This document shows positions 1 to 64,000 of a stretch of DNA of 64,000 bases, piece after piece; position 1 is the first letter of the stretch, and every line of letters starts with the position of its first letter. A program made the translations under genes and the position numbers. The notes under the pieces are model-generated. The model made no database searches and was not told where the DNA came from. It saw only the letters and a list, made by a program, of their open reading frames with translations. The stretch is from assembly GCA_018655525.1 (NCBI GenBank), contig JABIJM010000008.1, forward strand, positions 20,836 to 84,835. The letters run 5' to 3'. Origin of the DNA: Candidatus Woesearchaeota archaeon (lineage in GTDB: Archaea > Nanobdellota > Nanobdellia > Woesearchaeales > GW2011-AR9).

Positions 1-98
1 AAATCCTTTGACATTTTTAAAAACAATATCTTCCTCTTAAAATAGGTAGATTTAAATATCTTAAAAGTTTATTCTTTACATAACAAAGAGAGGTTGTA

Positions 99-1016
99 AT
101 GATGAAACGAAATCATATTTTAATTTTCCTAGTATGTGTAAGTGTTCTTTTAGTAGCATGTAGTGGAGGGAACAAAGCAGTAATAGAAAGTCCATTCATA
201 GGTGGTACAGACGGTGCAGTCGCAGTATTTGAACCAATGAGTATTGAAGAGAATGGCGTAGATACAATTTTTGATTCTGATGATTTTATTATTGAAGTTG
301 TATTGAAAAATAAAGGAGAAGAAGTGATCCCTAAAGGAAAAGCAAGTTTCAGATTATTAGGACCTCCTCAATCCGCATTCAAAAATATTCCTAGCTGGAT
401 ATTAACAAATACAGAAGATATTGATAAAGTAACAGAATTTAATTTAGAAGGTGGTGAAGAAGTAATTGCATTCACACCAAATGACGCAGCTACATATAGT
501 CCTTCTGTTACAGGGTTTCATGACATTACATTCAATCTAGAATATTCCTATGATTATAAAACACATGTCATCGTAAGTGACGTTTGTTTCAAAGGAGATA
601 TTACAGATCCAAAAGTATGTGAAGTTAAAGAAAGTAAGAATGCTGCAGTTTCTGGAGCTCCTATCACTGTAACAAGTGTTGCACAAGATACTGGAGGAAA
701 AGGAATCATCTTATTAAAGTTAGACATTTCAAATGCAGGCGATGGAGATTCAACCATTGTTGGAGAAGATTTTGATAAAGCAGGACGGTTTGATCAAATT
801 TCATATGAAATTGATGAACCTGAAAAATGGAAATGTTCCTCTGGTGGAAGAGAAGGCGAAGCACGGTTAATTGATGGTAGAGCACAAGTTATCTGTAAGC
901 TTAAAACACCTTTAACTGAAGGCGAACTTTATACCAAACCCGTAAGATTAACGCTTGATTATACGTATAAAGAATTATTGTTAAAACAATTACGTATTAA
1001 AGAATCAGCTAAATAG
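99..1016 (+). CDS. Secreted lipoprotein of unknown function
   Basis: N-terminal signal peptide with lipobox (LLVACSGG). SD-like GAGGT about 9 nt upstream of the ATG. No motif recognised. Confidence 0.5.
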   Translation: MMKRNHILIFLVCVSVLLVACSGGNKAVIESPFIGGTDGAVAVFEPMSIEENGVDTIFDSDDFIIEVVLKNKGEEVIPKGKASFRLLGPPQSAFKNIPSWILTNTEDIDKVTEFNLEGGEEVIAFTPNDAATYSPSVTGFHDITFNLEYSYDYKTHVIVSDVCFKGDITDPKVCEVKESKNAAVSGAPITVTSVAQDTGGKGIILLKLDISNAGDGDSTIVGEDFDKAGRFDQISYEIDEPEKWKCSSGGREGEARLIDGRAQVICKLKTPLTEGELYTKPVRLTLDYTYKELLLKQLRIKESAK

Positions 1017-1045
1017 ATTTTTTGTTTTTTAATTTATTTCTTTTT
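1017..1045. terminator. Oligo-T tract between convergent genes, putative archaeal terminator
   Basis: ttttttgttttttaatttatttcttttttt lies between the stop of 99..1016 (+) and the stop of rfcS (-). Confidence 0.3.
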
Positions 1046-2008
1046 TTACTTAGAACCAACTAATACAACATAAGCCAAGAAACTTTCTAATTGAATGTAT
1101 TCATCGCTTCCTTCAACCATACGGAACTCTACTTCTCCACATTTGTCAATCAATTGAACTTTCTTTTGATCATCCAGTTCTATTTGCCAAATTTCTTTTT
1201 GGATTTGACGAATAATATCCATTCCAGATAATCCATAGTTTAACATTAAGTCTAATAATTTTTTTCTAGATGTAAGAAAGTCTCCTTTTGCTGCATATGT
1301 TAAAACTTCATTAACTTCTTTTGGTTTTGCAACAGAAGCCATTGAATAGACTAATTCTGGTGTAATGGTAGTACTAATAACTGCACAGGATTGCATAATG
1401 TTTTCTAATCTTCTACAATCACCGTTTGTGATGTCATAAAGAGCTTGCTTTGAATCTTCAGAGATTTGAAGACCTTCTTGTCCAGCAATTTTTGTAATGA
1501 CTGTAAAGACGTCTTCTTTAGGTAATGGTTTGAATCTAAATACAGCACATCTACTTTGAATCGGATCAATGATTTTAGAAGAATAGTTACACGATAATAC
1601 AAATCTACATGTTTTCGTGTAGTTCTCCATGGTACGTCTAAGAGCTTGTTGTGCATCTCTTGTTAGAGCATCACTTTCATCAAGATAAATTAATTTGAAT
1701 GGAACATTTCCAATTGAACGTGTACGTGCAAAATCTTTTACTTTGACACGAATGACATCAATCCCTCGTTCATCGGATGCATTTAATTCTAATGTATTTT
1801 GTCGCCAGTTTTCACCAAATAATTGTTTTGCAATTACTAAAGATAATGTGGTTTTTCCAATACCTGCAGGTCCTGAGAATAATAAATGGGGCATGTTCCC
1901 GGATGCAACAAATGCTTGAATCTTTGAGACTATTTCTTGCTGTCCTTTTACTTCATCAAATGTTTGGGGTCTGTACTTTTCAGTCCATATTGAAGATTCC
2001 TGAATCAT
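1046..2008 (-). CDS. rfcS: Replication factor C small subunit (clamp loader)
   Basis: KYRP...Walker A GPAGIGKTT, DESD box (YLDESDALT), SRC-like motif (QSRCAVFRF). Length 320 aa is typical of archaeal RFC-S. Confidence 0.85.
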   Translation of the reverse strand: MIQESSIWTEKYRPQTFDEVKGQQEIVSKIQAFVASGNMPHLLFSGPAGIGKTTLSLVIAKQLFGENWRQNTLELNASDERGIDVIRVKVKDFARTRSIGNVPFKLIYLDESDALTRDAQQALRRTMENYTKTCRFVLSCNYSSKIIDPIQSRCAVFRFKPLPKEDVFTVITKIAGQEGLQISEDSKQALYDITNGDCRRLENIMQSCAVISTTITPELVYSMASVAKPKEVNEVLTYAAKGDFLTSRKKLLDLMLNYGLSGMDIIRQIQKEIWQIELDDQKKVQLIDKCGEVEFRMVEGSDEYIQLESFLAYVVLVGSK

Positions 2009-2048
2009 AGAATTTTATTGTTAGAACGAGTTTATAAGTTTTACCAAG

Positions 2049-2243
2049 CTAAAACACCCACAACACAAGATTGATTGCAAATTGAAGAACTTGGTCTAAA
2101 GAAACTCCAAAGAAGAATACTACGACAAATGCTGCAAGTAATGCATAAAAAAGAACTTGAACAATAACATGAAGAACTTTGCCCAATAAGGCAATAACAA
2201 TTGCTGCAAGAATAAGTCCAAAAACAGTTATAGGGTCAATCAT
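2049..2243 (-). CDS. Small hydrophobic membrane protein
   Basis: 64 aa with two predicted TM helices. No homology recognised. Confidence 0.35.
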   Translation of the reverse strand: MIDPITVFGLILAAIVIALLGKVLHVIVQVLFYALLAAFVVVFFFGVSLDQVLQFAINLVLWVF

Positions 2244-2292
2244 AAAAAGTAATAATTAAAAGAAGTTTTTAAGGATTTCTAGAAAGCAGTGT

Positions 2293-3354
2293 TTACTTCT
2301 TCATGTAAACAGTATGTGTTGGGTAAGGAATCCCAATTTTTGCTTTGTTTAATGCATTGTAAATTTTCTCAGTTGCTTCTAATTTCTTACCAAAAGCTTC
2401 ACCCCATTGGTCAACCCAAAATAATGCCTTAAATTGCAGTGCAAAGTCTCCCATTGATAAAAATATAACATCTGGAGCAGGTTCATCTAATAGGCCTTCC
2501 ATTTCGCTTAATGCTTTAAGAACAATTTTCTTTACTTTTTGTATATCTGTTCCATAATCTACACCAAATTCTACGTTTGTTCTTACTTTAGGACTTGGAC
2601 GTGTATAATTCTGAACTCTTGAATTCGCAAGATAGCCATTTGGAACATAAATGATTTCGTTATCAAAGGTAATCATTTTTGTACTTCGTAATCCAATATC
2701 ATGGATTGTACCAACATCACCTGATTCTAATTTAATTTTATCACCAACAATGTATGTTTTGTCAAGAACTAATGTGATTCCTCCAAAAATGTTTTTTAAG
2801 GCATCTTGTAATGCTAACCCTAATACAATTCCTGAAATTCCAACTCCTGCAAGATAAGGACCTATGTTAATTTCCCAAATTGCAAGAACCCACATGATTG
2901 CAATGATGACAAAAATTACACGTGCTGATTTCTGAAAGAGTGGAAGTAAAACATCATCAATGTTGGATTTTGTTTTTTGAGCAAAGGAAGTACCCCATGT
3001 CTCAAGGAATACGTCTAGCGCACGTAAAATGATGAATATGAATACGATAGCTAATAATGAATTGATTATTTGTTGAACAAACCCATTAATTCCCAAAGAG
3101 ATGGTTGCAAGTCTTAATCCATACACTAAGATTAGGTAAAATAAAGGTTTTCGTGTTCTTTCAAAAATAAGATCATCTAATTTTGTTTTTGTTTTCTTTG
3201 CAAATTTTTTGAGATATTGACCAAACAACAAAAGTAATATCTGTGCAAGAACAATTGAAAGGACAATAAGGATACCTGCTTCAAGATAAGAATTATTAAT
3301 TGTACTCCAAAGAGGTATTTTATTCAACCATGTTAACAAAATGTCTTCCATCAT
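2293..3354 (-). CDS. Mechanosensitive ion channel, MscS family
   Basis: Multi-TM N-terminus followed by the MscS beta-domain signature (IIYVPNGYLANSRVQNYT). Confidence 0.8.
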   Translation of the reverse strand: MMEDILLTWLNKIPLWSTINNSYLEAGILIVLSIVLAQILLLLFGQYLKKFAKKTKTKLDDLIFERTRKPLFYLILVYGLRLATISLGINGFVQQIINSLLAIVFIFIILRALDVFLETWGTSFAQKTKSNIDDVLLPLFQKSARVIFVIIAIMWVLAIWEINIGPYLAGVGISGIVLGLALQDALKNIFGGITLVLDKTYIVGDKIKLESGDVGTIHDIGLRSTKMITFDNEIIYVPNGYLANSRVQNYTRPSPKVRTNVEFGVDYGTDIQKVKKIVLKALSEMEGLLDEPAPDVIFLSMGDFALQFKALFWVDQWGEAFGKKLEATEKIYNALNKAKIGIPYPTHTVYMKK

Positions 3355-3359
3355 GTACT

Positions 3360-4682
3360 TTATTTACGCTTTCTTTTTTTAACTTTCGGTTTATGATTCT
3401 TTTTTTCCGCTACTTGTGCTAATTTTCCTGAAGGTTCTTCTTCCTTAACTTCTTCTTTAAAGTACCCTTGTGCTTTAAGGATAAAGATTCTAATTGAACT
3501 TAAGAGGATTGTTCCTGTAATTGTGACGAACGCAACCTTTACAATAAAATCTGCGTGAGGAATCCCTGCTGAAACTGCGAGTTGGGCAATTACTGCTGCA
3601 GCTAATCCACGTGCAAACATGGAATCAACTAGAGAACGGTTTGGAGAATCCATCTCTTTTGTTAATACACGTGATCCTAAACGTGATCCCATTAATGCAA
3701 CTGATAAAATTCCTCCAATAATTAATGCTTTTGTATCTGAAAAATCTATTAATAGTCCAATGTACACAAAGAAAAATGTTTTTAATAAAAAGGAAATTTG
3801 ATGATAAAATTCTTGTTCTGAAGGGGTTGTTACGGAAACGCCAAGTTCCCCAGATAATGCTTTCTTTCCAACATTTTGTTTTTCTGAAGCAATTCCTCTG
3901 AAAATAGAAGAAAGTTGTTTGGAGTTGTTTAACATTAAACCAAAGAATAATGTTGCGATTGCCCCATTTCCTTGAAGGAATTCTGTGATCACATATACTA
4001 GAATTAAAAATGCAACAACCATGATGTAACTATGTTTCTTGAAAACTTTTAAGATTAAAATAATCCAAATAACGCCCGCAATCACACCAACTAATCCTGC
4101 AATTGCAAATAATGAAACTAATTGTGTTGCAAGAGATTTGACTGCAAAATTTCCAATATTAATAATTTCAATCACTGTTAAAGAAAAGACAATACAAAAT
4201 ACGTCAGTTAATGCCGATTCTAGAGTTAGTAAAGAATATAATTTTGTACCCACATTCATCTCTTTTAAGATAGGAATCACAAATGAAGAAGAAACTCCTC
4301 CAAGTAAAAATCCCGTGAAAAGTGAAACTAAAAATGGGAATCCTGAAACCATCATAATGATCATTACAATAATTGTAGAGATGAGAAAGTTGAAACCTGT
4401 CAAGATTAAACTATGAGAGAATTCTTTAACTAAGGAAGAAAGATTGATGTTAAATGCACCATCAAATAATAAAAAGAGTAATGTGAATGTTGTAAAGATT
4501 GGAATTAACGCTGAGATTTGGGATAAATCTACCCATCCTAATGCATGTGGTCCTAAGACGAAACCCAAGATAATCAGGAATAAAACATCTGGAATACTGA
4601 ATTTTTTGAAAATAAATTCTGCAAAGAATCCAAAGAATAGAATAAGACTAATCCCTAAAAGCACTAAAATAACCTCTACCAT
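3360..4682 (-). CDS. Cation/proton (Na+/H+) antiporter, CPA1/NhaP-type
   Basis: 440 aa with 10-12 TM helices and a typical NhaP-like hydrophobic pattern. Lys-rich C-terminal tail. Confidence 0.7.
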   Translation of the reverse strand: MVEVILVLLGISLILFFGFFAEFIFKKFSIPDVLFLIILGFVLGPHALGWVDLSQISALIPIFTTFTLLFLLFDGAFNINLSSLVKEFSHSLILTGFNFLISTIIVMIIMMVSGFPFLVSLFTGFLLGGVSSSFVIPILKEMNVGTKLYSLLTLESALTDVFCIVFSLTVIEIINIGNFAVKSLATQLVSLFAIAGLVGVIAGVIWIILILKVFKKHSYIMVVAFLILVYVITEFLQGNGAIATLFFGLMLNNSKQLSSIFRGIASEKQNVGKKALSGELGVSVTTPSEQEFYHQISFLLKTFFFVYIGLLIDFSDTKALIIGGILSVALMGSRLGSRVLTKEMDSPNRSLVDSMFARGLAAAVIAQLAVSAGIPHADFIVKVAFVTITGTILLSSIRIFILKAQGYFKEEVKEEEPSGKLAQVAEKKNHKPKVKKRKRK

Positions 4683-4762
4683 TACTTAGAATAAATGTAT
4701 TTTTGTTTATATAAGTTTTGGTTGTTGTTAAAATAAATTAATAAGAAAAAATTATTTAAATT

Positions 4763-4984
4763 TTAAAAGGTATTGTTGCCATAACCGCCACCATAACGAT
4801 TAGCATGTTCAATACACCACCTGGCATAATCCTCCTCAAGAGCTGGAGGGGGTCGATAAGGTCGGTGTTCAGGTAATGGATCTGAGAGTTGTTGTCGATA
4901 ACGAGCTCCAGGACGCTCAACTAGTGTTAAAGTATCAATTCCACTTTCTGAAGCCCATTTCCTAGAGTTATTTTCGTCTGCCAT
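4763..4984 (-). CDS. Hypothetical protein
   Basis: 73-aa ORF with slightly elevated GC. No motif. Confidence 0.3.
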   Translation of the reverse strand: MADENNSRKWASESGIDTLTLVERPGARYRQQLSDPLPEHRPYRPPPALEEDYARWCIEHANRYGGGYGNNTF

Positions 4985-5089
4985 CTTAATTAAGCCGCAA
5001 TTACGAGATCTTTATTCAATTCTTCTTCGTTTCCTTGCATGAATTGATAATTTAAAAGATCTTGCATGTATTTGCGGTGATTCATTGGA

Positions 5090-5362
5090 TTACTCTTCTC
5101 CGTCCTCACTATGTCCTGCTGGAACAGCATTACGTGAAATGATTAAGACGTCTCCAACTGCTTTAACTAATTGATGAGGAACGATTACACCTTTCGCACT
5201 TCCTAAAACTTTACTTAAGAAAGAATTCTTTGTCGCTTTAATCTTCCATCCAGAAATTTTGTTACTTGCAACGATACTATCTTCGATATCTCCGAAATAA
5301 TCTCCTGCATCTGTAAAAACCTTTAAATCGTAAGCATCTGATACTTTTTTCATTTTTAGCAT
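5090..5362 (-). CDS. PRC-barrel domain protein
   Basis: Small acidic protein with a PRC-barrel-like pattern (SGWKIKAT..GVIVPHQLVKAVGDVLIISRN). Confidence 0.45.
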   Translation of the reverse strand: MLKMKKVSDAYDLKVFTDAGDYFGDIEDSIVASNKISGWKIKATKNSFLSKVLGSAKGVIVPHQLVKAVGDVLIISRNAVPAGHSEDGEE

Positions 5363-5434
5363 TTAAGTCCACCTCACTCGTATTTAAGCTTAAATGGGCG
5401 TAAGTTTAAATAGTTTTCTGTTCCATAGAGGGAT

Positions 5435-6121
5435 ATGAATCTCACAATCCTTGGAACATCTCATATTGCAAAACAAAGTGTTAATGAGATTAAGAATTTC
5501 ATTGAAACTCATAAACCGGATGTTGTCGCAGTAGAATTAGACCTTCAGCGAGCAGCTGCATTAATGCAAGAACAAAAGAATAAAGTTTCAATTGCAGATA
5601 TTCTTCAGATAGGATTGAAGGGATATATTTTTGTGAAGATAGGACAAATTGTGCAAGAAAAACTTGGAAAAATGGTAGGTGTTGCACCGGGTTCTGATAT
5701 GAAAACTGCAATGAATCTTGCACGAAAAGAAAAATTAGATCTTGCATTTATTGATCAACCAATTAGAATTACATTAAAGAATTTTTCAAAGAAATTAACA
5801 TGGAGAGAACGATTTAGATTCCTTGGAGAGATGATTAAAGGATTATTGTTTCCAAAAAAACAGATGAGGGATATGGGGTTAAACAATTTTGATTTATCTA
5901 AAGTTCCAGCAGAAGAAGTGATTGAGAAACTTGTCGGACAAATGAAAAAAAAGTATCCTTCTGTGTATAAAACATTAATTTCTGATCGGAATAAGTACAT
6001 GGTTCGTGCATTGGTAAAATTGATGAGGAAACATCCTGATAAGAAAATTCTTGCTGTTGTAGGAGCTGGTCATAAGAAAGGTATGGAAGCCTTGTTGTTG
6101 AAAGTGGATGTTGTAAATTAA
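5435..6121 (+). CDS. TraB/GumN family protein
   Basis: N-terminal LTILGTSHIA...PDVVAVELD and C-terminal AVVGAGH, characteristic of the TraB family. Confidence 0.7.
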   Translation: MNLTILGTSHIAKQSVNEIKNFIETHKPDVVAVELDLQRAAALMQEQKNKVSIADILQIGLKGYIFVKIGQIVQEKLGKMVGVAPGSDMKTAMNLARKEKLDLAFIDQPIRITLKNFSKKLTWRERFRFLGEMIKGLLFPKKQMRDMGLNNFDLSKVPAEEVIEKLVGQMKKKYPSVYKTLISDRNKYMVRALVKLMRKHPDKKILAVVGAGHKKGMEALLLKVDVVN

Positions 6122-6156
6122 GAATGTTTATGTAGATCATCTTTTTTAGTAAATTC

Positions 6157-6450
6157 ATGGAAAACGAAATTAAATGGAATGAAGATTTAGGCGCGTTAGT
6201 TAATGGCGCTGGTGAAAAGTTTGAAGGTACAAGAATTTCTGGCATTGTAGGGTTTAAAAGTAGTAATAGTTCAAGAGGTTCTGAGAAAGGCGCAGACGCC
6301 TCTGTAATGACAAATATGTTATACGGTGGACGAGAACGTGACGCAGTAGCATATGAAATTGTTTCTCATACTTCAAGAGATACTGCTTCTGGACAAGAAT
6401 TCTGTCAACCAGAATGGGAAGCACATATGAGTGCTATTTTCTATAGGTGA
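6157..6450 (+). CDS. Hypothetical protein (GC-richer than its surroundings)
   Basis: 97-aa ORF with no motif. Its composition is atypical for the window. Confidence 0.3.
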   Translation: MENEIKWNEDLGALVNGAGEKFEGTRISGIVGFKSSNSSRGSEKGADASVMTNMLYGGRERDAVAYEIVSHTSRDTASGQEFCQPEWEAHMSAIFYR

Positions 6451-6538
6451 ACTCTCAAAAGATGAGGTTTTTTGAAGGCCATAAATTTCTTAATTTCTTC
6501 ACATAAAGTTTCAAAACTGGCGCTTTGAACTTTCTTCG

Positions 6539-6553
6539 CAGAAAGTTTATAAA
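6539..6553 (+). promoter_or_regulatory. BRE/TATA promoter of the RNase P RNA
   Basis: agaaag followed by TTTATAAA, about 25 nt upstream of the predicted P1 helix. Confidence 0.45.
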
Positions 6554-6577
6554 TACACTCCTCTTTAGGCACTAAAG

Positions 6578-6908
6578 GTAGTGGTAGCAGAAAGCGTAGG
6601 GTTTTGAACCCAGGAAAGTCCGCCCATTGAGTATCATGGTTACCTTTGAAAGAAGGGTGGGGAAATCCCACAGCTCTGGATTAGAAACGACACGTCCTAT
6701 AAAATTGGAATGATTGGAAGTCCTAATGGCGAAATTATTTGAGAAAATAATGAGTTAACTCCTTGACGTCTTTATAGGGAACGATGAAACGGCGAATCTT
6801 AACCAATGCAAGTCAGTTTGACGCTTAGTAGAATGCTTTCATGGATCATCGCAATCTTTTAAGGTTGTTTGGGTCCAACAAAAGGTGGCTTATGCTGCCC
6901 TACCAACT
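6578..6908 (+). ncRNA. rnpB: RNase P RNA (archaeal type)
   Basis: Conserved P4 5' strand AGGAAAGUCCGCC (6612-6624) and P4 3' strand ACAAAAGGUGGCUUAU (6878-6893). The GGUGG/CCGCC pairing is compensatory. A terminal helix pairs UGGUAGCAG at 6582-6590 with CUGCC..CUACCA at 6895-6905. No long ORF on the + strand; only antisense ORFs overlap it. Confidence 0.6.
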
Positions 6909-6923
6909 TTATAATAAATAAAA

Positions 6924-7280
6924 ATGAATATATTATACCTTGATGTAGATCCCTTAAATGGGTTTGTTGGAGAACAGATGTTAGACCTAGAAGGACATAC
7001 TGCCACCATATTACAATCAAAAAAGGAACTAACGCCCGGCATAGAAAATGATTATGACGCATTAATTCTAGATGCAGAAGCATTTGGGGTTCCAGGAGAT
7101 AGATCTAAAACTACAATCAGTGAATATTTAAGTTCAATTACAAACTATCAAGGCCAAATTCATGTGGTAACAACACAGACGCAAATGTCTTTAAGAAGAG
7201 ATTTGGGTATTTTAGTAAATCGTGTGAGTGCCCATCATAAACCCTTTAAGTGGTCTAATATCACCGATAATTTGGAATAA
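6924..7280 (+). CDS. Hypothetical protein, possibly a CheY-like receiver fold
   Basis: ILYLDVD...DALILDAE spacing resembles the receiver-domain acidic pocket. Weak. Confidence 0.3.
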   Translation: MNILYLDVDPLNGFVGEQMLDLEGHTATILQSKKELTPGIENDYDALILDAEAFGVPGDRSKTTISEYLSSITNYQGQIHVVTTQTQMSLRRDLGILVNRVSAHHKPFKWSNITDNLE

Positions 7281-7321
7281 AGACAAAAATCTTATAAACT
7301 ACATCATAAAATAAGAATTCT

Positions 7322-7495
7322 ATGGCAAGAGACAATAAAATTAATATGCCTTCTGGACAAGGAGGATTAACACGATACTTTGATGAATATAGTTCAAAGA
7401 TTGAAATTTCTCCTACAGCAGTTATTGTATTAGCGGGTGTGATTATGTTTATGCTTATTATTCTACATCAAGTAGGTGGAGGCTTTTTCGGATGA
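7322..7495 (+). CDS. secG: Preprotein translocase subunit Sec61-beta (SecG, archaeal)
   Basis: Unlisted 57-aa ORF MARDNKINMPSGQGGLTRYFDEYSSKIEISPTAVIVLAGVIMFMLIILHQ. The PSG.GL.RYFDE motif plus a single C-terminal TM is diagnostic. A TATA-like ttataaa lies about 25 nt upstream, so the transcript is probably leaderless. The stop overlaps the NAC start (ATGATG). Confidence 0.75.
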   Translation: MARDNKINMPSGQGGLTRYFDEYSSKIEISPTAVIVLAGVIMFMLIILHQVGGGFFG

Positions 7496-7833
7496 TGCCT
7501 GGTATGAACCCTCGGAAGATGCAAGCAATGATGAAGCAGATGGGGATCCAACAAGTTGAGATTCCTGCAACTGAAGTTATTATTAGAACAGCCGATAAAG
7601 AAATCATTATTACAAATCCTTCTGTCCAAAAAGTAAATATGATGGGCAACCAAAATTTCCAAGTTTCTGGAAACATTACTGAACGATTATTAGATTCTAC
7701 ACCTGACATTTCTGAAGAAGATGTAAAAACTGTAATGGAACAATCAAACGTTTCTGAAGATGAAGCACGGAAAGCGATTGAAGATGCTAAAGGAGATTTA
7801 GCAGAAGCAATCATGGGCTTAATGAAAGAGTAA
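7492..7833 (+). CDS. nac: Nascent polypeptide-associated complex protein (NAC alpha)
   Basis: NAC domain (QVEIPATEVIIRTADKEIIITNPSVQ) followed by a C-terminal UBA domain (SEDEARKAIEDAKGDLAEAIMGL). Confidence 0.8.
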   Translation: MMPGMNPRKMQAMMKQMGIQQVEIPATEVIIRTADKEIIITNPSVQKVNMMGNQNFQVSGNITERLLDSTPDISEEDVKTVMEQSNVSEDEARKAIEDAKGDLAEAIMGLMKE

Positions 7834-7871
7834 CCACAACAATTTTAAACTTCATTACATTTCTACCTCTT

Positions 7872-8330
7872 ATGCACGATGCAAAAAAAAGAGCGCAACA
7901 ACATTTTGATGCTGCTCATCATTTTCTTCATAATACATATCCTTTATTGAAAGATCCAAAGTTGCTACTAGGAATCTTTTCTAACATTTCAAAATCGTTA
8001 GAAGCGTCTATGGAAGCCATCCTATTACATGGAAGGGCTAATCATTACATTCCAGCATTTGGTGATAATTTCACACATAAATGGCACGCATTCAGCAAAT
8101 ATGCTGTCCCAAAACATCACATTGCAGGAGAATTCACAACAATGGTTATGGATTTAAACAGAATAAGAGATTTACATGATAAAAGTCCAGTAGAATTTCC
8201 ACGTGGAGAGAAATTGGTAATATGTAATGAAGAGTATGACATTACAACTTTAAGTGCTAAAGAGGCACATTTGTCTTTAAATAAAGCACGAGAATTACTT
8301 GAAAAAACTGAAGAGATTCTGAAATCATAG
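7872..8330 (+). CDS. Hypothetical protein (possible HEPN-like helical domain)
   Basis: His-rich helical protein with an R-x4-H motif (RIRDLH). No other signature. Confidence 0.35.
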   Translation: MHDAKKRAQQHFDAAHHFLHNTYPLLKDPKLLLGIFSNISKSLEASMEAILLHGRANHYIPAFGDNFTHKWHAFSKYAVPKHHIAGEFTTMVMDLNRIRDLHDKSPVEFPRGEKLVICNEEYDITTLSAKEAHLSLNKARELLEKTEEILKS

Positions 8331-8388
8331 AAAGTAATAAATAGAAGTATCAGTTCTCCCTACTTCTTGGTTACAAAGAGATACACAC

Positions 8389-8868
8389 ATGGATGAAATG
8401 AATGAAATTTTACTTGAAGCACGTGACGAATTGAAGAGGTTAGAGCACATCATCTATGTTTCTTTGAAATACACAAGAACTGTAGATGTTATTACAAATG
8501 CACTTAATCGTATGGTAAGTACCTATGATTTGGTCGTTGATGCATTTTTAGAAAGAGCTCAAGAAGAAGGTCAGATTGAATCTTTACCTAAAAGTCCTGC
8601 ATTACGTGCAAGAAGATTAGCTGAAATTCGGGAAAATGACCAAGAATTATTGAAATATCTTAAATTTTATACATTTCTCAAAAATATTTTAACGTTACCA
8701 TATAGTAGAAGACAAGAATATAGAAGACATGTTACACGAATTGTACCTTTAGAGAATTCTACTGCTGAACTTTGTATTGATAATCTTACAAATGCAGAAA
8801 AATATCTTCATAAGTTTGTAACATATGCCTGGCATACACTTGTTGGAAAGCCAGAAGAAGACGATTAG
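8389..8868 (+). CDS. Hypothetical protein
   Basis: 159 aa, helical, no motif. Confidence 0.4.
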   Translation: MDEMNEILLEARDELKRLEHIIYVSLKYTRTVDVITNALNRMVSTYDLVVDAFLERAQEEGQIESLPKSPALRARRLAEIRENDQELLKYLKFYTFLKNILTLPYSRRQEYRRHVTRIVPLENSTAELCIDNLTNAEKYLHKFVTYAWHTLVGKPEEDD

Positions 8869-8936
8869 GTCCTTTCTTAAATACACCTTGAAAAACGATA
8901 AATATTAAATACTGGTTCTTTCTCTTTCAAGTTAAC

Positions 8937-9653
8937 ATGACAAAATTTATTGCAGTGGCATCCGGAAAAGGTGGGGTTGGGAAAACTACAAGTACGTTAA
9001 ATATTGGTCAAGCATTAATCAATATTGGAAAAAGAGTTGTACTTGTTGATGCAAACCTTGTAACACCAAATTTAGCATTGCAACTAGGTTTAGTAAATCC
9101 TGAGGGTACAATCAATAAGTTCTTACGAAAAGAAAAGAGTTTGAAAGATGTCACCTATTTACATGAAACAGGATTATCTGTCATTCCTGCATCTCCCTCT
9201 TATCATGAATTTCAAAAAACAAATTCTCAGAATTTAACAGAAGTGTTCGAACATTTAGATGACACAACTGATTTTGTGTTATTAGATTCTCCAAGCGGAT
9301 TAGGATATGAAGTCAGTCATGTAATCAAACATAGTGATGAAGTCTTGGTGATTGTTAACCCCCATCTTAGTTCAGTCATGGATGCATTAAAAACAATGCA
9401 GTTAGCAAAGGCTAATGACACAATGGTTGCAGGTATTGTAATGAACATGAGCCATAAAGGAAAGCACGAAATGTCTCCTTTAGAAGTTGAGCAAATCTTA
9501 GGATTACCGATTATCGCAAATATAAGACATTCTAAAAAAATGCGTAAGGCATTACATAAGCAGATGCCTGCAACGTATTTATATCCACGTTCAAAAGTAG
9601 GAAAAGAGTTTAGAAAGATTGCTGAACATTTGACTTTACATAAGAATGTTTAG
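8937..9653 (+). CDS. minD: MinD/ParA-family P-loop ATPase
   Basis: Deviant Walker A SGKGGVGKTT near the N-terminus. 238 aa, typical of archaeal MinD homologues. Confidence 0.75.
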   Translation: MTKFIAVASGKGGVGKTTSTLNIGQALINIGKRVVLVDANLVTPNLALQLGLVNPEGTINKFLRKEKSLKDVTYLHETGLSVIPASPSYHEFQKTNSQNLTEVFEHLDDTTDFVLLDSPSGLGYEVSHVIKHSDEVLVIVNPHLSSVMDALKTMQLAKANDTMVAGIVMNMSHKGKHEMSPLEVEQILGLPIIANIRHSKKMRKALHKQMPATYLYPRSKVGKEFRKIAEHLTLHKNV

Positions 9654-9721
9654 GTACATTTCAAACAAATTCTAAATGGGAAAAGTTTTAATAGTTTTCA
9701 ATAATAGTATGAACTATCAAC

Positions 9722-10213
9722 ATGGAAAAAAAGAAGCGATTAGAACTTAAAGAGAAGGGATGGACTGAACAAGAATTAAAGAAAGCTGAAAGAATCATGG
9801 AACATGATGTCCAGCAAAGTAAGTCGTTTTCTAGATTAGTATTTTGGTCTGCATTGATTGTCATTCTTTTTGCAAATCTTGCAGTTTCTTTAGTATTAAT
9901 TCCTTTTTTGATTGTGTTTAGTGCAGTAGTGCTATATTCAGTAATTGTATTGTTAGGAATTTCATTTGGGTTTCTTTATAATTTTCTTATATCTACTGTT
10001 GGAACAATGCATAAAGGACATCACCGTTGGACAAATATTTTAGTTCCTATCGTTGCAATGATTAATATTATCATTGTAGTTTTAGCTTCTAATTTCTTTA
10101 TTAGTAAATTAGAATCAAACCCTGTTACTCAAAATCCTTTTATGGCAGGCATTGTGTTTGCAATTGCATTCGTATTACCTTATATGATATTAAAATTATT
10201 TTTTAAGAAATAA
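9722..10213 (+). CDS. Membrane protein of unknown function
   Basis: Charged N-terminus followed by 4 predicted TM helices. Confidence 0.45.
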   Translation: MEKKKRLELKEKGWTEQELKKAERIMEHDVQQSKSFSRLVFWSALIVILFANLAVSLVLIPFLIVFSAVVLYSVIVLLGISFGFLYNFLISTVGTMHKGHHRWTNILVPIVAMINIIIVVLASNFFISKLESNPVTQNPFMAGIVFAIAFVLPYMILKLFFKK

Positions 10214-11800
10214 TTATTCGTCTTTGTTTCCAACTAGTTCTTCAATAACAACCGCAAATGCTGGTCTTGCAATCAATACTCCAAATGTAATACCTGCAAT
10301 CGTTGTAAGTGCAAATCCTTTCAATAAACCTGCACCCGCCCAGTATAAAGGAAGCATTCCTGAAACTGTTGTTAAGTATGCACCCATGACAATAAACATT
10401 GCATTCTTAAGACGTTTTTTCCAATTTGTTTCTTCTTGACCACGCAGGGATTCATCTGTGATTACAATGAGATGATCTACACCTGTACCCATTACAATGA
10501 TAATACCTGCGATTGCTGCAAGATCTAAATTCCATCCTACAAAGGCTGCAAATCCTAAAATTAAAATAACTTCTGAGAATAAGGTTAAAATCATTGGAAG
10601 CACAACTTTAAGTTTTCTATAACGAATGAACACAACCGTAGTTACTGATAATGCAACAAGTAATGCTACTAAAAATACATTATCAAGAAATTCTTTTCCT
10701 AAAGAAGCGGAGATTGAATCCATTTTTACCAGTTCTAATTTCACTGGAAGACTTCCTGTCAAAAGAATTGTCTGAAGACGCTTCATATTTTGTTGTGCTA
10801 CTTTAACTGCTTCTTGTTCTGTAGGTCCAACACCGGAACCAGAGATTTGAATTTGAGTGGTTTTACTTCCTTTTAGGTCCACACCTATGTTAAGAGAATC
10901 TACTTCTACATCATCTAACATTAATACTAAAGGTTCACTTAAGTAACCGTCTGGTCCGCCAACAATATCTAAATTCTGCGTTGCTGCTGCTTGTTGAGCT
11001 GCTGCATCTGGGCTAAGAGTAATTGCAAAGAAAAACCTACAACTATATCCTTCACCTGATCTAAAACATGCACCGCCTTGTCCCCCAATACCGGAACAAT
11101 CTGCACTTCTACAAACATAAGTAATATCTTTCTTTCCACCACGAAATACGGTTTGATTAGCAATATTTGCTTCAAATTTTCCTTGCTTTGATAATAATTC
11201 TTTAACTTCTTCTTCTGTCACACCAGCAATTTCTACTAAAATAAAATCTGTACCTTGCAAATCCTTTGCTGGACGTACAATAACATCACTTAACCCATAT
11301 ACATTGAGACGTTCTTGTAAACTTGCAACAGTTGTGTCAAGATCTTCTTGTGAAACTTCTTCTTGAAATTCTAAAAGAACCCGAGTTCCACCTGCAAGAT
11401 CAAGCCCTTTCTTTAAGTTTGAAGAAGGTGCATTTGAAATACGTAATTGTAATGTTGCCTTTCCATCAATAGTATCTGGAAGAAAGTTATAGGTTCCTTT
11501 TGTTGTTTCAACATGAATAATTTTAGTTGGATCTAATTTTGATTCTACTGCTGCAAAATTTTCTATTGAAGTTATTTTTTCAGAATTGATTGCAATTACT
11601 TTTTCTCTTGCTAAAGGAGGAAGTGTAGATGCAGGATTTTGTAACCCTTGCTGTGCAATACTTGCATTTTGTCCAACACTATTAATGATTACACCTTCAT
11701 TTCCGAAAATTTGAGGTTTAATCGCCATCACTGAAAATATAAGACAAATGAGTAACAAAATTACTTTCCAATGTGTGAAAATTTTTTTATAGGAACTCAT
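10214..11800 (-). CDS. secD: Protein-export membrane protein SecD
   Basis: N-terminal TM, large extracytoplasmic domain, C-terminal 5-TM bundle. Shares a 4-nt overlap with the upstream secF. Confidence 0.75.
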   Translation of the reverse strand: MSSYKKIFTHWKVILLLICLIFSVMAIKPQIFGNEGVIINSVGQNASIAQQGLQNPASTLPPLAREKVIAINSEKITSIENFAAVESKLDPTKIIHVETTKGTYNFLPDTIDGKATLQLRISNAPSSNLKKGLDLAGGTRVLLEFQEEVSQEDLDTTVASLQERLNVYGLSDVIVRPAKDLQGTDFILVEIAGVTEEEVKELLSKQGKFEANIANQTVFRGGKKDITYVCRSADCSGIGGQGGACFRSGEGYSCRFFFAITLSPDAAAQQAAATQNLDIVGGPDGYLSEPLVLMLDDVEVDSLNIGVDLKGSKTTQIQISGSGVGPTEQEAVKVAQQNMKRLQTILLTGSLPVKLELVKMDSISASLGKEFLDNVFLVALLVALSVTTVVFIRYRKLKVVLPMILTLFSEVILILGFAAFVGWNLDLAAIAGIIIVMGTGVDHLIVITDESLRGQEETNWKKRLKNAMFIVMGAYLTTVSGMLPLYWAGAGLLKGFALTTIAGITFGVLIARPAFAVVIEELVGNKDE

Positions 11801-12696
11801 TTTGATTTTTTCCCCTTTCTCTCAAGATATAATCGTAAAATCCCTGTATTTTGAAGCCATGTCATTACTAAATCCACGAGTAATCCAATAAATAAGATAA
11901 TCATAATTTGTTTGATAACTTCTGATTGTGCAAAAATCATTGCAACAAGAATTGCAGTTAACGTTGTTGCACTCATTGTTAATCCTGTTTTCATAGCACC
12001 ATAAATCCGTTCCATAACAGGTCCGTCACCTACGCGTTTTAGAACACGTGTACTTAACAAAATGTCTGTATCCACAGAATATCCAATTAACATTAGGAAT
12101 GCAGCGATTCCTGCAGTACTTAATTTAATTCCTGTAAGATTAAAGATTGCAAGTGTAACGACAATATCTGATGCTGCTGCTAAAATTACCGCTAAACTTG
12201 GTGCAATAGATTTGAAATAAAAGAATACGACAATTCCCATTAAAAGAAATGCAATTAATAATGCAGTCAATGTTTGCTTAAAGAAACTATCTCCAAGAGA
12301 TGAACCCATCGTTTCTACACTTAATGTGTTTTCTGCGATTTTAAGTTGAGATGCAATCTCTTTTCTGAAAAGATCTATTTGTGATTTTTCTTGAATATCC
12401 GAATCTATTGCAATTGTTTCAATACTTCCCGCAACCCCTAAGGTCCTAAATGTAATTTCATTTATAGAAAATTTTTGATTTAATATTTGTTCTAATGATT
12501 CTAAATCAAACGAAGGAACATAATCAAACGACACAGTTGATCCTCCTTTTAGACTAATTCCTTTATTTACGAAATCTTGTCCTGGTTGAGATGCTTGCCA
12601 TCCAATCTGACCAAGAGCTAGGATTAATAAGAGAAATGGAATTATGAGAAGTTTCTTATATTCTCGTTCGTAATACGCTTTTACCTTCTTAAGCAT
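11797..12696 (-). CDS. secF: Protein-export membrane protein SecF
   Basis: 299 aa with one N-terminal TM, a periplasmic domain and C-terminal TMs. Archaeal secF-secD gene order. Confidence 0.75.
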   Translation of the reverse strand: MLKKVKAYYEREYKKLLIIPFLLLILALGQIGWQASQPGQDFVNKGISLKGGSTVSFDYVPSFDLESLEQILNQKFSINEITFRTLGVAGSIETIAIDSDIQEKSQIDLFRKEIASQLKIAENTLSVETMGSSLGDSFFKQTLTALLIAFLLMGIVVFFYFKSIAPSLAVILAAASDIVVTLAIFNLTGIKLSTAGIAAFLMLIGYSVDTDILLSTRVLKRVGDGPVMERIYGAMKTGLTMSATTLTAILVAMIFAQSEVIKQIMIILFIGLLVDLVMTWLQNTGILRLYLERKGKKSK

Positions 12697-12744
12697 ATTC
12701 TCACCTGGGTATGAGGGGTTTATAAAATTTTTGTTATTTGAGGC

Positions 12745-15024
12745 TCATTTACGATTAAATACAACAACCAAACTTAAAATCGTTAACGTTAATACGAGAA
12801 AATAAGGGATTAATTTCTGGGTTTTCATTGAACTTGATTCATAAACAACCATGCCCGTAAGATGATTACGGGATTCTGGTGTTTCTTTGAATGAAGAAGA
12901 TTCTTGAGAAGTAGAGATTTTTTCTTCTTTAGTATTGGACAATGTTGGAAGAGATAAATTTGAAGTTTGAGATTTAGCTATTTCTTCCTTTTCTTTAATG
13001 TAAATTTCTTTAGTTAGGTCCTTTGTAGTCTTTCTTCCTTTTTTCAAGATTTTTACCTTTAGTTTGTATGCACCTGGGTTGACATCTTCATCTATTTTGA
13101 CCAAAAATTCTGTAATTTTTGCTTCTTCATCTCCTAAAGACACTTTTTTTGCAAGAGCATCACGTTCTTCATCATCACAGGAATAACATTTACTTCCCCT
13201 ATATACATAAGGCCATATCGTAAATGAATTTTTTTCATCTTCATTCAAAATTTGAACTTTCAATCGCAATATGTTTCCAGATTCAACTGAATTTGGGAGA
13301 TCAATGATGTCATATGTCAACTTTTGTTTCGTTGATGACGTTGTTTCTGTTTCAGAAGTTGTTGAAGATGTAGTTAAATTCTTTTTTGCTTCTTTAATGT
13401 AAGTTAACAAATCCTTACAGACGCCAGGATCAACGTCAGAAATAGTAAATTCTTTTTTAGAGGTTAAATTGAATGCGCTTAACACTAATTCTGCTTTTCC
13501 TGAATCTATATTTTCATGACAATTAGGGATTAGTTGAATGGGAAGTGTTAAAGGATAGTTCTTATATTTATCCATAATATTTACACGTGTTGTTTTACTC
13601 AATTTCTTACCGTCACGTTCCACCCATAATTGAACTGAGGTTTTGGTTTCGTCTCCTTTATAAATTTCAACTTTTGTTGTAAATTGTTCTCCCCATTTTA
13701 CGCGGTTATCTGAACCAACATTAATTTTGGTGATTTTAAGAGAAGAATCTGATTTATCATACAAAGGATTAATTGCAAACATTTTTGAAACATTATTATT
13801 TTGAAGGTTTTGATCATCACAGGTTAAGTTTTCAAACCAAAATTGTAATTGATAAATCCCTTCTTTTAATCTTGGTGAATACGTTTTTTTTGCACTTGTT
13901 GAGATTTTACGTTTTTTGAATGGGGTGTATGTTTTGATTTTTTTTCCGAAGAAATCTGTAACGGTTCCTGTTGCAGTGATGTTTTGTATTAATCCGGAAT
14001 CTCTTGTTGCATAAATTTGGAATGAAAAATCTTTATTTGTGAAAATTGATTTTTTAAGATTTAAATGTAATTTCCAATCACATTTGTTGTTCAATTTAAT
14101 ATTTGGATTTTTTGGAGAAGCATTTGTAAGAAAAAACCCCTCATCAAATTGACTGAAACTCATTCCTTCAACAGCACCTGCATAATTAATTGTACTTAAA
14201 AGTGTATCTCCTCTAAATAATCTTACTTCATCAAAATCTGAGTTTAAAGAAAAATCCGTGTCACCATCCCGATAGACTAATTTGTAACAATGGCTACAAA
14301 TTAAAGTATTTCCATCAACTTTATTATCGGCAATGATTAATTGATTGGAATCATCTTTATCTTTAAGAATTAAACCTTTGAGATCAATTGTTTTAAGAGC
14401 ATTATTGTAAATTTCAACCCATTCGCCATCTGGTTTATGGAGATTATCTTCTCCAAAGGGATTAGGTAAAACTTCAGAGATTTGAAGAAAAGTATATTCG
14501 GCAGAAAGGTCCCATACGCTATTTATTTCTCCGGGAGTTCCATTCAGGACCAAACTTTCTCCAAAACTTTCATCTGACCTTTTTTCTAGTGTTTTTCCTT
14601 TTTTCCATTTTGTGACATCATAAGAAATTGAATCATTGTAAGTATGATTGTAAAGTGTAATGGTTTCTTTATTTCCTAAACTATTTCCGAGAGTTTTATC
14701 ATCTATACATATCTTAAGCGCAGTTGTATTTATGTGATTATAAAGTTGAGAATCTTGATCTGTAATAATCGCATAGGACTTCGGTTGTAATATAAGCGAA
14801 CAATTGTTTATGAACCCACAACAAGTTATTTGATCAATGCTTTTTGTATCGCTGAAATTCCATTCAGTGAGGTTGACGGGACGTTCAGAGGGGTTATAAA
14901 TTTCAACCCACTCACAATATTTATCGGAACATTGTGATGAAGAAAACATAACTTCACTAATTTCAATTGATGCAACCGAGAGGGGTATAAATAATAAAAA
15001 AATTACAATCATCCATCTCTTCAT
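12745..15024 (-). CDS. Large secreted/surface protein with two lamin-tail domains (LTD) and a C-terminal TM anchor
   Basis: Signal peptide present. Two LTD signatures (CEWVEIYNPSERPVNLTEWNF and GEWVEIYNNALKTIDLKGLIL). Thr/Ser-rich linker. C-terminal hydrophobic anchor followed by basic residues. Confidence 0.6.
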   Translation of the reverse strand: MKRWMIVIFLLFIPLSVASIEISEVMFSSSQCSDKYCEWVEIYNPSERPVNLTEWNFSDTKSIDQITCCGFINNCSLILQPKSYAIITDQDSQLYNHINTTALKICIDDKTLGNSLGNKETITLYNHTYNDSISYDVTKWKKGKTLEKRSDESFGESLVLNGTPGEINSVWDLSAEYTFLQISEVLPNPFGEDNLHKPDGEWVEIYNNALKTIDLKGLILKDKDDSNQLIIADNKVDGNTLICSHCYKLVYRDGDTDFSLNSDFDEVRLFRGDTLLSTINYAGAVEGMSFSQFDEGFFLTNASPKNPNIKLNNKCDWKLHLNLKKSIFTNKDFSFQIYATRDSGLIQNITATGTVTDFFGKKIKTYTPFKKRKISTSAKKTYSPRLKEGIYQLQFWFENLTCDDQNLQNNNVSKMFAINPLYDKSDSSLKITKINVGSDNRVKWGEQFTTKVEIYKGDETKTSVQLWVERDGKKLSKTTRVNIMDKYKNYPLTLPIQLIPNCHENIDSGKAELVLSAFNLTSKKEFTISDVDPGVCKDLLTYIKEAKKNLTTSSTTSETETTSSTKQKLTYDIIDLPNSVESGNILRLKVQILNEDEKNSFTIWPYVYRGSKCYSCDDEERDALAKKVSLGDEEAKITEFLVKIDEDVNPGAYKLKVKILKKGRKTTKDLTKEIYIKEKEEIAKSQTSNLSLPTLSNTKEEKISTSQESSSFKETPESRNHLTGMVVYESSSMKTQKLIPYFLVLTLTILSLVVVFNRK

Positions 15025-15138
15025 TTTTCACATGAAATAAAAAATGTTTTAAATACATTTACGTCTTAGAACCATTGTTTTACTATTGTCAAATACTAAA
15101 CAAAGTTTAAATAGGCTCTTCTGCTTTTAAATGGAATT

Positions 15139-15615
15139 ATGGGATGGTTATTTGGCAAGAAAAAGGTACCTAAGGTTCCGTTTCCGCAAGGACGGGAAGC
15201 AAATGCATTAAAGTTTCCTTCTAGTACTCCTGCTCAAAGAATTATTGAACCACGTAGTGTTAAAGAAGCGGTTGGTGTTGGAAAAGCTCCATTACCTCCT
15301 TCAAAGCCACAACGCGAAGAAGAAACTTTAGTTCCAAGTCCTAAAGAAGTCCCAAATATGCCAACACCTATGCAACCTCACGAGATTTTTGGTGCAGAAG
15401 GCCCACTATATATTAAGATGGAAGTTTATCAAACAATTCTTGGAGAATTGGATGAATTAAAAACAGATTTCACACGTTTAAATAAATCTCACAGAATATT
15501 AGAAGAATCAGAATTCAATGAAGAACATCACTACGGAAAATTAAAAAATAACATGAAATTAATTCATGATAAATTATTACAAGCAGATAAAACCTTATTT
15601 AAGGTGCAAGAATAG
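15139..15615 (+). CDS. Hypothetical protein (Pro-rich N-terminus, helical C-terminus)
   Basis: ORF with an SD-less ATG. No motif. Confidence 0.4.
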   Translation: MGWLFGKKKVPKVPFPQGREANALKFPSSTPAQRIIEPRSVKEAVGVGKAPLPPSKPQREEETLVPSPKEVPNMPTPMQPHEIFGAEGPLYIKMEVYQTILGELDELKTDFTRLNKSHRILEESEFNEEHHYGKLKNNMKLIHDKLLQADKTLFKVQE

Positions 15616-15617
15616 AG

Positions 15618-15854
15618 GTGACTATGATGGAAAAAATGCCTGTCTTCGTAAAAGTTGACGATTATAATGATGTACTGGGATTAGTAAAAACTATTAGATC
15701 TAAGTTAGAGGATGCTAAACAAACTTTGTTAAAAATTCATGATTTGAAAAATGAAGAAGACCACCAACTAGAATTATGGCAAAATACTTTGGCTGAAGTT
15801 GAAAAAAAGGTTGATTTTGTGGATCATTCTTTAAATGAACCTCAACAATTCTAA
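15618..15854 (+). CDS. Hypothetical small protein
   Basis: 78 aa, tightly linked to its neighbours. Confidence 0.4.
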   Translation: MTMMEKMPVFVKVDDYNDVLGLVKTIRSKLEDAKQTLLKIHDLKNEEDHQLELWQNTLAEVEKKVDFVDHSLNEPQQF

Positions 15855-15859
15855 ATACT

Positions 15860-16528
15860 ATGGCAAAACGCAAGACAACACGTAAAAGAACAGTTAAAAG
15901 GAAAGCTACAAAGAAACGAAGTTCTTCAAAACGTAAAGCAACAACTACAAAAAGAACTGTAAAACGAGAATCTGGTCCTGCGTATATGGTTCAATTATCA
16001 GATCCAAAAAGTATTAGAAAAGATATTCTTGAATCTCTACGAGAAGTGATTATTTTTATGCAAGCTCATGAAAAGTTTATGCGGATCCAAGAGGAAAAAG
16101 TAACACTATTTACAAAATTAAAAAATGATGTGAAAGAATTAAATTTATTAATTGAACATAAGTTGAAAAAGCATTTGCCAAAAGGAAAATTAAAGGCAGT
16201 TTCACGATATGTGGAAAAAAGGAAAAAGCAACAAGATATGGAAAAAGTAGAAGTGGTTTCAGCAAGAGAAATGGCAAACAGTCCAAGAATGCCAGAAGTA
16301 CCGGTGAATGTTGTATCAACATTACCTAACGGTTCAATACCTCAGCCGTTACCAAATCCTTTGCCTCCAGCTGCACCTTTACCTCCTCCTCAACCAGGAC
16401 AAACGCCGGCACCTTCTCCAGTTCCAATGGCGCCACCAATGCCTAAGCCTGTTGCGCCTAAATCAGATTTAGATGATTTAGAGAATCAGTTAAAGGATAT
16501 TGAAGACCAATTACGTGGCATCCAATAG
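15860..16528 (+). CDS. Hypothetical protein with a basic N-terminus, coiled-coil and proline-rich segment
   Basis: KRK-rich N-terminus, PLPNPLPPAAPLPPPQP tract, C-terminal coiled-coil. Confidence 0.4.
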   Translation: MAKRKTTRKRTVKRKATKKRSSSKRKATTTKRTVKRESGPAYMVQLSDPKSIRKDILESLREVIIFMQAHEKFMRIQEEKVTLFTKLKNDVKELNLLIEHKLKKHLPKGKLKAVSRYVEKRKKQQDMEKVEVVSAREMANSPRMPEVPVNVVSTLPNGSIPQPLPNPLPPAAPLPPPQPGQTPAPSPVPMAPPMPKPVAPKSDLDDLENQLKDIEDQLRGIQ

Positions 16529-16603
16529 AATTATTTGTTTTTAATATTTATATTTAGAATTCTGGTAGTTATAATTAAAAAAAAAAGAAATAAAAAAAGA
16601 AAA

Positions 16604-17665
16604 TTATCTAAATCTTCCTGTAAGCCAGCCCAAGATTCTTTCTAACAGATTACTTTGTTCTTGTAACTGACCAGAAAGATCAGTACACGTTCCGCTGAGG
16701 CAAGAGTTGGTGGAACACTCATAATCATTTTGACAGGTGAGTCCAGGTGTAATTTGAGGTTGCATTGTTCCATCCCAACTACAAAATTTATTTTCGCCAT
16801 TACGAATCCGTGTACCGACCGGAAGGCACTTATCATTGTAAAAACATCCATTGTTACATTCTACATCCGTTGCAGGGTTCACAACATTTTCTGGCAAAGC
16901 AAATGGTGATTCTTCATTAACTTCTGGAATAGCAGTAATGATTTCATTTTCAATATAAGGTACAGGATAATTTGTAACATATACTGTTTCTATATTACTA
17001 CAGACGTTATCTACAATGTTTTTATTATCAGATAAACAAACTTGAAAAGTCCAAGGTCCTTCTTCTAAGTTGCCTAAGTTGTAGTAACTCCCAAAACTGA
17101 CCCAAGAATTTGCATGGTTCTGTTTTAAAACATTTCCTTGATTCCATTTAATGTTGTATTTATCAAATCTGTCTCCCAAACCATTGACATCATTCCAATC
17201 CATATTTGCAAAACCAGGTTCATTATTTGAGCCTGTTAAAACTAACAAATCACTTGATCCACTTCCTCCTGAAGGAACTGCATCTGTTGAATCTTCACCT
17301 TGAACATAGACGGTTTTTGGTTCACTACAGGTTCCAGGAAGATCTTTTCCATTTCTTGATAAACATACTTGAAATGTATGCGGACCTTCATCTAATCCAC
17401 CTAAATTATAATAGCTACCAAAACTAACCCATGAATTTAAACATTGGTTATCCAAGTGCTCACGCGATAAATCTGCGCCTTTGTTATATTTAATATGATA
17501 TTTGTCGGAATCTGTTCCGAAACTATCTGCATCATTCCATTCAAGGTTCGCGAAACCTTCTTCGTTACTTGTAACGGTTAAGTCTACTGCTGTTTGTGCA
17601 TATACTGGCACAAGCACAGCTGCGAACATGATGGTAAGTACAAATAAAACTTTTAATATTTTCAT
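16604..17665 (-). CDS. Secreted Cys-rich protein with two tandem repeats of about 110 aa
   Basis: Signal peptide (MKILKVLFVLTIMFAAVLVPVYA). The repeated block GFAN.{1}WND...KY.IK.N.G...SWVSFGSYYNLG.L.EGP.TFQVCLS occurs twice. Cys-rich C-terminal region. The probable start is the internal ATG at 17665. Confidence 0.5.
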   Translation of the reverse strand: MKILKVLFVLTIMFAAVLVPVYAQTAVDLTVTSNEEGFANLEWNDADSFGTDSDKYHIKYNKGADLSREHLDNQCLNSWVSFGSYYNLGGLDEGPHTFQVCLSRNGKDLPGTCSEPKTVYVQGEDSTDAVPSGGSGSSDLLVLTGSNNEPGFANMDWNDVNGLGDRFDKYNIKWNQGNVLKQNHANSWVSFGSYYNLGNLEEGPWTFQVCLSDNKNIVDNVCSNIETVYVTNYPVPYIENEIITAIPEVNEESPFALPENVVNPATDVECNNGCFYNDKCLPVGTRIRNGENKFCSWDGTMQPQITPGLTCQNDYECSTNSCLSGTCTDLSGQLQEQSNLLERILGWLTGRFR

Positions 17666-17797
17666 TGTGTATGACCTCGTGTGTTTCATATCTGTATAAT
17701 TGTAAAACAAATATATATTACTTGGGTGGACATGATGTTTGAAAGAAGTTAAAATTAAGGCCCATTTTGATTAAGAAGGAACAAAATATGCCCAAAA

Positions 17798-18724
17798 TCA
17801 CTTTTTGCCTAAAAAGAAGTCCGTTAATGTGATTGTCACCATTTTTCCATGTTTTTCTATTAAAATGATGTTTTTACGTTCAAGTTTTTGAAGTACTCTT
17901 GATAAGCTTGTTCGAGGTATTTTTGTCGAATGACGAATCTTTGACTGTGAGGTTTTATTCTTATTTTCTAATAAAAAGAGGACTATTTTTTTCTCTTTTT
18001 CTGAAAGAGTTTTTAATATTGTATTGCTATTATTGTTGGAGGTGTTTTCTCCAGTAGTAGAAGGTATTGGAATTTTTCTTTTTCGTTTCTTTAAGTAAAA
18101 TCCAATGATCACTAAACTTATAATTACAATAACATACGGCCAAACTAAAGGACCATTCCCTAAAGATTCATTGAGTATTACCTTTACTTCAGTAGGTTTA
18201 CCTTTTTTAATCTCAAATTCAGTTCTTCCTGCAAGACCCCCATCGTTTGCAATAAGTGTACATTTTCCTTCTGGGAAATTTGGAATTGCAAAGAACCCAG
18301 TCTTATCTGCTTGGGTTGGAAAAGAAATATCTTTTGCAGTATAACAAGAGAATTGAAGTTCAGCTTCAGACACTAAATTTCCTTGTTCATCTAAAACAGT
18401 TCCTTGAACATAGCCAATGGGAAAAATAAGGAATTGTTCTTTAAAGGAGGATTTAAATGTGACAATTTTTTTTCCAAAATAATCTGGTGTAGGTGTGGAA
18501 GGATCATCTACAATTGCTTCAAAATGATATGTCCCATCTGGAATTGTTAAATGATATGTGTTCGAATCCAGAACTGCTTTATTCACATTTTCTTCATATT
18601 GTAAAGTCATAATATGTTTAGAGAGATCTTCAAAAGAAGGTGTTTGAAATTCAAATTCTACGTTAGCATAGGTTAAAGGCAGCAACAATAAAATTAAGAG
18701 TAAATAGAGCTTCTTCATAGACAT
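17798..18724 (-). CDS. Single-pass membrane protein: extracellular beta-rich domain + TM + cytoplasmic winged-HTH
   Basis: Signal peptide, extracellular domain, TM helix (PYVIVIISLVIIGFYL) followed by KKRKRK, then a C-terminal wHTH (LSEKEKKIVLFLLENKNKTSQSKIRHSTKIPRTSLSRVLQKLERKNII). Confidence 0.5.
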   Translation of the reverse strand: MSMKKLYLLLILLLLPLTYANVEFEFQTPSFEDLSKHIMTLQYEENVNKAVLDSNTYHLTIPDGTYHFEAIVDDPSTPTPDYFGKKIVTFKSSFKEQFLIFPIGYVQGTVLDEQGNLVSEAELQFSCYTAKDISFPTQADKTGFFAIPNFPEGKCTLIANDGGLAGRTEFEIKKGKPTEVKVILNESLGNGPLVWPYVIVIISLVIIGFYLKKRKRKIPIPSTTGENTSNNNSNTILKTLSEKEKKIVLFLLENKNKTSQSKIRHSTKIPRTSLSRVLQKLERKNIILIEKHGKMVTITLTDFFLGKK

Positions 18725-18792
18725 TAGAAAAGTATTGGCGTATATAAATATTGGGGAGACTTCAATTATTAAAAAGAAAAAAAAGAAAAAAA

Positions 18793-19344
18793 TTATTTTT
18801 TAGTTGCTTCTCTATAATAATTTGCCCATAAGTAACTTTGACTCCAAGAAATTGCTGGAATTGTTACAACCATGGTAATTATAGGTATTGATGCAATAAG
18901 CCAAATTAAAACAACAACTAAGGATTTTAAGAATGTGATTATCCACTCTCCAAAGTTATTAAACACAACTTTACTTGCATCAACGACATTTAAACCATCA
19001 CCAATTTTCTTTGTTACTGCAATTTGTGCAACTAATACTGGTGCAATTAATATGTAGTACACATTTCCTACCCATCCGAGTAAAGGGATTAGTGCAATAA
19101 TAAAAACTGCTATTTGTAGCACAAGCATTACAACAATTAAGAAAAAACCTTCTTTAAATAAGCCGGTAAATGGTCTAATTGCAGGCAACTCTTTATCTTT
19201 TCCTTTTATGATTTCTTCGTAAACACGTAAACCATAACCGCTAGCGACTAACCAACCCCATACAGGGACTAGAATCCACCAATAGTTAAACAAACGTGCG
19301 AAGTTCGCAAAAGGATACTTTAGAGCTTCTTTTATACTTGCCAT
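18793..19344 (-). CDS. Membrane protein of unknown function
   Basis: 183 aa with 4-5 predicted TM helices. Confidence 0.45.
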   Translation of the reverse strand: MASIKEALKYPFANFARLFNYWWILVPVWGWLVASGYGLRVYEEIIKGKDKELPAIRPFTGLFKEGFFLIVVMLVLQIAVFIIALIPLLGWVGNVYYILIAPVLVAQIAVTKKIGDGLNVVDASKVVFNNFGEWIITFLKSLVVVLIWLIASIPIITMVVTIPAISWSQSYLWANYYREATKK

Positions 19345-19431
19345 ACTTGTAATGTCGAGTTTAGAGTATATAAATATTTGGTTGGGTATATGTAAAGAAA
19401 AATATATAAACCATTAAATAAATAAAAATGA

Positions 19432-20085
19432 ATGTCAATTTTAAGTTTTACAAAGAAAACAGTTCTTGAAGAATTAAGAAGAGAAGGAAAAGGGATGGCA
19501 ATTTATGCCATATGCATTGCTGCTCAATGTATGGATCTTTATAATTCAACAAGATATTTAGAACATAGAAAAATCGCAGAAGAAGTAACCTCTCCTGAAA
19601 AAAAAGAAGTTGTTGTAGCTAGGAAAAAGTTATTTAAAATTTCTAACGAAATTTTTGAATTAGATTTAAATTTAAAAAAAGAAGTCATTCCAATTTTGAC
19701 AATTGAAGAAAAAATAAGAAAAAATCCTAAAATCAATGATGTTGCAAAAATAAAACTATTAAAAATAACTTTAGAAACAGTTAAAGAGATTGAAGCAAAA
19801 TCAAATGACATTGAAAAGAGATTACTTTCTTTAGAAAAAGACATTGATAAAAAAACGTTTGATTGGAAATTATTATCGTCGATGGTAGACCACCATAGAG
19901 GTATTATAACCAACATTATTCTTCTTAAAGGAAAAATTGAAAGAAGAATTAAATTTATTGAACGAAAACAAGCCCTTTCTAAAATGAATAATACCTTAAA
20001 ACCACTCCATTCAACACATAAATCAAAAAAAATTATTCAAAAGGCAAGAGCAATCCATATGAAAAACCACGCCAGACGAACATAG
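19432..20085 (+). CDS. Hypothetical coiled-coil protein
   Basis: Lys/Glu-rich helical ORF. Confidence 0.4.
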   Translation: MSILSFTKKTVLEELRREGKGMAIYAICIAAQCMDLYNSTRYLEHRKIAEEVTSPEKKEVVVARKKLFKISNEIFELDLNLKKEVIPILTIEEKIRKNPKINDVAKIKLLKITLETVKEIEAKSNDIEKRLLSLEKDIDKKTFDWKLLSSMVDHHRGIITNIILLKGKIERRIKFIERKQALSKMNNTLKPLHSTHKSKKIIQKARAIHMKNHARRT

Positions 20086-20116
20086 TTTTTTAAATCATTG
20101 TTTCTTTTATGATAAT

Positions 20117-21451
20117 ATGCCAATTGAAATTTGTACAATCGGAGGGTTCTCCAAAACTGAAGGAAATTCTGTTGCAATTAAAGTTGATGACGAAGTTGTT
20201 CTATTAGATATGGGTCTTTCTATGGAGAATTACATTAAACATCAAGAAGATCGTGAAGATGTTAGAGCCGAGAAAACATATAAAGAGTTAATTAAAGTTG
20301 AAGCCGTTCCTAATTATAGTCATATCAAAGATTGGATGGACAAAGTAGTTGTAATTGCACCTTCACATGGGCATTTAGATCATGTTGGTGCTATCCCTTT
20401 TGCTGCTTCATTGTTTCCAAAAGCGACAGTTGTATCCACGCCTTACACAATTGAAATTTTAAGAGCAATTTTGAAAGATGAACGGATTAATTTGCCAAAT
20501 GAAATTGTTTCTATTAAATTAAATGGAACTTACAAAGTTTCAGATAAAATCACATTAGAATTTGTAGAGATGACACATTCTATCCCACATACTGCAACAA
20601 TTGTGGTTCATACACCATATGGGAAGATTGCATATGCGAATGATTTCAAGTTAGATCATACACCCGTAATTGGAAAACCGCCTAATATGGATCGGTTAAA
20701 GGCAATTGGAAAGGAAGGTGTTGATGTTATGTTCATGGATTGTTTGTACGCAGATACACATATCCATACACCTTCAGAAAAAGTCGCGAAACAATTATTG
20801 CAAGATGTGATGCTTGGTACAGAATCACAAGGAAAGGCAATGATTGTGACAACATTCTCTTCACAGATATCACGATTAAAAAGTATTATTGAAATGGGCA
20901 AGAAGTTAAATAGGAAAATTGTATTTTTAGGAAGATCTCTTAATAAATATGTTACAGCTGCTGAAAAAATTAATTTGGTAAAATTTACACAAGATGTGAA
21001 AATGTATAGTAGAAGACATGAAGTTGAGAAAATTCTTCGTAAGATTCAAAAGGAAGGACCTGACAAATATTTGATTGTATGTACAGGCCATCAAGGTGAA
21101 CCTAGAGCTATATTGTCTCGGATAGTAAAAGGAGAGCTAGATTACAAATTGAAGGATGGAGATATTGTTATATTTTCTTGTAGAGTTATTCCGGTTGAAA
21201 CAAATATTAGACATAGAGCAAAGTTAGATTCTGATTTGAAGAAGAAAGGTGTACGTATCTTTAAAGATGTACATGTTTCTGGTCACGGTGCTTTAGAAGA
21301 TCATAGAGATCTGTTAGAATGCGTGAGACCTAAATTGTTTATGCCAATCCATGCAGAGCCTGCAAAGGCAAGAATGTTGATAGATTTTGCGAAGCCGCTT
21401 GGTTTTAAAGGGAAAGGTATGATTGATGGCGGAAGGTTTGTTGTTAAATAA
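20117..21451 (+). CDS. rnj: RNase J-like beta-CASP ribonuclease (metallo-beta-lactamase fold)
   Basis: MBL motif SHGHLDHVGAIP. 444 aa with beta-CASP architecture, typical of archaeal RNase J. Confidence 0.75.
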   Translation: MPIEICTIGGFSKTEGNSVAIKVDDEVVLLDMGLSMENYIKHQEDREDVRAEKTYKELIKVEAVPNYSHIKDWMDKVVVIAPSHGHLDHVGAIPFAASLFPKATVVSTPYTIEILRAILKDERINLPNEIVSIKLNGTYKVSDKITLEFVEMTHSIPHTATIVVHTPYGKIAYANDFKLDHTPVIGKPPNMDRLKAIGKEGVDVMFMDCLYADTHIHTPSEKVAKQLLQDVMLGTESQGKAMIVTTFSSQISRLKSIIEMGKKLNRKIVFLGRSLNKYVTAAEKINLVKFTQDVKMYSRRHEVEKILRKIQKEGPDKYLIVCTGHQGEPRAILSRIVKGELDYKLKDGDIVIFSCRVIPVETNIRHRAKLDSDLKKKGVRIFKDVHVSGHGALEDHRDLLECVRPKLFMPIHAEPAKARMLIDFAKPLGFKGKGMIDGGRFVVK

Positions 21452-21509
21452 CTGTTAATACTTCTTCATAACAACAAATTTTATAAAGCACAAATTCTCG
21501 TACAATAAT

Positions 21510-22259
21510 ATGAAATTAGTCTTAGCAGAACCAAAATATTTTAAGGATAGTATTAGTATTGTCTCAGAATTAGTTAGTGAAGCTAAATTTAAGGCGACAA
21601 AGAATGGATTAAAGCTGGTAGCAATGGATCCTGCAAATGTGGCTATGGTTAATTTTGAACTTCTAAGCAGTTGTTTTACTGAATATGAAGTAAGTGGGGA
21701 AGAAGAGGAAGTTGCAATTAATCTTGCAAATTTGAAGCAAATTTTACGTAGAACCAAGGGAGATGATATTTTATCCCTTGAAACAACTGAAGATAACAAA
21801 TTAAAAATTGAAATGAAGAGTAACACAACACGTTCATTTTCTATTCCAACATTAGAAATTGATGATAAGGAACAAAAAGTTCCAGATTTATCATTTCCTG
21901 TTGTTGTTGAAATGGATTCTACTACATTAACTGAAGCAGTAGAAGATGTAAGTGTTGTTGCAGAATCTGTAACATTCTTAGGAAGTAAGGAATTATTATG
22001 TGTGAAGGCTGAGGGAGATTTATCTAAAGCGTTTATTGAAATTAAGAATAATGAAACTACTTCCATTAAGGCTGAAACAGATGATAAGTATAAAGCAAAA
22101 TATTCTTTAGAATATTTGAAGAAAATGATTTCTGGCAGTAAATTATCTGCAAAAACAACATTACATTTCAACACCGATTATCCAATGAAACTTGAGTATA
22201 AAGTAACTGATAGAGTTTTATTGAGTTTTATTCTTGCACCTAGAGTAGATAATGATTAG
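21510..22259 (+). CDS. pcn: DNA polymerase sliding clamp PCNA
   Basis: 249 aa. The N-terminal FKAT..GL.L.AMDP..VAMV and overall pattern match archaeal PCNA. Confidence 0.85.
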   Translation: MKLVLAEPKYFKDSISIVSELVSEAKFKATKNGLKLVAMDPANVAMVNFELLSSCFTEYEVSGEEEEVAINLANLKQILRRTKGDDILSLETTEDNKLKIEMKSNTTRSFSIPTLEIDDKEQKVPDLSFPVVVEMDSTTLTEAVEDVSVVAESVTFLGSKELLCVKAEGDLSKAFIEIKNNETTSIKAETDDKYKAKYSLEYLKKMISGSKLSAKTTLHFNTDYPMKLEYKVTDRVLLSFILAPRVDND

Positions 22260-22266
22260 TTTTTAG

Positions 22267-22941
22267 TTAAAAACGTATGAGACCTTCATAATTTTCTAGT
22301 TCTTTAAATGCTTGGGAACTCGTTGCTGGATTTTTTAAATTAGCACTTAATGAATAAATCTGAGATGCATGTTCCATCGAATTATCAATTCCCATTCCTT
22401 GGATAATATTTACTAACTTATTTTGATCAATGTCCTGTGTTGCGAATATCATACTAACGTCATAGAAATCTTTTTCTCTAAGAGATCTAATAATTTTTGA
22501 TAATAATAGAAATTCTGTTGATGGAATTACAACCGGTAAATTGGTTCTTTCCCAATTAATTTCTTGTATATAGTTTCTCTTAATTGACTTAGTTGGGATT
22601 TCACCAAAATGTAAAGCATAATACATTGAAGCCCTTTCATCATTGGCATTACTTGAACCTACAGAAGTATTATAAATACTTAAATGTTCTTCATCTACAC
22701 AAATAACATCAATATCTTCATGTTCTCTTTCGCTTCCTGTAAGTAATTCTACTGCCCATCCACCTGCTAACAAATATTTAAGATCGCCATTTTCAGACCT
22801 TTGTGGAAATTTATTAAGCATTTGTGCTAAATTATCTGCAGTGCCTTCTAACCCAGCAAAAGCTCTGGCAAATATTTCGTTTATACTTATAGGGCGCATT
22901 TGCATTCTCATGCCCATGCCCATACCCATTGATTGCATCAT
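22267..22941 (-). CDS. Pol-beta superfamily nucleotidyltransferase-domain protein
   Basis: NTase signature LLAGGWAVELLTGSEREHEDIDV (GG x11 DID). Unusual Met/Gly-rich N-terminus (MMQSMGMGMGMRMQMRP). Confidence 0.5.
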   Translation of the reverse strand: MMQSMGMGMGMRMQMRPISINEIFARAFAGLEGTADNLAQMLNKFPQRSENGDLKYLLAGGWAVELLTGSEREHEDIDVICVDEEHLSIYNTSVGSSNANDERASMYYALHFGEIPTKSIKRNYIQEINWERTNLPVVIPSTEFLLLSKIIRSLREKDFYDVSMIFATQDIDQNKLVNIIQGMGIDNSMEHASQIYSLSANLKNPATSSQAFKELENYEGLIRF

Positions 22942-23003
22942 TTAAACCTAGAATTAATCTTTTTTTATAAAGATGACCCTTAGAAGTAGTTACAGAGGGA
23001 CAT

Positions 23004-23768
23004 TCAATCCCGCAACCTATACCCAATCCTAAACAAATACACACACAGCCATCCAAACACTACAACCAAAACAAACACTAATAAAACAGAATACCAGATA
23101 TTTATATCTGATGTTCCTAGGAATCCATATCTGAATCCGTCTACCATATAGAGAATTGGATTGAATTTTGCAATATTTTGCCAGAAGGGAGGTAGCATCT
23201 TAATACTAAAGAACACCCCACCAAGATATGTGAAGGGTGTAATAATGAAGGTTGCAAAGACGTTCATTTTGTCAAAAGATGTTGCCCATAATGCGGTTGC
23301 AATTCCTGCAAAGGCAAAGATGGTTGAAACCATGACTATGAAATAGATTAATACAAAAATATTTACCACTGTAATATTTGCGAAGATGAATGAAATGATC
23401 AGTATCCCGATACCTACTAAAACTCCACGTAACACTGCAGCCATTGTTAATGCAGATATGATCTGCCAATAACTTAATGGTGAAATGAGGATTTCTTGAA
23501 TGTTTTTCTGAAATTTAGATATGAATAAACTAGAAGAGGTATTCATGTATGCTGACATGATGACACCCATCATTAATAATCCAGGAATAATGAATTCTAT
23601 ATACCCAACACCGCCCATATCATTAATTTTATTACCTAAAGAATAGCCGAAGACTAATATAAAAAGAGTTGAGGTAATTATGGGAGGAATGATTGTTTGT
23701 TGCCACACCCTCATAAATCTAGATGTTTCTCGTTGTGCAAGTGTCCACATACCTGTATTACTTCCCAT
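23004..23768 (-). CDS. ABC-2 type transporter permease
   Basis: 254 aa with 6 TM helices. Overlaps the upstream ATPase gene by 11 nt. Confidence 0.7.
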   Translation of the reverse strand: MGSNTGMWTLAQRETSRFMRVWQQTIIPPIITSTLFILVFGYSLGNKINDMGGVGYIEFIIPGLLMMGVIMSAYMNTSSSLFISKFQKNIQEILISPLSYWQIISALTMAAVLRGVLVGIGILIISFIFANITVVNIFVLIYFIVMVSTIFAFAGIATALWATSFDKMNVFATFIITPFTYLGGVFFSIKMLPPFWQNIAKFNPILYMVDGFRYGFLGTSDINIWYSVLLVFVLVVVFGWLCVYLFRIGYRLRD

Positions 23769-24660
23769 TTGTTAGATGTATAAAAATGTCCTCCAATTTA
23801 TTTTTGTTTGTTTCCATTTTTTCTATGGGTAATCCATTGATGTCTGCTAAGACTTGTTCCCATTTGTCTTTTTTAGGATCTAATGCTATTGTCATTGTTT
23901 TTCCTTGTATTGTAACATTATATTTTTTTAAGTTTGAAGGAAGTTTAATTTCTTCTTTCAAGGTTAAACATAATCGTTCTCCTTCAAGTAAGCTTAATAA
24001 ATTCTTTTTAGAATCTAAGGTAACAATTTCTCCGTGGTTAATGATTGCAATACGTTCACATAATTCTTCTGCTTCTTCTAAATAATGTGTAGTTAACAAG
24101 ATTGTAACACCTGATTTGTTTAATTTACGAATAAACTTCCAAATTGATTTTCGTGTTTCAACATCAACACCTGCAGTTGGTTCATCTAAGATGAGAATTT
24201 TAGGTTGATGGATTAATGCACGTGCGATCATGAGTTTTCGTTTCATACCGCCAGAAAGTGTGATGGCCTTCATATCTTTCTTTTCCCAAAGATGTAGTTC
24301 TTTGAGAACTTTTTCAATACGTTCCTTCCTAATATCTGAAGGAATGCCAAAATATCCAGATGCGAAATACAAAATATTATAGACTTTTTCAAATTGATCA
24401 AAATTAAATTCTTGTGGCACTAATCCTATTAATGCTCTAGCTTCTTTGTAATCTTCAACAACATCTTTTCCAAATAACCTAACATCTCCTGACGTTTTAT
24501 TTGCAAGTCCTGTAAGAATATGAATCGTTGTTGTTTTACCTGCACCATTAGGTCCAAGTAATCCGAAGAATTCTCCTTTCTGAATTGAGAATGTAATCCC
24601 TTTAACTGCTTCTGTTTTTGGATAAATCTTTTTTAGATCTTTAATTGTTACTGCTTCCAC
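23758..24660 (-). CDS. ABC transporter ATP-binding protein
   Basis: Walker A GPNGAGKTT, ABC signature LSGGMKRKL, Walker B ILILDEPT. Confidence 0.85.
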   Translation of the reverse strand: MEAVTIKDLKKIYPKTEAVKGITFSIQKGEFFGLLGPNGAGKTTTIHILTGLANKTSGDVRLFGKDVVEDYKEARALIGLVPQEFNFDQFEKVYNILYFASGYFGIPSDIRKERIEKVLKELHLWEKKDMKAITLSGGMKRKLMIARALIHQPKILILDEPTAGVDVETRKSIWKFIRKLNKSGVTILLTTHYLEEAEELCERIAIINHGEIVTLDSKKNLLSLLEGERLCLTLKEEIKLPSNLKKYNVTIQGKTMTIALDPKKDKWEQVLADINGLPIEKMETNKNKLEDIFIHLTNGK

Positions 24661-24773
24661 AAGAAATAAATTTTATGGAGAGGTTATAAAGTTTGTGGAT
24701 GAATCGGTTTGCTATTATTAATTCTATAAGAATAAAATTAAATCACAACACTTTTATACGTTTAATAATTTAA

Positions 24774-25292
24774 ATGGATATGAATTATTTTAAAACAATT
24801 AAAGAAGCTCTTCAAACAGTATATTATTCTAAGAAGTATTATGCCATTTCTCTTATTGCAGGAATCATTATTTTTTCACTGAATGCAGTTATTAGAAATT
24901 ATAAATTATTATTAGATCAATTTTCGTTTACGTTGTTATATCATTTAGTATTAGGAACATTTACATCATTCGCAACAAGTATGTGGATTTCGCTTCTATT
25001 CGTTGCAGTCCTTACAGGAATCATTGTATCCTTCACGGTATTCTTAATCGGACGTCAGATTAGTTCTTCTGGTGTTTCTACTAGTATCTCTAGTATCTTA
25101 ATTGCAATTGTTGCACCTGCATGTCCATCTTGTGCTGTGGGGTTATTTGGAATTGTTGGTTTAGGCGGAGTTATGGCGTATCTTCCATTTAGAGGTGAAG
25201 AATTAGGTCCTTTGGCTGTATTATTGATTGCAGTTTCTTTAGGATATCTTTCTAAGAAGGTTGTTACAAATACGTGTGAGATTAAACGTTAA
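24774..25292 (+). CDS. Membrane protein with a Cys-containing TM segment (ACPSCAVG)
   Basis: 172 aa, 4 predicted TM helices. Confidence 0.4.
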   Translation: MDMNYFKTIKEALQTVYYSKKYYAISLIAGIIIFSLNAVIRNYKLLLDQFSFTLLYHLVLGTFTSFATSMWISLLFVAVLTGIIVSFTVFLIGRQISSSGVSTSISSILIAIVAPACPSCAVGLFGIVGLGGVMAYLPFRGEELGPLAVLLIAVSLGYLSKKVVTNTCEIKR

Positions 25293-25331
25293 CTTTGTAA
25301 AGTTGACAATTTAAGAAACACATTTTCCTTA

Positions 25332-25934
25332 TTATATTAAGAATAAGTTATTTATTCCAGTTAATATCATATCTATACCCATCGCACCAATAAAGAATCC
25401 ATTAAGCCTCAATAGAACTCCCATGTTCTTATCAAAAGCTATTTTAATTCTTTTTGTATCCATCATTTTTCTGAGTTTTATTAAAAACATCAGCAATAAA
25501 AAATTTACAAGAAATATTATGATAAGGGTTGTTGTGCCTAAAAAATATGACATTTCTTGAGATAATAATATACTTAATGATATTGTTCCTGCACCAACCA
25601 TAAAAGGTAAAGCTATTTCTGAAGCGAGATTATCAAGATCTTCTTTCATCATTATCAAAGCTTCTTGTCCTTTTACTATAAACAAATAAGAAAAAGAAAA
25701 TAGGACAATCCCACCAAAAATACGAAAAGATTCAACATTTATTTGGAAGATATTCTGAAATACAAAATTTCCAAAATAAAAGAATATTAAGCAAACAACA
25801 AAAGAAATAAGTGTGGCTTTTGCTATGACTTTCAAGAAATCTTTGTGATTTAAATCTTTTCTTATAGGTTCTAAATAAAGAAATAAAGCAAAGGGATTTA
25901 TCATAACTAAAAATGCAATGATTGTGGTCAACAT
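25332..25934 (-). CDS. MarC/UPF0056 family integral membrane protein
   Basis: 200 aa with 6 TM helices. N-terminal INPF motif, typical of the MarC family. Confidence 0.6.
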   Translation of the reverse strand: MLTTIIAFLVMINPFALFLYLEPIRKDLNHKDFLKVIAKATLISFVVCLIFFYFGNFVFQNIFQINVESFRIFGGIVLFSFSYLFIVKGQEALIMMKEDLDNLASEIALPFMVGAGTISLSILLSQEMSYFLGTTTLIIIFLVNFLLLMFLIKLRKMMDTKRIKIAFDKNMGVLLRLNGFFIGAMGIDMILTGINNLFLI

Positions 25935-26020
25935 AAATTATTAAAATAAACTGAATACTTTTAAAGATATTGATTTTGAATCATCTAATAAAAGCAATAG
26001 ATGAGTTTTTATAAAAAAAA

Positions 26021-26365
26021 TCAACCCTTAAACCCAGATTTCTCTGCAAGTTGTTGCGTTGTAAAGACACCAGTTACTTTTGTTCCATCTGCAAATTGCC
26101 ATGTTGGATAAGAAGTGATTCCTTCTTGAATACAGGTTGGTGTTTGGGCCTTTCCATCAGGAGTAGAACATTCTACATAATTGATTTTCTTAAAACTTTT
26201 TCCGAGAATTGCTTTTTGTTGGTTGCACGCAGAGCACCAAAATGCACCGTACATCAATACACCTTCTTTTGTAAGGTGTTCAGCAAGAGCATCATTCTTT
26301 CCCGTACATCCTGATAATACAAGTAAAGAGATGATTCCAATAATTAATAGTATTTTTTTCATCAT
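26021..26365 (-). CDS. Thioredoxin-like lipoprotein (extracytoplasmic thiol:disulfide oxidoreductase)
   Basis: Lipobox LSGCTG. YGAFWCSAC CxxC motif and SYPTW motif, as in VKOR-associated Trx-like domains. Confidence 0.6.
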   Translation of the reverse strand: MMKKILLIIGIISLLVLSGCTGKNDALAEHLTKEGVLMYGAFWCSACNQQKAILGKSFKKINYVECSTPDGKAQTPTCIQEGITSYPTWQFADGTKVTGVFTTQQLAEKSGFKG

Positions 26366-26376
26366 AGTATTTTCCT

Positions 26377-28554
26377 CTATAACTTTTTTCTTTTTAATAA
26401 TAGTGAATTTGTAATCACACTTACGCTACTTGCAGCCATTGCGCCGCCTGCTAGCATAGGATTTAGTAACCATCCGGTCCATACATATAAAACTCCTGCA
26501 GCAACAGGAATGCCTAAAGTATTGTAGAACAATGCCCAAAACATGTTTTGTCTAATTTTAGCCATCGTCAATTTACTTAATTTTATTGCTTTTGGAACGT
26601 CTAATAAGCTGTCTTTCATTAAAACAATGTCTCCTGTTTCCATTGCGACATCTGTACCTGAACCCATGGCAATACCTATGTCTGCTTGTGCTAATGCTGG
26701 TGCGTCATTGATCCCATCGCCAACCATTGCTACTTTACCTTTTTGTTGTAGTTTTTTAACGTAATTTGCTTTATCTTCTGGAAGAACTTCTGCAAACACA
26801 TTCTTTATTCCTGCTTTTTTTGCGATGGCATGTGCTGTTCGTTCATTGTCGCCGGTGATCATATATGTTTCAATGTCAAGTTCTTGTAGCATCTTAATTG
26901 CGGTAGGAGAATCTGCTTTAATCTCATCTGCAACTGCAATTATTCCTAAAAGACTCGTTCCTTGTGAAAGAACCATGGTTGTTTTTCCTTCTTGCTCTAA
27001 TGAAGTTATTTTAGAGTTAAGAGGAGTTAAGTCTACATTCTTTTCTTTCATTAATTTGGGATTTCCTAAATAATATTTTTTACTTCCAATCTTTGCTTCT
27101 ACGCCTTTTCCGACAATTGCTTTGAATCCCGTAATGTTTTTCCAGGAAACTTTTTTAGATTTTGCTTCTTCCACAATTGCTTCTGCAAGAGGATGTTCGG
27201 AATTCTTTTCGATACTTCCAGCAATTTGTAATACGTCTGATTCTTTGATTCCTTTTGCAACTACGACATCAGTTACTTCGGGTTTTCCTTTTGTAATTGT
27301 TCCAGTTTTATCGAATATAACATATTTTAATTTATGAGCTGTTTCTAATGCATCTCCACCTTTAATTAAAATTCCTTGTTTCGCTCCTAACCCTGTTCCT
27401 ACCATGATGGCAGTTGGTGTTGCTAGTCCTAAAGCACACGGACATGCAATGACAAGAACTGCAACTGCAGCAATTAATGCAAATCCTACAGCTGCACCTA
27501 CAACAAGGTTCCAAATAAGGAAAGTTGCTACGGCTATTAAAATTACAATTGGCACAAAATAGGAAGAGATTTGATCTGCAAACCTTTGAATTGGCGCTTT
27601 CTTTGTTTGTGCTTCTTCAATGAGTTTTACAATACGTGAAAGGGTTGTTTCTGATCCTACATGTGTTGCTTTGAATGTGAAACTTCCGGTTTTGTTTATA
27701 GTTGATCCGATTACATTATCTCCTTTCTTTTTTTCTGTAGGGATACTTTCACCTGTGACCATACTTTCATCAATCGCAGAATGGCCTTTTACAATCATCC
27801 CATCAACAGGAATTTTTTCGCCTGGTTTTACAATTACAAGATCTCCTTTGACAACAGTATCAATAGGAATTTTGATTTCTTTTCCATCTCTAATAACAAG
27901 TGCTGTTTTTGCACCCAATTTCATGAGTTTACTAATTGCTTCTGACGTTTTGCCTTTTGCAATCGCTTCAAGATATTTTCCTAGAATTACAAGCGTGATT
28001 AATACAGCAGATGCTTCAAAATATTGGTGGCCTTGTGCTCCAAGTAAAACAACATACACAGAATAAAAATACGCTGCACTTGTACCCATTGCAATTAATG
28101 TATCCATATTAGAAGTTTTATTCTTTAATGCTGCCCAAGCACCTACATAGAATTGTTTTCCCACATAGAACTGAATTGGTGTTGCTAAAGCCCACATGAT
28201 ATAATCTTGAAATGGAATAGGGTTTTTCATGAAAAACATGCCTAAAATAAGAGAAGGGATTGCAAGAATTGCACTAAAGAGGACTTTATTTTTGAGATTA
28301 TTCAATTCTTTTTTACTTTTTTCTTTTTCCTGTGCTAGGTCTTTTACAAAGTGACCTTCATAACCTTTATCTTTAATAATTTGTAATAATCCTTCTTCTG
28401 AAATGTTCTTTGAATTGAAATCAATTGCTGCTTTTTCTGTTGCAAAATTAACTGTAGCTTGTGAAACTGCTTCATGTTTCTCCAAAGCTTTTGAGATAAT
28501 TTTGGTACAACTAGCACAATGCATGCCGGTTATTTTAATTGTTGTTTTCGCCAT
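26377..28554 (-). CDS. copA: Copper-translocating P1B-type ATPase
   Basis: N-terminal HMA domain (GMHCASC), TM CPC motif (ACPCALG), DKTGTIT phosphorylation site, GDGINDAP hinge. Confidence 0.85.
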
Positions 28555-28564
28555 ATTTATTTCC

Positions 28565-28951
28565 TCATTTTGAATTTTTCACCATCTTGGAACATTCTTT
28601 GCATCCTGTTTTATGTTCAAATGCATCTCTTAGGATACACCAACAGAAATTTGGTGATAATTGGAAGTATTTTTCCCTTCCTTTTTTTTCTGAATTTACA
28701 ATCCCTAAGGAATGTAATAATTTTAATTGGTGAGATATTGCAGATAAGGTTACATTATCCACGCTTTTGTGAATCTGAGTTACGTTTTTTGGGCCGTCCA
28801 TGATGCTTACCAGCATCTTTAACCTCGTTTCATCTGCTAAACTTGAAAATAAATGTAATGCTTTATTATAATCTCTCTTCACGATAGTTGAATAGTTGCT
28901 CAAGTATTTAAATGTATTGGTGATTTTTAATAATTTTGAGCTGCGACCCAA
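28565..28951 (-). CDS. ArsR/SmtB-family metalloregulatory transcription factor
   Basis: wHTH ([17 protein letters not shown]) with a C-terminal Cys cluster (CWC...C..C). The upstream gene overlaps its 5' end by 25 nt. Confidence 0.65.
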
Positions 28952-29256
28952 CGATCCATTAATATTAACATAGTATCTTCCAATAAAGTGATTCTTGCCT
29001 CATAAGTTCCTTTTGGAGTAATGCCAAATGAAGATTCCATCAGTTCTATTTTTTTTATTGTATCTTTAATTTCTTGATCCGGAAACCATTTTGGATCCAT
29101 TCCAATTTCCAATAATTGGGAATCTGAAGATAAGGCTTTCATTTGTAAAGTATGTGCATAAAGGAGATTTACTCTAAAACTTGTATCTTCATCAATGTTA
29201 TTTGAAGAACATGCTGTAAACATTAATAAAATAAAAATAAAAAATACTTTTTTCAT
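28927..29256 (-). CDS. Lipoprotein of unknown function
   Basis: Lipobox FTACSS. 109 aa. Confidence 0.4.
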   Translation of the reverse strand: MKKVFFIFILLMFTACSSNNIDEDTSFRVNLLYAHTLQMKALSSDSQLLEIGMDPKWFPDQEIKDTIKKIELMESSFGITPKGTYEARITLLEDTMLILMDRWVAAQNY

Positions 29257-29262
29257 TTTAAA

Positions 29263-30687
29263 TTACTGAGGGCCACCACAACCACAACCACCACTTGCAC
29301 CACAACTGCTTGCAGGTGGTAGATCAATTGCATTTAAAGCGCCAGTAATTTCATTTTGGTCAACAGTATCTTGAACAATAAATGCCCCTGGAATCATACC
29401 CATCCAACAACTCCATGAGATTGTACCGGTTTCAGTTGGCGTAAATTCAATGGTTTGAGTCCCTGGTTTGATTGGAAAGTTTAACCCATATTTAGGCACA
29501 CTAATAGCATTATTACATCCATTAATTTCTTTTCCTTCAATAACCCATTTTACTGGAATGCCTTTTTGTAGTACAAATTTATCTGGACTCCACCCGTACC
29601 TATTAACTTCCATATTTATGATTTGGTAGCCGTCTTTCAGCTCAATAGCATTTCCTGAATTTGAGTTACTATCTCCAAGAACGTTAAATCCCGCGGTTAA
29701 TGAATTGTAATCATATCCTGTTCCAGTTAATGTAAGACCGCGATTCACCATAATTAATCCTAAAAAGATTACAATGATTGCAGATGCTTTCAAAATTTTA
29801 TGTGTTGCTTTCCCACTTAAAAAACTTGTAAGGTAACCAAAGCCAAGTAATACAGGCAAAGTTCCTAAGCCAAAAATGAAAAGGAGTTTAGCTCCTTCAA
29901 ACATGCTTCCAGTTCCTGCTGCCATAATATAAATGGCTTGCAATGGTCCGCATGCAATCATTAATCCATTAAGTAATCCTATTACTAATGGGCTGTTTTT
30001 ATGAGCTCGTGCTTCTTTACTTGTAAAACGATTGATAAATTTCGGAAATCTAAATCGTATTTTTCTAAGTGCAGGAAAAATATTTAACATTTTTAGTCCG
30101 AATAATACAAGGAATGCTCCCGCAATAATTCCTGCGAGACCACGCATCATTGGTGTAAATGCAAAGATGCTTCCAACCAATCCAAAAAGCGCACCAATTA
30201 TTGTATATGAAAGCGTTTTTCCAATTGCATACGATAAATGGAGATAATGTGGTTTCTTTCCTTCTTTTGCACCTTTCGTGGTGTAAGATACAACAAATCC
30301 ACCACACATACTAATACAATGGAATCCGGTCAATAATCCTACTACAAAGAGAAGTCCGTAACCCATGTTTTGACTAATCGTTGGAAGGTTGATTGAATCA
30401 ACATATTGTAAAATGAAATATCCTAGGACAAGAATTCCAATAATTGCAAATGTCCACCCAACATAAGATTTTTTGTTTGAAGAAGTATCACAAATATATC
30501 CTTTTTTCTCAATGATATTTTTGATTTTTGCAAAACTTGTTTTCTCTTCATCAAAATCTACGGTTGATTTCTCAGTTGTGTAATCAACATGGAAGGAATT
30601 GATTCCTTGCAATTTATGAACTTGACGAGAGATGATTTTCTCACAACTTTCGCAAGTCATGCCTTTTGTAGTGAAGGTTTTTTTCAT
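29263..30687 (-). CDS. HMA domain – DsbD-like multi-TM – cupredoxin-like domain fusion protein (putative heavy-metal handling)
   Basis: N-terminal HMA (GMTCESC). TM core with paired Cys (HCISMCGG, ACGPLQ). C-terminal soluble beta domain with SWSCWMGM and a terminal CGASGGCGCGG. Confidence 0.55.
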   Translation of the reverse strand: MKKTFTTKGMTCESCEKIISRQVHKLQGINSFHVDYTTEKSTVDFDEEKTSFAKIKNIIEKKGYICDTSSNKKSYVGWTFAIIGILVLGYFILQYVDSINLPTISQNMGYGLLFVVGLLTGFHCISMCGGFVVSYTTKGAKEGKKPHYLHLSYAIGKTLSYTIIGALFGLVGSIFAFTPMMRGLAGIIAGAFLVLFGLKMLNIFPALRKIRFRFPKFINRFTSKEARAHKNSPLVIGLLNGLMIACGPLQAIYIMAAGTGSMFEGAKLLFIFGLGTLPVLLGFGYLTSFLSGKATHKILKASAIIVIFLGLIMVNRGLTLTGTGYDYNSLTAGFNVLGDSNSNSGNAIELKDGYQIINMEVNRYGWSPDKFVLQKGIPVKWVIEGKEINGCNNAISVPKYGLNFPIKPGTQTIEFTPTETGTISWSCWMGMIPGAFIVQDTVDQNEITGALNAIDLPPASSCGASGGCGCGGPQ

Positions 30688-30902
30688 TCTACTTGATAAT
30701 CTCCTTCTGCTTTAATCGTTTCTTTAATTTTTTCCAAAGATGTTTTGGATTCATCAAATTCTACTTCAGCTGTACCTAAATCATAATTAACATCTACCTT
30801 TACGTTAATATCTTCTAATGCATCTTCAAGAAGCATTTTGCAACTTTTGCAATGCATCCCTTTAATTTTTAATGTTTGTTTCATCTTATCCCTCTTACGC
30901 AA
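30684..30902 (-). CDS. copZ: Copper chaperone CopZ (HMA domain)
   Basis: 72 aa with the GMHCKSC metal-binding motif. Confidence 0.7.
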   Translation of the reverse strand: MRKRDKMKQTLKIKGMHCKSCKMLLEDALEDINVKVDVNYDLGTAEVEFDESKTSLEKIKETIKAEGDYQVE

Positions 30903-31323
30903 ATCTATGCGCGCCTGCTGTTAACTCTGCTTTTTTAATGATAACATTTTTGTTATCTAAGGTGTGGCTCAAATATGATGGCCAACATCCATATCCTTTA
31001 TTTTTTGTCCCGAGTCCATCAATACTAAAAACTCGGCCACAATTATTACATTTAATATCATCTCCTTGTTGCATATAACCTTTAGATCCTCCACAAACAT
31101 CACAAGCATCAAATGCCGTTCTTATTGATCCGTCGGTTCCTTTTACTACAAAATAGGTTACAGTAGTACCAGAAGTATCATAATCAAATTTCTGAACTTT
31201 ATCTGTGATACCATTTAATGGTATTTTAAATGATTTGTCATCTTCAGAGATTTGGATGTCTCCTGAAGAACATCCTGCAATTAATAATGTAAGTAAAATC
31301 ATTCCAATAATATATTTTTTCAT
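30895..31323 (-). CDS. Cys-rich lipoprotein (putative metal-binding, C..C..C..C zinc-ribbon-like)
   Basis: Lipobox IAGCSS. FDACDVCGGS...CNNCGRVF. Confidence 0.45.
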   Translation of the reverse strand: MKKYIIGMILLTLLIAGCSSGDIQISEDDKSFKIPLNGITDKVQKFDYDTSGTTVTYFVVKGTDGSIRTAFDACDVCGGSKGYMQQGDDIKCNNCGRVFSIDGLGTKNKGYGCWPSYLSHTLDNKNVIIKKAELTAGAHRFA

Positions 31324-31389
31324 ATTTCATGCCTCCTGATGAAGAAATAGTGGGTGAAACGCTTTATAAAAGAAGATGTGAAACTAGTT

Positions 31390-31857
31390 TCACTTTAGAA
31401 TAATAATGTTGGTCATGCCACGCCTTTTACGTTCAATAAGCCCTTTTCCTTCTAATTTATCTAAAACCCTGGACACTTTTACTTTACTTTGTTTTGTTTC
31501 TTTAATAAGATCACTTTGGTACACCGAACCATTTTCTCTAAGTACAATATTCATGATTATTCTTTCTGCTTCATCCAAGTTTTCTAAATTTGGTTGGTTA
31601 GAGAGTTTAGGTTTCTCTAAATTTTTTGACCCATCTTTAAGGAAAAAGGAAACTACGCCTCCAAGAACTACTAAAAGAGCAACTAACCCATAACTAATTT
31701 GTTTCTGAGTATCTAATGTTACTTGCATTGGGCAAGATACGCCATGTGTACAAGACATGCTCACAATTGTTTCTAATGCATTGTTAAAAGACATAACTAG
31801 GAAGAAGATAAGTACAGCGATTCCGATTACAAGGAATCCTACATGTTTATTTTTCAT
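31390..31857 (-). CDS. Membrane-anchored winged-HTH transcription regulator with a Cys pair in the extracytoplasmic segment
   Basis: TM helix at the N-terminus. CTHGVSCP. Second TM helix. C-terminal MarR-like wHTH (VSRVLDKLEGKGLIERKRRG). Confidence 0.5.
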   Translation of the reverse strand: MKNKHVGFLVIGIAVLIFFLVMSFNNALETIVSMSCTHGVSCPMQVTLDTQKQISYGLVALLVVLGGVVSFFLKDGSKNLEKPKLSNQPNLENLDEAERIIMNIVLRENGSVYQSDLIKETKQSKVKVSRVLDKLEGKGLIERKRRGMTNIIILK

Positions 31858-32875
31858 TGTGGTTGTGAATGTTTTTTCGCATTCTTTTGAGATATATTTC
31901 TAATTTCTTTTTAATATCTTCCTTTAATTTTGATTCAAAAGATAATTTTTCAATTCCATGATTCCAATCTATTTCTGGAATCCGAGTAAGTGAACCTACA
32001 AAATTTCTATTTGCAAGAGTTGCTTGATTTTCAATTCCTTGCGCTATCTCTGTTCCAAATAATTTTAATGCTTTAAATTTTGAAATGGAATTTGAACCTG
32101 CTTTTAATAATAAAGGAATTCTTTCTAAACGGTCCTCCCAGATTCCACATTGGATATCTAATGTAGGAAATTCTATTCGTAATTTTGCAATCCACCAAGC
32201 TTGTTGTTCTTCGCTTGGAATTTCTGCATTTTCAAAAGGTGTGCCTTTTTGTGGGATTAAACCATAAACATGAATTTTATGGATATCATATGTTGTAATA
32301 AACTCAGCTAATAAAGAAAAATCGGATTTTACTTCACCCATTCCTACAATAAAAGTCATTGCTCGTTGTAAATCAAATTCTTTAGAATTTTCAAACATCA
32401 TTTCATATGGTTTCAAAGGTTTAGAAGGACAAACTTGTTTATGTAAAATAGGATTTATTGTTTCTGTTGAACCAACAACACCTTTAATGTATGGTAAATA
32501 TCGTTGTAATAATAATTTAGATATTGGCCCTATTGAAAGCCAAATTTTTTCATTTGTGATTTCATAAATTGATTTTAAAAGAGATTCTAATTCGTCTGGT
32601 TTCAATGCACCAATGCCACCTGTAAAGAACCCTATGTCCCATCCAAGATGTTTACATAGAATAAATTCTGCTAAGATAGATGAGTTACTTCGTTTTGTTT
32701 CTTGGACTACTTTTTCTAAAGGTTGTGTGCTCATGTAACAAAATGTACAATCTCCAATCATGCATCCCCAACTAAAGAATACTGCTCGTTCAAAGGTTAC
32801 AGAGTTGTTGAAATTTTCTGTATAAATCTTTTGAGCTTGTTCTATTAGTTGTGGTGTTTCACTGAAATCTTCCAT
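31847..32875 (-). CDS. Radical SAM-like enzyme (non-canonical Cx4Cx2C cluster motif)
   Basis: FFSWGCMIGDCTFCYM near the N-terminus, followed by a TIM-barrel-like pattern. Confidence 0.45.
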   Translation of the reverse strand: MEDFSETPQLIEQAQKIYTENFNNSVTFERAVFFSWGCMIGDCTFCYMSTQPLEKVVQETKRSNSSILAEFILCKHLGWDIGFFTGGIGALKPDELESLLKSIYEITNEKIWLSIGPISKLLLQRYLPYIKGVVGSTETINPILHKQVCPSKPLKPYEMMFENSKEFDLQRAMTFIVGMGEVKSDFSLLAEFITTYDIHKIHVYGLIPQKGTPFENAEIPSEEQQAWWIAKLRIEFPTLDIQCGIWEDRLERIPLLLKAGSNSISKFKALKLFGTEIAQGIENQATLANRNFVGSLTRIPEIDWNHGIEKLSFESKLKEDIKKKLEIYLKRMRKNIHNHNEK

Positions 32876-32949
32876 ATGCTTCTTTTCTTTGGGTTACTTT
32901 ATAATATTTATGAGAAATTTATATAAATAACAACTAATACATAAACAAT

Positions 32950-33366
32950 ATGAAAGTAATAAGCGCATGTTTAGCTGGCATTGAATGCCGATATGATGGA
33001 AAAGGTAAGCCTAATTCTAAAATCATTGAGTTAGTTAAAGAAGGAAAAGCCATTCTTGTTTGTCCAGAACAATTAGGAGGATTGTCAACCCCAAGAACTC
33101 CTGCAGAACAGAAAGGAGACAAAGTTTTAACTACAAAAGGAGAGGACATCACTAAAGAATTTGAAAAAGGTGCAGAAGAAGCCTTGAAAATTGCAAAAAT
33201 GGCTGGGTGTTCAAAAGCAATCTTAAAGGCAAAATCCCCTTCTTGTGGATATGGAATGGTTTATGATGGAAGTTTCACAGGAACTTTAAAAGAAGGTAAT
33301 GGTGTTTTCGCTGAGCTTCTTAAAAAGAATGGATTTAAGATAATTACTGAAGAAGATTTAGTATGA
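32950..33366 (+). CDS. DUF523 family protein (TudS-like, 2-thiouracil desulfidase family)
   Basis: MKVISACLAGIECRYDG...ILVCPEQLGG, a conserved DUF523 Cys pattern. Confidence 0.6.
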   Translation: MKVISACLAGIECRYDGKGKPNSKIIELVKEGKAILVCPEQLGGLSTPRTPAEQKGDKVLTTKGEDITKEFEKGAEEALKIAKMAGCSKAILKAKSPSCGYGMVYDGSFTGTLKEGNGVFAELLKKNGFKIITEEDLV

Positions 33367-33412
33367 GATTTCTATAATACAATTTAAAAAGAACACCTCA
33401 AATATCACTTTT

Positions 33413-34669
33413 ATGAACAAATCAATAGAAATCATGGCACCTGCTGGATCGTACGAATCACTTATGGCTGCAATCAATGCTGGTGCGAACTCTGTGTACT
33501 TTGGGATTGAGCAGTTGAATATGCGAGCGAGAGCTGCAAATAACTTTACAACAGAAGATTTGAAGAAAATTGTAAAGATTTGTAAGGAACATAATGTGAA
33601 AACATACCTTACCTTGAATACAATTATGTATGATCACGATATTACGTTAATGAAGAAAATTTGTGATACAGCAAAGGAAGAAGGTGTAACTGCTGCGATT
33701 TGTAGTGATGTTGCTGCGATGTCCTATGCAAAAGAAATTGGCCTAGAAGTTCATATCTCTACACAAGCAAATGTCAGTAATTTTGAAACTGTGAAATTTT
33801 ATGCGCAATTTGCGGATGTTATCGTATTGGCACGAGAACTAACATTCAAACAAGTTAAACGAATAACAGAAAATATTGAAAAAGAACAAGTTAAAGGACC
33901 TTCAGGAAATTTAGTGGAGATTGAATTATTTATTCATGGAGCCTTGTGTGTCGCTGTTTCTGGAAAATGCTATATGTCTCTTGCAACGTACAATTCTTCC
34001 GCAAATAGAGGAGCATGTTTACAAAATTGTAGAAGGTCTTACAAAGTTATTGATGAAGAAACTGGCGATGAATTAGTTATTGATAATAAATATATTATGT
34101 CTCCTAAAGATCTTTGTACGATTGGATTTATTGATAAGATTCTAGATTCTGGTGTAAAGGTATTAAAGATTGAAGGAAGAGGACGTGCGCCGGATTATGT
34201 TCATACAACTGTAGGATGTTACAGAGAAGCTGTTGATTCTTATAAAGAAGGAACGTATACAGAAGAAAAAATTAATGTATGGACTAAAAGATTAGAGACG
34301 GTGTTTAACAGAGGTTTCTGGCATGGTGGTTATTATTTAGGAAAACAACTTGGTGAATGGAGTGGCATTTATGGTTCTAAAACAACAAAAGAAAAAAAAT
34401 ATCTTGGATTAGCAAAAAATTATTTTATGAAACCTAAGATTGCCGAATTTCAGTTAGAAGCTTTTGAAGTAAAAGTTGGAGATGAAATCTTAATTACAGG
34501 TCCTACCACTGGTGTAATTCAAATGAATATTGAATCTTTATTCAAAGATGAGAAAAAGGTAGATTCTGCTGTAAAAGGAGATGAAATTACGTTTCCAGTT
34601 TCTGAGAAAGTACGACCAAATGATAAATTATTTTTAATTGTGGATGTGAAAAATGACAAACCTAATTGA
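33413..34669 (+). CDS. Peptidase U32 family protein (RlhA/TrhP-like RNA hydroxylation family)
   Basis: N-terminal IEIMAPAGSYESLMAAINAGANSVYFG signature of the U32 family. 418 aa. Confidence 0.8.
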   Translation: MNKSIEIMAPAGSYESLMAAINAGANSVYFGIEQLNMRARAANNFTTEDLKKIVKICKEHNVKTYLTLNTIMYDHDITLMKKICDTAKEEGVTAAICSDVAAMSYAKEIGLEVHISTQANVSNFETVKFYAQFADVIVLARELTFKQVKRITENIEKEQVKGPSGNLVEIELFIHGALCVAVSGKCYMSLATYNSSANRGACLQNCRRSYKVIDEETGDELVIDNKYIMSPKDLCTIGFIDKILDSGVKVLKIEGRGRAPDYVHTTVGCYREAVDSYKEGTYTEEKINVWTKRLETVFNRGFWHGGYYLGKQLGEWSGIYGSKTTKEKKYLGLAKNYFMKPKIAEFQLEAFEVKVGDEILITGPTTGVIQMNIESLFKDEKKVDSAVKGDEITFPVSEKVRPNDKLFLIVDVKNDKPN

Positions 34670-34898
34670 ATTACGGAAAGAAATTGATGCAATTAATGAA
34701 CAATTAATGAGTTTGTTAGAAAAACGTATTGAAATTACAAAAAGAGTTATGAGTTTTAAGGATAAAGAAGGTATTGAGAGATATGACAAAATACGAGAAC
34801 AAGAAATTGTTGGGAAGCTATGCAATAATCATAATTTAGATAAAACATTTATTGAAAAAATAATGAAATTAATTTTTGAGGAAGCAAAAAATGCCTAA
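34653..34898 (+). CDS. Chorismate mutase (AroQ class)
   Basis: 81 aa. LRKEIDAINEQLMSLLEKRIEITKRV...RE.EIV matches the AroQ helix-1 pattern. Overlaps the U32 gene by 17 nt. Confidence 0.6.
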   Translation: MTNLIELRKEIDAINEQLMSLLEKRIEITKRVMSFKDKEGIERYDKIREQEIVGKLCNNHNLDKTFIEKIMKLIFEEAKNA

Positions 34899-35115
34899 AA
34901 TTGCGCATTACCGAGAAAAATGTATTGGATGTAATTCTTGTGTGGAGCAGGCACCAGATAGATGGAAAATTTCTGAAGCTGATGGAAAATCTATATTAAT
35001 TGGATCAAAAAAGAAAGGTGAAGTTTTTGTAACTGAGATCCGTATGGATGAATTAGAAGCAAATGAACGTGCTGCAAGAGATTGTCCTGTAAGGATTATT
35101 AAAATTCTAAAATGA
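34876..35115 (+). CDS. Ferredoxin (single [4Fe-4S]/[3Fe-4S] type)
   Basis: CIGCNSC...CP cluster-binding pattern. 79 aa. Overlaps the chorismate mutase gene by 23 nt. Confidence 0.6.
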   Translation: MRKQKMPKIAHYREKCIGCNSCVEQAPDRWKISEADGKSILIGSKKKGEVFVTEIRMDELEANERAARDCPVRIIKILK

Positions 35116-35639
35116 ACCCAAATAGATTCAAAAATCTTGTGGAGATTTGTCATAGAGAATGGTTAAGTAAATCTGTAGGAATTCCTTCTTCACATAAGTA
35201 TGGTGTAGATCTTCTAAGTGATGAAATTGGTATTGAACTTAAATCCAGATTACGAAGAAGAAATAAAAAAAATGAAGTTCTACAAGGAAACAGTCGCTTT
35301 GCAGTTCACGAATACCAAGTTCCAGGATTTCCAGAAGAACATCCTAATGTTGATTTATATTGGGCATTTCTTTTTTATGACCTTGGCATGTCTGTTGATG
35401 ATGTTCCTCCTTACTACACTCCTAGAGAAATTGAACCACATATCTCTGGAAGAGAAGCATGGTTTTTCAATTGGGAGTGGATTGATTCATTCCCTGTAAG
35501 TTATCCTAAAACTGGCCCTTATAGATATGTTGGGATAAAAGATTTTCCTGAACCTTCTCTTTGTGAGACATTAAAAGTTAATGAAGGAAGAATTTATTTT
35601 AATCCAGAATCAAATTTAAGAAAAAAATTAAAAATTTAA
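35112..35639 (+). CDS. Hypothetical protein (possible PD-(D/E)xK-like motif D..x..ELK)
   Basis: 175 aa. Overlaps the ferredoxin stop. No firm motif. Confidence 0.4.
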   Translation: MNPNRFKNLVEICHREWLSKSVGIPSSHKYGVDLLSDEIGIELKSRLRRRNKKNEVLQGNSRFAVHEYQVPGFPEEHPNVDLYWAFLFYDLGMSVDDVPPYYTPREIEPHISGREAWFFNWEWIDSFPVSYPKTGPYRYVGIKDFPEPSLCETLKVNEGRIYFNPESNLRKKLKI

Positions 35640-35644
35640 AAAAA

Positions 35645-36133
35645 TTATTCTACAATAATCTTTCCTTTCATACTGCCATGGCCTTCGCCACAAAATACAT
35701 TGCAAGAAAATGTATGAGTTCCAAGGGTATTCGCTACGAATTCTACGGTTTTTGTTTCACCTGGATTGAATTTAACATCAACATCAAATTCCTTTAATGA
35801 AATGCCGTGTGTAACATCTTCACTTGTAATTGTTAATTTAACGTTATCTCCTTTCTTTACTTTGATTTCTGAAGGGATAAATTCCCATTTCTTTGCAACC
35901 ATTGAAATTTCAACTACATTATAGTCCTCCGGCGGAATTAAAGGTTCTTCCATTTCATTTACTTCTTCTACAACCGTTTCTTTAGTATCTTCGTTTCCTT
36001 CTGTTGGCATTTCCGTTGTTGTGGGCTCTTCTGGCATTTCATAATCTGGAAAAGATGTTTCTTGACAACCTGAAATAACAAAAGAAAGAACCATAATAAT
36101 TCCAATTAAAATTACATTTATTTTTTTCATCAT
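35645..36133 (-). CDS. CuA-type cupredoxin lipoprotein (cytochrome oxidase subunit II-like domain)
   Basis: Lipobox ISGCQ. CuA ligand pattern H...C.VFCGEGH..M (VTHGISL ... FSCNVFCGEGHGSMKG). Confidence 0.6.
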   Translation of the reverse strand: MMKKINVILIGIIMVLSFVISGCQETSFPDYEMPEEPTTTEMPTEGNEDTKETVVEEVNEMEEPLIPPEDYNVVEISMVAKKWEFIPSEIKVKKGDNVKLTITSEDVTHGISLKEFDVDVKFNPGETKTVEFVANTLGTHTFSCNVFCGEGHGSMKGKIIVE

Positions 36134-36194
36134 ATCTACCTCTAATCAATATATGAAAAAAAGAATTATATAAATCTTATGAAGTTTGTAAAAA

Positions 36195-36830
36195 TTAACA
36201 ATGAACTCCCTTTTCAATTCTTCCAGAAGTCAAATCAACTGTAAATAATCCTTCATTTTCTTGGGAACAAAGAAATTCTTTGCTACCTTCATTATTTTTA
36301 ATTGTTTCATAATAAGTATGTTTCATAAATCCGATTTTTTTCTCTGATTTCGCACATTTTTGGAACTTTAATTCTGAAAGGATATACATCTCATAAGTTC
36401 CATGGTGCGCTTTGTCTTGTCCAATTTTATTTAAGCAAGTCAATTCGTCTCTAAAATTAGAATCTTCATCTGATGCTGCAAGTTGTACAGCAAATGATGA
36501 ATCTGAAAGTAACCTATAAGGAGGTTTTTGTTCATACATTTTTGTGATTTCTTCAATAAAATTTATTTCGTCTGCAATTTCCCCGGCTATTGCCTTTACA
36601 CCTAATTTTGTTTCTAATGTTAATAATGTTGGTTGCTCTAAATAGACATATGTTTGAAATGAGTTTGGATAAAGATTTTGTAAATTTTCAGAATAATCTT
36701 GTGTTTGAATAGAAATTGCTGCGCCGGTTAAATTTTCAACACCATCTAGTGTTAGAAATAAAGATACAACGAGAAATGCAATAACTAAAATACTATAAAA
36801 CTTTAATTTTTCAACATCTTGCTTTCCCAT
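36195..36830 (-). CDS. Membrane-anchored hypothetical protein
   Basis: N-terminal TM anchor. 211 aa. Confidence 0.4.
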   Translation of the reverse strand: MGKQDVEKLKFYSILVIAFLVVSLFLTLDGVENLTGAAISIQTQDYSENLQNLYPNSFQTYVYLEQPTLLTLETKLGVKAIAGEIADEINFIEEITKMYEQKPPYRLLSDSSFAVQLAASDEDSNFRDELTCLNKIGQDKAHHGTYEMYILSELKFQKCAKSEKKIGFMKHTYYETIKNNEGSKEFLCSQENEGLFTVDLTSGRIEKGVHC

Positions 36831-36864
36831 CTTAAGAAAAAAGAAGTTTTGTGCATTTATAAAT

Positions 36865-37260
36865 TTATCCTAATACCTTATTTCTAATAATAGAACTTTT
36901 ATGTTGATGTGTTTTGTATGGTTGTCCACGTAATACGGGTAAATTAAATTTTTCTTTTAATAATTTTTCAATTGGAGGATGATCATATCCTAAAAAAATG
37001 ATGTCTGGTTTTTTTTCTTCAATAATTTTAAAATGATCTTCTTGATTTCCTAAAACCGCTTCATCTACTATTTTTAAACTTGAGATTAGTTGTAACCGTT
37101 CATGTTCGCAGAATGCAATGTCTTTTTGTTCTTGTTTTTTAGTGGAATCTCTGGCTAAAACAACAATCAGATAATCGCCATGATTTTTTGCTTGTGTAAA
37201 ATAATCTAAATGGCCAATATGTAATAAATCAAATGTTCCAAAACATATTACTTTTTTCAT
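36865..37260 (-). CDS. ribL: Cytidylyltransferase-fold nucleotidyltransferase, archaeal FAD synthetase RibL-like
   Basis: GTFDLLHIGH (HxGH). Collinear with M. jannaschii RibL (VLARD, FLGYDH, LRGQPYK). Overlaps the downstream gene by 4 nt. Confidence 0.6.
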   Translation of the reverse strand: MKKVICFGTFDLLHIGHLDYFTQAKNHGDYLIVVLARDSTKKQEQKDIAFCEHERLQLISSLKIVDEAVLGNQEDHFKIIEEKKPDIIFLGYDHPPIEKLLKEKFNLPVLRGQPYKTHQHKSSIIRNKVLG

Positions 37261-39305
37261 TTGTCTGTTAATTTAGCTTTATGAATTATTAATCTTCCGG
37301 AACAAGATGAATCCATCACAATCTCTGTGTCTAAAAGTTCTATCTTTTTATTGAATAATGGACAATCCAACACAAGAGATTCAAATTCTCCGCCTTCACC
37401 ATTTACCATAATTCCTTTTATATTGTTTAATTTATGTAATGTGTCTTCAGTTACAATTTGATTTAACCAAGAATCATCAAATCCGTCTGCAGCTACTGCA
37501 GACAAGACAAATGTAAATTTCTGTTGTAATAGTTCTTTCATTTCTTGTGCTGGGTCCTTGTGCCATAATGGAGAAAATATTTTTAATCCCAATTTGTCAC
37601 AAATTTTTTCTATACGGTCTCGTTGGTATGTTGAAAATACTGCGCCGGAAACCACACCTTCAATTTTGTATGTGTCTTTCGCATTCTGTAATGCTAACTC
37701 TAAATCTTGAAGTTCTGTTTCTTTTTCCCCTTCTGTTTCTTGCTCTATTAAAGATAAATTCATTGCTTCTGCTTGTAATTCAACCATATTGACAGATGCT
37801 GTTTGAAACATATAAGAATCTGGATTTTTTGATTTCATAGTAATTAAACATGTTAAATCATAATTCTGTCGTTTCATAATATGTGCTGAGTAACATGAAT
37901 CTTTACCAGAGCTGAATAAGACGCCTAATTTGACATTATGTGAAGGATAAAATTGTTTCAAGTATTCGGATTTTGATTTTTGTTCTTGTTTTGCAAGTTT
38001 CCCTAATGCAAAATCAAATTTGCTTCCATATTGTGCAGCTGTTTTCTTTCTGAATGCAAATTCTTTAGAAATTCCTTTGGATTGTGCAATGTCACGAAGT
38101 ATGAATTTTGCCGTTTCTTCTTTGATTTTATGTTCTTCTGGAATTTTAAGAGAAAATTTTGCTAAATTTCTATCTAAGAATGGTAAACGTAATTCCATAT
38201 TTTGATCCATTGTGATTACATCATCTCTGTATAAATCGCGTTCATACATTTTTAATAAGCCTGAAACACATTCTTGATTGATGTTTGCAGATTTTTTATG
38301 ACGATCATATCCTGCAAAAATTTCTTCAGAACCAAGACCAGAGAAGATTACCTTACATCCATCTTCTTTTGCAAGTTCACATGCAAGATAGAAAGTTAAC
38401 GCAACACCTACTTTCACAACGTTAGAATCTTCAATTAAAGGAACGATTTTTTCTAAGTAAGGTTTGATTTCTTCAATGGTTACTTTTTTAATCTTTAATT
38501 TTAAACCTAATTCTTTTGCAACTGCTTGTGCTGCAACGAGATCTGAAGGATCTTTATTTTCCGTATCTAAAACTGCCGTGTAACAAGTGAAATCGTAGTT
38601 ATTGTCCTTAAAATGTTTTGCAAGGAACGTTGAATCAATACCTCCAGAGAATAATAAGCCAAATTTTTGGTTTGGAATTCGTTTTTCAATTGCTTCGCTA
38701 AGTAATGTTTCTGTTTGTTGTTTTAATTCTTCATAAGATTCTTGATGTTCAGGGAAGTATGTTACAAATGTCCTATTCTTGAAAGATATTTCTTTTGTTT
38801 CTATGTTATATGAAAGAATACTTCGAGGATTTAATTCTTGTATGTCAATATAACCGAGTTTTTCCAATACTTTCTTTTCTGATGCAAATGCAAATTGATC
38901 TCTATTATGAATGAACCACAAAGGTTTTACACCAAATAAATCTCGTGCCAAAATTACAATGTCATCTTTGATGTATGCAAATGCAAATACGCCATCTAAT
39001 TCTTCTATATGATGATTTTGATCTAAGAATTTTAATACAAGTTCTGCATCATTTTGCGCATTGAGATTATATTTTTGTGATAATTCTTTCCAATTATAAA
39101 TTTCGCAGTTTGCAGTAAGGATTCCTCCTTCTTGTAACGGTTGTGGCACATGATTGACAACTGCGTGTAAAGTATGTCCAATGACTCCTTCTTTAAGTTC
39201 TAAGATTTTAGAAGCATCTTTTCCCCTATTTTTAAGAATAGCTAACGCTGTTTCTACTTGTTGTTTAGCCTGTTCATGATGAAATATTCCTATGATGCCA
39301 CACAT
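37257..39305 (-). CDS. Asparagine synthetase-like glutamine amidotransferase fused to a C-terminal Dph6/MJ0570-like PP-loop ATPase domain
   Basis: N-terminal Ntn Cys (MCGIIGI), AsnB PP-loop SGGIDS, then a second PP-loop SSGKDSCYSAHIM...EGVVSGAVFSTYQRDRIEKICDKLGLKIFSPLW...GEGGEFESLVLDCPLF, typical of diphthine-ammonia ligase-family proteins. Confidence 0.7.
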   Translation of the reverse strand: MCGIIGIFHHEQAKQQVETALAILKNRGKDASKILELKEGVIGHTLHAVVNHVPQPLQEGGILTANCEIYNWKELSQKYNLNAQNDAELVLKFLDQNHHIEELDGVFAFAYIKDDIVILARDLFGVKPLWFIHNRDQFAFASEKKVLEKLGYIDIQELNPRSILSYNIETKEISFKNRTFVTYFPEHQESYEELKQQTETLLSEAIEKRIPNQKFGLLFSGGIDSTFLAKHFKDNNYDFTCYTAVLDTENKDPSDLVAAQAVAKELGLKLKIKKVTIEEIKPYLEKIVPLIEDSNVVKVGVALTFYLACELAKEDGCKVIFSGLGSEEIFAGYDRHKKSANINQECVSGLLKMYERDLYRDDVITMDQNMELRLPFLDRNLAKFSLKIPEEHKIKEETAKFILRDIAQSKGISKEFAFRKKTAAQYGSKFDFALGKLAKQEQKSKSEYLKQFYPSHNVKLGVLFSSGKDSCYSAHIMKRQNYDLTCLITMKSKNPDSYMFQTASVNMVELQAEAMNLSLIEQETEGEKETELQDLELALQNAKDTYKIEGVVSGAVFSTYQRDRIEKICDKLGLKIFSPLWHKDPAQEMKELLQQKFTFVLSAVAADGFDDSWLNQIVTEDTLHKLNNIKGIMVNGEGGEFESLVLDCPLFNKKIELLDTEIVMDSSCSGRLIIHKAKLTDK

Positions 39306-39393
39306 AGGTGACTATTTGGAGGGATTTTTTATAAAGATATAGACAAAAACAGTTCATTTTTGTGTTGTAGAGAATCTAAGTGTTTATTAAATT

Positions 39394-39936
39394 GTGAACG
39401 TCAATAATATTATGGTTGAAGATCAATTATCCTTATTAGATTACAAGCCGCCAGTGCAAGGACAATTATTTGATCATAGAAATCTTCCCACAGAAGTTTC
39501 GGATAAACCTCCATGGAGATTAGGGTCATTTGAAGGAAGAATAGAAGTGTATGCTGTTGAAGATTATTATACTGAATTATGTAGGAAGGAATTAGATAGA
39601 ACTAAGCGATTTCTTTTAGGAAACAAGGTTGAAGAATCACATGCACCACTTACCCATCAACCTTTATATCTAGACGAACGTGTATATGGATTACGCTTTA
39701 TTGGATCTGGCGAAGCAAAGAATTACAAAACTACAAGATCTTTAGCACAGGCATTGAAAAAATTTAATTTCTTGAAAGATGGAATCAGATGGAGGCATCC
39801 TTATGGTAAAGACACATTGTTAGAAGAATCCCGTGGTCAAATTGTTGCAAAATGGACCCCTAGAAAAGATCATGTTAGAGTTAAATGTTATCTTACGATT
39901 GATGAAATTTTGGAGATTGAAGGTTTTCTAATCTAA
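39394..39936 (+). CDS. Hypothetical protein
   Basis: 180 aa, no motif. Confidence 0.4.
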   Translation: MNVNNIMVEDQLSLLDYKPPVQGQLFDHRNLPTEVSDKPPWRLGSFEGRIEVYAVEDYYTELCRKELDRTKRFLLGNKVEESHAPLTHQPLYLDERVYGLRFIGSGEAKNYKTTRSLAQALKKFNFLKDGIRWRHPYGKDTLLEESRGQIVAKWTPRKDHVRVKCYLTIDEILEIEGFLI

Positions 39937-41028
39937 ATGTAATTCTACGATATCTCCGTCTTTTAATTTATGTACTAACCTGCTAAACCTTTGTCCTGGG
40001 TGTTTCGCGGATTTTCCCCAGACACGTGCAAACCGAAATCGTTTTACAAAATCTTTATGTGTTTTCAAACAAACATCTTTCAACGAGGATTTAGTTTGAA
40101 GAATCATTGGCTCATTCATATCTGCTTCTTTACGAGGTTCTTTCATATAAATACGCATGAAATCTAGTTTGTCAAAAATCATATCTTTAAGTTCATCAAT
40201 TCCAACATTATTATGTGCTGAGAGCACAAGGTCTGCACCAATTTGTTTTTTTACTTTCCTGATTTGTGCGGCTGTTGCCATATCTCCTTTTGTTAGACAA
40301 ATAATAGCGGGAACATATTTTTTATTACTTTCAATACAATCAATAAATTGGTCCATGTTTATGGGACTTCTAATTAAGACATCTGCGTTTACAATTTTAA
40401 ATTCACGCATGATATCTTTAATTGTAGCATTATCAATTTCTGTTTTCACAGTTCTTCCAATTTGAATACCTCCAGTTCCTTTCTTTTTGATATAGACTTC
40501 TGGCTTTCTTTGATTTAAACGAATGTTTGCTTCTCTTACTTCTCTAATGATTGCAGGGTAATGTTCTGGTGTTGTAACATCAACAACAATTAAAACTAAA
40601 TCTGCGTTTTGAATTACAGTAAGTACTTCTCTTCCACGTCCTTTTCCAGAAGCTGCACCACTTACAATTCCTGGAACATCTAAAATTTGAATTTTTGCTT
40701 GTTTATAATTTAACATTCCAGGTACAACTGAAAGAGTTGTGAAGGCATATGCACCAACTTCAGATTCTGCACCCGTGATGACATTTAATAGGGTTGATTT
40801 TCCTGCTGAAGGAAATCCTAAAAGAAGAACGGTTCCATCTCCACTTTTTCTTACAGTGTAACCATAAGATGAAGATCCAGTTTTCTTAGAAGTACGTTGA
40901 TCTTGCTTTCCTTTAAGCATAGCGATCTTTGCTTTAAGTTTACCAATGTGACCTTGTGTAGCTTTATTGTACTTGGTCTTTTTGATTTCGTCCTCTATAT
41001 CTTTGATTTGTTTCTTATAATCAACCAT
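39928..41028 (-). CDS. DRG-family (Obg-like) GTPase with a C-terminal TGS domain
   Basis: G1 GFPSAGKST, G3 DVPG, G4 TKGD. C-terminal TGS-like region. Confidence 0.8.
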   Translation of the reverse strand: MVDYKKQIKDIEDEIKKTKYNKATQGHIGKLKAKIAMLKGKQDQRTSKKTGSSSYGYTVRKSGDGTVLLLGFPSAGKSTLLNVITGAESEVGAYAFTTLSVVPGMLNYKQAKIQILDVPGIVSGAASGKGRGREVLTVIQNADLVLIVVDVTTPEHYPAIIREVREANIRLNQRKPEVYIKKKGTGGIQIGRTVKTEIDNATIKDIMREFKIVNADVLIRSPINMDQFIDCIESNKKYVPAIICLTKGDMATAAQIRKVKKQIGADLVLSAHNNVGIDELKDMIFDKLDFMRIYMKEPRKEADMNEPMILQTKSSLKDVCLKTHKDFVKRFRFARVWGKSAKHPGQRFSRLVHKLKDGDIVELHLD

Positions 41029-41134
41029 TAGAAGGGAAATAGATTGAGTTGTTTTTAATGGTTTCTTTATATTTGGAGATTATGCCTACATTTACGTAAT
41101 CTTTATATATACAAATCTAGCTTAAACCTATTGG

Positions 41135-41665
41135 ATGGTAGAATTTTTCAGTACAATCGGGACCTATTTTAACAAGATTCTTGTAGGTATTGTGATCCTT
41201 CTTGTAGGTTTTGGAATTGGAATTCTGGTTAAGAAAATTTTAGATCGTGTTTTAAAAGAAGTTGAATTAAATAGAATTATGGGAAAAGTTGGTTTAACCC
41301 ATAACTTAGAATCTATCTTAAGTAATATTATAGCTTACTTAGTATATCTGTTCACAATCGTATTTTTCTTACAACATTTAGGAATTGGATCTTATGTATT
41401 ACTTATCATTGTAGGTGCGGTGTTGATGTTAATCATTTTAACATTTCTTGTAGGTATGAAAGATGTGATCCCAAACTTCATTGGATGGTTATACATTCAA
41501 AAGAAAGGAAAAATGAAGGAAGGACATCATGTAAATATTAGAGAAATTGGTGGACGTGTTGAAAGAATTGGATTCATGGAAACTGAGATTAAAACAGAAC
41601 GTGGAGATATCCTTTATGTTCCAAATGCATTATTTATGAAAAGTAAATTTCGTGTTAAGAATTAA
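41135..41665 (+). CDS. Small MscS-like mechanosensitive channel protein
   Basis: 3 TM helices followed by a beta-domain (KTERGDILYVPNALFM). Confidence 0.55.
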   Translation: MVEFFSTIGTYFNKILVGIVILLVGFGIGILVKKILDRVLKEVELNRIMGKVGLTHNLESILSNIIAYLVYLFTIVFFLQHLGIGSYVLLIIVGAVLMLIILTFLVGMKDVIPNFIGWLYIQKKGKMKEGHHVNIREIGGRVERIGFMETEIKTERGDILYVPNALFMKSKFRVKN

Positions 41666-41904
41666 TTCTTTGCACTTTCTAATAAACTAACAATATCCCA
41701 CACTTGGGTTCTTAGATAAGAAGAGATTTCATTGGAGTTTAATTCTTCAAGTTCCATTAAAGCTTTTGAAATCGCCATTTCTTCTTGGCTGTTTAGAAGG
41801 GTAATTACTTTGTTTGCTTTTTCTTTGATACGTTTGCTTGCATCATCATCTTCTTGTAACATTTCAAGGGATCCAAGAGCTTCTTGGAGAAGTTCATTGT
41901 TCAT
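41662..41904 (-). CDS. Hypothetical small acidic helical protein
   Basis: 80 aa. Co-directional with and overlapping prefoldin beta. Confidence 0.4.
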   Translation of the reverse strand: MNNELLQEALGSLEMLQEDDDASKRIKEKANKVITLLNSQEEMAISKALMELEELNSNEISSYLRTQVWDIVSLLESAKN

Positions 41905-42223
41905 TTTTCTTTTCCTCTTGAAGTTCCTTTACAACTTCTTGCTGAAGTTCTTCCATGCTATGTTTGAAGCTTTCTTCTTGTTTTAGAAGACTTTTTAATC
42001 GTACATCTGCAACTTCCTTTTGATCTTGTAAATCTTTTTGTAATTGTTCTTTAGAAGATGCAACCATAATTTTACCAACTATTTTGTATGCTTGTTCAGT
42101 TGTAGAAATTTCTTGTAATGCGGATTGTAATTCCACTAATTGAGATTCAACTTGTTGTTTTTGTAAAGTAATATTTTGCAGATTTTGCTGCATAGACTGT
42201 AATTGTTGAATTTTCTGACTCAT
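41894..42223 (-). CDS. pfdB: Prefoldin beta subunit
   Basis: About 110 aa with two coiled-coil arms flanking a central beta hairpin (AYKIVGKIMVAS). Confidence 0.65.
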   Translation of the reverse strand: MSQKIQQLQSMQQNLQNITLQKQQVESQLVELQSALQEISTTEQAYKIVGKIMVASSKEQLQKDLQDQKEVADVRLKSLLKQEESFKHSMEELQQEVVKELQEEKKNEQ

Positions 42224-42236
42224 TGTAGAAATCCTC

Positions 42237-42371
42237 TTACCGTGCTTTTACTTTCGCAACAGTTCTTCTATCTTTGTAAAGAATCTTACCACCACAATAG
42301 GGGCATCGTACTTTTGTACGTGTATATTCATCGTCAACTTTTTTTCCGCAATCAAAACAAAGATAATACAT
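42237..42371 (-). CDS. rpoP: DNA-directed RNA polymerase subunit P (RpoP/Rpb12-like zinc ribbon)
   Basis: Unlisted 44-aa ORF MYYLCFDCGKKVDDEYTRTKVRCPYCGGKILYKDRRTVAKVKAR. C..C...C..C ribbon. Conserved position next to L37ae. Confidence 0.65.
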   Translation of the reverse strand: MYYLCFDCGKKVDDEYTRTKVRCPYCGGKILYKDRRTVAKVKAR

Positions 42372-42383
42372 TTTTAGATACCT

Positions 42384-42581
42384 CTAAAGCGTATACGCTT
42401 TACCTGCGAATTTTGCTTCGCATTTTGCACATTGCCAGATTCCTATTGCAACTCGTCTTACGTCAAGTTTATTACAATATGGGCATTTGTGTTTTTTTCG
42501 TTGTTCGGTTTCGATCATATCGAATTTCTTTTTTGTTCTACGACCATATCGTGGTCCAAATCTTTTAGTTGATCCTGTCAT
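42384..42581 (-). CDS. rpl37ae: 50S ribosomal protein L37Ae (eL43)
   Basis: TKRFGPRYGRRTKK...CPYC...GIWQCAKC...FAGKAY, diagnostic of this protein. Confidence 0.85.
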   Translation of the reverse strand: MTGSTKRFGPRYGRRTKKKFDMIETEQRKKHKCPYCNKLDVRRVAIGIWQCAKCEAKFAGKAYTL

Positions 42582-42603
42582 TTTTTCTTTCCTAAATTAT
42601 AAA

Positions 42604-42708
42604 GTGGGGCTACCCGGATTCGAACCGGGGTTCAGCGGCCCCAAACCGCTAGTGATAGATTACTCAAATAGGAGTTTTACTCTTATTCTCCAAGCTACAC
42701 TATAGCCC
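42604..42708 (-). tRNA. tRNA-Pro (anticodon UGG) containing a roughly 30-nt non-canonical intron in the D-arm
   Basis: Acceptor GGGGCUA/UAGCCCC plus discriminator A. T-arm CCCGG-UUCGAAU-CCGGG. Anticodon arm AGCGG-UUUGGGG-CCGCU (U33, UGG, G37). The 105-nt gene has the extra sequence between the D-loop (AGCUUGGAGA) and the 3' D-stem (UCAC). CCA is not encoded. Confidence 0.6.
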
Positions 42709-42783
42709 CAATAAGCTGTTTATAAAGGTTTTGCTTATTTTTGATTTATTGTGAACCTTTTTAAAAACCTTGTGGTTTTTTAG

Positions 42784-43854
42784 TTAGATTCTAAGGAGGG
42801 GCAATTCTTTGGGTGCAGTAGTCAAAATCTTGGTTTTTCCTTTAAAAACGAGCGTATCTTCAATTCGCATCCCAAATTTGTTCTTAAAATAAATGCCAGG
42901 CTCTATTGTAAACACATGATTCTGGTTAATAATGTGTTCTTTAAACTTTGGGTCTTCATGAACTTCTACACCAATCCCATGACCAAGAGAATGAACAAAA
43001 TATTTATTGTATTTTCCAAGTTTAGATCTTGCCGTTTTATCTAAATGCATGAATTTTTGTTTATCTTTAATTTCTTCAATTGCTGCTAATTGAGAATTTA
43101 AGAGGAGGTTGTAAAATTCTTTCTCTTCTTTTGAAGGTTTTCCTAAATACACCATCCTCGTCATATCTGCATTGTAATTCTTGTAACAAGCACCAAAATC
43201 AAGTACCATGAATCCTTTTCTTAGTTTTTGATTTGATGTAACATGATGAGGAATTGCTCCATTCTTTGAAGTTGCCGCAATAGTAGGGAATGCAATTTCG
43301 CATCCTTTATCTTTCATGTATTTTTCTAAGAAGAATGCAACATCTTGTTCCGTCTTACATTTGAAGTTGTTAATTAATTCATTGAACGCTTCTGATGTTA
43401 TTTTACATGCTTTCGCAATCTTTTTAGTTTCTTCAGGCGTTTTCTGAGATCGTAGAAGTTTAAGTTGATTTGACACATCAACAAATTTAGCTTTAGGATA
43501 TATTTTCTGTAACTTTTCTTGATAATGTACAGAAAGAAGCTCTTTGTTAATCCCAATAGTTTTGATTTTGTTGTTAGATAATTTTTTCTCCCATCCTGTT
43601 GTAAAATAGTTTGTTGCGATATTCTTTATCCTAGGTTTCGCATCTAATTTCGTGACAAGAAACTCTGCTTCTTTTGGTTTGATGATTAGAAATGCATGTG
43701 ATGGTTTTGTTTGTGTGAAATATGTGATGTTTGGATCAGGAGATGTTAAAAATGTTAAGTTAATGTTTTGTTTTGTGAGATATTTTTGAAATTCTGAAAG
43801 TTTCATGAGATTATGATTCTTTGTCGGGTTAAAAAGGTTGTGTTCTAAATCCAT
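42784..43854 (-). CDS. Xaa-Pro aminopeptidase / M24 family metallopeptidase
   Basis: M24 pita-bread motifs (HSLGHGIGVEVHE, IEPGIY, RIED). Confidence 0.8.
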   Translation of the reverse strand: MDLEHNLFNPTKNHNLMKLSEFQKYLTKQNINLTFLTSPDPNITYFTQTKPSHAFLIIKPKEAEFLVTKLDAKPRIKNIATNYFTTGWEKKLSNNKIKTIGINKELLSVHYQEKLQKIYPKAKFVDVSNQLKLLRSQKTPEETKKIAKACKITSEAFNELINNFKCKTEQDVAFFLEKYMKDKGCEIAFPTIAATSKNGAIPHHVTSNQKLRKGFMVLDFGACYKNYNADMTRMVYLGKPSKEEKEFYNLLLNSQLAAIEEIKDKQKFMHLDKTARSKLGKYNKYFVHSLGHGIGVEVHEDPKFKEHIINQNHVFTIEPGIYFKNKFGMRIEDTLVFKGKTKILTTAPKELPLLRI

Positions 43855-44371
43855 AAAACATATAAGCGATATTTTGTCAAATATTTCTATGTCAGATGAA
43901 GATTATGTAAGAGTGTATCAATTGCAAACCGGGAGAGGAGATATCAAAACAATTCTAACAACCATTGATAATGTTTATGTGAATAATGATAAAATGGCCT
44001 TAGTTCAATGGAAAAGCGATAAAGGAACTAATACGATAATAGAGGGAAAGGTGGATGCAAATCTTCATTCTGAAGGTATGAGAGTTCTTGAAGCAAGGAT
44101 TATTCCTAGTGATGGATGTATTGCTTTACCTCCAAAGTATGTTCCTCCTCATTCTACTGTTTTTGGAGTCAATGTTATTTCAAGAATGGAATATGATTCT
44201 ATAGTTGAAAGACTTGAAGACGACAAAAATGAATTTTCTCGTGAAAGGACCGCAGTTCAAGAAAGGATGGATGTAGAATTGCGAGGTGTAAGAGTGAGAT
44301 ATAGGTCTCAATTTGATGCAATCCCTAAACCTGATTCTATTGAAGAGCGGGTTGCTAAATATGTTCTCTGA
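43838..44371 (+). CDS. Hypothetical protein
   Basis: 177 aa, no motif. Confidence 0.4.
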   Translation: MCSKSIKHISDILSNISMSDEDYVRVYQLQTGRGDIKTILTTIDNVYVNNDKMALVQWKSDKGTNTIIEGKVDANLHSEGMRVLEARIIPSDGCIALPPKYVPPHSTVFGVNVISRMEYDSIVERLEDDKNEFSRERTAVQERMDVELRGVRVRYRSQFDAIPKPDSIEERVAKYVL

Positions 44372-44462
44372 ATGTATGAAGACAATTATTAATTGTAAAT
44401 TTTTCTTTACACAACCCTTATAAACACTAAAATTATACTTCTATAAAGAAAAAGGGGACTAA

Positions 44463-45665
44463 ATGAGAGAAATTACGCTTAAAAACGGGCTTAAAGTATT
44501 GTACGAACAAAAAGAGAGGAATGCAGTTGTTGTTCAAATCATGATTAAGACAGGTAGTAATCATGAAGCTAAAGATGAACGAGGGATTTCACATTTTTTA
44601 GAACATATTCTTTTTGAAGGAACGGTTAAACGTCCTACCAACCAAGAGATTTCAAATGAAATTGAAAGTATTGGAGGAGATTTTAATGCATACACAACTA
44701 ATGAAAGGACGTGTTTTTACATTAAGGTTTTGAATAAACATTTTCATAAAGCAACAGATATCCTAGCAGATATTATGTTACATTCGTTGTTCAAAGAAGA
44801 ACATATCGCAAAAGAAAAAAATATTGTGTTAAAAGAAATTGATATGGTGAATGATGAACCAAGTTATTACCAATGGCTTTTATTACAAAGCAATATTTTC
44901 AAAAATCACCCTGCAAGGCATCCTACATACGGTGATCGTAAAATCATTAAAAATCTTACAAGAAAAAAAATAATGAGTTATTTTCATAAACATTATGTTG
45001 CAGGAAACATGGTGATTTCTGTTGTGGGAAATGTGAAAGATTGGAAAGAAAAAGTTCAAGTTTTTTCAAATATTCCAAAAGGAAGTGCTAAATCCTTACC
45101 TAAAGGAAGGGAACCAGTTGCAAAACGTAATGAAGTCTTCAAAAAGAAAAAGAAGACGATTAACACTTATACCCTTATTGGATTTAAAACGGTTCCTAGA
45201 ACTCATAAAGATAGTTATGCATTAGAAGTTATGAATGGTATTCTTGGGAGAGGACAATCAGGGAGAATGTTTACAGAGATTCGTGGGAAGAGAGCATTGG
45301 CTTATGATGTTGGAACTCAACATATTTCTGAAGCAGGATTTGGATATTTTGCAGTGTATGCAACGATTGACCGAAAAAATGTCCCATTAGTAAAAAAATT
45401 AGCATTAGAAGAAATCAAAAAGATTAAGGATATTACACCTAAAGATTTGAAGGAATCTAAAGACTTTGTTGAAGGGAATTATTTGCTTTCTATGGAAGAC
45501 GTACAAAAGGTTGCAGATCAATTATTATTCTGGAATCAAATTAGTAATGCGCAAGGTATGAAGAATTTTGTAAAAGAAATCAAAAAAGTTACACTTAATG
45601 ATGTAAAACGTGTTGCAGAAAAATACTTTAAACATTACACCATGGCAATTGTTGAAGGAAAGTGA
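44463..45665 (+). CDS. M16 family (insulinase-like) zinc peptidase
   Basis: Inverted zincin motif HFLEHILFEG (HxxEH) near the N-terminus. Confidence 0.75.
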   Translation: MREITLKNGLKVLYEQKERNAVVVQIMIKTGSNHEAKDERGISHFLEHILFEGTVKRPTNQEISNEIESIGGDFNAYTTNERTCFYIKVLNKHFHKATDILADIMLHSLFKEEHIAKEKNIVLKEIDMVNDEPSYYQWLLLQSNIFKNHPARHPTYGDRKIIKNLTRKKIMSYFHKHYVAGNMVISVVGNVKDWKEKVQVFSNIPKGSAKSLPKGREPVAKRNEVFKKKKKTINTYTLIGFKTVPRTHKDSYALEVMNGILGRGQSGRMFTEIRGKRALAYDVGTQHISEAGFGYFAVYATIDRKNVPLVKKLALEEIKKIKDITPKDLKESKDFVEGNYLLSMEDVQKVADQLLFWNQISNAQGMKNFVKEIKKVTLNDVKRVAEKYFKHYTMAIVEGK

Positions 45666-46739
45666 TTATCTCGTAACTTCAAAACTTTGCACTTTTTCTA
45701 ATAGTTTCTTAGGAGATCCTTTAGAAAAATGTTCACGTGTGGGTTCTAGAAGTTTGTTGATTGCAGCTGCCACTCCTGTTTTAAGATCAATAGATTTTAA
45801 TTTTCCTGAAGAAAATGCTTTTTCTAACTCTTCGTATGATTTGAAAGAAAGGTTTCCACCATATTTCTCTGGACGTTCTATTTTGATTTCGTTCATTAAT
45901 TCAAAAATGATATATTTTGCATATTCTAATACAGGATTGTCTTCAATCACACCATCTACGCAATGAGCTTTTCTGAATTTTTTTTCTACAACAGGTTCTG
46001 TGTCTGTCATAAAAATTGCAGTGTCTGGTTTTGATTTAGACATCTTCATTGCAATTTTTCTATCGACACCTTCTAGTTCAGATTGATTAAATTGTAATCC
46101 AAGTAACATATGGTGATGGATTGCAATAGGTTTTGGTTTTCCGATTTTTGGAAAAATGTCCCGTGCAAGCATGTTGACTTTTCTTTGATCTAATCCTAAT
46201 TGTGCAATATCTGCTTCTAAGTGAATAATATCTGCAGCTTGCATTAAAGGATACATTATTTGAGAGGATTTAGATTTTTTTCCTTCTTCACGACCCATGA
46301 TTTGAGAACATCGTAGAACTCTTGTTACGGTAGAAGACATTGCTAATTGCATTACTGTTTTCCAGTAATCTGGATTTTTTTTATAAAATTCTGATGCCCA
46401 TACGAATTCTACATTTTTCAAATCCATGCCACAAGATTTCCATACTTCAATTGCATATTTTCCCGTTGTTTGAATTTTATCTAAATCTCCACCCAACTTA
46501 CTATTTAGCATTGCAAAATAATCTGCAACAAGAATTTTAAATTTAACGCCAGCTTTTGTTAATTTGTTAATGTTAATTGCACGTAATAATCCTTGCGCAA
46601 TGTGAATTTGCCCTGAGGGTTCAAAACCATCATACGCAATTGGATTTTTTTTTGATTCAAGAAGTGTAATAAGATCTTCTTCTGTAATGATTTCTTCTCC
46701 TACTTCTTTTATTAATTTGAGTTTGTCAGCTGTTTTCAT
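45666..46739 (-). CDS. tyrS: Tyrosyl-tRNA synthetase (archaeal type)
   Basis: Class I HIGH-like IHIAQ preceded by GFEPSGQ. KMSKS present. The C-terminal region (ERPEKYGGNLSFKSYEELEKAF) closely mirrors archaeal TyrRS. Confidence 0.8.
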   Translation of the reverse strand: MKTADKLKLIKEVGEEIITEEDLITLLESKKNPIAYDGFEPSGQIHIAQGLLRAININKLTKAGVKFKILVADYFAMLNSKLGGDLDKIQTTGKYAIEVWKSCGMDLKNVEFVWASEFYKKNPDYWKTVMQLAMSSTVTRVLRCSQIMGREEGKKSKSSQIMYPLMQAADIIHLEADIAQLGLDQRKVNMLARDIFPKIGKPKPIAIHHHMLLGLQFNQSELEGVDRKIAMKMSKSKPDTAIFMTDTEPVVEKKFRKAHCVDGVIEDNPVLEYAKYIIFELMNEIKIERPEKYGGNLSFKSYEELEKAFSSGKLKSIDLKTGVAAAINKLLEPTREHFSKGSPKKLLEKVQSFEVTR

Positions 46740-46811
46740 AGGTTTTAGTAATAGTATTTAGTATAAATAGTTAATGGTTAATTTTAAATACATTAAGGTA
46801 TTAAGACAGGT

Positions 46812-47654
46812 ATGAATAAATTAATTGGAATTCTTGTAATCTTGATGTTTGCATTATCTTTAGGCGTATTCGCAAAAGGAGATTTAGTGATCACAACAGG
46901 AAATTCTGAAGTATTGCCTCAAGATGGTTTTGAGCAAGATGTATTTATTCCGTTCACAATTACTAATGTTGGAGATAAAGATGTTACATCAAGATTCGGT
47001 GTAGGGATTCAAAAAGATAACGAGCAAATTGGTGTAGGATATCCTTTGTACACTTACACAGGTGAAGTAAAAACAGAAGGTGAAGTGTTTAAGTACACAC
47101 AAGGCGTTCCGATTATTGATGCCAAAGGAAAAGAATATTTTCAAAAAGCAGTGAATAATGAGATCTCTCAAAAAGGAGTCTATGTTTCAACCGCACCAAC
47201 TATTACATTAAAACCAAATGAAAGTCTTGCATTTACTGAAAATGATAGAGATTTCTTTAATATATTTTCAGTTGCAAAAGAAGGCAACCATACTTTCACA
47301 TATATTGTAGATGCAGAGAATGAAGTTGATGAAGAAGATGAATCAAATAATGAAGTTACAGTTACATTAGATGTAAAGGCACCAAATGTTATCAAAGGTC
47401 CAAATACAGAATTTAAATTATCTGAAAAACAATATTGGTTTTTCTTTAGGAATTTAGGAGATTGTGTAACCATGAATACTCCAAAAGAAACCAAAATCTG
47501 TTTGAAAAGTGAGGGATTATTTACTGCAAAGCTTACAATCAATAATGAGGAATTAACCTTATTCCATATCTTAAATGTCTTTAGTTTTGATAAGAAAATC
47601 GGAAACCTTGAATTAAGTGTAAGTGAAGATGGATTCTTTCTTAGCTATTCTTAG
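46812..47654 (+). CDS. Secreted protein of unknown function
   Basis: Signal peptide present. Beta-rich region. Confidence 0.45.
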   Translation: MNKLIGILVILMFALSLGVFAKGDLVITTGNSEVLPQDGFEQDVFIPFTITNVGDKDVTSRFGVGIQKDNEQIGVGYPLYTYTGEVKTEGEVFKYTQGVPIIDAKGKEYFQKAVNNEISQKGVYVSTAPTITLKPNESLAFTENDRDFFNIFSVAKEGNHTFTYIVDAENEVDEEDESNNEVTVTLDVKAPNVIKGPNTEFKLSEKQYWFFFRNLGDCVTMNTPKETKICLKSEGLFTAKLTINNEELTLFHILNVFSFDKKIGNLELSVSEDGFFLSYS

Positions 47655-47692
47655 ACAAAATGTTTATATTATGGAGATGTTTTAGAATCTAA

Positions 47693-48319
47693 ATGGTTAA
47701 AGCTATACTATTTGATTTTTGGGGAACATTAGTGGAGAATGGCGTTCATTCACCTATTAAACAAGTTAAAAATATTCTTAATATTAGGTTGCCTTTCTCA
47801 GAATATGTCATCCGTATGGAAAAAGCAATGATGACTCAAGAATTTTCTTCCTTAAAAGATGCATTTATTGCAGTAGGAAAAGAATTTAATATTGAATGTC
47901 CTGATTTTATCTTGGATGAATTAGTTGGAATGTGGAACAAATCATGGATGTTGGCAGAGCCCTATGAAGAAACAGTTCAAGTTTTAGAAGATTTACAGAA
48001 AAAGTATAAATTAGTACTGATTTCAAATACCGATAATTTTTCTGTGATGAAAGTTATTGAGAAATATAATTTAGATCAATATTTTGAAAAGGCTTCCTTA
48101 TCTTGTAAAACTGGAATGTTAAAGACGAATCCTGAATGTTTACGGGGCATTGTAGAGAGTTTAAATCTTCAGATAGAGGATTGCGTTATGGTAGGAGATA
48201 GTCTCCAGAGCGACATAAAAGCAGCTGAATTAGTAGGAATGAAATCAATCCTTGTTGATAGAAGAAATTCGCGAGATTATTCTCCTAAAGTGCGAGATTT
48301 GAGAGACATGGAACTATGA
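47693..48319 (+). CDS. HAD-superfamily hydrolase
   Basis: Motif I ILFDFWGTL. Motif IV GDS..D. Confidence 0.65.
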   Translation: MVKAILFDFWGTLVENGVHSPIKQVKNILNIRLPFSEYVIRMEKAMMTQEFSSLKDAFIAVGKEFNIECPDFILDELVGMWNKSWMLAEPYEETVQVLEDLQKKYKLVLISNTDNFSVMKVIEKYNLDQYFEKASLSCKTGMLKTNPECLRGIVESLNLQIEDCVMVGDSLQSDIKAAELVGMKSILVDRRNSRDYSPKVRDLRDMEL

Positions 48320-49197
48320 AGATTACATTTTTAGGAACTGGGTGTATGCAACCTACGGTAAAAAGGAATCATTCTTCTATTTTATTATCCCATAATAGGG
48401 AGAATTTATTATTTGATTGTGGAGAAGGTACACAACGTCAAATGCGATTCGCAAAAGTAAAACCAGCACGTATTACAAAAATTTTTATTTCACATTGGCA
48501 TGGAGATCATTGTTTTGGTATTCCTGGTTTAATGAGTGCAATGGGTGCAGATAATTTTGAAGGTACATTAGAAATTTATGGTCCAAAGGGAAGTAAAACA
48601 TATCTTAAACATATGTTGAAAGGTTTTGCACGTAAAGATATGATCACATATAAGATTAAAGAAGTAAGTAAAGGGACCATTGTAAATGCTGATAATTTTA
48701 TCATTGAAGCTCATCAGTTAAAACATTCTGTTTCTTGTGTGGGATATTCCTTTAAAGAAAAAGACAAGTTGCGTATTGATGTAAAGAAAGCAACGAAATT
48801 AGGATTGAAAGGAGAGATTCTTGGAAGGTTACAAAAAGGAAAAAATGTAACTTTAAAAGGTAAGAAAATTATGTTTAAAGATGTTACATATAAAGTAAAA
48901 GGTAAAAAAATAAGTTACATTGCTGACACTGTCAAATGTCTTGGTGCAAGAAAATTAGCTAAGGATTGTGATTTATTAATTTCAGAAGCGACCCATTGTG
49001 ATGATGTTGTAAAAAGAAAATATATGCATCTGACCGTTCGTGAAGCATGTGAAATTGCGAAGGCCGGAAAGGCGAAGAGATTAGTTCTAACCCATATTAG
49101 TCAACGATATAAAGATTCTAAAGCCGTATTGAAGGAAGCAAAGAAGTATTTTAAGAAAGTTCAAGTTGCTGAAGATTTTCTAGAAATAAAAATTTAA
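48316..49197 (+). CDS. rnz: Ribonuclease Z (tRNA 3' processing endonuclease)
   Basis: MKITFLGTG start. MBL motif SHWHGDHCFG. About 290 aa, the short-form RNase Z. Confidence 0.8.
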   Translation: MKITFLGTGCMQPTVKRNHSSILLSHNRENLLFDCGEGTQRQMRFAKVKPARITKIFISHWHGDHCFGIPGLMSAMGADNFEGTLEIYGPKGSKTYLKHMLKGFARKDMITYKIKEVSKGTIVNADNFIIEAHQLKHSVSCVGYSFKEKDKLRIDVKKATKLGLKGEILGRLQKGKNVTLKGKKIMFKDVTYKVKGKKISYIADTVKCLGARKLAKDCDLLISEATHCDDVVKRKYMHLTVREACEIAKAGKAKRLVLTHISQRYKDSKAVLKEAKKYFKKVQVAEDFLEIKI

Positions 49198-49215
49198 AAA
49201 AGAAAAAGAAAAAAA

Positions 49216-51099
49216 TTACTGGAATCCTCCAGTTGATTGTGCTGATTCTGCGGCAGATGCTGCTTGACTCCCCATAGATCCAATTGTAGAAACACTACTT
49301 AAACTTCCTGGATCAATTGCCCCACCATTTGGAGATGTTGCCGAAGTGAAAAAGTTTAATTGAACATTTTCAAGACTTTTTCCATCTGGAAGACCACATC
49401 CCTTTGCACTTTTAACTAGTTCATCTTGTTCACATCCTGAACCCTCTCCTGTTCCAAACAAATTATTACTAATTGCCCCAAACTGAGCTAAAGAACATGT
49501 AATTGCTGAATTTGCTTTAGGTGCACATGCTGGGTTTGATGCTGGTGCTTGAATCTCTGCATTAGGGTCACCGATAGAATCGGCTTTCGGAGGCACTTTA
49601 TCAAGTTCTACGTCTTGAGTGTCTCCACTTGGTTCTTTAACCTTTACATCTTTTTCTTCAGACTTTGGTTCTCCACTTACTGGCTTCGGATCACCTTGTT
49701 TTACTTTTTTATCCGATTGAATTACTTGTCCTTGAGGATTAGTTACTGTTTCTTTAACAGTTGTTGTTTGTAAAGTTTGTTTATCTCCCGCATTATTAGT
49801 AAATGTTTCAAAATCTACTTTAACATCATAACTATAGCTATAGCCATCTTCATTAGTAAATCCATATCCTCCTTCATAAGAGGTTCCAGAGATTTTACCC
49901 CAACCTTTAGCATTCATTTTTTGTTCTGTTGACTTTCCAACTTGAACTCCACCACCTTGCATCTTCGCTAAATCAAATCCGGTACAAGTGTCACCATCTA
50001 ATCCGGCAGTTGCACTTGTTTTATCTCCGGCCTGTCCAGGAGTTGTATCGTAACCATCTCCACCTGAAACCGTGTCACCACCTGCTTTATCTGCACCTTT
50101 TACTGGATTTACAGAAGTTGATTTACCAACACAAGGCTCCCCATCAAGTGTTAGAGATTCCTTAATTTGAGAAAAACTTTGTCCGCCCTCCGCAGGTTGC
50201 CCACCTGGACTTCCAAAAGCATCTTCTTTTTCAATTAACCCTTTTTCAAAAGATTCAATTAAAGAATCAAAACCCGTTCCAAAATTTTGAACATTTCCTT
50301 CTTTAAAACTATACTCCTGCGTTAAATCAAATTTTACATTAAGCAACTTTTGAACATTTTCAAAAACTAAATGATCCACTAAATTTTGTGCTTTTTCTTT
50401 CGTATTTATCCCAAAATACATTGTGTTAAACATTTCTTCCGGATTATTTACATTTATTTCTTTATTTGGAAAAGTATGTTTAAACCTTACCAAGTCACTC
50501 GCAATAATTAAACTATGTTTAAGAGTTTCATCAAACATTAATTTTGTCATTCCCAATTCTATTCCATAAGTTAATGATAAATCGTATCCTTCTACTTTAG
50601 GACAATACATCCAATCAACTCCTTGCTTGCCACCAGATAAATAACAAGGATATCCTCCAGTTTTCATTAATCCCCATGGTTTACCTGTACTTCCTGCTTC
50701 TGTACACCCTTCTTGAATTGTATATTTACCGTCGTTTGTTAAGTAAGCCCAATTATTTATTGCAATACCATAAGTTGAAGGGTTACCTTGCCTATCTAAA
50801 TCACAATATTTCCAATCAACACCTTCTTTTCCACCACTTTTATAGCATGAGAATCCGCCTTCCATCATTTTTGCCCAAGGTTTACCTACGCTACCCGCTT
50901 CCGTACAACTTGTTTCGATAGAATACGTTTTATCATTTTTCAAATATGCCCAATTTCCTGTTTCATATTGAACTACTGGAGCAACGTCAACTGCTCCTCT
51001 TCCTCCACGGACTGCCTCCCCAGCAATGTTATCTCCACATCCTGCAAGAACAAAACTTAATGCAATTAAACTAATTATAATTAATAAATATTTTTTCAT
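49216..51099 (-). CDS. Secreted lipoprotein with duplicated Cys-containing modules of about 100 aa and a Gly/Thr/Asp-rich low-complexity region
   Basis: Lipobox LAGCG. Two homologous modules (NWAYLKNDKTYSIETSCTEAGSVGKPW...GVDWKYC and NWAYLTNDGKYTIQEGCTEAGSTGKPW...GVDWMYC). Confidence 0.5.
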   Translation of the reverse strand: MKKYLLIIISLIALSFVLAGCGDNIAGEAVRGGRGAVDVAPVVQYETGNWAYLKNDKTYSIETSCTEAGSVGKPWAKMMEGGFSCYKSGGKEGVDWKYCDLDRQGNPSTYGIAINNWAYLTNDGKYTIQEGCTEAGSTGKPWGLMKTGGYPCYLSGGKQGVDWMYCPKVEGYDLSLTYGIELGMTKLMFDETLKHSLIIASDLVRFKHTFPNKEINVNNPEEMFNTMYFGINTKEKAQNLVDHLVFENVQKLLNVKFDLTQEYSFKEGNVQNFGTGFDSLIESFEKGLIEKEDAFGSPGGQPAEGGQSFSQIKESLTLDGEPCVGKSTSVNPVKGADKAGGDTVSGGDGYDTTPGQAGDKTSATAGLDGDTCTGFDLAKMQGGGVQVGKSTEQKMNAKGWGKISGTSYEGGYGFTNEDGYSYSYDVKVDFETFTNNAGDKQTLQTTTVKETVTNPQGQVIQSDKKVKQGDPKPVSGEPKSEEKDVKVKEPSGDTQDVELDKVPPKADSIGDPNAEIQAPASNPACAPKANSAITCSLAQFGAISNNLFGTGEGSGCEQDELVKSAKGCGLPDGKSLENVQLNFFTSATSPNGGAIDPGSLSSVSTIGSMGSQAASAAESAQSTGGFQ

Positions 51100-51242
51100 C
51101 TATAAACACCTCGCGTTAGTGAGGTAAAAAAACACGAATAATATTTTGATTACCTCGTTTTTAATGTGATTTGGAAAGTAAAAAGAGTATAAAAAGATAT
51201 CCCTCTACAAAAACTTAAATACTTTCTAATTTTACAAAATAT

Positions 51243-51668
51243 ATGATTAATAAAAAAGCTAAAGGATCAAAAGGTGAACGGGATTTAGTAAAATTCTTTA
51301 ATGAAAATGAATGGTCTTGCATTAGGATTGCAGGTTCTGGGTCATCTAAATATCCTGCGCCGGATATTCTTGCAGGAAACGCAATAAGAAGAGTTGCAGT
51401 TGAGTGTAAGGTTACAAAAGACCATAAAAAATATTTTCCAAACGATGAAATTGAGCAATTGAGGACGTTTTCGCAGAAATTTGGAGCTGAATCATGGGTT
51501 GCAGTCAAATTTGGAAGTAATGAGTGGTATTTTCTCATGCTTGAAGATCTTATAGATACGGGAAAATCTTGGTCCATTAGCTTAGATATCGCAAAAAGAA
51601 GGGGCCTTACCAAAGAAGAACTACTTGGGAAGGGTAATGTAAACGAAACATTTAAAAGGGCCGAGTAA
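51243..51668 (+). CDS. hjc: Holliday junction resolvase Hjc
   Basis: KGSKGERDLVKFF...IRIAGSGSS...PDILAG...VECK. The archaeal Hjc catalytic motifs are collinear. Confidence 0.8.
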   Translation: MINKKAKGSKGERDLVKFFNENEWSCIRIAGSGSSKYPAPDILAGNAIRRVAVECKVTKDHKKYFPNDEIEQLRTFSQKFGAESWVAVKFGSNEWYFLMLEDLIDTGKSWSISLDIAKRRGLTKEELLGKGNVNETFKRAE

Positions 51669-51694
51669 CGTAATTCTAATTCACCCAACCTAAA

Positions 51695-52591
51695 ATGCGC
51701 CTAACTCCAAAAAAAATAGAAGAAATTCTCGTTCAGATTATTGGTTCAGAAGGTTTACCTCTTATTCAAAACTTGATTGGGCAAGAAAATGTGTCAGAAT
51801 TTGACCTTGCTACAAAAATTAAGTATGATATTAAGGTTGTAAGAAGGTTATTATACACATTATATAATCATAATTTAGTTGCATTTACAAGGAAAAAGGA
51901 TAAACAGAAGGGATGGTATATTTATTATTGGACTTTGCTTCCAAATAGCATCAGATATAGTTATTTTAAACGTAAAAAAGAACTTCTCGAGAGGTTAAAG
52001 GAACGATTAATTGAAGAACAACAAGAATTATTTTTTGTGTGTCCAAATGATTGTGTACGTTTGAATTTTGATCAATCCATGGATTTTGAATTTCATTGTC
52101 CAGAATGTGGAGAATTGATTAATCAAGATAATGGAAAAGAACGTATTCTTATGCTTGAAAAGAAAATTAAAAACCTTACAAAAGAAGTTGAAACATTAAT
52201 TGAACAGCGTAGTGCTAAACGGAAATTGGTGAAGGAAAGAGCAAGAAAAGCTGAAGAAAAAGCAAAACTAGCTGCACGGAAGAAAGAAGTAAAGAAACCG
52301 GTTAAGAAGAAGGTTGTGAAGAAGAAAGTTGCTGCTAAGAAGAAAACTGCAACTAAAAAAATTCCTGTAAAGAAAAAATCTGATAAAAAGAAGGCTACGG
52401 TTAAGAAAAAAGAAGTTGTCAAGAAGAAGAAAGTTGCAACACGGAAAAAAGCAGCTAGTAAAAAGCCTGTAAAAAAGGTTAGTACTAAAAAGAAAGTAGT
52501 GAAGAAAAAAGTTCCTGCAAAAAAATCAAGTTCTAAAAAAGTAATTAAAAAAACTGTAAAGAAAAAAGTTGCTAAAAAAGCAAAAAAATAA
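51695..52591 (+). CDS. tfe: Transcription factor E (TFE-alpha) with a lysine-rich C-terminal tail of about 125 aa
   Basis: N-terminal wH (VVRRLLYTLYNHNLV...GWYIYYW). Zn-ribbon CPNDC...CPECG. Then KKPVKKKVVKKKVAAKKK... repeats. Confidence 0.7.
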   Translation: MRLTPKKIEEILVQIIGSEGLPLIQNLIGQENVSEFDLATKIKYDIKVVRRLLYTLYNHNLVAFTRKKDKQKGWYIYYWTLLPNSIRYSYFKRKKELLERLKERLIEEQQELFFVCPNDCVRLNFDQSMDFEFHCPECGELINQDNGKERILMLEKKIKNLTKEVETLIEQRSAKRKLVKERARKAEEKAKLAARKKEVKKPVKKKVVKKKVAAKKKTATKKIPVKKKSDKKKATVKKKEVVKKKKVATRKKAASKKPVKKVSTKKKVVKKKVPAKKSSSKKVIKKTVKKKVAKKAKK

Positions 52592-52825
52592 TTAACGTTT
52601 TTTTCGTTTTGTTGTTTTCTTACGTGAAGGAGATCTTTTTCTTGTAATCATTCTCTCAATTACTTTCTCTTCTTTCAAAACACGTGATGTCATTCTTTGG
52701 ATATTTTGTTCCATAGATGCAACTCTTCGTTCTAACATGATTAATACACGTAATGAATATACAATTGCTGCTAAGGTTCCAATAATAACTGCGAGTATTA
52801 CTTCTTCCAATCCTAAACCTGTCAT
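52592..52825 (-). CDS. Small membrane protein with a basic C-terminus
   Basis: 77 aa. One TM helix, then an RKR-rich tail. Confidence 0.35.
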   Translation of the reverse strand: MTGLGLEEVILAVIIGTLAAIVYSLRVLIMLERRVASMEQNIQRMTSRVLKEEKVIERMITRKRSPSRKKTTKRKKR

Positions 52826-52926
52826 TTTTTATGTACCTCTTTTAAATGTGTGTTTATAAACAAATGTTTGAGGTATATAAAAGTTTTGTAAAAGTTTATA
52901 AAAGAATGAACGAAATTATACTTACA

Positions 52927-53340
52927 ATGGATGATTATGAAGCAATGTTGAAAAAGGCACAGGAAGAATTGCCAGAGATTACGCATGGTGAATCTAGGTT
53001 TACAATTGATAACGTAAAGGGACATCTTGAAGGAAATAAAACAGTAATCATCAATATTAAACAAATTGCAAAGAGTTTAGATAGAGATCCAGAACATCTT
53101 CTAAAATATTTATTACGTGAATTAGCAGCGCCTGGAAGATTTGTACGAGATCGTGTAATTTTTGGTACAAAGGTCTCAGCAAAAAAAATTAATAAGAAAA
53201 TTGCAAAGTATGCAAGTGAATTCGTATTCTGTAGCGAGTGTAGTAAACCTGAAACAAAAATTGAAGAAGGTAAAGCAGGAGTTATGTATCTTAAATGTCA
53301 GGCATGTGGTGTTAAGAAACCTGTTAAAACGGTACGATGA
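52927..53340 (+). CDS. eif2b: Translation initiation factor 2 beta subunit (aIF2-beta)
   Basis: MDDYEAMLKKAQEELPE start. C-terminal zinc ribbon CSEC...C..C. The listed ORF starts earlier at 52846; I prefer the internal ATG. Confidence 0.75.
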   Translation: MDDYEAMLKKAQEELPEITHGESRFTIDNVKGHLEGNKTVIINIKQIAKSLDRDPEHLLKYLLRELAAPGRFVRDRVIFGTKVSAKKINKKIAKYASEFVFCSECSKPETKIEEGKAGVMYLKCQACGVKKPVKTVR

Positions 53341-53627
53341 TTGTATCGCAAAAACAAGGCCCTCATGGGATTCTTCTTGTTGTAACTGATTCTGATCTGA
53401 TTGGAAAAAAATTTGAAGAGGAACGTGTTCAATTAGATTTAATGCAAGATTTCTATAAAGGTGATGAAATGAACAAAGAAGAAGTTAAAATTCTATTGCA
53501 AAGAAGTAGACATGCTCATTTTACCGGAAAAGAATCTGTTGCGGTTGGAGTTGAATTAGATTTAATAAATCCCGAAAGAATTCTTTATGTTGAAGGTGTT
53601 CCACACGCTGAAGTTATATTGGAATGA
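53337..53627 (+). CDS. Conserved archaeal hypothetical protein (DUF424-like)
   Basis: 96 aa. Overlaps the aIF2-beta stop. Confidence 0.45.
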   Translation: MIVSQKQGPHGILLVVTDSDLIGKKFEEERVQLDLMQDFYKGDEMNKEEVKILLQRSRHAHFTGKESVAVGVELDLINPERILYVEGVPHAEVILE

Positions 53628-56600
53628 TTACGCAATAAAATCTCCTAATCCAACTTGTTTATCTTTATCTTTTCCAAATAATGTATCTACATTAAATTTT
53701 AACATTTCTATTGTTTCTTTTAAGAATGGTGAAAAATCATAATTTTCACATAATGTAAGGGAAGGTCCCAAATATTTAACAACAGATCCTTGAGAAATTG
53801 TAAATATTAATTTTCCGCGGCATTCAGAACATTTGCCTGATAATGGTGGCCTTCTATATTTTGCATTGCATCCTACACATCTAAATTTCTGCATTGAATA
53901 TTTTCTGAAATTTCCTTTAATATCTTTAAGAAAATGTTTTTGAATAACTAATTTTGCAACATCATCCATATCTACTGCACGTACCATTTTTGCAATTTCC
54001 ATTTGTCCAATCAATTTATCTGCCATTGTAGGGAGAGTTTTATATGCACTACATTGTACGCCTTTATTGAAATTGTCAACATGATGTGTAAAACCAAAAT
54101 TTTCAAATTGTGTATTTTTATCTAATCTGTCTGCAAGTTGTTCAATTTTTTTTCCATCTACTTTTACTTCCCAAGGATTTTTCATTTCTAACGCAGCTTC
54201 ATAAAATTCAAGAGGATATTTCCATACGATATCCATCCCATGTACTTGGTCGTCAACTTCTGTAGGGTTTAATGTTGAAGTTAATACTAATGGTGCATCC
54301 ATTGTTTTCGCTCCTCTTCTTTCTGGAAGAAATTGTCGTGAAAAATTTAATAGTGAATCCATTAAGAGCATGATACATGCTTCGTCTCCATCACAATCAC
54401 GCCTTAGACCTGCATGATACATAGGATGTGTAATCATCCCCTGAGTTTCAGAATACCCAATAATTCTTCCTACTAATCCTGCTGAAATGTGTGGAGCAAG
54501 ACCGATCATTAAATGGCCAACGAGATCTTCTGGTTTTTTTACATTGTAAAAAGGTTCCATGTGATAAAATTTTACAAGTAATTCATCTACAAAATTGCAA
54601 ACTCGCATTAATACCTTAGGTCCTGATTCTTGTAAAGATTCAAATCCTGGGATGATAACATCCTGAGGTTTCATTTCTATTAATTGATTATCATCTACTA
54701 ACTCTTTTCCATGCATATCTTCATGATATCCTATTTCCCTTAACTTTTCAACTGAAGTGTTAATTTCTTTAGGTTTAAAATGAGTAAGAGGTAATTCCGT
54801 TGCATCTAATCTAGTTGTACCATCTTTGTTTACATAGACTCCATGTTTTGCTCTTAAAATTCCTTTAGAGAGATGTTCCACCAAATGATGTTTGTTCGAA
54901 GTTCCACGAATACCTTTAATTAAATCTGGATGTAATTTTTCTCCTAAGCGTTCTTTTGCTTTATTAAAATAATATTTAATATCTAATTCTTGTGTTTTGT
55001 ATTGCATTCCATCACCATGCCTACAGGATTTTTCGGTTAAATCACCACAAAAACGACAATAATAATTTTGAGAACATTCTTTACCACATTCTTCACAAGA
55101 AGGGTAAACCATTTCTTTTTTACATTCTTCACAATAAAATAATGGAAAAGAACTTGTGATTTTTTTATTGAGTAGTGCAGATTGAAAACTTCGTAAACGT
55201 TCACCTTCGTCTCCTACAGGAAACATTACCTGGGGCGATCCTTTCAAATGACGCATTTTTGCTTTTTCTGGCCGACCCATACGTGCACCAATAAAAGTAC
55301 CTGCCTTATCCCGTAAGGTAAATGAGTTTGATTCATTAAGAATGTCTAATGCTGTTTTTTCTTCATGAGATTCTAAGTTTATATTTTGTAAATCTTGTTG
55401 GGATGAAATATTAAGAGAAAATGCGAGTGATTTTGCATCTTCTAATTCTATCACAACATTCTCTTTACTAATGATTTTATGAGGTAACCCTATATGGTCT
55501 AAAATTAATTTTCCTTTTTGATGTGATTCTTTATCTTTGTAAAATGGAAGAATTATTTTTTGAATGCCTTCTGATGTTTTTTTGATTTTTCCTTCTTTAA
55601 TCCATTGTATTAATAATACTAAATCTTCACTTGAAATTAGTTTCCAATAAAAGGTATAATCTGGATGTAAAGGGATTTGTAATTCTTTTATCAGTAAAAT
55701 AGATTCTTCAAAACTTGGTTGTTTGAATAATGGTTCTGAAATTAATTCTTTTATTCTTGAATCAGGAATTGTAGTTTTCTTTTCTTTTAAAGATTTTTCA
55801 ACTTCTAGTACCCACCATTCAGGACAATATCCTCCTGGAACAAGAGCATGACCATTTTCTGAAAAATCTCCATAATTAAAAAGAATATCTCCGAGAAATA
55901 ATATCTCTTCAATTTGTTTGAGATGTGTTTGAGCTTCTTCTTCAGTTTTTAAGTACATAACTGTGCCATCTTCTAACCTTACAATTGGACCTTCAATAGT
56001 ATCACAAACTGTAATAGTACATGCTTTTCCTGGACGCTCTACTTTTAGTTGGGTTCCTATTGCAATAAATTTTTGTAAAACGACCATCGTTGCGGGGTGT
56101 AACGCAGATGCAGAGAATCCTGTTGTCCTTCCTCTTCCATATCGCAATCGGAATCCACCTTCTGCAAGAGGATGTGTTAAAATAGGTCTACCAGCCACTA
56201 AATCCATAATGAAAGTATTATTTGCTTCAACTACTTTTTCTCCAGATTTTTTGCCGTCATCCTTTTTCTTAGATCCTGCATGAATTCTTTTTTTAATTTC
56301 AAGAAATTCTTCCATCCAATCCCATTCTAAATCAAAACTTTTTCCCCATTTGCCAAGACGTTTCCATAATTTAGGAGCTTTTTGAGATAATCCTTCTGCT
56401 AATACTAATGCAACTCCTCCTCGGATCATATTTGTTGGGATTCTATCTAAATCTTTATTATTAGAAACTTCAAATCTTTCTGTAGGGTCTCCATCAACCT
56501 CTACAGGCAAATGTTCTAGCATAAATTTTAATTCTTCATCTGAAGGTTTATATTGTAAGTTTGTAACTCGATCATTATAATCATTAACTTCAGTCATATA

Positions 56601-57176
56601 TCTATTAATTTCTTTTTCACTTGGATCCCAAGGAGAATAACCCATTTTAACACGAACATAATCTGATAAAATTACAGAAGTTGAAGAAGCCGTTCCCCCT
56701 GCTGCACGAATTGGGCCGGCATACTGCAATGCAAAATATTCCTTGCCATCTCTCCGTTTTTTGATTTCTAATCCTATAAACCCTTCCAAAGGAGCTGATA
56801 CAATCCCTAAAGTTAAATATGCAAAACCTACACGGATGCCAACTTCCATTGCTTCCTTTTTTTCATCGAATTTACAAAATTGTTCTTTTGCAACTTCTTC
56901 TGCAATTTTAAAACCTACACGCCAATCAAGCATCCCATATTCTTTTTCTAACTCAATGATCCTTTCTGGAATTCCAGTATTTTGGATTTGTGGAGACATT
57001 ACTGAAATTAATCCTACTACACGTTCAGCCATGTTCTTAGCAATTGGAATGGGAACTTCTTTTTCTGGATCTAATCCTTTTGCCCGTGCAACTTTTGCAA
57101 TGTCATAACTACGTGTAACTTCATCATTAATACGTTTAAAGTACGCATGTATTTTTGGAGATGCAACTATTGCCAT
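53628..57176 (-). CDS. polC: DNA polymerase II (PolD) large subunit DP2
   Basis: 1182 aa. Cys clusters (CEECKKEM...CEECGKEC..CRFCG) and overall collinearity with archaeal DP2. No intein-sized insertion. Confidence 0.9.
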   Translation of the reverse strand: MAIVASPKIHAYFKRINDEVTRSYDIAKVARAKGLDPEKEVPIPIAKNMAERVVGLISVMSPQIQNTGIPERIIELEKEYGMLDWRVGFKIAEEVAKEQFCKFDEKKEAMEVGIRVGFAYLTLGIVSAPLEGFIGLEIKKRRDGKEYFALQYAGPIRAAGGTASSTSVILSDYVRVKMGYSPWDPSEKEINRYMTEVNDYNDRVTNLQYKPSDEELKFMLEHLPVEVDGDPTERFEVSNNKDLDRIPTNMIRGGVALVLAEGLSQKAPKLWKRLGKWGKSFDLEWDWMEEFLEIKKRIHAGSKKKDDGKKSGEKVVEANNTFIMDLVAGRPILTHPLAEGGFRLRYGRGRTTGFSASALHPATMVVLQKFIAIGTQLKVERPGKACTITVCDTIEGPIVRLEDGTVMYLKTEEEAQTHLKQIEEILFLGDILFNYGDFSENGHALVPGGYCPEWWVLEVEKSLKEKKTTIPDSRIKELISEPLFKQPSFEESILLIKELQIPLHPDYTFYWKLISSEDLVLLIQWIKEGKIKKTSEGIQKIILPFYKDKESHQKGKLILDHIGLPHKIISKENVVIELEDAKSLAFSLNISSQQDLQNINLESHEEKTALDILNESNSFTLRDKAGTFIGARMGRPEKAKMRHLKGSPQVMFPVGDEGERLRSFQSALLNKKITSSFPLFYCEECKKEMVYPSCEECGKECSQNYYCRFCGDLTEKSCRHGDGMQYKTQELDIKYYFNKAKERLGEKLHPDLIKGIRGTSNKHHLVEHLSKGILRAKHGVYVNKDGTTRLDATELPLTHFKPKEINTSVEKLREIGYHEDMHGKELVDDNQLIEMKPQDVIIPGFESLQESGPKVLMRVCNFVDELLVKFYHMEPFYNVKKPEDLVGHLMIGLAPHISAGLVGRIIGYSETQGMITHPMYHAGLRRDCDGDEACIMLLMDSLLNFSRQFLPERRGAKTMDAPLVLTSTLNPTEVDDQVHGMDIVWKYPLEFYEAALEMKNPWEVKVDGKKIEQLADRLDKNTQFENFGFTHHVDNFNKGVQCSAYKTLPTMADKLIGQMEIAKMVRAVDMDDVAKLVIQKHFLKDIKGNFRKYSMQKFRCVGCNAKYRRPPLSGKCSECRGKLIFTISQGSVVKYLGPSLTLCENYDFSPFLKETIEMLKFNVDTLFGKDKDKQVGLGDFIA

Positions 57177-57177
57177 A

Positions 57178-58869
57178 TTAAAATCGTAAAACTTTAACCT
57201 CCCTTGTTTTGAGATTTACTACTGGAACTCGTCCGGGTTCTGGTTCATGACCTAATTTTTCTTGGAAGGAGGTCATACTTTGCCAACAACTTCCACTAAT
57301 CATTGTAATTCCTTTATAATTAGCAACAGAAGAATAATGGATATGTCCGGTAATTAAAAAATCTGGTACTTTTTTAATCAGTAAAGGATCTTCTTTATGG
57401 CCTGGATAATAAGGAGTTGATGTAAATGATGGAGCCATATGCCTTCGTTTAAGAAGGAATTTCATTATTAAGTCAGCTCTTTTATATCCTCCTCCATTTC
57501 GTATTGATTCTACATTTGCAACATAATAATCAAAACTATATCCATGATACATTTGAACATTAAATCCTTCAAAATCCTTTGTTTTTCCAATATTAATCAA
57601 TGCAGGATTTGTCACTAATTCTACATTTGGCAGTTCAAATAATCCTGGAACAAATTGTTGATAAAGTACAGGTTGAGGTTCAGCTAAATGTACAAGATCA
57701 TGGTTGCCTGGACAGATTATAATAGGAATGTGTGAAGGAATTCCTTTGATTAATTCTACAAATTTTTGATATTGTCCTTCAATTGTGGTGATAAATAATT
57801 CTTCTTCATGTCCAGGATAAATTCCAACACCATCTACTACATCTCCTGCAATGAAAATGTATTTTAAGTTACGTGCAATGTTTCGTTGTGCTTCGTTCCC
57901 TACATTTCCATTCGTCCATTCTATAAATTTTTTAAATGGTTCTTCTAAAAAATATTTTGAACCAACATGAATATCTGATAAAAAAATAACATGTTCTTCT
58001 TCTGGTCCTTTTTTCATAACATTAGTTGAAGGAATGTCAGGCCAGACTACATTTTCTGCAAAAATAATTTTATCACCCGTTACTCCTGAAATTCCAACTA
58101 CCTCGTCATAAACAAGGTCTTTACCATCTAAAAAAAGATCTTTTTTATTTTTTGAAATAAGAACTTTAATTTTTCCAGTGAAGTCTTCTAACGTCAACAT
58201 CAAATTTCCATTCTTTGTTTCACCAATTTCTTCGACAATCCCGATGATAGAAACATTTTCTCGTTCTTTTTTTTCAAGAACTCTACTTATAGAAAGCATA
58301 TTTTTTAATTCTTGTCTATTTCTGAGTATGTTTTCTAAAAACTTAAATCGCGATGTAAAGAAATGAGTGAAATCTGCAACTGTAAATTTGTGAGGTTTAT
58401 TTTCATAAGAAATTATAATTGTAACTGCTGAAGAGGGCTGAACAATATTTTGTGGTGACAATTCTAATTCTAAATGTTCTTTTTCTTTAAGTTCTTCAGG
58501 AGTGCCTAGATTTGTTTTTTGTGTATCTTCTAATTCAACTTCTAAACTACTGACATCTTGGTTACTTTTATGTTGAGGGACATCAATTGAAAGAGTTGAT
58601 GTTTTGAAACTCTGTAATTGAGATTGGTAAATGTCGTCATTTCTATCTTTTTCAGAATTTACACGCATTTCATCTACTTCATGCCAATCAACAAGTGAAG
58701 ATTCTTGTTTGATGACATCTACATAATCATCATTAAGTACTATTAAATCAGATTCTGTTTCTAATTTTTGACGTAAATTTTTGTCAAGGCCTTTTTGAAG
58801 TAGTTCTTCATTTAGTAAGATCCCTTTTTCGAACATTTCTTCTATTAATTTTTCACGGCTCGTTGTCAT
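57178..58869 (-). CDS. polB: DNA polymerase II (PolD) small subunit DP1
   Basis: C-terminal calcineurin-like phosphoesterase motifs (GDVVDGVG, GNHD, GHIH). N-terminal OB region. Confidence 0.85.
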   Translation of the reverse strand: MTTSREKLIEEMFEKGILLNEELLQKGLDKNLRQKLETESDLIVLNDDYVDVIKQESSLVDWHEVDEMRVNSEKDRNDDIYQSQLQSFKTSTLSIDVPQHKSNQDVSSLEVELEDTQKTNLGTPEELKEKEHLELELSPQNIVQPSSAVTIIISYENKPHKFTVADFTHFFTSRFKFLENILRNRQELKNMLSISRVLEKKERENVSIIGIVEEIGETKNGNLMLTLEDFTGKIKVLISKNKKDLFLDGKDLVYDEVVGISGVTGDKIIFAENVVWPDIPSTNVMKKGPEEEHVIFLSDIHVGSKYFLEEPFKKFIEWTNGNVGNEAQRNIARNLKYIFIAGDVVDGVGIYPGHEEELFITTIEGQYQKFVELIKGIPSHIPIIICPGNHDLVHLAEPQPVLYQQFVPGLFELPNVELVTNPALINIGKTKDFEGFNVQMYHGYSFDYYVANVESIRNGGGYKRADLIMKFLLKRRHMAPSFTSTPYYPGHKEDPLLIKKVPDFLITGHIHYSSVANYKGITMISGSCWQSMTSFQEKLGHEPEPGRVPVVNLKTREVKVLRF

Positions 58870-60065
58870 AGTTGTAATTCTTTTTCTAACATTTCTTTAA
58901 GTTTGATGATAATTCCTTCTTCTAATGAAAGATTGATTTCTCGAGTTCTCCCATAGCGTCCTTTAGAAATAATTTTTGCATTGATAATTCCAAGCATATC
59001 CAATTCTGCCAAAATATCTGAAACACGGCGTTGTGTTAAGATATTAAGATTAGATTTTTTACATAATGTCCCATAAATTTCATAAATTTCTCCTGTAAAA
59101 AATTGACGTTTCTGAGGACTAATCAACATGATTGCAAATAATACTAATTTAAACTGGCGTGGCTGATTCATTGCAGCGCTAATAAGTTTGTCAGATTCTA
59201 CTTTTCTTTCTGCAGCATCTAAATGTGTAATTTCAACTTGTCGTGAACCACTTCTCTCTGCTATTTCTCCTGCAACACGTAATAAATCTATTGCTCTTCT
59301 TACATCTCCATGTTCACGGGCTGCATAAGCTGAACATTTTTCAATTACACCTGTTTGAACAGTACCATCATTAAATGCAGAATTTGAACGGTTTCGTAAA
59401 ATTTCTTGAATTTGTAGAGCATTGTAAGGTGGAAAAATGATGTCTTCTTCCGAAAGACTACTTTTCACACGTGGATCTAAATTTTCTGCGAATATTAAAT
59501 TGTTAGAAATTCCAATTAAACAAATTTGTGAGTTTTTTAATTCTGCATTAATTCTCGTTAAATTGTAAAGAACTTCATCACCAATTTTTTTTGTTAATTG
59601 ATCTATCTCATCAAGAATAAGAAGAATAACTTGTTTTTCTTGGTCTAATAATTTGTAAAAGATATTATAAATTTCATCTGTTGGTAAACCTGTGGAAGGA
59701 ACATCCCTTCCAAAACTCTTGATTAATTGTGAAATTAGTCTATATTCTGTATCTGCTACACGTTTTAATTTACAATTTACATAGATTGGTTTTAACGCAA
59801 TGTTATTTTTAACTGCAATCTCCTTCATAGAATTCACAATACTTTTCATTGAAAGAGTTTTTCCAGTACCTGTTTTTCCATAAATAAACAAATTAGAAGG
59901 TTTTTCATTTCTAAGGGCAGGTGCTAGAATGTTTGCTGCTTCACTCATTTGTTCTTCTCGATAAATAACATTCTCTGGCATATAAGAAGATAGTAAAACA
60001 TTCTTATCTCTAAAAAAAGAATCCTGTTTAAGGTAATTTTCAAAAAAGTTATTGATTCCAGACAT
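58866..60065 (-). CDS. cdc6: Orc1/Cdc6 replication initiator
   Basis: AAA+ Walker A GKTGTGKT, Walker B LILDEID, C-terminal winged helix. The start codon directly abuts an ORB element. Confidence 0.85.
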   Translation of the reverse strand: MSGINNFFENYLKQDSFFRDKNVLLSSYMPENVIYREEQMSEAANILAPALRNEKPSNLFIYGKTGTGKTLSMKSIVNSMKEIAVKNNIALKPIYVNCKLKRVADTEYRLISQLIKSFGRDVPSTGLPTDEIYNIFYKLLDQEKQVILLILDEIDQLTKKIGDEVLYNLTRINAELKNSQICLIGISNNLIFAENLDPRVKSSLSEEDIIFPPYNALQIQEILRNRSNSAFNDGTVQTGVIEKCSAYAAREHGDVRRAIDLLRVAGEIAERSGSRQVEITHLDAAERKVESDKLISAAMNQPRQFKLVLFAIMLISPQKRQFFTGEIYEIYGTLCKKSNLNILTQRRVSDILAELDMLGIINAKIISKGRYGRTREINLSLEEGIIIKLKEMLEKELQL

Positions 60066-60066
60066 A

Positions 60067-60089
60067 GTGACCCCCCTATTTCCTATGGA
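60067..60089 (-). promoter_or_regulatory. ORB element 1 (origin recognition box)
   Basis: The minus strand reads TCCATAGGAAATAGGGGGGTCAC, matching the archaeal ORB pattern of a TCCAnnGGAAA dyad plus a G-string. Confidence 0.6.
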
Positions 60090-60471
60090 AAAATGTTTTT
60101 TGGTGAAAATGATCGTGCAACAAGAGTGTGTTGTGCAATCAGATCTTTGTTCGTTGTTGTTTGATTATGTTAAATTTCAATGTTAAATGTAGTTTTGAAC
60201 CACTCTTTCCCATAACCTACATTTCTGATGGAAACAATCCTATAAATAGTTATCGTTAGTAGGATTGGATGGTAACAGAATCTAGTATTAAGTATACTGT
60301 GAAGGAACATGTAGAGTGGAATTCATATTATTAAGTTTAAATCAAAGCAAAATAAATCAATTTAAGGGAGGTAAGATCATTTGTAAGGTAATTAAACAAT
60401 TTTAAGAATAAATTATATTATAAGGAAATTAAGAAGAGTTTAGATAATGTTACTCTTATTACACATATCCT

Positions 60472-60730
60472 TTATTATTATTATTATTATTTAGATATAA
60501 ATTTATTATATATATATAAGATAAATAAAAACATTGATTGGAATAACCTTTGAAATCTTCTTTAAAACTTAGAAAATTAAAATGAACTTTTTCACTTTAA
60601 AATCAATCAAAAAAAACAAAATCTTCAAAAACTTTTGTCGTCGTTAATTTATTATTATCTATATTGAAAATATATTATATATATATATATATAGTTATAT
60701 AATAATAATAATAATAATAAGAAGAAGAGA
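60472..60730. repeat. Cluster of simple-sequence repeats inside the origin region: (TTA)n, (AT)n, (AAT)n
   Basis: ttattattattattattatt at about 60472-60491, atatatatata at about 60508-60518, (at)8 at about 60677-60692, (aat)7 at about 60700-60720. Confidence 0.6.
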
Positions 60731-60928
60731 ATGAGTTAAGTGAATAAAATAAATGATGTTTAGGTTTACTTTCTTTTGAATTTAAGTTTAATGGTTATTT
60801 CTATTTGAAGTTAAGTGGGTATCTCTCTTAACTCAAATCATTTTTGATATTTCATTTGTTTTACTCATAACGAATGTGTTAAGCGCAATTCCTTTCTCTT
60901 TGAAACATAATTCTACTTAAAATAATTC

Positions 60929-60953
60929 TCCATGAGAAACGGTGGTCTGTGAC
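60929..60953 (+). promoter_or_regulatory. Degenerate ORB-like element 3
   Basis: TCCATGAGAAACGGTGGTCTGTGAC. Confidence 0.4.
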
Positions 60954-61079
60954 CTTTTATTACATTTAATCCATATTATTTTTGATTAACATATGGATTA
61001 TAATTGTTTAGGTATGTTTTATTTTAATAGATATCTTTTTTATCTTTTTTATACTTATTTTTTTCTGAATTATTAAATC

Positions 61080-61102
61080 TCCATAGGAAATGAAGGGGTC
61101 AC
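61080..61102 (+). promoter_or_regulatory. ORB element 2
   Basis: TCCATAGGAAATGAAGGGGTCAC. An inverted copy of ORB1 with 20 of 23 nt identical. Confidence 0.6.
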
Positions 61103-61306
61103 ACTCATATGGCATGTTCATTTAACATTAATGTTCATATTACAAAATATAGTTTTGTGAATGTTTAAAAATTAAGTGTGTTAACTGCAATGCCCTTTAT
61201 TAGAGGAGAATAAGGGGGAATTACATTTATTTAATTATTTAATGTAGTTCATTTTAGGTTAAACTCAAATCCGAAGTTTTAAATACCTTTATCTTATTGG
61301 AATTGT

Positions 61307-62143
61307 ATGGTTTTAGAAGCATTATTCAATCCCTTTACTATAAAAAAGAAACCTTGGCAGATGTTTACTGCAGGATTTCTTTATTCTATAATTGCATTAG
61401 CGATGTCTTATGTTGTTTTTACAGAAATTGCAGGGATCTTAATGATTTTTCTTATTGTTATTGCAACTTTACCTATTTTGTATTCTACAATTAAAGGTGA
61501 AGAAGAATTAGATTTAGAAATTAAGAAGGAATCTGTTCTTTTAAAGGAACATACAAAAGTTCTTGTCTTTCTTATGTTCTTATTTTTAGGGATAACAACT
61601 GCGTTCGTATTATCCTATGTATTCTTACCAAGTGCAATGGTTGATTCTGTGTTTTCTTTACAACAAAATGCAATCAACTCGGTGAATGTCAATATTAATG
61701 CTGAAGTCACGGGTAATATTACTAAAATAGACCTTTTCAGTAGAATTTTTGTAAATAATCTTAAAGTATTATTTTTCTGTTTAATTTTTTCATTACTTTA
61801 TGGAACTGGTGCTATTTTTATACTAACGTGGAATGCTTCTGTGATTGCAACCGCCATAGGAAATCTTGTAAAAATTAAAGCTGCCGAGAGTATAGGTGGG
61901 ATAACTTCTTATTTTAGTGTTGCAATTTTTAGTTTTATGCGTTATATGACTCATGGGGTCTTTGAAATTGTAGCATATTTTGTTGCGGGGTTGGCAGGTG
62001 GAATCATTTCTATAGCTTTAATTAAACATAATATGGAAGAAAGAAGTGTTTTAGTTGATGCATTGGATTTAGTATTGATAAGTTTAGGATTAATTATTGT
62101 CGCTGGTGTGATTGAAGTTTATGTTACACCTTTGTTTTTTTAA
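61307..62143 (+). CDS. Polytopic membrane protein (SpoIIM/DUF95-like)
   Basis: 278 aa with 6-7 TM helices. Confidence 0.45.
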   Translation: MVLEALFNPFTIKKKPWQMFTAGFLYSIIALAMSYVVFTEIAGILMIFLIVIATLPILYSTIKGEEELDLEIKKESVLLKEHTKVLVFLMFLFLGITTAFVLSYVFLPSAMVDSVFSLQQNAINSVNVNINAEVTGNITKIDLFSRIFVNNLKVLFFCLIFSLLYGTGAIFILTWNASVIATAIGNLVKIKAAESIGGITSYFSVAIFSFMRYMTHGVFEIVAYFVAGLAGGIISIALIKHNMEERSVLVDALDLVLISLGLIIVAGVIEVYVTPLFF

Positions 62144-62862
62144 AGAACTTTAACTCTTCCAGGTTGGTTTTGAAAGATGTCCCCTGATTCCATCATTTTT
62201 TCAATTAGTTGTTCGGTATCATCTAATATGGATTGTTCAATGATTTCTTCAATTAAGACTCCTTCTCCTTGATCTAATTTTTTAATTAATTGTGTGATTT
62301 TTTCTATAGGGAGAAGTTTTTCTTGTTCTTTTGTTTCTTCAGATATTTCTTCTATAATTGGCTTTTCAATTGTTTCTACAATTTTTTCTTCAACAATTGA
62401 AGGAGATATTTCTTCTTTTTTTACATCTAATTCAACCATACCTTGTAATTCTAACATACGAACTTTTAACCATGCTGCACTTGTAGCTTTCATGATTTCT
62501 GGAGATATATATTTTTCATTATTATACATCCGTACTTTACCAATTATGACTACAAAGTCTCCCACTTTAACTTGTTTTAGATATGCTAATTCTTCAAATG
62601 AACGGGCTACCATTTGTCCGGTTTGATCTTCAATTAACATATTTGTAATTGAACCAACTTTTTCTTTTTGAATAATAATTCCAATGAGGTTTACACGGAA
62701 CACTTTCCCATGGTGGAGAGTTTGAATATGGTGAGGGAGTTCAGGATCTGTATTTACAAATGTACTATGATTAATTTCTTGGATAGTTGTTTTAATTGCA
62801 GTTTGCCGTACGTATTTATTTTTTTCATCCTTTATTTGTGGTGTAGTTTGTTCCATTATCAT
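62140..62862 (-). CDS. OB-fold nucleic-acid-binding protein with a C-terminal winged helix (RPA32-like ssDNA-binding protein candidate)
   Basis: OB-fold pattern (VNLIGIIIQKEKVG...VKVGDFVVIIGKVRMYNNEKYISPE). Acidic linker. C-terminal wH-like helix bundle. Sits between oriC and mcm. Confidence 0.45.
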   Translation of the reverse strand: MIMEQTTPQIKDEKNKYVRQTAIKTTIQEINHSTFVNTDPELPHHIQTLHHGKVFRVNLIGIIIQKEKVGSITNMLIEDQTGQMVARSFEELAYLKQVKVGDFVVIIGKVRMYNNEKYISPEIMKATSAAWLKVRMLELQGMVELDVKKEEISPSIVEEKIVETIEKPIIEEISEETKEQEKLLPIEKITQLIKKLDQGEGVLIEEIIEQSILDDTEQLIEKMMESGDIFQNQPGRVKVL

Positions 62863-64000
62863 AACCTCTGGATAAATCCTCGTTTAGGTTCAAAAATATC
62901 TCCTGTTCGTCGTAATTTTTCTAACGTTGCTTCTACTTTTTCTTTAGGAATATTTTTTTCTTGTGCAGCTTCAATGATATTTTCAACTGGAATTATTTTA
63001 GAATTTAATTGTGATTCCATTTCTGCAATGATTTCTTTGATTGTACTAATTCCACTTCGTTGAGTTGCAGTGATTCTACTACTTAATCTATCAATATCAA
63101 TTTTTCCTGTTTCAGAATCTTTCGCAATTTGATCTAAACAATAACTTACAAGTTCAATTCCTTTTTGAGCATCCTTTTTTGTGACTAATTTTGCAAATCG
63201 TAATTTTGCAGATGCTTCTGCAAGACGTACAAGAGCTTCTAATTGCCTTGCAGTGATAGGGATACTTTTTACGCCTCCTTCGTCCCCTCCTGAATTTCGC
63301 ATGGTGATATAATAATCTTTAATTTCCGCAATGGCTTCATCAGTCATTTTAGGATTCATATTTTTACGAATGTATATGAAATATTTTCTTAAAATGTCTG
63401 TATCTAATTTTGCAATTACTTTATCTGGATCTTTGTGCAAACTTAAAATGAAACTAGCGGTTGCTTCATCTTTTTCCTTACTAGGCATATCCTTTACAGG
63501 AAAAATTAAATCAAAACGTGAAATTAATGCTGGAGGAAGATTAATTTGGTTTGCAACTAAATCATAAGGGTCGAATCTTCCAAATTTAGGGTTTGCTGCT
63601 GCAATTACGGAGGTTTCACATCTCAATGTTGCTTGGATGTTTGCTTTGGAAATAGAAACTGTTTGTTGCTCTAGCGCTTCATGTAATGCAGAACGGTCTT
63701 CTTTAGTCATTTTGTCCATCTCATCAATAATTGCAAACCCTTTATTTGCAAGGACTAAAGTTCCTGCTTCTAAACTCCATCCACCTAGAAATTCATCTTT
63801 AACTACAGAGGCTGTTAATCCTGCTGCACTTGCTCCTTTACCGCTTGTAAATCTTGATTTTGGCGCGACTGCGGTGATTCTTTTTAGTAATTGGGATTTT
63901 CCAGAACCAGGATCTCCTATTAGAAGAATGTGCATGTCACCTCTTGTGATCACGCCGTCTGGACGAACTTTTCTTGAGCCTCCAGCAAGTTGTAGGACTA
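62859..64000 (-). CDS. mcm: MCM replicative helicase (C-terminal about 380 aa, N-terminus beyond the window)
   Basis: AAA+ Walker A GDPGSGKS, Walker B IDEMDKM, arginine finger SRFDLIF, C-terminal wH. The reading frame stays open to the window edge; the listed M at 63953 is a GTG within the ORF. Confidence 0.85.
   Translation of the reverse strand, partial: VLQLAGGSRKVRPDGVITRGDMHILLIGDPGSGKSQLLKRITAVAPKSRFTSGKGASAAGLTASVVKDEFLGGWSLEAGTLVLANKGFAIIDEMDKMTKEDRSALHEALEQQTVSISKANIQATLRCETSVIAAANPKFGRFDPYDLVANQINLPPALISRFDLIFPVKDMPSKEKDEATASFILSLHKDPDKVIAKLDTDILRKYFIYIRKNMNPKMTDEAIAEIKDYYITMRNSGGDEGGVKSIPITARQLEALVRLAEASAKLRFAKLVTKKDAQKGIELVSYCLDQIAKDSETGKIDIDRLSSRITATQRSGISTIKEIIAEMESQLNSKIIPVENIIEAAQEKNIPKEKVEATLEKLRRTGDIFEPKRGFIQRL

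Follow-up and report, generated by a model that had tools for sequence, protein, structure and literature searches.

The 64,000-nt stretch of DNA analyzed here (the window; G+C of ∼32%) carries a tRNA gene within the gene order M24 peptidase, tRNA, L37ae, RpoP, prefoldin beta, UPF0147, MscS, and DRG-type GTPase, with the L37ae start codon 23 nt downstream from the tRNA. The order M24 peptidase, tRNA, L37ae, RpoP, and prefoldin is common to relatives. The L37ae protein was found on contigs of many samples, including GCA_018672075.1, with an identical tRNA on all of them. Among its named homologues, the closest belong to Woesearchaeota or Nanoarchaeia MAGs, and the nearest genome match among the matches listed is a Woesearchaeota MAG (L060). 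The host is an archaeon of Woesearchaeota type, within DPANN. A permissive Rfam scan of the whole window returned the tRNA-Pro and an archaeal RNase P RNA gene (6578–6903, plus strand, 141.7 bits) as sole matches. Other Rfam matches in the tRNA region (snoR29, rox2, 6A, and others) fell far under their gathering scores and were discarded as chance hits. Elsewhere in the window (37257–39305, minus strand), a 682-aa ORF joins an asparagine-synthase-like part (GATase_7, Asn_synthase) to a C-terminal Diphthami_syn_2 (diphthamide-synthase) part. The tRNA gene is placed as follows:

42605..42709, minus strand: complete tRNA-Pro(UGG) gene with intron, 105 nt (Rfam tRNA model and sequence)
42641-42643, minus strand: anticodon UGG (proline) (Rfam alignment and ARAGORN on the spliced sequence)

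Identity of the tRNA gene

The Rfam tRNA model RF00005 aligns over all of its 71 positions with 44.3 bits, above its gathering score of 29 (E-value of 2.8e-08 in a 501-nt region and 3.6e-06 in the whole window). The acceptor stem and the T and anticodon arms are all intact, and the 7-nt anticodon loop (UUUGGGG, with U33) gives the anticodon UGG; the score, the loop, and an ARAGORN call on the spliced sequence together identify the proline isoacceptor UGG. The minus strand 42605–42709 spans 105 nt including the intron, and the RNA reads GGGGCUA UA GUGU AGCUUGG (AGAAUAAGAGUAAAACUCCUAUUUGAGUAA) UCUA UCAC U AGCGG UUUGGGG CCGCU GAAC CCCGG UUCGAAU CCGGG UAGCCCC A. The gene has A73 as its discriminator and does not encode CCA; CUUUAU follows directly 3′ of it. 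What sets this tRNA apart is its D-loop span of 38 nt, versus four in the Rfam model.

Six additional contigs, from other samples, carry an identical tRNA gene (seven with the window), and orthologues sit in the same gene order, so the match is not due to chance; the locus is confirmed as a real tRNA-Pro(UGG) gene. An earlier note, made from the sequence alone, had described a tRNA-Pro(UGG) with ∼30 nt of extra sequence in the D-loop. The Rfam score, the anticodon loop, and the 105-nt length agree with this identification, and the Rfam alignment agrees on where the excess lies. There is a gene at the position given (42604–42708), one base off from the true coordinates, and the strand, which the note did not state, is the minus strand. 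The expectation that scanners would overlook such a gene was also correct: ARAGORN without intron search reported zero tRNAs in the whole window, and an Rfam search at default filters missed the tRNA-Pro(UGG) gene as well. ARAGORN with intron search called the gene tRNA-Ile(aat), which we rejected as a false call.

Comparison with related genes places the intron at position 19/20

We assembled a comparative set through a one-genome-per-species scan for GGGGCNNTAGTGTAGCTTGG (the 20 nt of the 5′ exon, with any base allowed at positions 6-7). The scan hit at least 119 stretches and yielded at least 123 (approximately) distinct tRNA-Pro-like sequences, mostly tRNA-Pro genes and covering all three isoacceptors. 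Among the matches listed, most sequences came from Woesearchaeota or Nanoarchaeota MAGs, and 111 genes could be parsed, 67 without and 44 with a D-loop insert; one of the 44 (L117) was a parsing error. The insert directly follows G18-G19 in 43 of these 111 genes.

Comparison with ∼120 related tRNA-Pro genes places the window's intron at position 19/20 of tRNA-Pro(UGG), dividing the gene into the following parts:

42690..42709, minus strand: 5′ exon, tRNA positions 1-19, GGGGCUA UA GUGU AGCUUGG (bulge-helix-bulge geometry and intronless orthologues)
42660..42689, minus strand: intron, 30 nt, AGAAUAAGAGUAAAACUCCUAUUUGAGUAA, between G19 and U20 (comparison with intronless relatives)
42605..42659, minus strand: 3′ exon, tRNA positions 20-73, UCUA UCAC U AGCGG UUUGGGG CCGCU GAAC CCCGG UUCGAAU CCGGG UAGCCCC A

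Exon 1 ends in ...AGCUUGG (G19) and exon 2 starts with UCUAUCAC. Removing the intron yields GG/UCUAUCAC, an exact match to the D-arm of an intronless relative (L028); the D-arm of the spliced product, GUGU AGCUUGGUCUA UCAC, is that of this relative throughout. The same D-loop occurs in L012, whose syntenic tRNA-Pro(UGG) is intronless (D-arm GUGU AGCUUGGUCUA GCAU, Rfam 53.8 bits), with UCUA followed there by GCAU and in the spliced product by UCAC. Excision restores a normal tRNA with an architecture identical to that of the intronless orthologues. ARAGORN, which the earlier note had proposed as a check, returned nothing on the unspliced gene and called the 75-nt spliced product tRNA-Pro(tgg) (listed at 76 bases, including one C at the end).

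Self-splicing group I or II introns have a catalytic core of hundreds of nucleotides. The insert here is 30 nt long and matched no Rfam intron family even at E ≤ 10, placing it outside both groups. We also considered a C/D-box guide RNA within the intron and rejected it, as 30 nt leave no room for one and the boxes are absent.

The splice junctions fit a relaxed bulge-helix-bulge motif

The strict form of the archaeal splice motif, hBHBh′, consists of two 3-nt bulges on opposite strands with exactly 4 bp between them, each adjoined by an outer helix. The relaxed form, HBh′, has a central 4-bp helix and one canonical 3-nt bulge with a flanking helix, and cuts fall two bases 3′ of the helix strands. 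We calibrated the cleavage rule on the canonical 37/38 intron of a related gene (L052) and then applied it to the D-loop. In the calibration gene, the helix joins bases 32-35 to intron positions -6 to -3, the 5′ bulge is made up of bases 36 and 37 and the first intron base, and the 3′ bulge of the last two intron bases and base 38; the rule reproduces the known 37/38 junction of that intron. Applied to the window, it gives the following elements:

42692..42695, minus strand: helix H, 5′ strand, exon G15 C16 U17 U17a, pairing with intron GAGU
42662..42665, minus strand: helix H, 3′ strand, GAGU, intron positions -6 to -3 (RRGY motif)
42689..42691, minus strand: 5′ splice-site bulge G18 G19 / A, 3 nt; predicted cut between 42690 and 42689
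42666..42688, minus strand: intron hairpin h′, GAAUA.GAGU / ACUC.UAUUU, loop AAA (minimum-free-energy fold; 5+4 bp)
42659..42661, minus strand: 3′ splice-site bulge A A / U20, relaxed; predicted cut between 42660 and 42659

Helix H (GCUU:GAGU) is formed by two Watson-Crick and two G·U pairs, and its GAGU strand lies 2 nt before the 3′ splice site. Hairpin h′ adjoins both the 5′ bulge and helix H, with five pairs set directly against the 5′ bulge versus 0.66 expected in shuffles. On the 3′ side, C52 faces A14 after AA/U, leaving no adjoining outer helix as the strict hBHBh′ form has; pairing U53-A54-U55 with A14-U13-G12 would make the 3′ bulge 4 nt. The 4-bp helix, the bulge GG/A, and the adjoining hairpin h′ are those of the relaxed form, and this model of the precursor supports assigning its junction to the HBh′ type of bulge-helix-bulge motif. 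The exact 3′ cut is uncertain by one base in the model, and the product could be 74 nt. The earlier note had anticipated a bulge-helix-bulge at its own junctions. None exists at exactly those positions, and the relaxed HBh′ motif found 3–4 nt away is the one structure that reproduces the intronless D-loop.

The junction structure is conserved and covaries across related introns

The 43 D-loop introns among the matches listed are 17–68 nt long and otherwise unrelated in sequence. A 4-nt partner of GCUU is nonetheless intact (four of four pairs) in 37 of the 43 among the matches listed, with 94.6% of cells paired. This partner, always 2 nt before exon 2, reads GAGC in 25 of the introns among the matches listed, GAGU in six, AAGC in four, and GGGC in two, and the 3′ bulge bases are AA in 29 of the 43. 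A single unpaired base followed by a hairpin of at least 3 bp is found in 32 of the 43 (among the matches listed), compared with ∼0.7 bp in shuffles. The predicted starts of exon 2 (among the matches listed, CUA in 19, UA in nine, and UCUA in eight) mirror the D-loops of intronless genes, the commonest of which are UA (15), UCUA (14), and CUA (13).

For covariation analysis, we aligned 42 junctions without gaps, anchored at both splice sites and with an AAAA linker replacing the intron interior. Paired cells made up 90.8% of this alignment versus 69.4% in shuffles, none of the 500 shuffles reached the observed value, and slid controls gave 28%–49%. The first four pairs of h′, all those tested, covary across the 42 introns, with changes on both sides. 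The conservation and covariation of the junction structure across these 42 introns implies selection for excision.

Three loci (L060, L133, and L135) carry close variants of the window intron. Their differences from it are confined to the intron and leave the hairpin in place, and one (L060) turns the A:C mismatch of the hairpin into an A-U pair. Two of the three (L133 and L135) are new variants from a metagenome scan for more GAGUAA-type introns, which returned four loci; the other two (L134 and L136) are mutually identical and both carry a D-loop intron of the L065 type.

Folding energies and alternative boundaries

The minimum-free-energy fold of the naked RNA (-41.5 kcal/mol) adopts a different register, U13-A, A14-U, and G15-C, followed by U17-A, U17a-A, and G18·U. 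The bulge-helix-bulge register comes to -34.0 kcal/mol, ∼7.5 above the minimum, with the pairs of H at ∼2.5% probability, and only 18 of 45 related introns show H in their local minimum-free-energy fold. Folding predicts this UAG/CUA pairing for the spliced tRNA as well, in which it is ruled out by tertiary structure. The energetic disfavor of H is thus partly an artifact of neglecting tertiary structure, and we set aside the free-energy fold, which shows no bulge-helix-bulge, as a guide to the splice motif. An alternative 3-bp register, U17-U17a-G18 (UUG) with CAA, leaves 86.5% of cells paired, and covariation does not decide between it and H because the exon strand never varies. We prefer H because it explains the conserved RRG, fits the known substrate geometry of the enzyme, and alone predicts exon ends like those of intronless genes.

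Boundaries taken directly from the minimum-free-energy fold would be ...UUGGA / AUCAC or, with a one-base shift, GGA/.../CUAUCAC, giving a mature tRNA of 73–75 nt with the D-loop AGCUUGGAA or AGCUUGGACUA. The pairs U17-A50, U18-A49, and G19-U48 do form with high probability in this fold, ARAGORN accepts the 73-nt product as tRNA-Pro, and ACUA D-loops occur in a few intronless genes (L032, L048, and L055). Yet the supposed 3′ bulge, CUA, is then base-paired, so that no bulge-helix-bulge exists, and the conserved RRG of the GAGC motif is left without explanation. The shifted boundaries moreover predict mostly AUA D-loops for the 74-nt class, found in one of 17 intronless genes, against 13 of 17 for the CUA of the bulge-helix-bulge rule (among the matches listed). 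We regard these boundaries as improbable.

A disrupted tRNA or pseudogene, whose insert is never removed while another gene decodes proline through UGG, is slightly harder still to credit. Both exons are intact and identical on the seven contigs, the syntenic locus of relatives holds a tRNA-Pro(UGG), the intron variants alter only intron bases and preserve the hairpin, and the splice-site structure is conserved and covarying across the 42 introns. The junctions of the earlier note (...GGAGA/ and /UCAC, so that exon 1 ends with AGCUUGGAGA, exon 2 starts with UCAC, and the intron sits beside the 3′ D-stem strand) lie 3–4 nt from G19/A and A/U20. We judge them very improbable: their product is also called tRNA-Pro by ARAGORN, but they lack a flanking helix or bulge, the UCUA before UCAC is conserved as exon in intronless orthologues, and a D-loop ending in GAGA was seen in none of the 53 genes without a D-loop insert among the matches listed. 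That the 30 nt persist after maturation, forming an enlarged D-loop or an additional arm, has the stable hairpin as its sole argument and can practically be dismissed, given that the insert would separate G18-G19 from A21 and disrupt the D-loop/T-loop interaction, and that its free length (17–68 nt) and sequence among close relatives, next to a fixed junction motif, fit an excised element.

Intron states in relatives

The syntenic tRNA genes of relatives differ in their inserts. A close relative with 92% identical L37ae (L007) has the same exons apart from U20, which is absent from its predicted exon 2, and at the same site bears a 54-nt insert unrelated to the window's 30-nt intron. Another syntenic gene has a T-loop insert only (L013), and a third has inserts in both the D-loop and the T-loop (L010). 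Across the relatives, tRNA-Pro genes reach lengths of 140–265 nt with up to three inserts each, and further inserts were seen at 37/38, in the T-loop (∼59/60, UUCAAA/.../UCCGGG), and in the T-stem (L010, L013, L046, L109, L034, L080, and L073). The long D-loop introns of seven genes (L007, L038, L039, L049, L065, L073, and L123) contain an internal hairpin, UUGCUC...GAGCAA, that competes with the exon's GCUU for pairing to the GAGC motif, and the simple model does not fit their fold.

We noted several other features of the set. Some tRNA-Pro(GGG) genes have the anticodon loop CCGGGGC or UCGGGG/intron/A and hence C33 in place of the near-universal U33; such genes are found without introns (L035, L096, L098, and L101) and in other loci (L024, L050, L056, L059, L094, L087, L129, and others), and in the intron-bearing ones C33 pairs with an intron G in the central helix. 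Five Hadarchaeota MAGs (L025, L045, L081, L100, and L107) have tRNA-Pro genes with long anticodon-region inserts that contain UGAUGA and CUGA boxes, resembling the C/D-box guide RNAs of some archaeal tRNA introns. One near-identical relative (L133, positions 835–910) has an insertion of ∼55 nt with a hairpin (CCAAAATAAAGCC...GGCTTTATTTGG) between tRNA and L37ae. Many MAGs labeled "uncultured Methanosarcinales archaeon" (TPA assemblies; L015, L016, L019, L026, and others) contain a Woesearchaeota-type tRNA-Pro, in many cases with L37ae downstream, and judging from these sequences the labels are probably wrong.

Promoter-like boxes upstream of the tRNA

Two promoter-like boxes precede the tRNA gene:

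42719..42726, minus strand: palindromic TTTATAAA box, preceded by purine-rich BRE-like AAAACC, -17 to -10 from the tRNA 5′ end
42758..42767, minus strand: distal TATA-like box TTTTTAAAAA, -58 to -49 from the tRNA 5′ end

The proximal box recurs at a fixed -17/-16 to -10 at related loci (L007, L010, L012, L013, L020, L026, L029, L031, L060, L061, L065, L084, L102, L114, and others). Among the matches listed, it was found at 22 of the 30 loci with L37ae after the tRNA versus none of the 78 loci without; another three loci with the box were too short for scoring. The same box lies 30–32 nt before the RNase P RNA 5′ end (6546–6553), where the BRE/TATA box (6540–6553) is at the canonical -32. Applying this spacing to TTTATAAA at the tRNA would put the start near A14, inside the tRNA. 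By its position, the box is too close for a canonical archaeal tRNA promoter, and it may instead be the promoter of the L37ae(-RpoP-prefoldin) operon, overlapping the tRNA gene. The distal box is a candidate promoter of the pre-tRNA that would give RNase P a leader of ∼27 nt to remove; a similar distal box is present at related loci at variable distance.

Proposed processing of the precursor

We consider it highly probable that this Woesearchaeota-type archaeon has here a functional tRNA-Pro(UGG) gene, split at G19/U20 by one 30-nt protein-spliced intron with an HBh′ motif. In the proposed precursor, G15-C16-U17-U17a would pair with intron GAGU in a central 4-bp helix. The 3-nt 5′ bulge would consist of G18, G19, and the intron's first base, with the intron hairpin stacked directly behind it, and the last two intron bases, AA, would make up the relaxed 3′ bulge with U20. 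The archaeal splicing endonuclease (EndA) would then cut after G19 and after the final intron A, and an RtcB-type RNA ligase would join the exons into a normal 75-nt tRNA with the D-loop AGCUUGGUCUA. RNase P would trim the 5′ leader, with CCA added later; the RNase P RNA gene in the window shows that this organism processes 5′ leaders. What the sequences themselves show is the gene, the place of its intron, the conserved and covarying structure, and orthology with intronless genes. The cleavage, ligation, leader removal, and CCA addition are drawn from established knowledge, and we infer them together with the promoter in use and the production of the spliced tRNA. A search with the M. jannaschii EndA sequence, a weak test, gave no EndA-like ORF among those of the window or in 0.97 Mb of related loci, and the window yielded neither an endonuclease nor a ligase gene.

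Relation to known tRNA introns

The closest precedent is the D-loop HBh′ intron of the Methanopyrus kandleri pre-tRNA-Glu(UUC), which is cleaved in vitro (Kaneta et al. 2018, PMC5829648). Like the window's intron, it is a short D-loop intron with a canonical 3-nt bulge, a 4-bp helix, a flanking helix, and a relaxed second bulge. Cleavage by the archaeal splicing endonuclease was shown there biochemically, whereas it is predicted here; its downstream fragment starts at A21, in contrast to the 19/20 site of the window; the tRNA and the host phylum differ; and the M. kandleri tRNA-Glu also has a canonical intron, whereas the tRNA-Pro here has the D-loop intron only. The canonical 37/38 intron and the window's intron have a cleavage geometry in common, a 4-bp helix with cuts placed two bases inside either bulge, a rule obeyed by the relatives' 37/38 intron (L052). 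The canonical intron lies in the anticodon loop rather than the D-loop, and it is in the D-loop intron that the 3′ bulge and outer helix are relaxed.

Noncanonical introns of Crenarchaeota and Nanoarchaeota occur at 20/21, 22/23, and 25/26 (within or next to the D-arm), 59/60, and other positions (PMC4090602; for Thermoproteales/Crenarchaeota, also PMC4033280). Those of Thermoproteales/Crenarchaeota are, as here, bulge-helix-bulge-dependent and outside the anticodon loop, with up to three introns per gene, a recurrence of related introns at shared sites of different tRNAs, and rapid gain and loss. Their crenarchaeal hosts differ in having (alpha-beta)2 endonucleases with a Crenarchaea-specific loop, whereas the host here belongs to DPANN. 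Disrupted tRNA genes known from DPANN include the split tRNAs of Nanoarchaeum equitans, and ARMAN-2 has an epsilon2 EndA (PMC5829648, PMC3239211); an alpha4 EndA with an "L3" loop is found in Woesearchaeota and Pacearchaeota (PMC5829648). In DPANN, a marked rise in noncanonical and multiple introns has been linked to endonuclease loop insertions, and some genes escape prediction (PMC5829648), consistent with the earlier note's view of noncanonical introns as typical of a few archaeal lineages. The relaxed-specificity endonuclease that it also called for would be expected by analogy with the DPANN literature. That survey treats the same superphylum with one Woesearchaeota genome and does not describe the tRNA-Pro D-loop intron family. 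Earlier publications thus already cover noncanonical D-loop introns as well as the association of DPANN endonucleases with disrupted tRNA genes; a non-exhaustive literature search turned up no mention of the 19/20 position or of the tRNA-Pro GAGC-AA family.

Implications

A practical consequence is that, with the intron unrecognized, the genome appears to be without a tRNA-Pro(UGG). We also entertained the broader idea that position 19/20 of tRNA-Pro is a Woesearchaeota-wide hot spot for the repeated insertion or exchange of unrelated introns, in a tRNA that is also overlapped by a second conserved BRE/TATA promoter. This is speculative and on balance rather unlikely; if true, it would imply active intron mobility, with docking through the fixed GAGC-AA / GCUU helix. 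The comparative set shows the speed of intron turnover in DPANN genomes, an incremental gain on a principle established already. Its dozens of introns, unrelated apart from a conserved GAGC-AA motif that faces one invariant exon strand, amount to a clean natural experiment on the upkeep of a relaxed bulge-helix-bulge site.

Follow-up and report, generated by a model that had tools for sequence, protein, structure and literature searches.

Lineage-wide lysine-rich extension of the basal transcription factor TFE-alpha in Woesearchaeota, a candidate DNA anchor

The TFE-alpha gene and its neighborhood

The window, meaning the whole 64-kb stretch of DNA analyzed here, has a GC content of 32.4% and carries a complete TFE-alpha gene on its forward strand (ORF 51695..52591, ending in a TAA stop codon) that encodes a protein of 298 aa. 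The Pfam model PF02002 (TFIIE_alpha) matches aa 8–108 with an E-value of 3.3e-16 and a score of 59.5 bits against a cut-off of 22.9. In profile searches, the NCBIfam TFE-alpha models span aa 6–167 and are covered over nearly their full length (positions 15–178 of 185 in PRK06266 and 4–161 of 162 in TIGR00373). Their equivalog thresholds were not reached (142.3 bits against 180 for PRK06266 and 120.1 against 149.5 for TIGR00373), which reflects the divergence of the DPANN version of TFE-alpha. When the AlphaFold2 model of the protein was compared with the PDB using Foldseek, the top match was Thermococcus kodakarensis (Tko) TFE-alpha bound to RNA polymerase (RNAP) (6kf4_G, E=1.8e-12), superposed over 162 columns with a TM-score of 0.79 on the target and an rmsd of 2.9 Å; the yeast and human TFIIE-alpha proteins ranked next. 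Pfam, NCBIfam, the Foldseek match to 6kf4_G and the RNAP-contact residues described below all agree with the gene name given in the first-pass annotation, and the protein is a genuine TFE-alpha, the basal factor for transcription initiation, from an archaeon of the Woesearchaeota (Nanoarchaeota in GTDB).

At least 23 contigs, drawn from assemblies of JGI, Logan, ENA and NCBI, encode an identical 298-aa protein, and the neighboring genes on them are constant: Hjc, TFE, a 77-aa ORF, aIF2-beta, DUF424 and PolD DP2. The 77-aa protein (52592..52825, minus strand; VILAVIIGTLAAIVYSLRVLI...ERRVASME.NIQ) contains one transmembrane helix and a variable R/K-rich C-terminal tail of its own, and has no Pfam family. 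Its gene lies tail-to-tail with that for TFE, their stop codons abutting. A minus-strand ORF of at least 45 aa follows TFE in 34 of the 37 related species genomes compared (loci L001–L040); about 32 of these ORFs are clear homologs of the 77-aa protein, mostly separated from TFE by 0–30 nt. At the convergent junction (52500..52630), runs of 6–7 T occur on each gene's own sense strand within about 30 nt after its end, comprising a T7 at approximately 52598–52604 on the plus strand and T7, T6 and T6 runs on the minus strand inside the TFE tail-coding DNA. Since oligo-T is a termination signal in archaea, the Lys-codon-rich 3' end of each convergent gene may, speculatively, serve as the terminator of its partner.

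Replication genes of the window encode PolD DP2 and DP1, Orc1/Cdc6, an OB-fold protein, MCM, the RFC small subunit and PCNA, and occupy 53628..60065 and 62140..63935 (minus strand), 1046..2008 (minus strand) and 21510..22259 (plus strand), with the MCM gene cut off by the window end. On the minus strand, the genes for PolD DP2, DP1 and Orc1/Cdc6 stand next to one another, a grouping that may indicate a nearby replication origin.

Domain organization and polymerase contacts

Domain boundaries were taken from the AlphaFold2 model, generated from a 41-sequence alignment (mean pLDDT 79.7), with secondary structure assigned by DSSP. All of the following parts lie on the plus strand. An extended winged helix (aa 1–81, 51695..51937; pLDDT 88–96) is followed by a linker helix (aa 83–110, 51941..52024) matching one helix of the Tko two-helix bundle, and by a zinc ribbon (aa 113–143, 52031..52123). 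From aa 148 to 199 the model shows a single unbroken helix with pLDDT above 90. Its first part (aa 148–171, 52136..52207) corresponds to the canonical C-terminal return helix, as judged from the NCBIfam matches, which run to aa 167, and from the alignments of Tko TFE-alpha (185 aa, aligned to aa 6–180) and Pyrococcus furiosus (Pfu) TFE-alpha (195 aa, aligned to aa 11–191). The second part (aa 172–199, 52208..52291; pLDDT 90–97) is a lineage-specific basic helix extension with a net charge of +9. The remainder (aa 200–298, 52292..52588) is a lysine-rich low-complexity tail predicted to be disordered, with pLDDT 45–55 and no secondary structure.

The winged-helix and zinc-ribbon core is intact, including the residues that contact RNAP. 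C116, C120, C135 and C138 are invariant in both the 18- and the 41-sequence alignments, and align to Tko C117, H122, C137 and C140, giving a zinc site of four Cys here compared with three Cys and one His in Tko. Among the Tko TFE-alpha residues with reported clamp and stalk roles (PMC7704642), the clamp-contacting Y55, F65, W75 and Y78 align to Y54, F64, W74 and Y77, and the stalk-contacting Y114, Y115, F127, D128, M131 and F135 to F113, F114, F125, D126, M129 and F133. Because these contact residues match those of Tko, the protein should dock on RNAP in the usual manner.

Canonical TFE-alpha, represented by the structures from Tko (6KF4/6KF9 chain G) and Pfu (6PLN), is the best sequence match (E=3.5e-24) and has the winged helix, two-helix bundle and zinc ribbon in common with the present protein. 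The first-pass annotation held that TFE ends after the zinc ribbon, which overlooks the C-terminal helix and short basic tail that canonical TFE-alpha adds beyond it. That tail has been described in archaeal TFE-alpha as 16 positively charged, untraceable residues at the C-terminus (PMC7704642). A charged disordered C-terminal tail is thus shared, but its length differs roughly eight-fold, from about 16 aa in canonical TFE-alpha to 127 aa here, and the present protein additionally has a 28-residue structured helix extension bearing a lineage-conserved basic motif. Measured against the canonical lengths of 185 and 195 aa, the earlier figure of about 125 extra residues is accurate, and the lysine-rich region that had been placed at 52200–52591 (aa 169–298) is real; both the known short tail of archaeal TFE-alpha and the position-conserved basic helix preceding the low-complexity part were absent from that account.

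Composition of the extension

Residues 172–298 (127 aa) consist of 46.5% K, 15.0% V and 12.6% A, with a net charge of +59, and contain 21 K clusters spaced about every 5 residues. In the 39 other long ORFs of the window, lysine averages 9.3% (SD 3.2%) and reaches a maximum of 16.1%. The extension comprises two parts that differ in how they are conserved. In the ungapped column profile of 74 species, aa 172–191 display the motif R-K-x-R-R-K-x-x-K-x-R-K-K-x-V-K-x-K-K, conserved position by position, with K/R frequencies of 62–84% at positions 172, 173, 175, 176, 177, 180, 182, 183, 184, 187, 189, 190 and 191. Beyond approximately aa 192, composition alone is conserved across orthologs, at about 50% K per column. 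Residues 200–298 include 52 K/R and 2 D/E, for a net charge of +50.

Recent tandem-repeat expansion was rejected as the origin of the tail, as the arrays that Tandem Repeats Finder detected in its DNA were all short and degenerate, with about 2 copies and 79–84% matches. The antisense ORF at 52123..52422 (minus strand), encoding 99 Phe-rich residues, mirrors the Lys codons and sits within a coding region under purifying selection. It was never annotated as a gene at the 10 places compared, so that its earlier designation as an artefact, a by-product of Lys codons, is reasonable.

Such tails are lacking in the window's RFC, PCNA, PolD DP1 and DP2, Orc1/Cdc6 and MCM, and likewise in its OB-fold protein, Hjc and RNase J, indicating that the tail is not a proteome-wide habit of nucleic-acid enzymes here. 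Apart from TFE-alpha, only one window ORF of at least 80 aa contains a stretch with 16 or more K/R per 40 aa. This other strongly basic stretch belongs to a 222-aa protein (15860..16528, plus strand), in which a K/R-rich N-terminal tail of 36 aa is followed by a coiled coil in the middle, a Pro-rich stretch and, at the C-terminus, an acidic amphipathic helix (DLDDLENQLKDIEDQLRGIQ). The protein has no Pfam match, and its gene is adjoined by a 158-aa ORF (15139..15615) that is likewise without an assignment.

Distribution and selection

The distribution of the extension was surveyed at three levels of relatedness. Among the 120 closest homologs, which are 63–100% identical in the core, 118 carry 53–166 K/R-rich residues after the zinc ribbon; the remaining two have 28 and 44 residues and come from records that give no contig information. 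Scanning a single genome for each species yielded 80 loci, of which 74 were scored as having a recognizable zinc ribbon and a complete gene. An in-frame basic extension was present in all 74 (22–160 aa, median 51, K+R 42–67%), placing the 127-aa tail of the window at the long end of the species range. This ortholog comparison, which the first-pass annotation had called for, excludes its alternative of a stop codon after the zinc ribbon with a frameshift joining two ORFs, as does the recovery of the identical protein on so many contigs.

At greater distance, 864 TFE-like proteins were found among 50%-identity cluster representatives at E≤0.001, and tail classes were scored on the 130 usable cores from the best 150 of them, a basic tail being defined as at least 25 aa with at least 30% K+R. 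By this definition, 74 of the 130 have a basic tail, in some cases longer than 200 aa, 46 have no tail and 10 have an acidic or other extension. Those tailed representatives that have a source name are assigned to Candidatus Woesearchaeota or Nanoarchaeota, and some of the tail-less ones may be truncated gene calls. Acidic (D/E-rich) C-terminal extensions, recalling the acidic C-terminus of eukaryotic TFIIE-alpha, occur in the distant relatives P0174, P0188 and P0225. Given the approximately seven-fold range in tail length and the absence of a tail from about a third of the distant relatives, TFE can function without a long tail. The extension described here is an enlargement, shared across the lineage, of the known short basic tail of TFE-alpha.

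Substitution rates were estimated against a 92%-identical ortholog (locus L001). In the 127-aa extension, pN was 0.145 and pS 0.68, so that pN is about one-fifth of pS across its whole length; in the core, the values were 0.037 and 0.43. The tail is clearly under purifying selection, though its rate of evolution is about four times that of the core. Codon usage within it is also distinctive: AAG accounts for 22 of 59 Lys codons (37%), compared with 246 of 1393 (18%) in the 39 other long ORFs (Fisher p=4.6e-4). Through this raised AAG share, A-runs in the tail DNA are held to at most 7 nt, whereas the longest would be 12 nt if every Lys codon were AAA. The enrichment suggests selection against slippery poly-A tracts or for translatability, of which it is the expected outcome.

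Proposed function and alternative explanations

On the basis of its charge, its geometry and analogy with other lysine-rich tails, we consider that the extension probably acts as a non-specific electrostatic DNA anchor, tethering TFE and RNAP to promoter DNA. A short ancestral basic tail would have expanded into the rigid basic helix (aa 172–199) and the polylysine-like region (aa 200–298). The winged helix would dock on the RNAP clamp and the zinc ribbon on the stalk, as in Thermococcus. In Tko TFE-alpha, a bundle of two helices separates the winged helix from the zinc ribbon and places these domains more than 50 Å apart (Jun et al., PMC7704642). [quoted passage not shown] Because of this return path, the basic helix and the flexible polycation would be expected to emerge near promoter DNA, where they could bind the phosphate backbone independently of sequence. 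The predicted consequences are a higher local concentration of TFE and RNAP on DNA, stabilization of the pre-initiation and open complex, and slower dissociation.

Comparable tails are known from bacteria. The C-terminal lysine repeats of Streptomyces TopA and the tails of HupS/HU are likewise lineage-specific, variable in length and attached to a conserved DNA-transacting protein, and the TopA repeats have been shown experimentally to stabilize the enzyme–DNA complex (PMC5714199). DNA-binding proteins in general are enriched in lysine-rich low-complexity regions (PMC6821194). The analogy has its limits, as TopA and HupS/HU are unrelated bacterial proteins encoded by GC-rich genomes, acidic residues terminate the TopA repeats, and the function tested for TopA was enzyme processivity rather than transcription initiation.

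A DNA anchor on TFE-alpha may also relate to its partner subunit. TFE-beta folds as a protein of its own, built from a winged helix and a 4Fe–4S domain, and the tail bears no resemblance to it. TFE-beta (TFIIE-beta) aids open-complex formation and, in Sulfolobus, binds the C-terminal region of TFE-alpha, whose tail (aa 148–178) is needed for this binding (PMC4495717). DPANN archaea are reported to be without TFE-beta (PMC7289017); as the subunit is reported absent from the lineage, the tail may supply the DNA affinity given elsewhere by the DNA-facing domains of TFE-beta, and in this functional speculation may fill part of its role.

The alternative that survives best, though rather unlikely, is that a conserved basic segment of about 20–50 aa is functional and that expansion to 127 aa represents largely neutral growth, a drift driven by AT-biased mutation and slippage in AAR-rich DNA. 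Such growth is consistent with the spread in tail length among close species, with the retention of composition alone past approximately aa 192, and with the short degenerate repeats in the tail DNA. Tail length also correlates negatively with the GC content of flanking DNA across 73 species (Spearman rho -0.51, p=4e-6), with a median of 82–93 aa below 36% GC and 44–48 aa above. However, this relation, strong in the raw data, vanishes in 27 sister-pair contrasts (10 versus 7, p=0.63; rho -0.14, p=0.47), indicating that the correlation may be a clade effect rather than a sign that genome AT content drives tail length. Neutral growth is further opposed by the excess of pS over pN throughout the extension, by a lysine fraction that persists at about 44% even at 40–48% GC, and by the AAG enrichment with its suggestion of selection for translatability.

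A more far-reaching version of the anchor model is that TFE-alpha of Woesearchaeota and related Nanoarchaeota has become a single-subunit factor whose own DNA anchor (the aa 172–191 helix plus the polylysine region) replaces what the beta subunit contributes to promoter binding and opening, and could also keep RNAP–TFE permanently on an AT-rich nucleoid. We regard this version as unlikely.

Polycations bind RNA as well as DNA, and a disordered polycationic region would not discriminate between the two. The tail might hold nascent transcripts near the stalk, delay the replacement of TFE by Spt4/5, or work as an RNA chaperone. The stalk subunit, on which the zinc ribbon docks, is in contact with nascent RNA (PMC7289017). 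However, in the published bundle description the C-terminal helix heads back to the winged helix and promoter DNA, away from the zinc ribbon and stalk; TFE is displaced early in elongation (PMC7289017); and searches of Pfam and NCBIfam found no RNA-binding domain. An RNA-directed role accordingly appears very unlikely.

Equally doubtful is a second role in chromatin, in which the protein would coat or compact the genome in the manner of a linker histone. The C-terminal domain of H1 is disordered, about 100 residues long and about 40–47% lysine, with a high net positive charge, and the tail is similar in disorder, length, lysine share and charge density. The first-pass description of the tail as H1-like or HU-like therefore holds for amino-acid composition, but fails for domains, motifs and model score. 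Pfam returned no match to Linker_histone (GH1) at E≤0.01, the sole winged helix being of the TFE type, and none to HU (Bac_DNA_binding). The bacterial H1-like model hist_H1_lk_Burk (NF038053) gave a weak compositional match of 13.8 bits against a cut-off of 80 (E=0.052). S/TPxK motifs are absent from the tail, in which prolines occur in KKPV, KIPV and KVPA, and which is rich in K/V/A where H1 is rich in K/A/P. Homology to H1 or HU was rejected on the domain and model-score results. Unlike H1, the tail is joined to an intact initiation factor with conserved RNAP contacts, which points to action at the polymerase. The proposal that it replaces histones as a chromatin protein has no basis, as both histones and Alba have been reported from Woesearchaeota (PMC6136690). 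A tblastn search with an HMfB query gave no histone match in the 64-kb window, a result that says little of the whole genome and carries no weight. The finding has no bearing on histone or chromatin evolution of the kind suggested earlier.

Finally, an assembly, repeat-expansion or frameshift artefact fusing TFE to a downstream ORF is virtually inconceivable, since A-rich low-complexity DNA is indeed prone to sequencing error but the same protein comes from independent assemblies, the tails are in frame in every species scored and in nearly all of the closest homologs, the A-runs are short, and purifying selection acts in this very frame.

Biological significance

Of the three basal initiation factors in archaea, TFE is the one least understood, and we know of no experimental work on transcription in DPANN archaea. 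The long lysine tail of DPANN/Woesearchaeota TFE is undescribed in the searchable literature, whose coverage is incomplete, so that an earlier description may exist. As a probable DNA anchor, the extension adds an archaeal case to the recurring lysine-repeat tails on DNA-transacting proteins, and it is relevant to the question of how the loss of subunits is made good in minimal archaeal transcription systems. Should the single-subunit version be true, TFE-alpha of this lineage would represent a distinct and previously undescribed way in which archaea with reduced genomes achieve basal initiation. A tail that is lineage-wide and under selection, in a group reported to be without TFE-beta, provides a concrete and testable hypothesis.

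Follow-up and report, generated by a model that had tools for sequence, protein, structure and literature searches.

A predicted oriC1-type replication origin upstream of orc1 in a Woesearchaeota (DPANN) archaeon

Replication genes around an AT-rich spacer

The window, a 64-kb stretch of DNA analysed at its full length, contains at 60066–61306 an intergenic spacer of 1241 nt (1.24 kb) with 24% GC, compared to 31–32% GC in the surrounding window. All ORFs in the spacer are 46 aa or shorter, and an Rfam search of it gave no match at E ≤ 1. The description of this region as a 1.2-kb AT-rich non-coding stretch in the initial annotation, made from the sequence of the same window, is therefore confirmed. 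The spacer is bordered by an orc1-dp1-dp2 operon on one side and by a SpoIIM-like gene, an RPA32-like gene, and mcm on the other (Table 1).

The best PDB matches of the Orc1 protein are the ORB-bound initiators 2QBY_A (1.9e-100) and 2V1U_A (1.4e-97); matches to Orc1-3 and ORC2-type chains are at 6e-43 or weaker. Its winged-helix (wH) segment, TQRRVSD...GRYGRT, aligns with near-identical sequence in Sso and Ape Orc1-1, and these similarities assign the protein to the initiator Orc1-1 clade, not to Orc1-2. The start of dp1 and the stop of orc1 share 4 nt, and dp1 and dp2 are separated by 1 nt. Orc1 is probably the only one in this lineage: in a Nanobdellota preprint, Orc1/Cdc6 is listed with other replication proteins in the single-copy core for information processing, and a further Orc1-type origin is therefore not to be expected.

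On the far side, the SpoIIM-like gene has a canonical TATA box starting near -31. The RPA32-like protein matches P. abyssi RPA32 (8AAS_B, 1.5e-7) and yeast Rfa2 (6I52_B, 0.003) and scores 25.9 bits for RMI2, under the 29.4 cutoff; its gene overlaps the mcm stop by 4 nt. The mcm gene, truncated here, is complete in three related loci (L001–L003) and encodes 672 aa at full length in L001. Pfam and PDB matches thus bear out the earlier gene calls of cdc6, PolD DP1/DP2, RPA32-like, and mcm. RPA32-like and mcm do lie on the far side of the spacer, but they do not adjoin it directly as had been proposed, since the SpoIIM-like gene, left out of that account, comes first. Likewise, the textbook oriC layout holds for the two boxes, the AT-rich core, and the adjoining cdc6, but not for a strict cdc6-ori-RPA-mcm order.

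Table 1. Features of the candidate origin and flanking genes (window coordinates)
Feature	Position	Strand	Remarks
PolD large subunit DP2, 1182 aa; terminal gene in the orc1-dp1-dp2 operon	53628-57176	-	Pfam PolC_DP2_N, PolC_DP2_central, PolC_DP2_cat, E 1e-85 to 1e-123
PolD small subunit DP1, 563 aa	57178-58869	-	Pfam DNA_pol_E_B, Metallophos, OB-fold
orc1/cdc6 initiator, 399 aa, Orc1-1 clade	58866-60065	-	Pfam Cdc6_C, Cdc6_lid, AAA; TIGR02928 406 bits
ORB1, proximal full origin recognition box	60067-60089	-	TCCATAGGAAATAGGGGGGTCAC; G-string toward orc1
Proximal mini-ORB	60221-60232	-	TCCATCAGAAAT
AT-rich core, candidate duplex-unwinding element (DUE)	60400-60750		Low GC and inverted microsatellite blocks
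Second motif, copy 1	60878-60889	+	GTTAAGCGCAAT; direct repeat D7
Distal mini-ORB	60929-60940	+	12-nt core TCCATGAGAAAC
ORB2, distal full origin recognition box	61080-61102	+	TCCATAGGAAATGAAGGGGTCAC; G-string away from orc1
Second motif, copy 2	61180-61191	+	GTTAACTGCAAT; between ORB2 and SpoIIM-like gene
SpoIIM-like membrane protein, 278 aa, transcribed away from the origin	61307-62143	+	Pfam SpoIIM 4e-17
RPA32-like OB-fold protein, 240 aa	62140-62862	-	Pfam OB-fold (tRNA_anti-codon) above cutoff
mcm, C-terminal ~380 codons, runs off the window	62859-64000	-	Pfam MCM, MCM_lid, MCM_WH_arc

Four boxes placed symmetrically about an AT-rich core

ORB1 and ORB2 are inverted 23-nt boxes, 990 nt apart and identical at 20/23 positions, as originally described. 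At ≤3 mismatches, the 23-nt box matches only these two sites in 64 kb, compared to none in 100 shuffles; a search for the 23-mer elsewhere, suggested as a check, thus found no further copy in the window. The core pattern TCCATNRGAAAY has four matches in the window where 0.33 are expected, and 4/4 fall inside the spacer; dp1 contains none and dp2 one loose match only. Two of the four are mini-ORBs. The distal one had been recorded as a third degenerate copy spanning 60929–60953; its 12-nt core stands, but the rest of the 25-nt span is not conserved in a 91% relative (L011). The proximal one, previously overlooked, resides within a stretch of ~110 nt showing high conservation in L011.

The boxes are mirror-symmetric about ~60582. 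The midpoint of the full ORBs is at 60584.5 and that of the mini-ORBs at 60580.5, and the distance from full ORB to mini-ORB is 143 nt in one half and 151 nt in the other. Their consensus, TCCATAGGAAAT-N3-GGGGT, shares the TCCA...GAAA core and the G-string with P. furiosus ORBs (PMC1904270), consistent with the earlier assignment to the archaeal ORB architecture; the boxes are of the ORB type. Specific binding of Orc1 to them is suggested by the near identity of its wH segment to those of ORB-bound Orc1-1 proteins.

Between the mini-ORBs, GC content drops to 11–20% in 100-nt windows, with an 80-nt minimum of 5% at about 60644–60723. Microsatellite blocks, (TTA)n/(TA)n at 60460–60531 and (TA)n/(TAA)n at 60645–60726, are inverted and symmetric about ~60590, and five inverted repeats (I1–I5) were detected in this core. 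A second motif may be part of the origin, although this is uncertain: GTTAANNGCAA recurs in the origin spacers of L011, L013, L015 (twice), L016, L029, and L030.

ORB1 occupies positions -24 to -2 of orc1 and ends one base from the ATG, which is the sole in-frame start and is kept in relatives; the proposal that this box abuts the cdc6 start codon is thus correct to within one base. The arrangement is conserved in Woesearchaeales, with an ORB1-type box at about -24 to -29 from the orc1 ATG in L010, L011, L012, L014, L029, and L031. TATA-like hexamers start at -36 to -27 in 29/66 genes, with counts peaking at -33 to -28. Most promoters in this genome have their TATA box at about -33 to -24 from the ATG, which implies leaderless mRNAs, and orc1 is probably leaderless as well. 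Where the orc1 TATA box would be expected, however, the DNA reads AAAAAACATTTTT, which is not a canonical TATA box and counts against the promoter part of the model.

Conservation, strand asymmetry, and alternative readings

We compared 13 loci with Orc1 identities from 47% to 100%, ten Woesearchaeales-like and three distant. An ORB(-)/AT-rich/ORB(+) layout is present upstream of orc1 in these 13 genomes, and in 13/13 loci the proximal ORB shares the strand of orc1, with the distal ORB in inverted orientation. A GC minimum of 4–11% lies between the inverted ORBs in all ten Woesearchaeales-like loci and in two distant ones. The third distant locus, that of Ca. Methanohalarchaeum, has inverted ORBs too, but its GC minimum, 20%, falls outside the pair. 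Thus, inverted full ORBs about 0.5–1.2 kb apart surround a 4–11% GC core in 12/13 genomes. The density of ORB cores in orc1 spacers is 16.6 times that elsewhere. Among eight distant relatives, ORB2 is present in seven (0 in shuffles), the proximal mini-ORB in six (0–1 in shuffles), and the distal mini-ORB is found in 6/8 relatives. The only 11-mers common to 6–7 of the eight distant relatives belong to ORBs and mini-ORBs (0–1 in shuffles); one further motif (GTTAAC/GCAAT) is common to five. The spacer interior diverges freely between genomes while the boxes stay put. Gene order, mcm - RPA32-like - SpoIIM-like / ori / orc1 - dp1 - dp2, is also conserved, with the SpoIIM-like gene in place in all Woesearchaeales-like relatives whose DNA covers that side (L012–L016, L029–L031). 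Direct observation covers the elements themselves, the way they cluster non-randomly and are conserved, and the clade of the initiator, and the comparison clearly indicates purifying selection on the ORBs, their orientation, and the AT core in relatives down to 47% Orc1 identity.

Strand composition is less straightforward. Gene-strand-corrected GC3 skew is +0.145 ± 0.026 on the left (60 kb) and +0.283 ± 0.043 on the right (9 kb only), so the skew inflection suggested as a check did not appear as a change of sign at the locus. The step across the locus, 2.7-sigma with only 9 kb on the right side, has the direction expected of an origin. Asymmetries of G/C and A/T at four-fold sites have the same direction on both sides, and a strand-independent G/T excess on the window's plus strand extends through the locus without a break, from 1 to 70 kb. 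The claim that this locus fixes the replication start of the genome was therefore overstated: the strand-corrected skew keeps its sign on both sides, and initiation here is a prediction. We do not take the missing sign change as a refutation because the bacterial skew pattern is found in only 18/224 RefSeq archaeal genomes (PMC7111523) and, in Thermococcales, ORB-based origin calls succeed where skew fails (PMC4640148). The sign of the asymmetry beside the origin varies among relatives, an inconsistency suggesting that skew may not report replication. Replication that is not bidirectional, which we consider less likely, would account for the unbroken asymmetry.

The same asymmetry would also suit a conserved, Orc1-bound but dormant or minor site traversed by forks from replication that starts elsewhere or is recombination-dependent: by the bacterial rule, the G/T excess would make the plus strand leading on both sides, and the viability of origin-less Haloferax volcanii shows that archaea can replicate without origins (PMC5333045). 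We nevertheless hold a dormant site to be improbable, given the purifying selection on boxes, orientation, and core, the single-copy listing of Orc1/Cdc6, which leaves no second Orc1-type origin to be expected, the inconsistent skew sign among relatives, and the absence of replication-type skew from most archaeal genomes.

It is very unlikely that the boxes serve solely as operators, with Orc1 controlling transcription of the orc1-dp1-dp2 and SpoIIM-like units on either side and no part in initiation. ORB1 does overlap the orc1 core-promoter space, and there are archaeal Orc1 paralogues, Orc1-2 for one, that regulate instead of initiating (PMC9738581); however, the protein here falls into the initiator Orc1-1 clade, ORB2 lies upstream of the SpoIIM-like gene, ~205 nt before its start codon and well off its TATA box, and regulation leaves inverted ORBs bracketing a 4–11% GC core in 12/13 genomes unexplained. 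Two inverted ~23-nt repeats ~1 kb apart around AT-rich non-coding DNA could recall the termini of a MITE, a non-autonomous mobile element, that had inserted in front of orc1. Yet there is no other copy in 64 kb, the boxes keep their syntenic place in 13 genomes even as the sequence between them diverges, the box sequence fits the pan-archaeal ORB consensus, and the interior carries extra copies in ordered orientation, which together make a MITE exceedingly improbable. We conclude that the spacer is, with good confidence, the oriC1-type (Orc1-1/ORB) chromosomal replication origin of this archaeon, and apparently one of the ordinary archaeal kind, in which inverted initiator-binding boxes enclose an AT-rich core and the initiator gene adjoins.

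A model for initiation and its relation to known origins

By analogy with the Sulfolobus, Aeropyrum, and Pyrococcus oriC, we infer binding, melting, firing, and autorepression at the candidate origin. Orc1 monomers encoded by the adjacent gene would attach to both full ORBs and, less tightly, to both inner mini-ORBs, each in a fixed polarity. The TCCA...GAAA dyad ends point inward and the G-strings outward, so that the bound initiators would bracket the 5–20% GC core. ATP-Orc1 would then recruit MCM, encoded 1.5 kb away, onto the AT core, which would melt and allow forks to depart both ways.

Orc1 on ORB1 would also be placed downstream of the TATA box and upstream of the point where orc1-dp1-dp2 transcription begins, and may thereby repress its own operon. 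Such autoregulation, raised in the initial annotation, is plausible from the geometry of ORB1, whereas repression itself is conjectural. A broader, tentative reading is that ORB1 forms part of a leaderless orc1-dp1-dp2 core promoter, that occupancy of the origin directly throttles synthesis of the initiator and of PolD, the replicative polymerase, and that a virus-borne cassette acts likewise. Tailed archaeal viruses carry an ORB(-)/AT/ORB(+) cassette without orc1 in the virus DNA examined, and in one of them an ORB abuts a gene start. If the reading were true for this cassette, viruses would use the initiator of their host to replicate and also to control genes.

The candidate origin resembles that of Pyrococcus abyssi and P. 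furiosus, which lies directly upstream of cdc6/orc1 followed by the PolD genes dp1 and dp2. There, a pair of long ORBs in inverted orientation encloses 12–13-nt mini-ORBs and AT-rich stretches, and the ORB core is TTCCA-N3-GGAAATGAA followed by a G-run (PMC1904270, PMC4010727). The reverse strand of P. furiosus ORB1 has the sequence TTCCAGTGGAAATGAA...GGGGGG, and P. furiosus ORBs bind Cdc6 in vitro (PMC1904270). In contrast to Pyrococcus, the G-string here follows the dyad ~5 nt sooner, the box is 23 nt instead of 34 nt, mcm and the RPA32-like gene are on the other flank behind the SpoIIM-like gene, and the DPANN host has 32% GC and an AT core of microsatellites. The second ORB/mini-ORB cluster inside dp1 of Thermococcales is absent.

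Sulfolobus/Saccharolobus oriC1 and Aeropyrum pernix oriC1, whose initiators are the closest homologues (2QBY_A, 2V1U_A), likewise have inverted ORBs flanking an AT-rich DUE beside orc1-1, and this type has been called the most conserved one among archaea (PMC12141716). Box length is similar to that in A. pernix, where ORC1 recognises a 22-bp ORB (PMC1904270). Unlike the 130-bp ORB3-DUE-ORB2 of Sulfolobus, the ORBs here are ~990 nt apart (mini-ORBs ~700 nt apart), a far wider spacing that counts against the origin reading, the recurrent motif GTTAAWYGCAAT differs from the Sulfolobus ucm motif, and a probably single Orc1 contrasts with three origins and several initiators. CDC6-type oriC predictions by Ori-Finder 2, Ori-Finder-Arch, and DoriC use the same criteria, namely an Orc1/Cdc6 gene, clustered ORBs, and ORB(-)/DUE/ORB(+), but are bulk predictions; a 2026 preprint that included Nanobdellota assemblies reports ORB(-)/DUE/ORB(+) in 67% of predicted archaeal CDC6-type oriCs.

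Our literature search found no paper describing or testing a Woesearchaeales origin, box consensus, or promoter overlap, and recent work merely rotated Woesearchaeales genomes to orc1, leaving the origin undescribed. The predicted origin does not alter existing knowledge of archaeal replication initiation. It provides a concrete origin model for Woesearchaeales, an abundant uncultivated DPANN order, with box consensus, box polarity, AT core, and promoter overlap set out at the sequence level. It would offer an anchor for coverage-based growth-rate estimates in metagenomes, and it points to an Orc1-1/ORB recognition code that has hardly changed among Thermoproteota, Thermococcales, and DPANN.

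Boxes and genes around the orc1-upstream spacer

The spacer upstream of orc1 is non-coding and AT-rich, as the initial annotation described; it spans 60066-61306 and has a GC content of 24%, compared with 31-32% in the window sequence around it. All ORFs in the spacer are ≤46 aa and an Rfam search of it gave no match at E≤1, and we therefore rejected its reading as an ncRNA or small-protein locus. The two inverted 23-nt boxes reported earlier, ORB1 and ORB2, are indeed identical at 20 of 23 positions, and together they bound most of the spacer. With ≤3 mismatches allowed, the full box (consensus TCCATAGGAAAT-N3-GGGGT) matches only these two sites in the whole window and none in 100 dinucleotide shuffles. 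The 12-nt core TCCATNRGAAAY has four matches in 64 kb versus 0.33 expected, and all four lie inside the spacer. They include the previously noted third copy, which holds as a 12-nt core (distal mini-ORB), and a fourth copy that had been overlooked (proximal mini-ORB). The loosest core, TCCANNNGAAA, yields eight further window matches, singly scattered at about the background rate.

The boxes display mirror symmetry, with the left two on the minus strand and the right two on the plus strand. Full and mini boxes are separated by 143 nt on one side and 151 nt on the other, and the midpoints fall at 60584.5 and 60580.5. In the region enclosed by the boxes, GC is 11-20% in 100-nt windows and drops to 5% over 80 nt. 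This AT-rich core consists of two microsatellite blocks, (TTA)n/(TA)n and (TA)n/(TAA)n, which are inverted repeats of each other centered near 60590.

On the left side, orc1, dp1 and dp2 are joined by a 4-nt overlap and a 1-nt gap and thus form an operon. On the right side, the RPA32-like and mcm genes are present as annotated, but an intervening SpoIIM-like gene had been omitted. The encoded Orc1 is closest to two initiators crystallized on ORB DNA, S. solfataricus Orc1-1 (2QBY_A, 1.9e-100) and A. pernix ORC1 (2V1U_A, 1.4e-97), with far weaker matches to Orc1-3 and ORC2-type proteins. In the alignment, its winged-helix segment TQRRVSD...GRYGRT is nearly identical to the Sso and Ape counterparts. 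The presence of an archaeal RNase P RNA, along with core information-processing genes, marks the window as chromosomal; ARAGORN found no tRNA genes across the 64 kb.

Features of the window discussed in the text
Feature	Position	Strand	Remarks
Archaeal RNase P RNA	6578-6903	+	RF00373, 141.7 bits
PolD DP2	53628-57176	-	left of spacer
PolD DP1	57178-58869	-	left of spacer
orc1/cdc6	58866-60065	-	left of spacer
ORB1	60067-60089	-	full box TCCATAGGAAATAGGGGGGTCAC
Proximal mini-ORB	60221-60232	-	core match
Second motif	60878-60889	+	
Distal mini-ORB	60929-60940	+	core match
ORB2	61080-61102	+	full box TCCATAGGAAATGAAGGGGTCAC
Second motif	61180-61191	+	
SpoIIM-like membrane protein gene	61307-62143	+	right of spacer; PF01944
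OB-fold protein, 240 aa			right of SpoIIM-like gene; matches P. abyssi RPA32 (8AAS_B, 1.5e-7) and yeast Rfa2
mcm	62859 to past 64000		right of OB-fold gene

Conservation among relatives

MAG GCA_018672075.1 and ~20 metagenomic contigs encode an Orc1 identical to that of the window, and relatives whose Orc1 is 91-96% identical carry the label Candidatus Woesearchaeota. We compared 13 loci with enough upstream DNA: ten Woesearchaeales-like ones, the window included, and three distant ones (47-48% Orc1 identity), among them Ca. Methanohalarchaeum. At each of the 13, a proximal ORB on the same strand as orc1 is paired with a distal ORB, inverted and 385-1227 nt upstream of the orc1 start. A GC minimum of 4-11% lies between the ORBs at all ten Woesearchaeales-like loci and at two distant loci; the exception, Ca. 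Methanohalarchaeum, has its minimum (20%) outside the ORBs. The density of core matches in orc1-upstream spacers is 16.6 times that in the other 157 kb. The only 11-mers common to six or seven of eight relatives with 70-77% Orc1 identity are those of the window ORB and mini-ORB, compared with 0-1 in shuffled spacers. Outside the boxes the spacer diverges freely, even from L011, the relative with 91% Orc1 identity. The order mcm - RPA32-like - SpoIIM-like, spacer, orc1 - dp1 - dp2 is the same in every member of the Woesearchaeales-like set.

This pattern is the footprint of selected protein-binding sites and not of a mobile element. A MITE was rejected because the 23-nt box occurs at one locus in 64 kb and the layout is syntenic in 13 genomes. 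The ORB clustering, the AT-rich core, the clade of Orc1 and the conservation across 13 loci support, at the level of sequence, the proposed origin-type architecture of the spacer.

Several further features accompany these loci. In Woesearchaeales-like genomes (L012-L016, L029-L031), the flank away from orc1 always begins with the SpoIIM-like gene. In the related locus L029, mcm (12785-16174) is a single ORF of 1129 aa, versus 672 aa in the same-species loci L001-L003, with an in-frame insertion of ~1.3 kb within the ATPase domain that is probably an intein. In the alignment with L011, a ~110-nt block (60165-60275) around the proximal mini-ORB is almost invariant and the remainder is riddled with indels. 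The block has a canonical TTTATA box ~25 nt upstream of the mini-ORB and no Rfam match; an additional promoter, or else a small transcript, may be located there.

Most Woesearchaeales-like relatives (L011, L013, L015, L016, L029 and L030) share with the window a second motif in the spacer upstream of orc1, GTTAA(A/C/G)(T/C)GCAAT. It has ~10 matches in ~10 kb versus roughly 0.1 expected, as estimated from base composition, and its position and orientation vary. By analogy with the Sulfolobus ucm/UBP pair it could be the site of an accessory origin factor, or else a promoter element.

Woesearchaeote-like ORBs also occur in two IMG/VR viral contigs, L052 and L041, which encode a terminase large subunit. 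L052:8588-8857 is an ORB(-)/220-nt AT-rich/ORB(+) cassette; L041:9002-9302 has five ORB cores in 300 nt, one abutting the start codon of a 148-aa gene. In both, the fetched DNA contains no orc1; these contigs may represent tailed archaeal viruses that borrow host Orc1. The other 13 single matches may be due to chance.

Strand asymmetry across the spacer

Skew at third codon positions (GC3, per gene) and at four-fold sites was regressed against gene strand. No long contig of the same species came up when metagenomes were scanned with a protein from the right flank; that flank was lengthened by 6 kb with L001, a same-population contig (12 mismatches in a 13.7-kb overlap, 99.9% identical). On the left side (1-60 kb) the window plus strand has a strand-independent G excess, with a GC3 skew of +0.145±0.026. 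Values for the four 20-kb blocks all lie at 0.13-0.19. The nine genes in 9 kb on the right side give +0.283±0.043, the same sign. At four-fold degenerate sites the plus strand is enriched in G and T both left and right of the spacer (Fisher p for G/C, 8e-5 left and 0.002 right; for A/T, 3e-5 left and 7e-8 right). Over the window and the L001 extension, the G and T excess at third and four-fold positions is unbroken for 70 kb.

The initial annotation named the lack of a skew inflection as a refuter. The sign does not reverse within 60 kb to the left and 9 kb to the right; the skew only steps by 2.7 sigma in the direction expected of an origin. The claim that this locus fixes the replication start was overstated, given a strand-corrected skew that keeps its sign. 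The same constancy would suit an origin that is dormant or bypassed, a reading we consider improbable. We do not rate the lack of reversal as refuting an origin because the bacterial skew pattern appears in just 18 of 224 RefSeq archaeal genomes (PMC7111523), because ORB-based origin calls succeed in Thermococcales where skew is "inoperative" (PMC4640148), and because one side covers only 9 kb. Among relatives the sign of asymmetry beside the origin differs, and a pooled analysis disagrees in sign from one to another, with orthologous gene content as a confounder. In L030, a relative with 74% Orc1 identity, GC3 skew over 600-11600 is extreme on one strand irrespective of gene direction (+0.73 in plus genes, +0.46 in minus genes) and then falls to ~0 in dp1; the contig may be a composite, or its mutational asymmetry may be unusual.

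Predicted roles of the boxes and relation to known origins

The orc1 ATG is the sole in-frame start and the N-terminus is conserved. ORB1 occupies positions -24 to -2, and an ORB lies at about -24 to -29 likewise in related loci L010, L011, L012, L014, L029 and L031. Promoters in the window have a highly regular layout. Of 66 genes, 29 have a TTTAWA or TTAWAWA box that begins at -36 to -27 relative to the ATG, most often at -33 to -28. SD-like motifs of any kind precede just 13 of 66 genes, and together these numbers suggest that most mRNAs are probably leaderless. On the same counts we set aside the G-string (GGGGGT, 5-6 nt before the ATG) as an orc1 Shine-Dalgarno sequence. The TATA position of orc1 itself is merely A/T-rich and lacks a canonical box. 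Given the TATA peak, ORB1 takes up the stretch from the expected TATA to the point where transcription of orc1-dp1-dp2 would start; from this geometry alone, Orc1 on ORB1 would be expected to block transcription initiation of its own operon.

By the definition given in reviews, an archaeal origin has an AT-rich unwinding element with ORBs on its flanks and lies beside an initiator gene (PMC4010727, PMC5333045). In P. furiosus, the ORBs bound by Cdc6 in vitro have the reverse-strand sequence TTCCAGTGGAAATGAA-ACTCT-GGGGGG (PMC1904270). They have the core and the G-run in common with the window boxes, in which the G-run is five bases closer to the core; the resulting 23-nt box is similar in length to the 22-bp ORB of A. 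pernix (PMC1904270). Pyrococcus has the same cdc6-dp1-dp2 arrangement. The second ORB cluster that Thermococcales have in dp1 is not found in the window, and we rejected such a cluster since dp1 lacks any match, even to the loosest core. In Sulfolobus oriC1, two inverted ORBs, each essential, direct MCM onto the duplex-unwinding element (DUE) between them (PMC12141716). We favor the analogous mechanism for the window, in which Orc1 on the inverted ORBs would direct MCM onto the AT-rich core, although the ORBs are ~990 nt apart versus 130 bp in oriC1.

What our literature search yielded on Woesearchaeota or DPANN origins was limited to orc1-based genome rotation, bulk predictions and a single skew plot from a Diapherotrite. 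A 2026 preprint gives bulk oriC predictions that include Nanobdellota, with ORB(-)/DUE/ORB(+) in 67% of cases. Another rotated 208 complete Nanobdellota genomes to orc1, without ORB or skew analysis, and lists Orc1/Cdc6 among the replication proteins of the single-copy information-processing core. The proposed origin in the window is a new, well-resolved example of an already known origin type.
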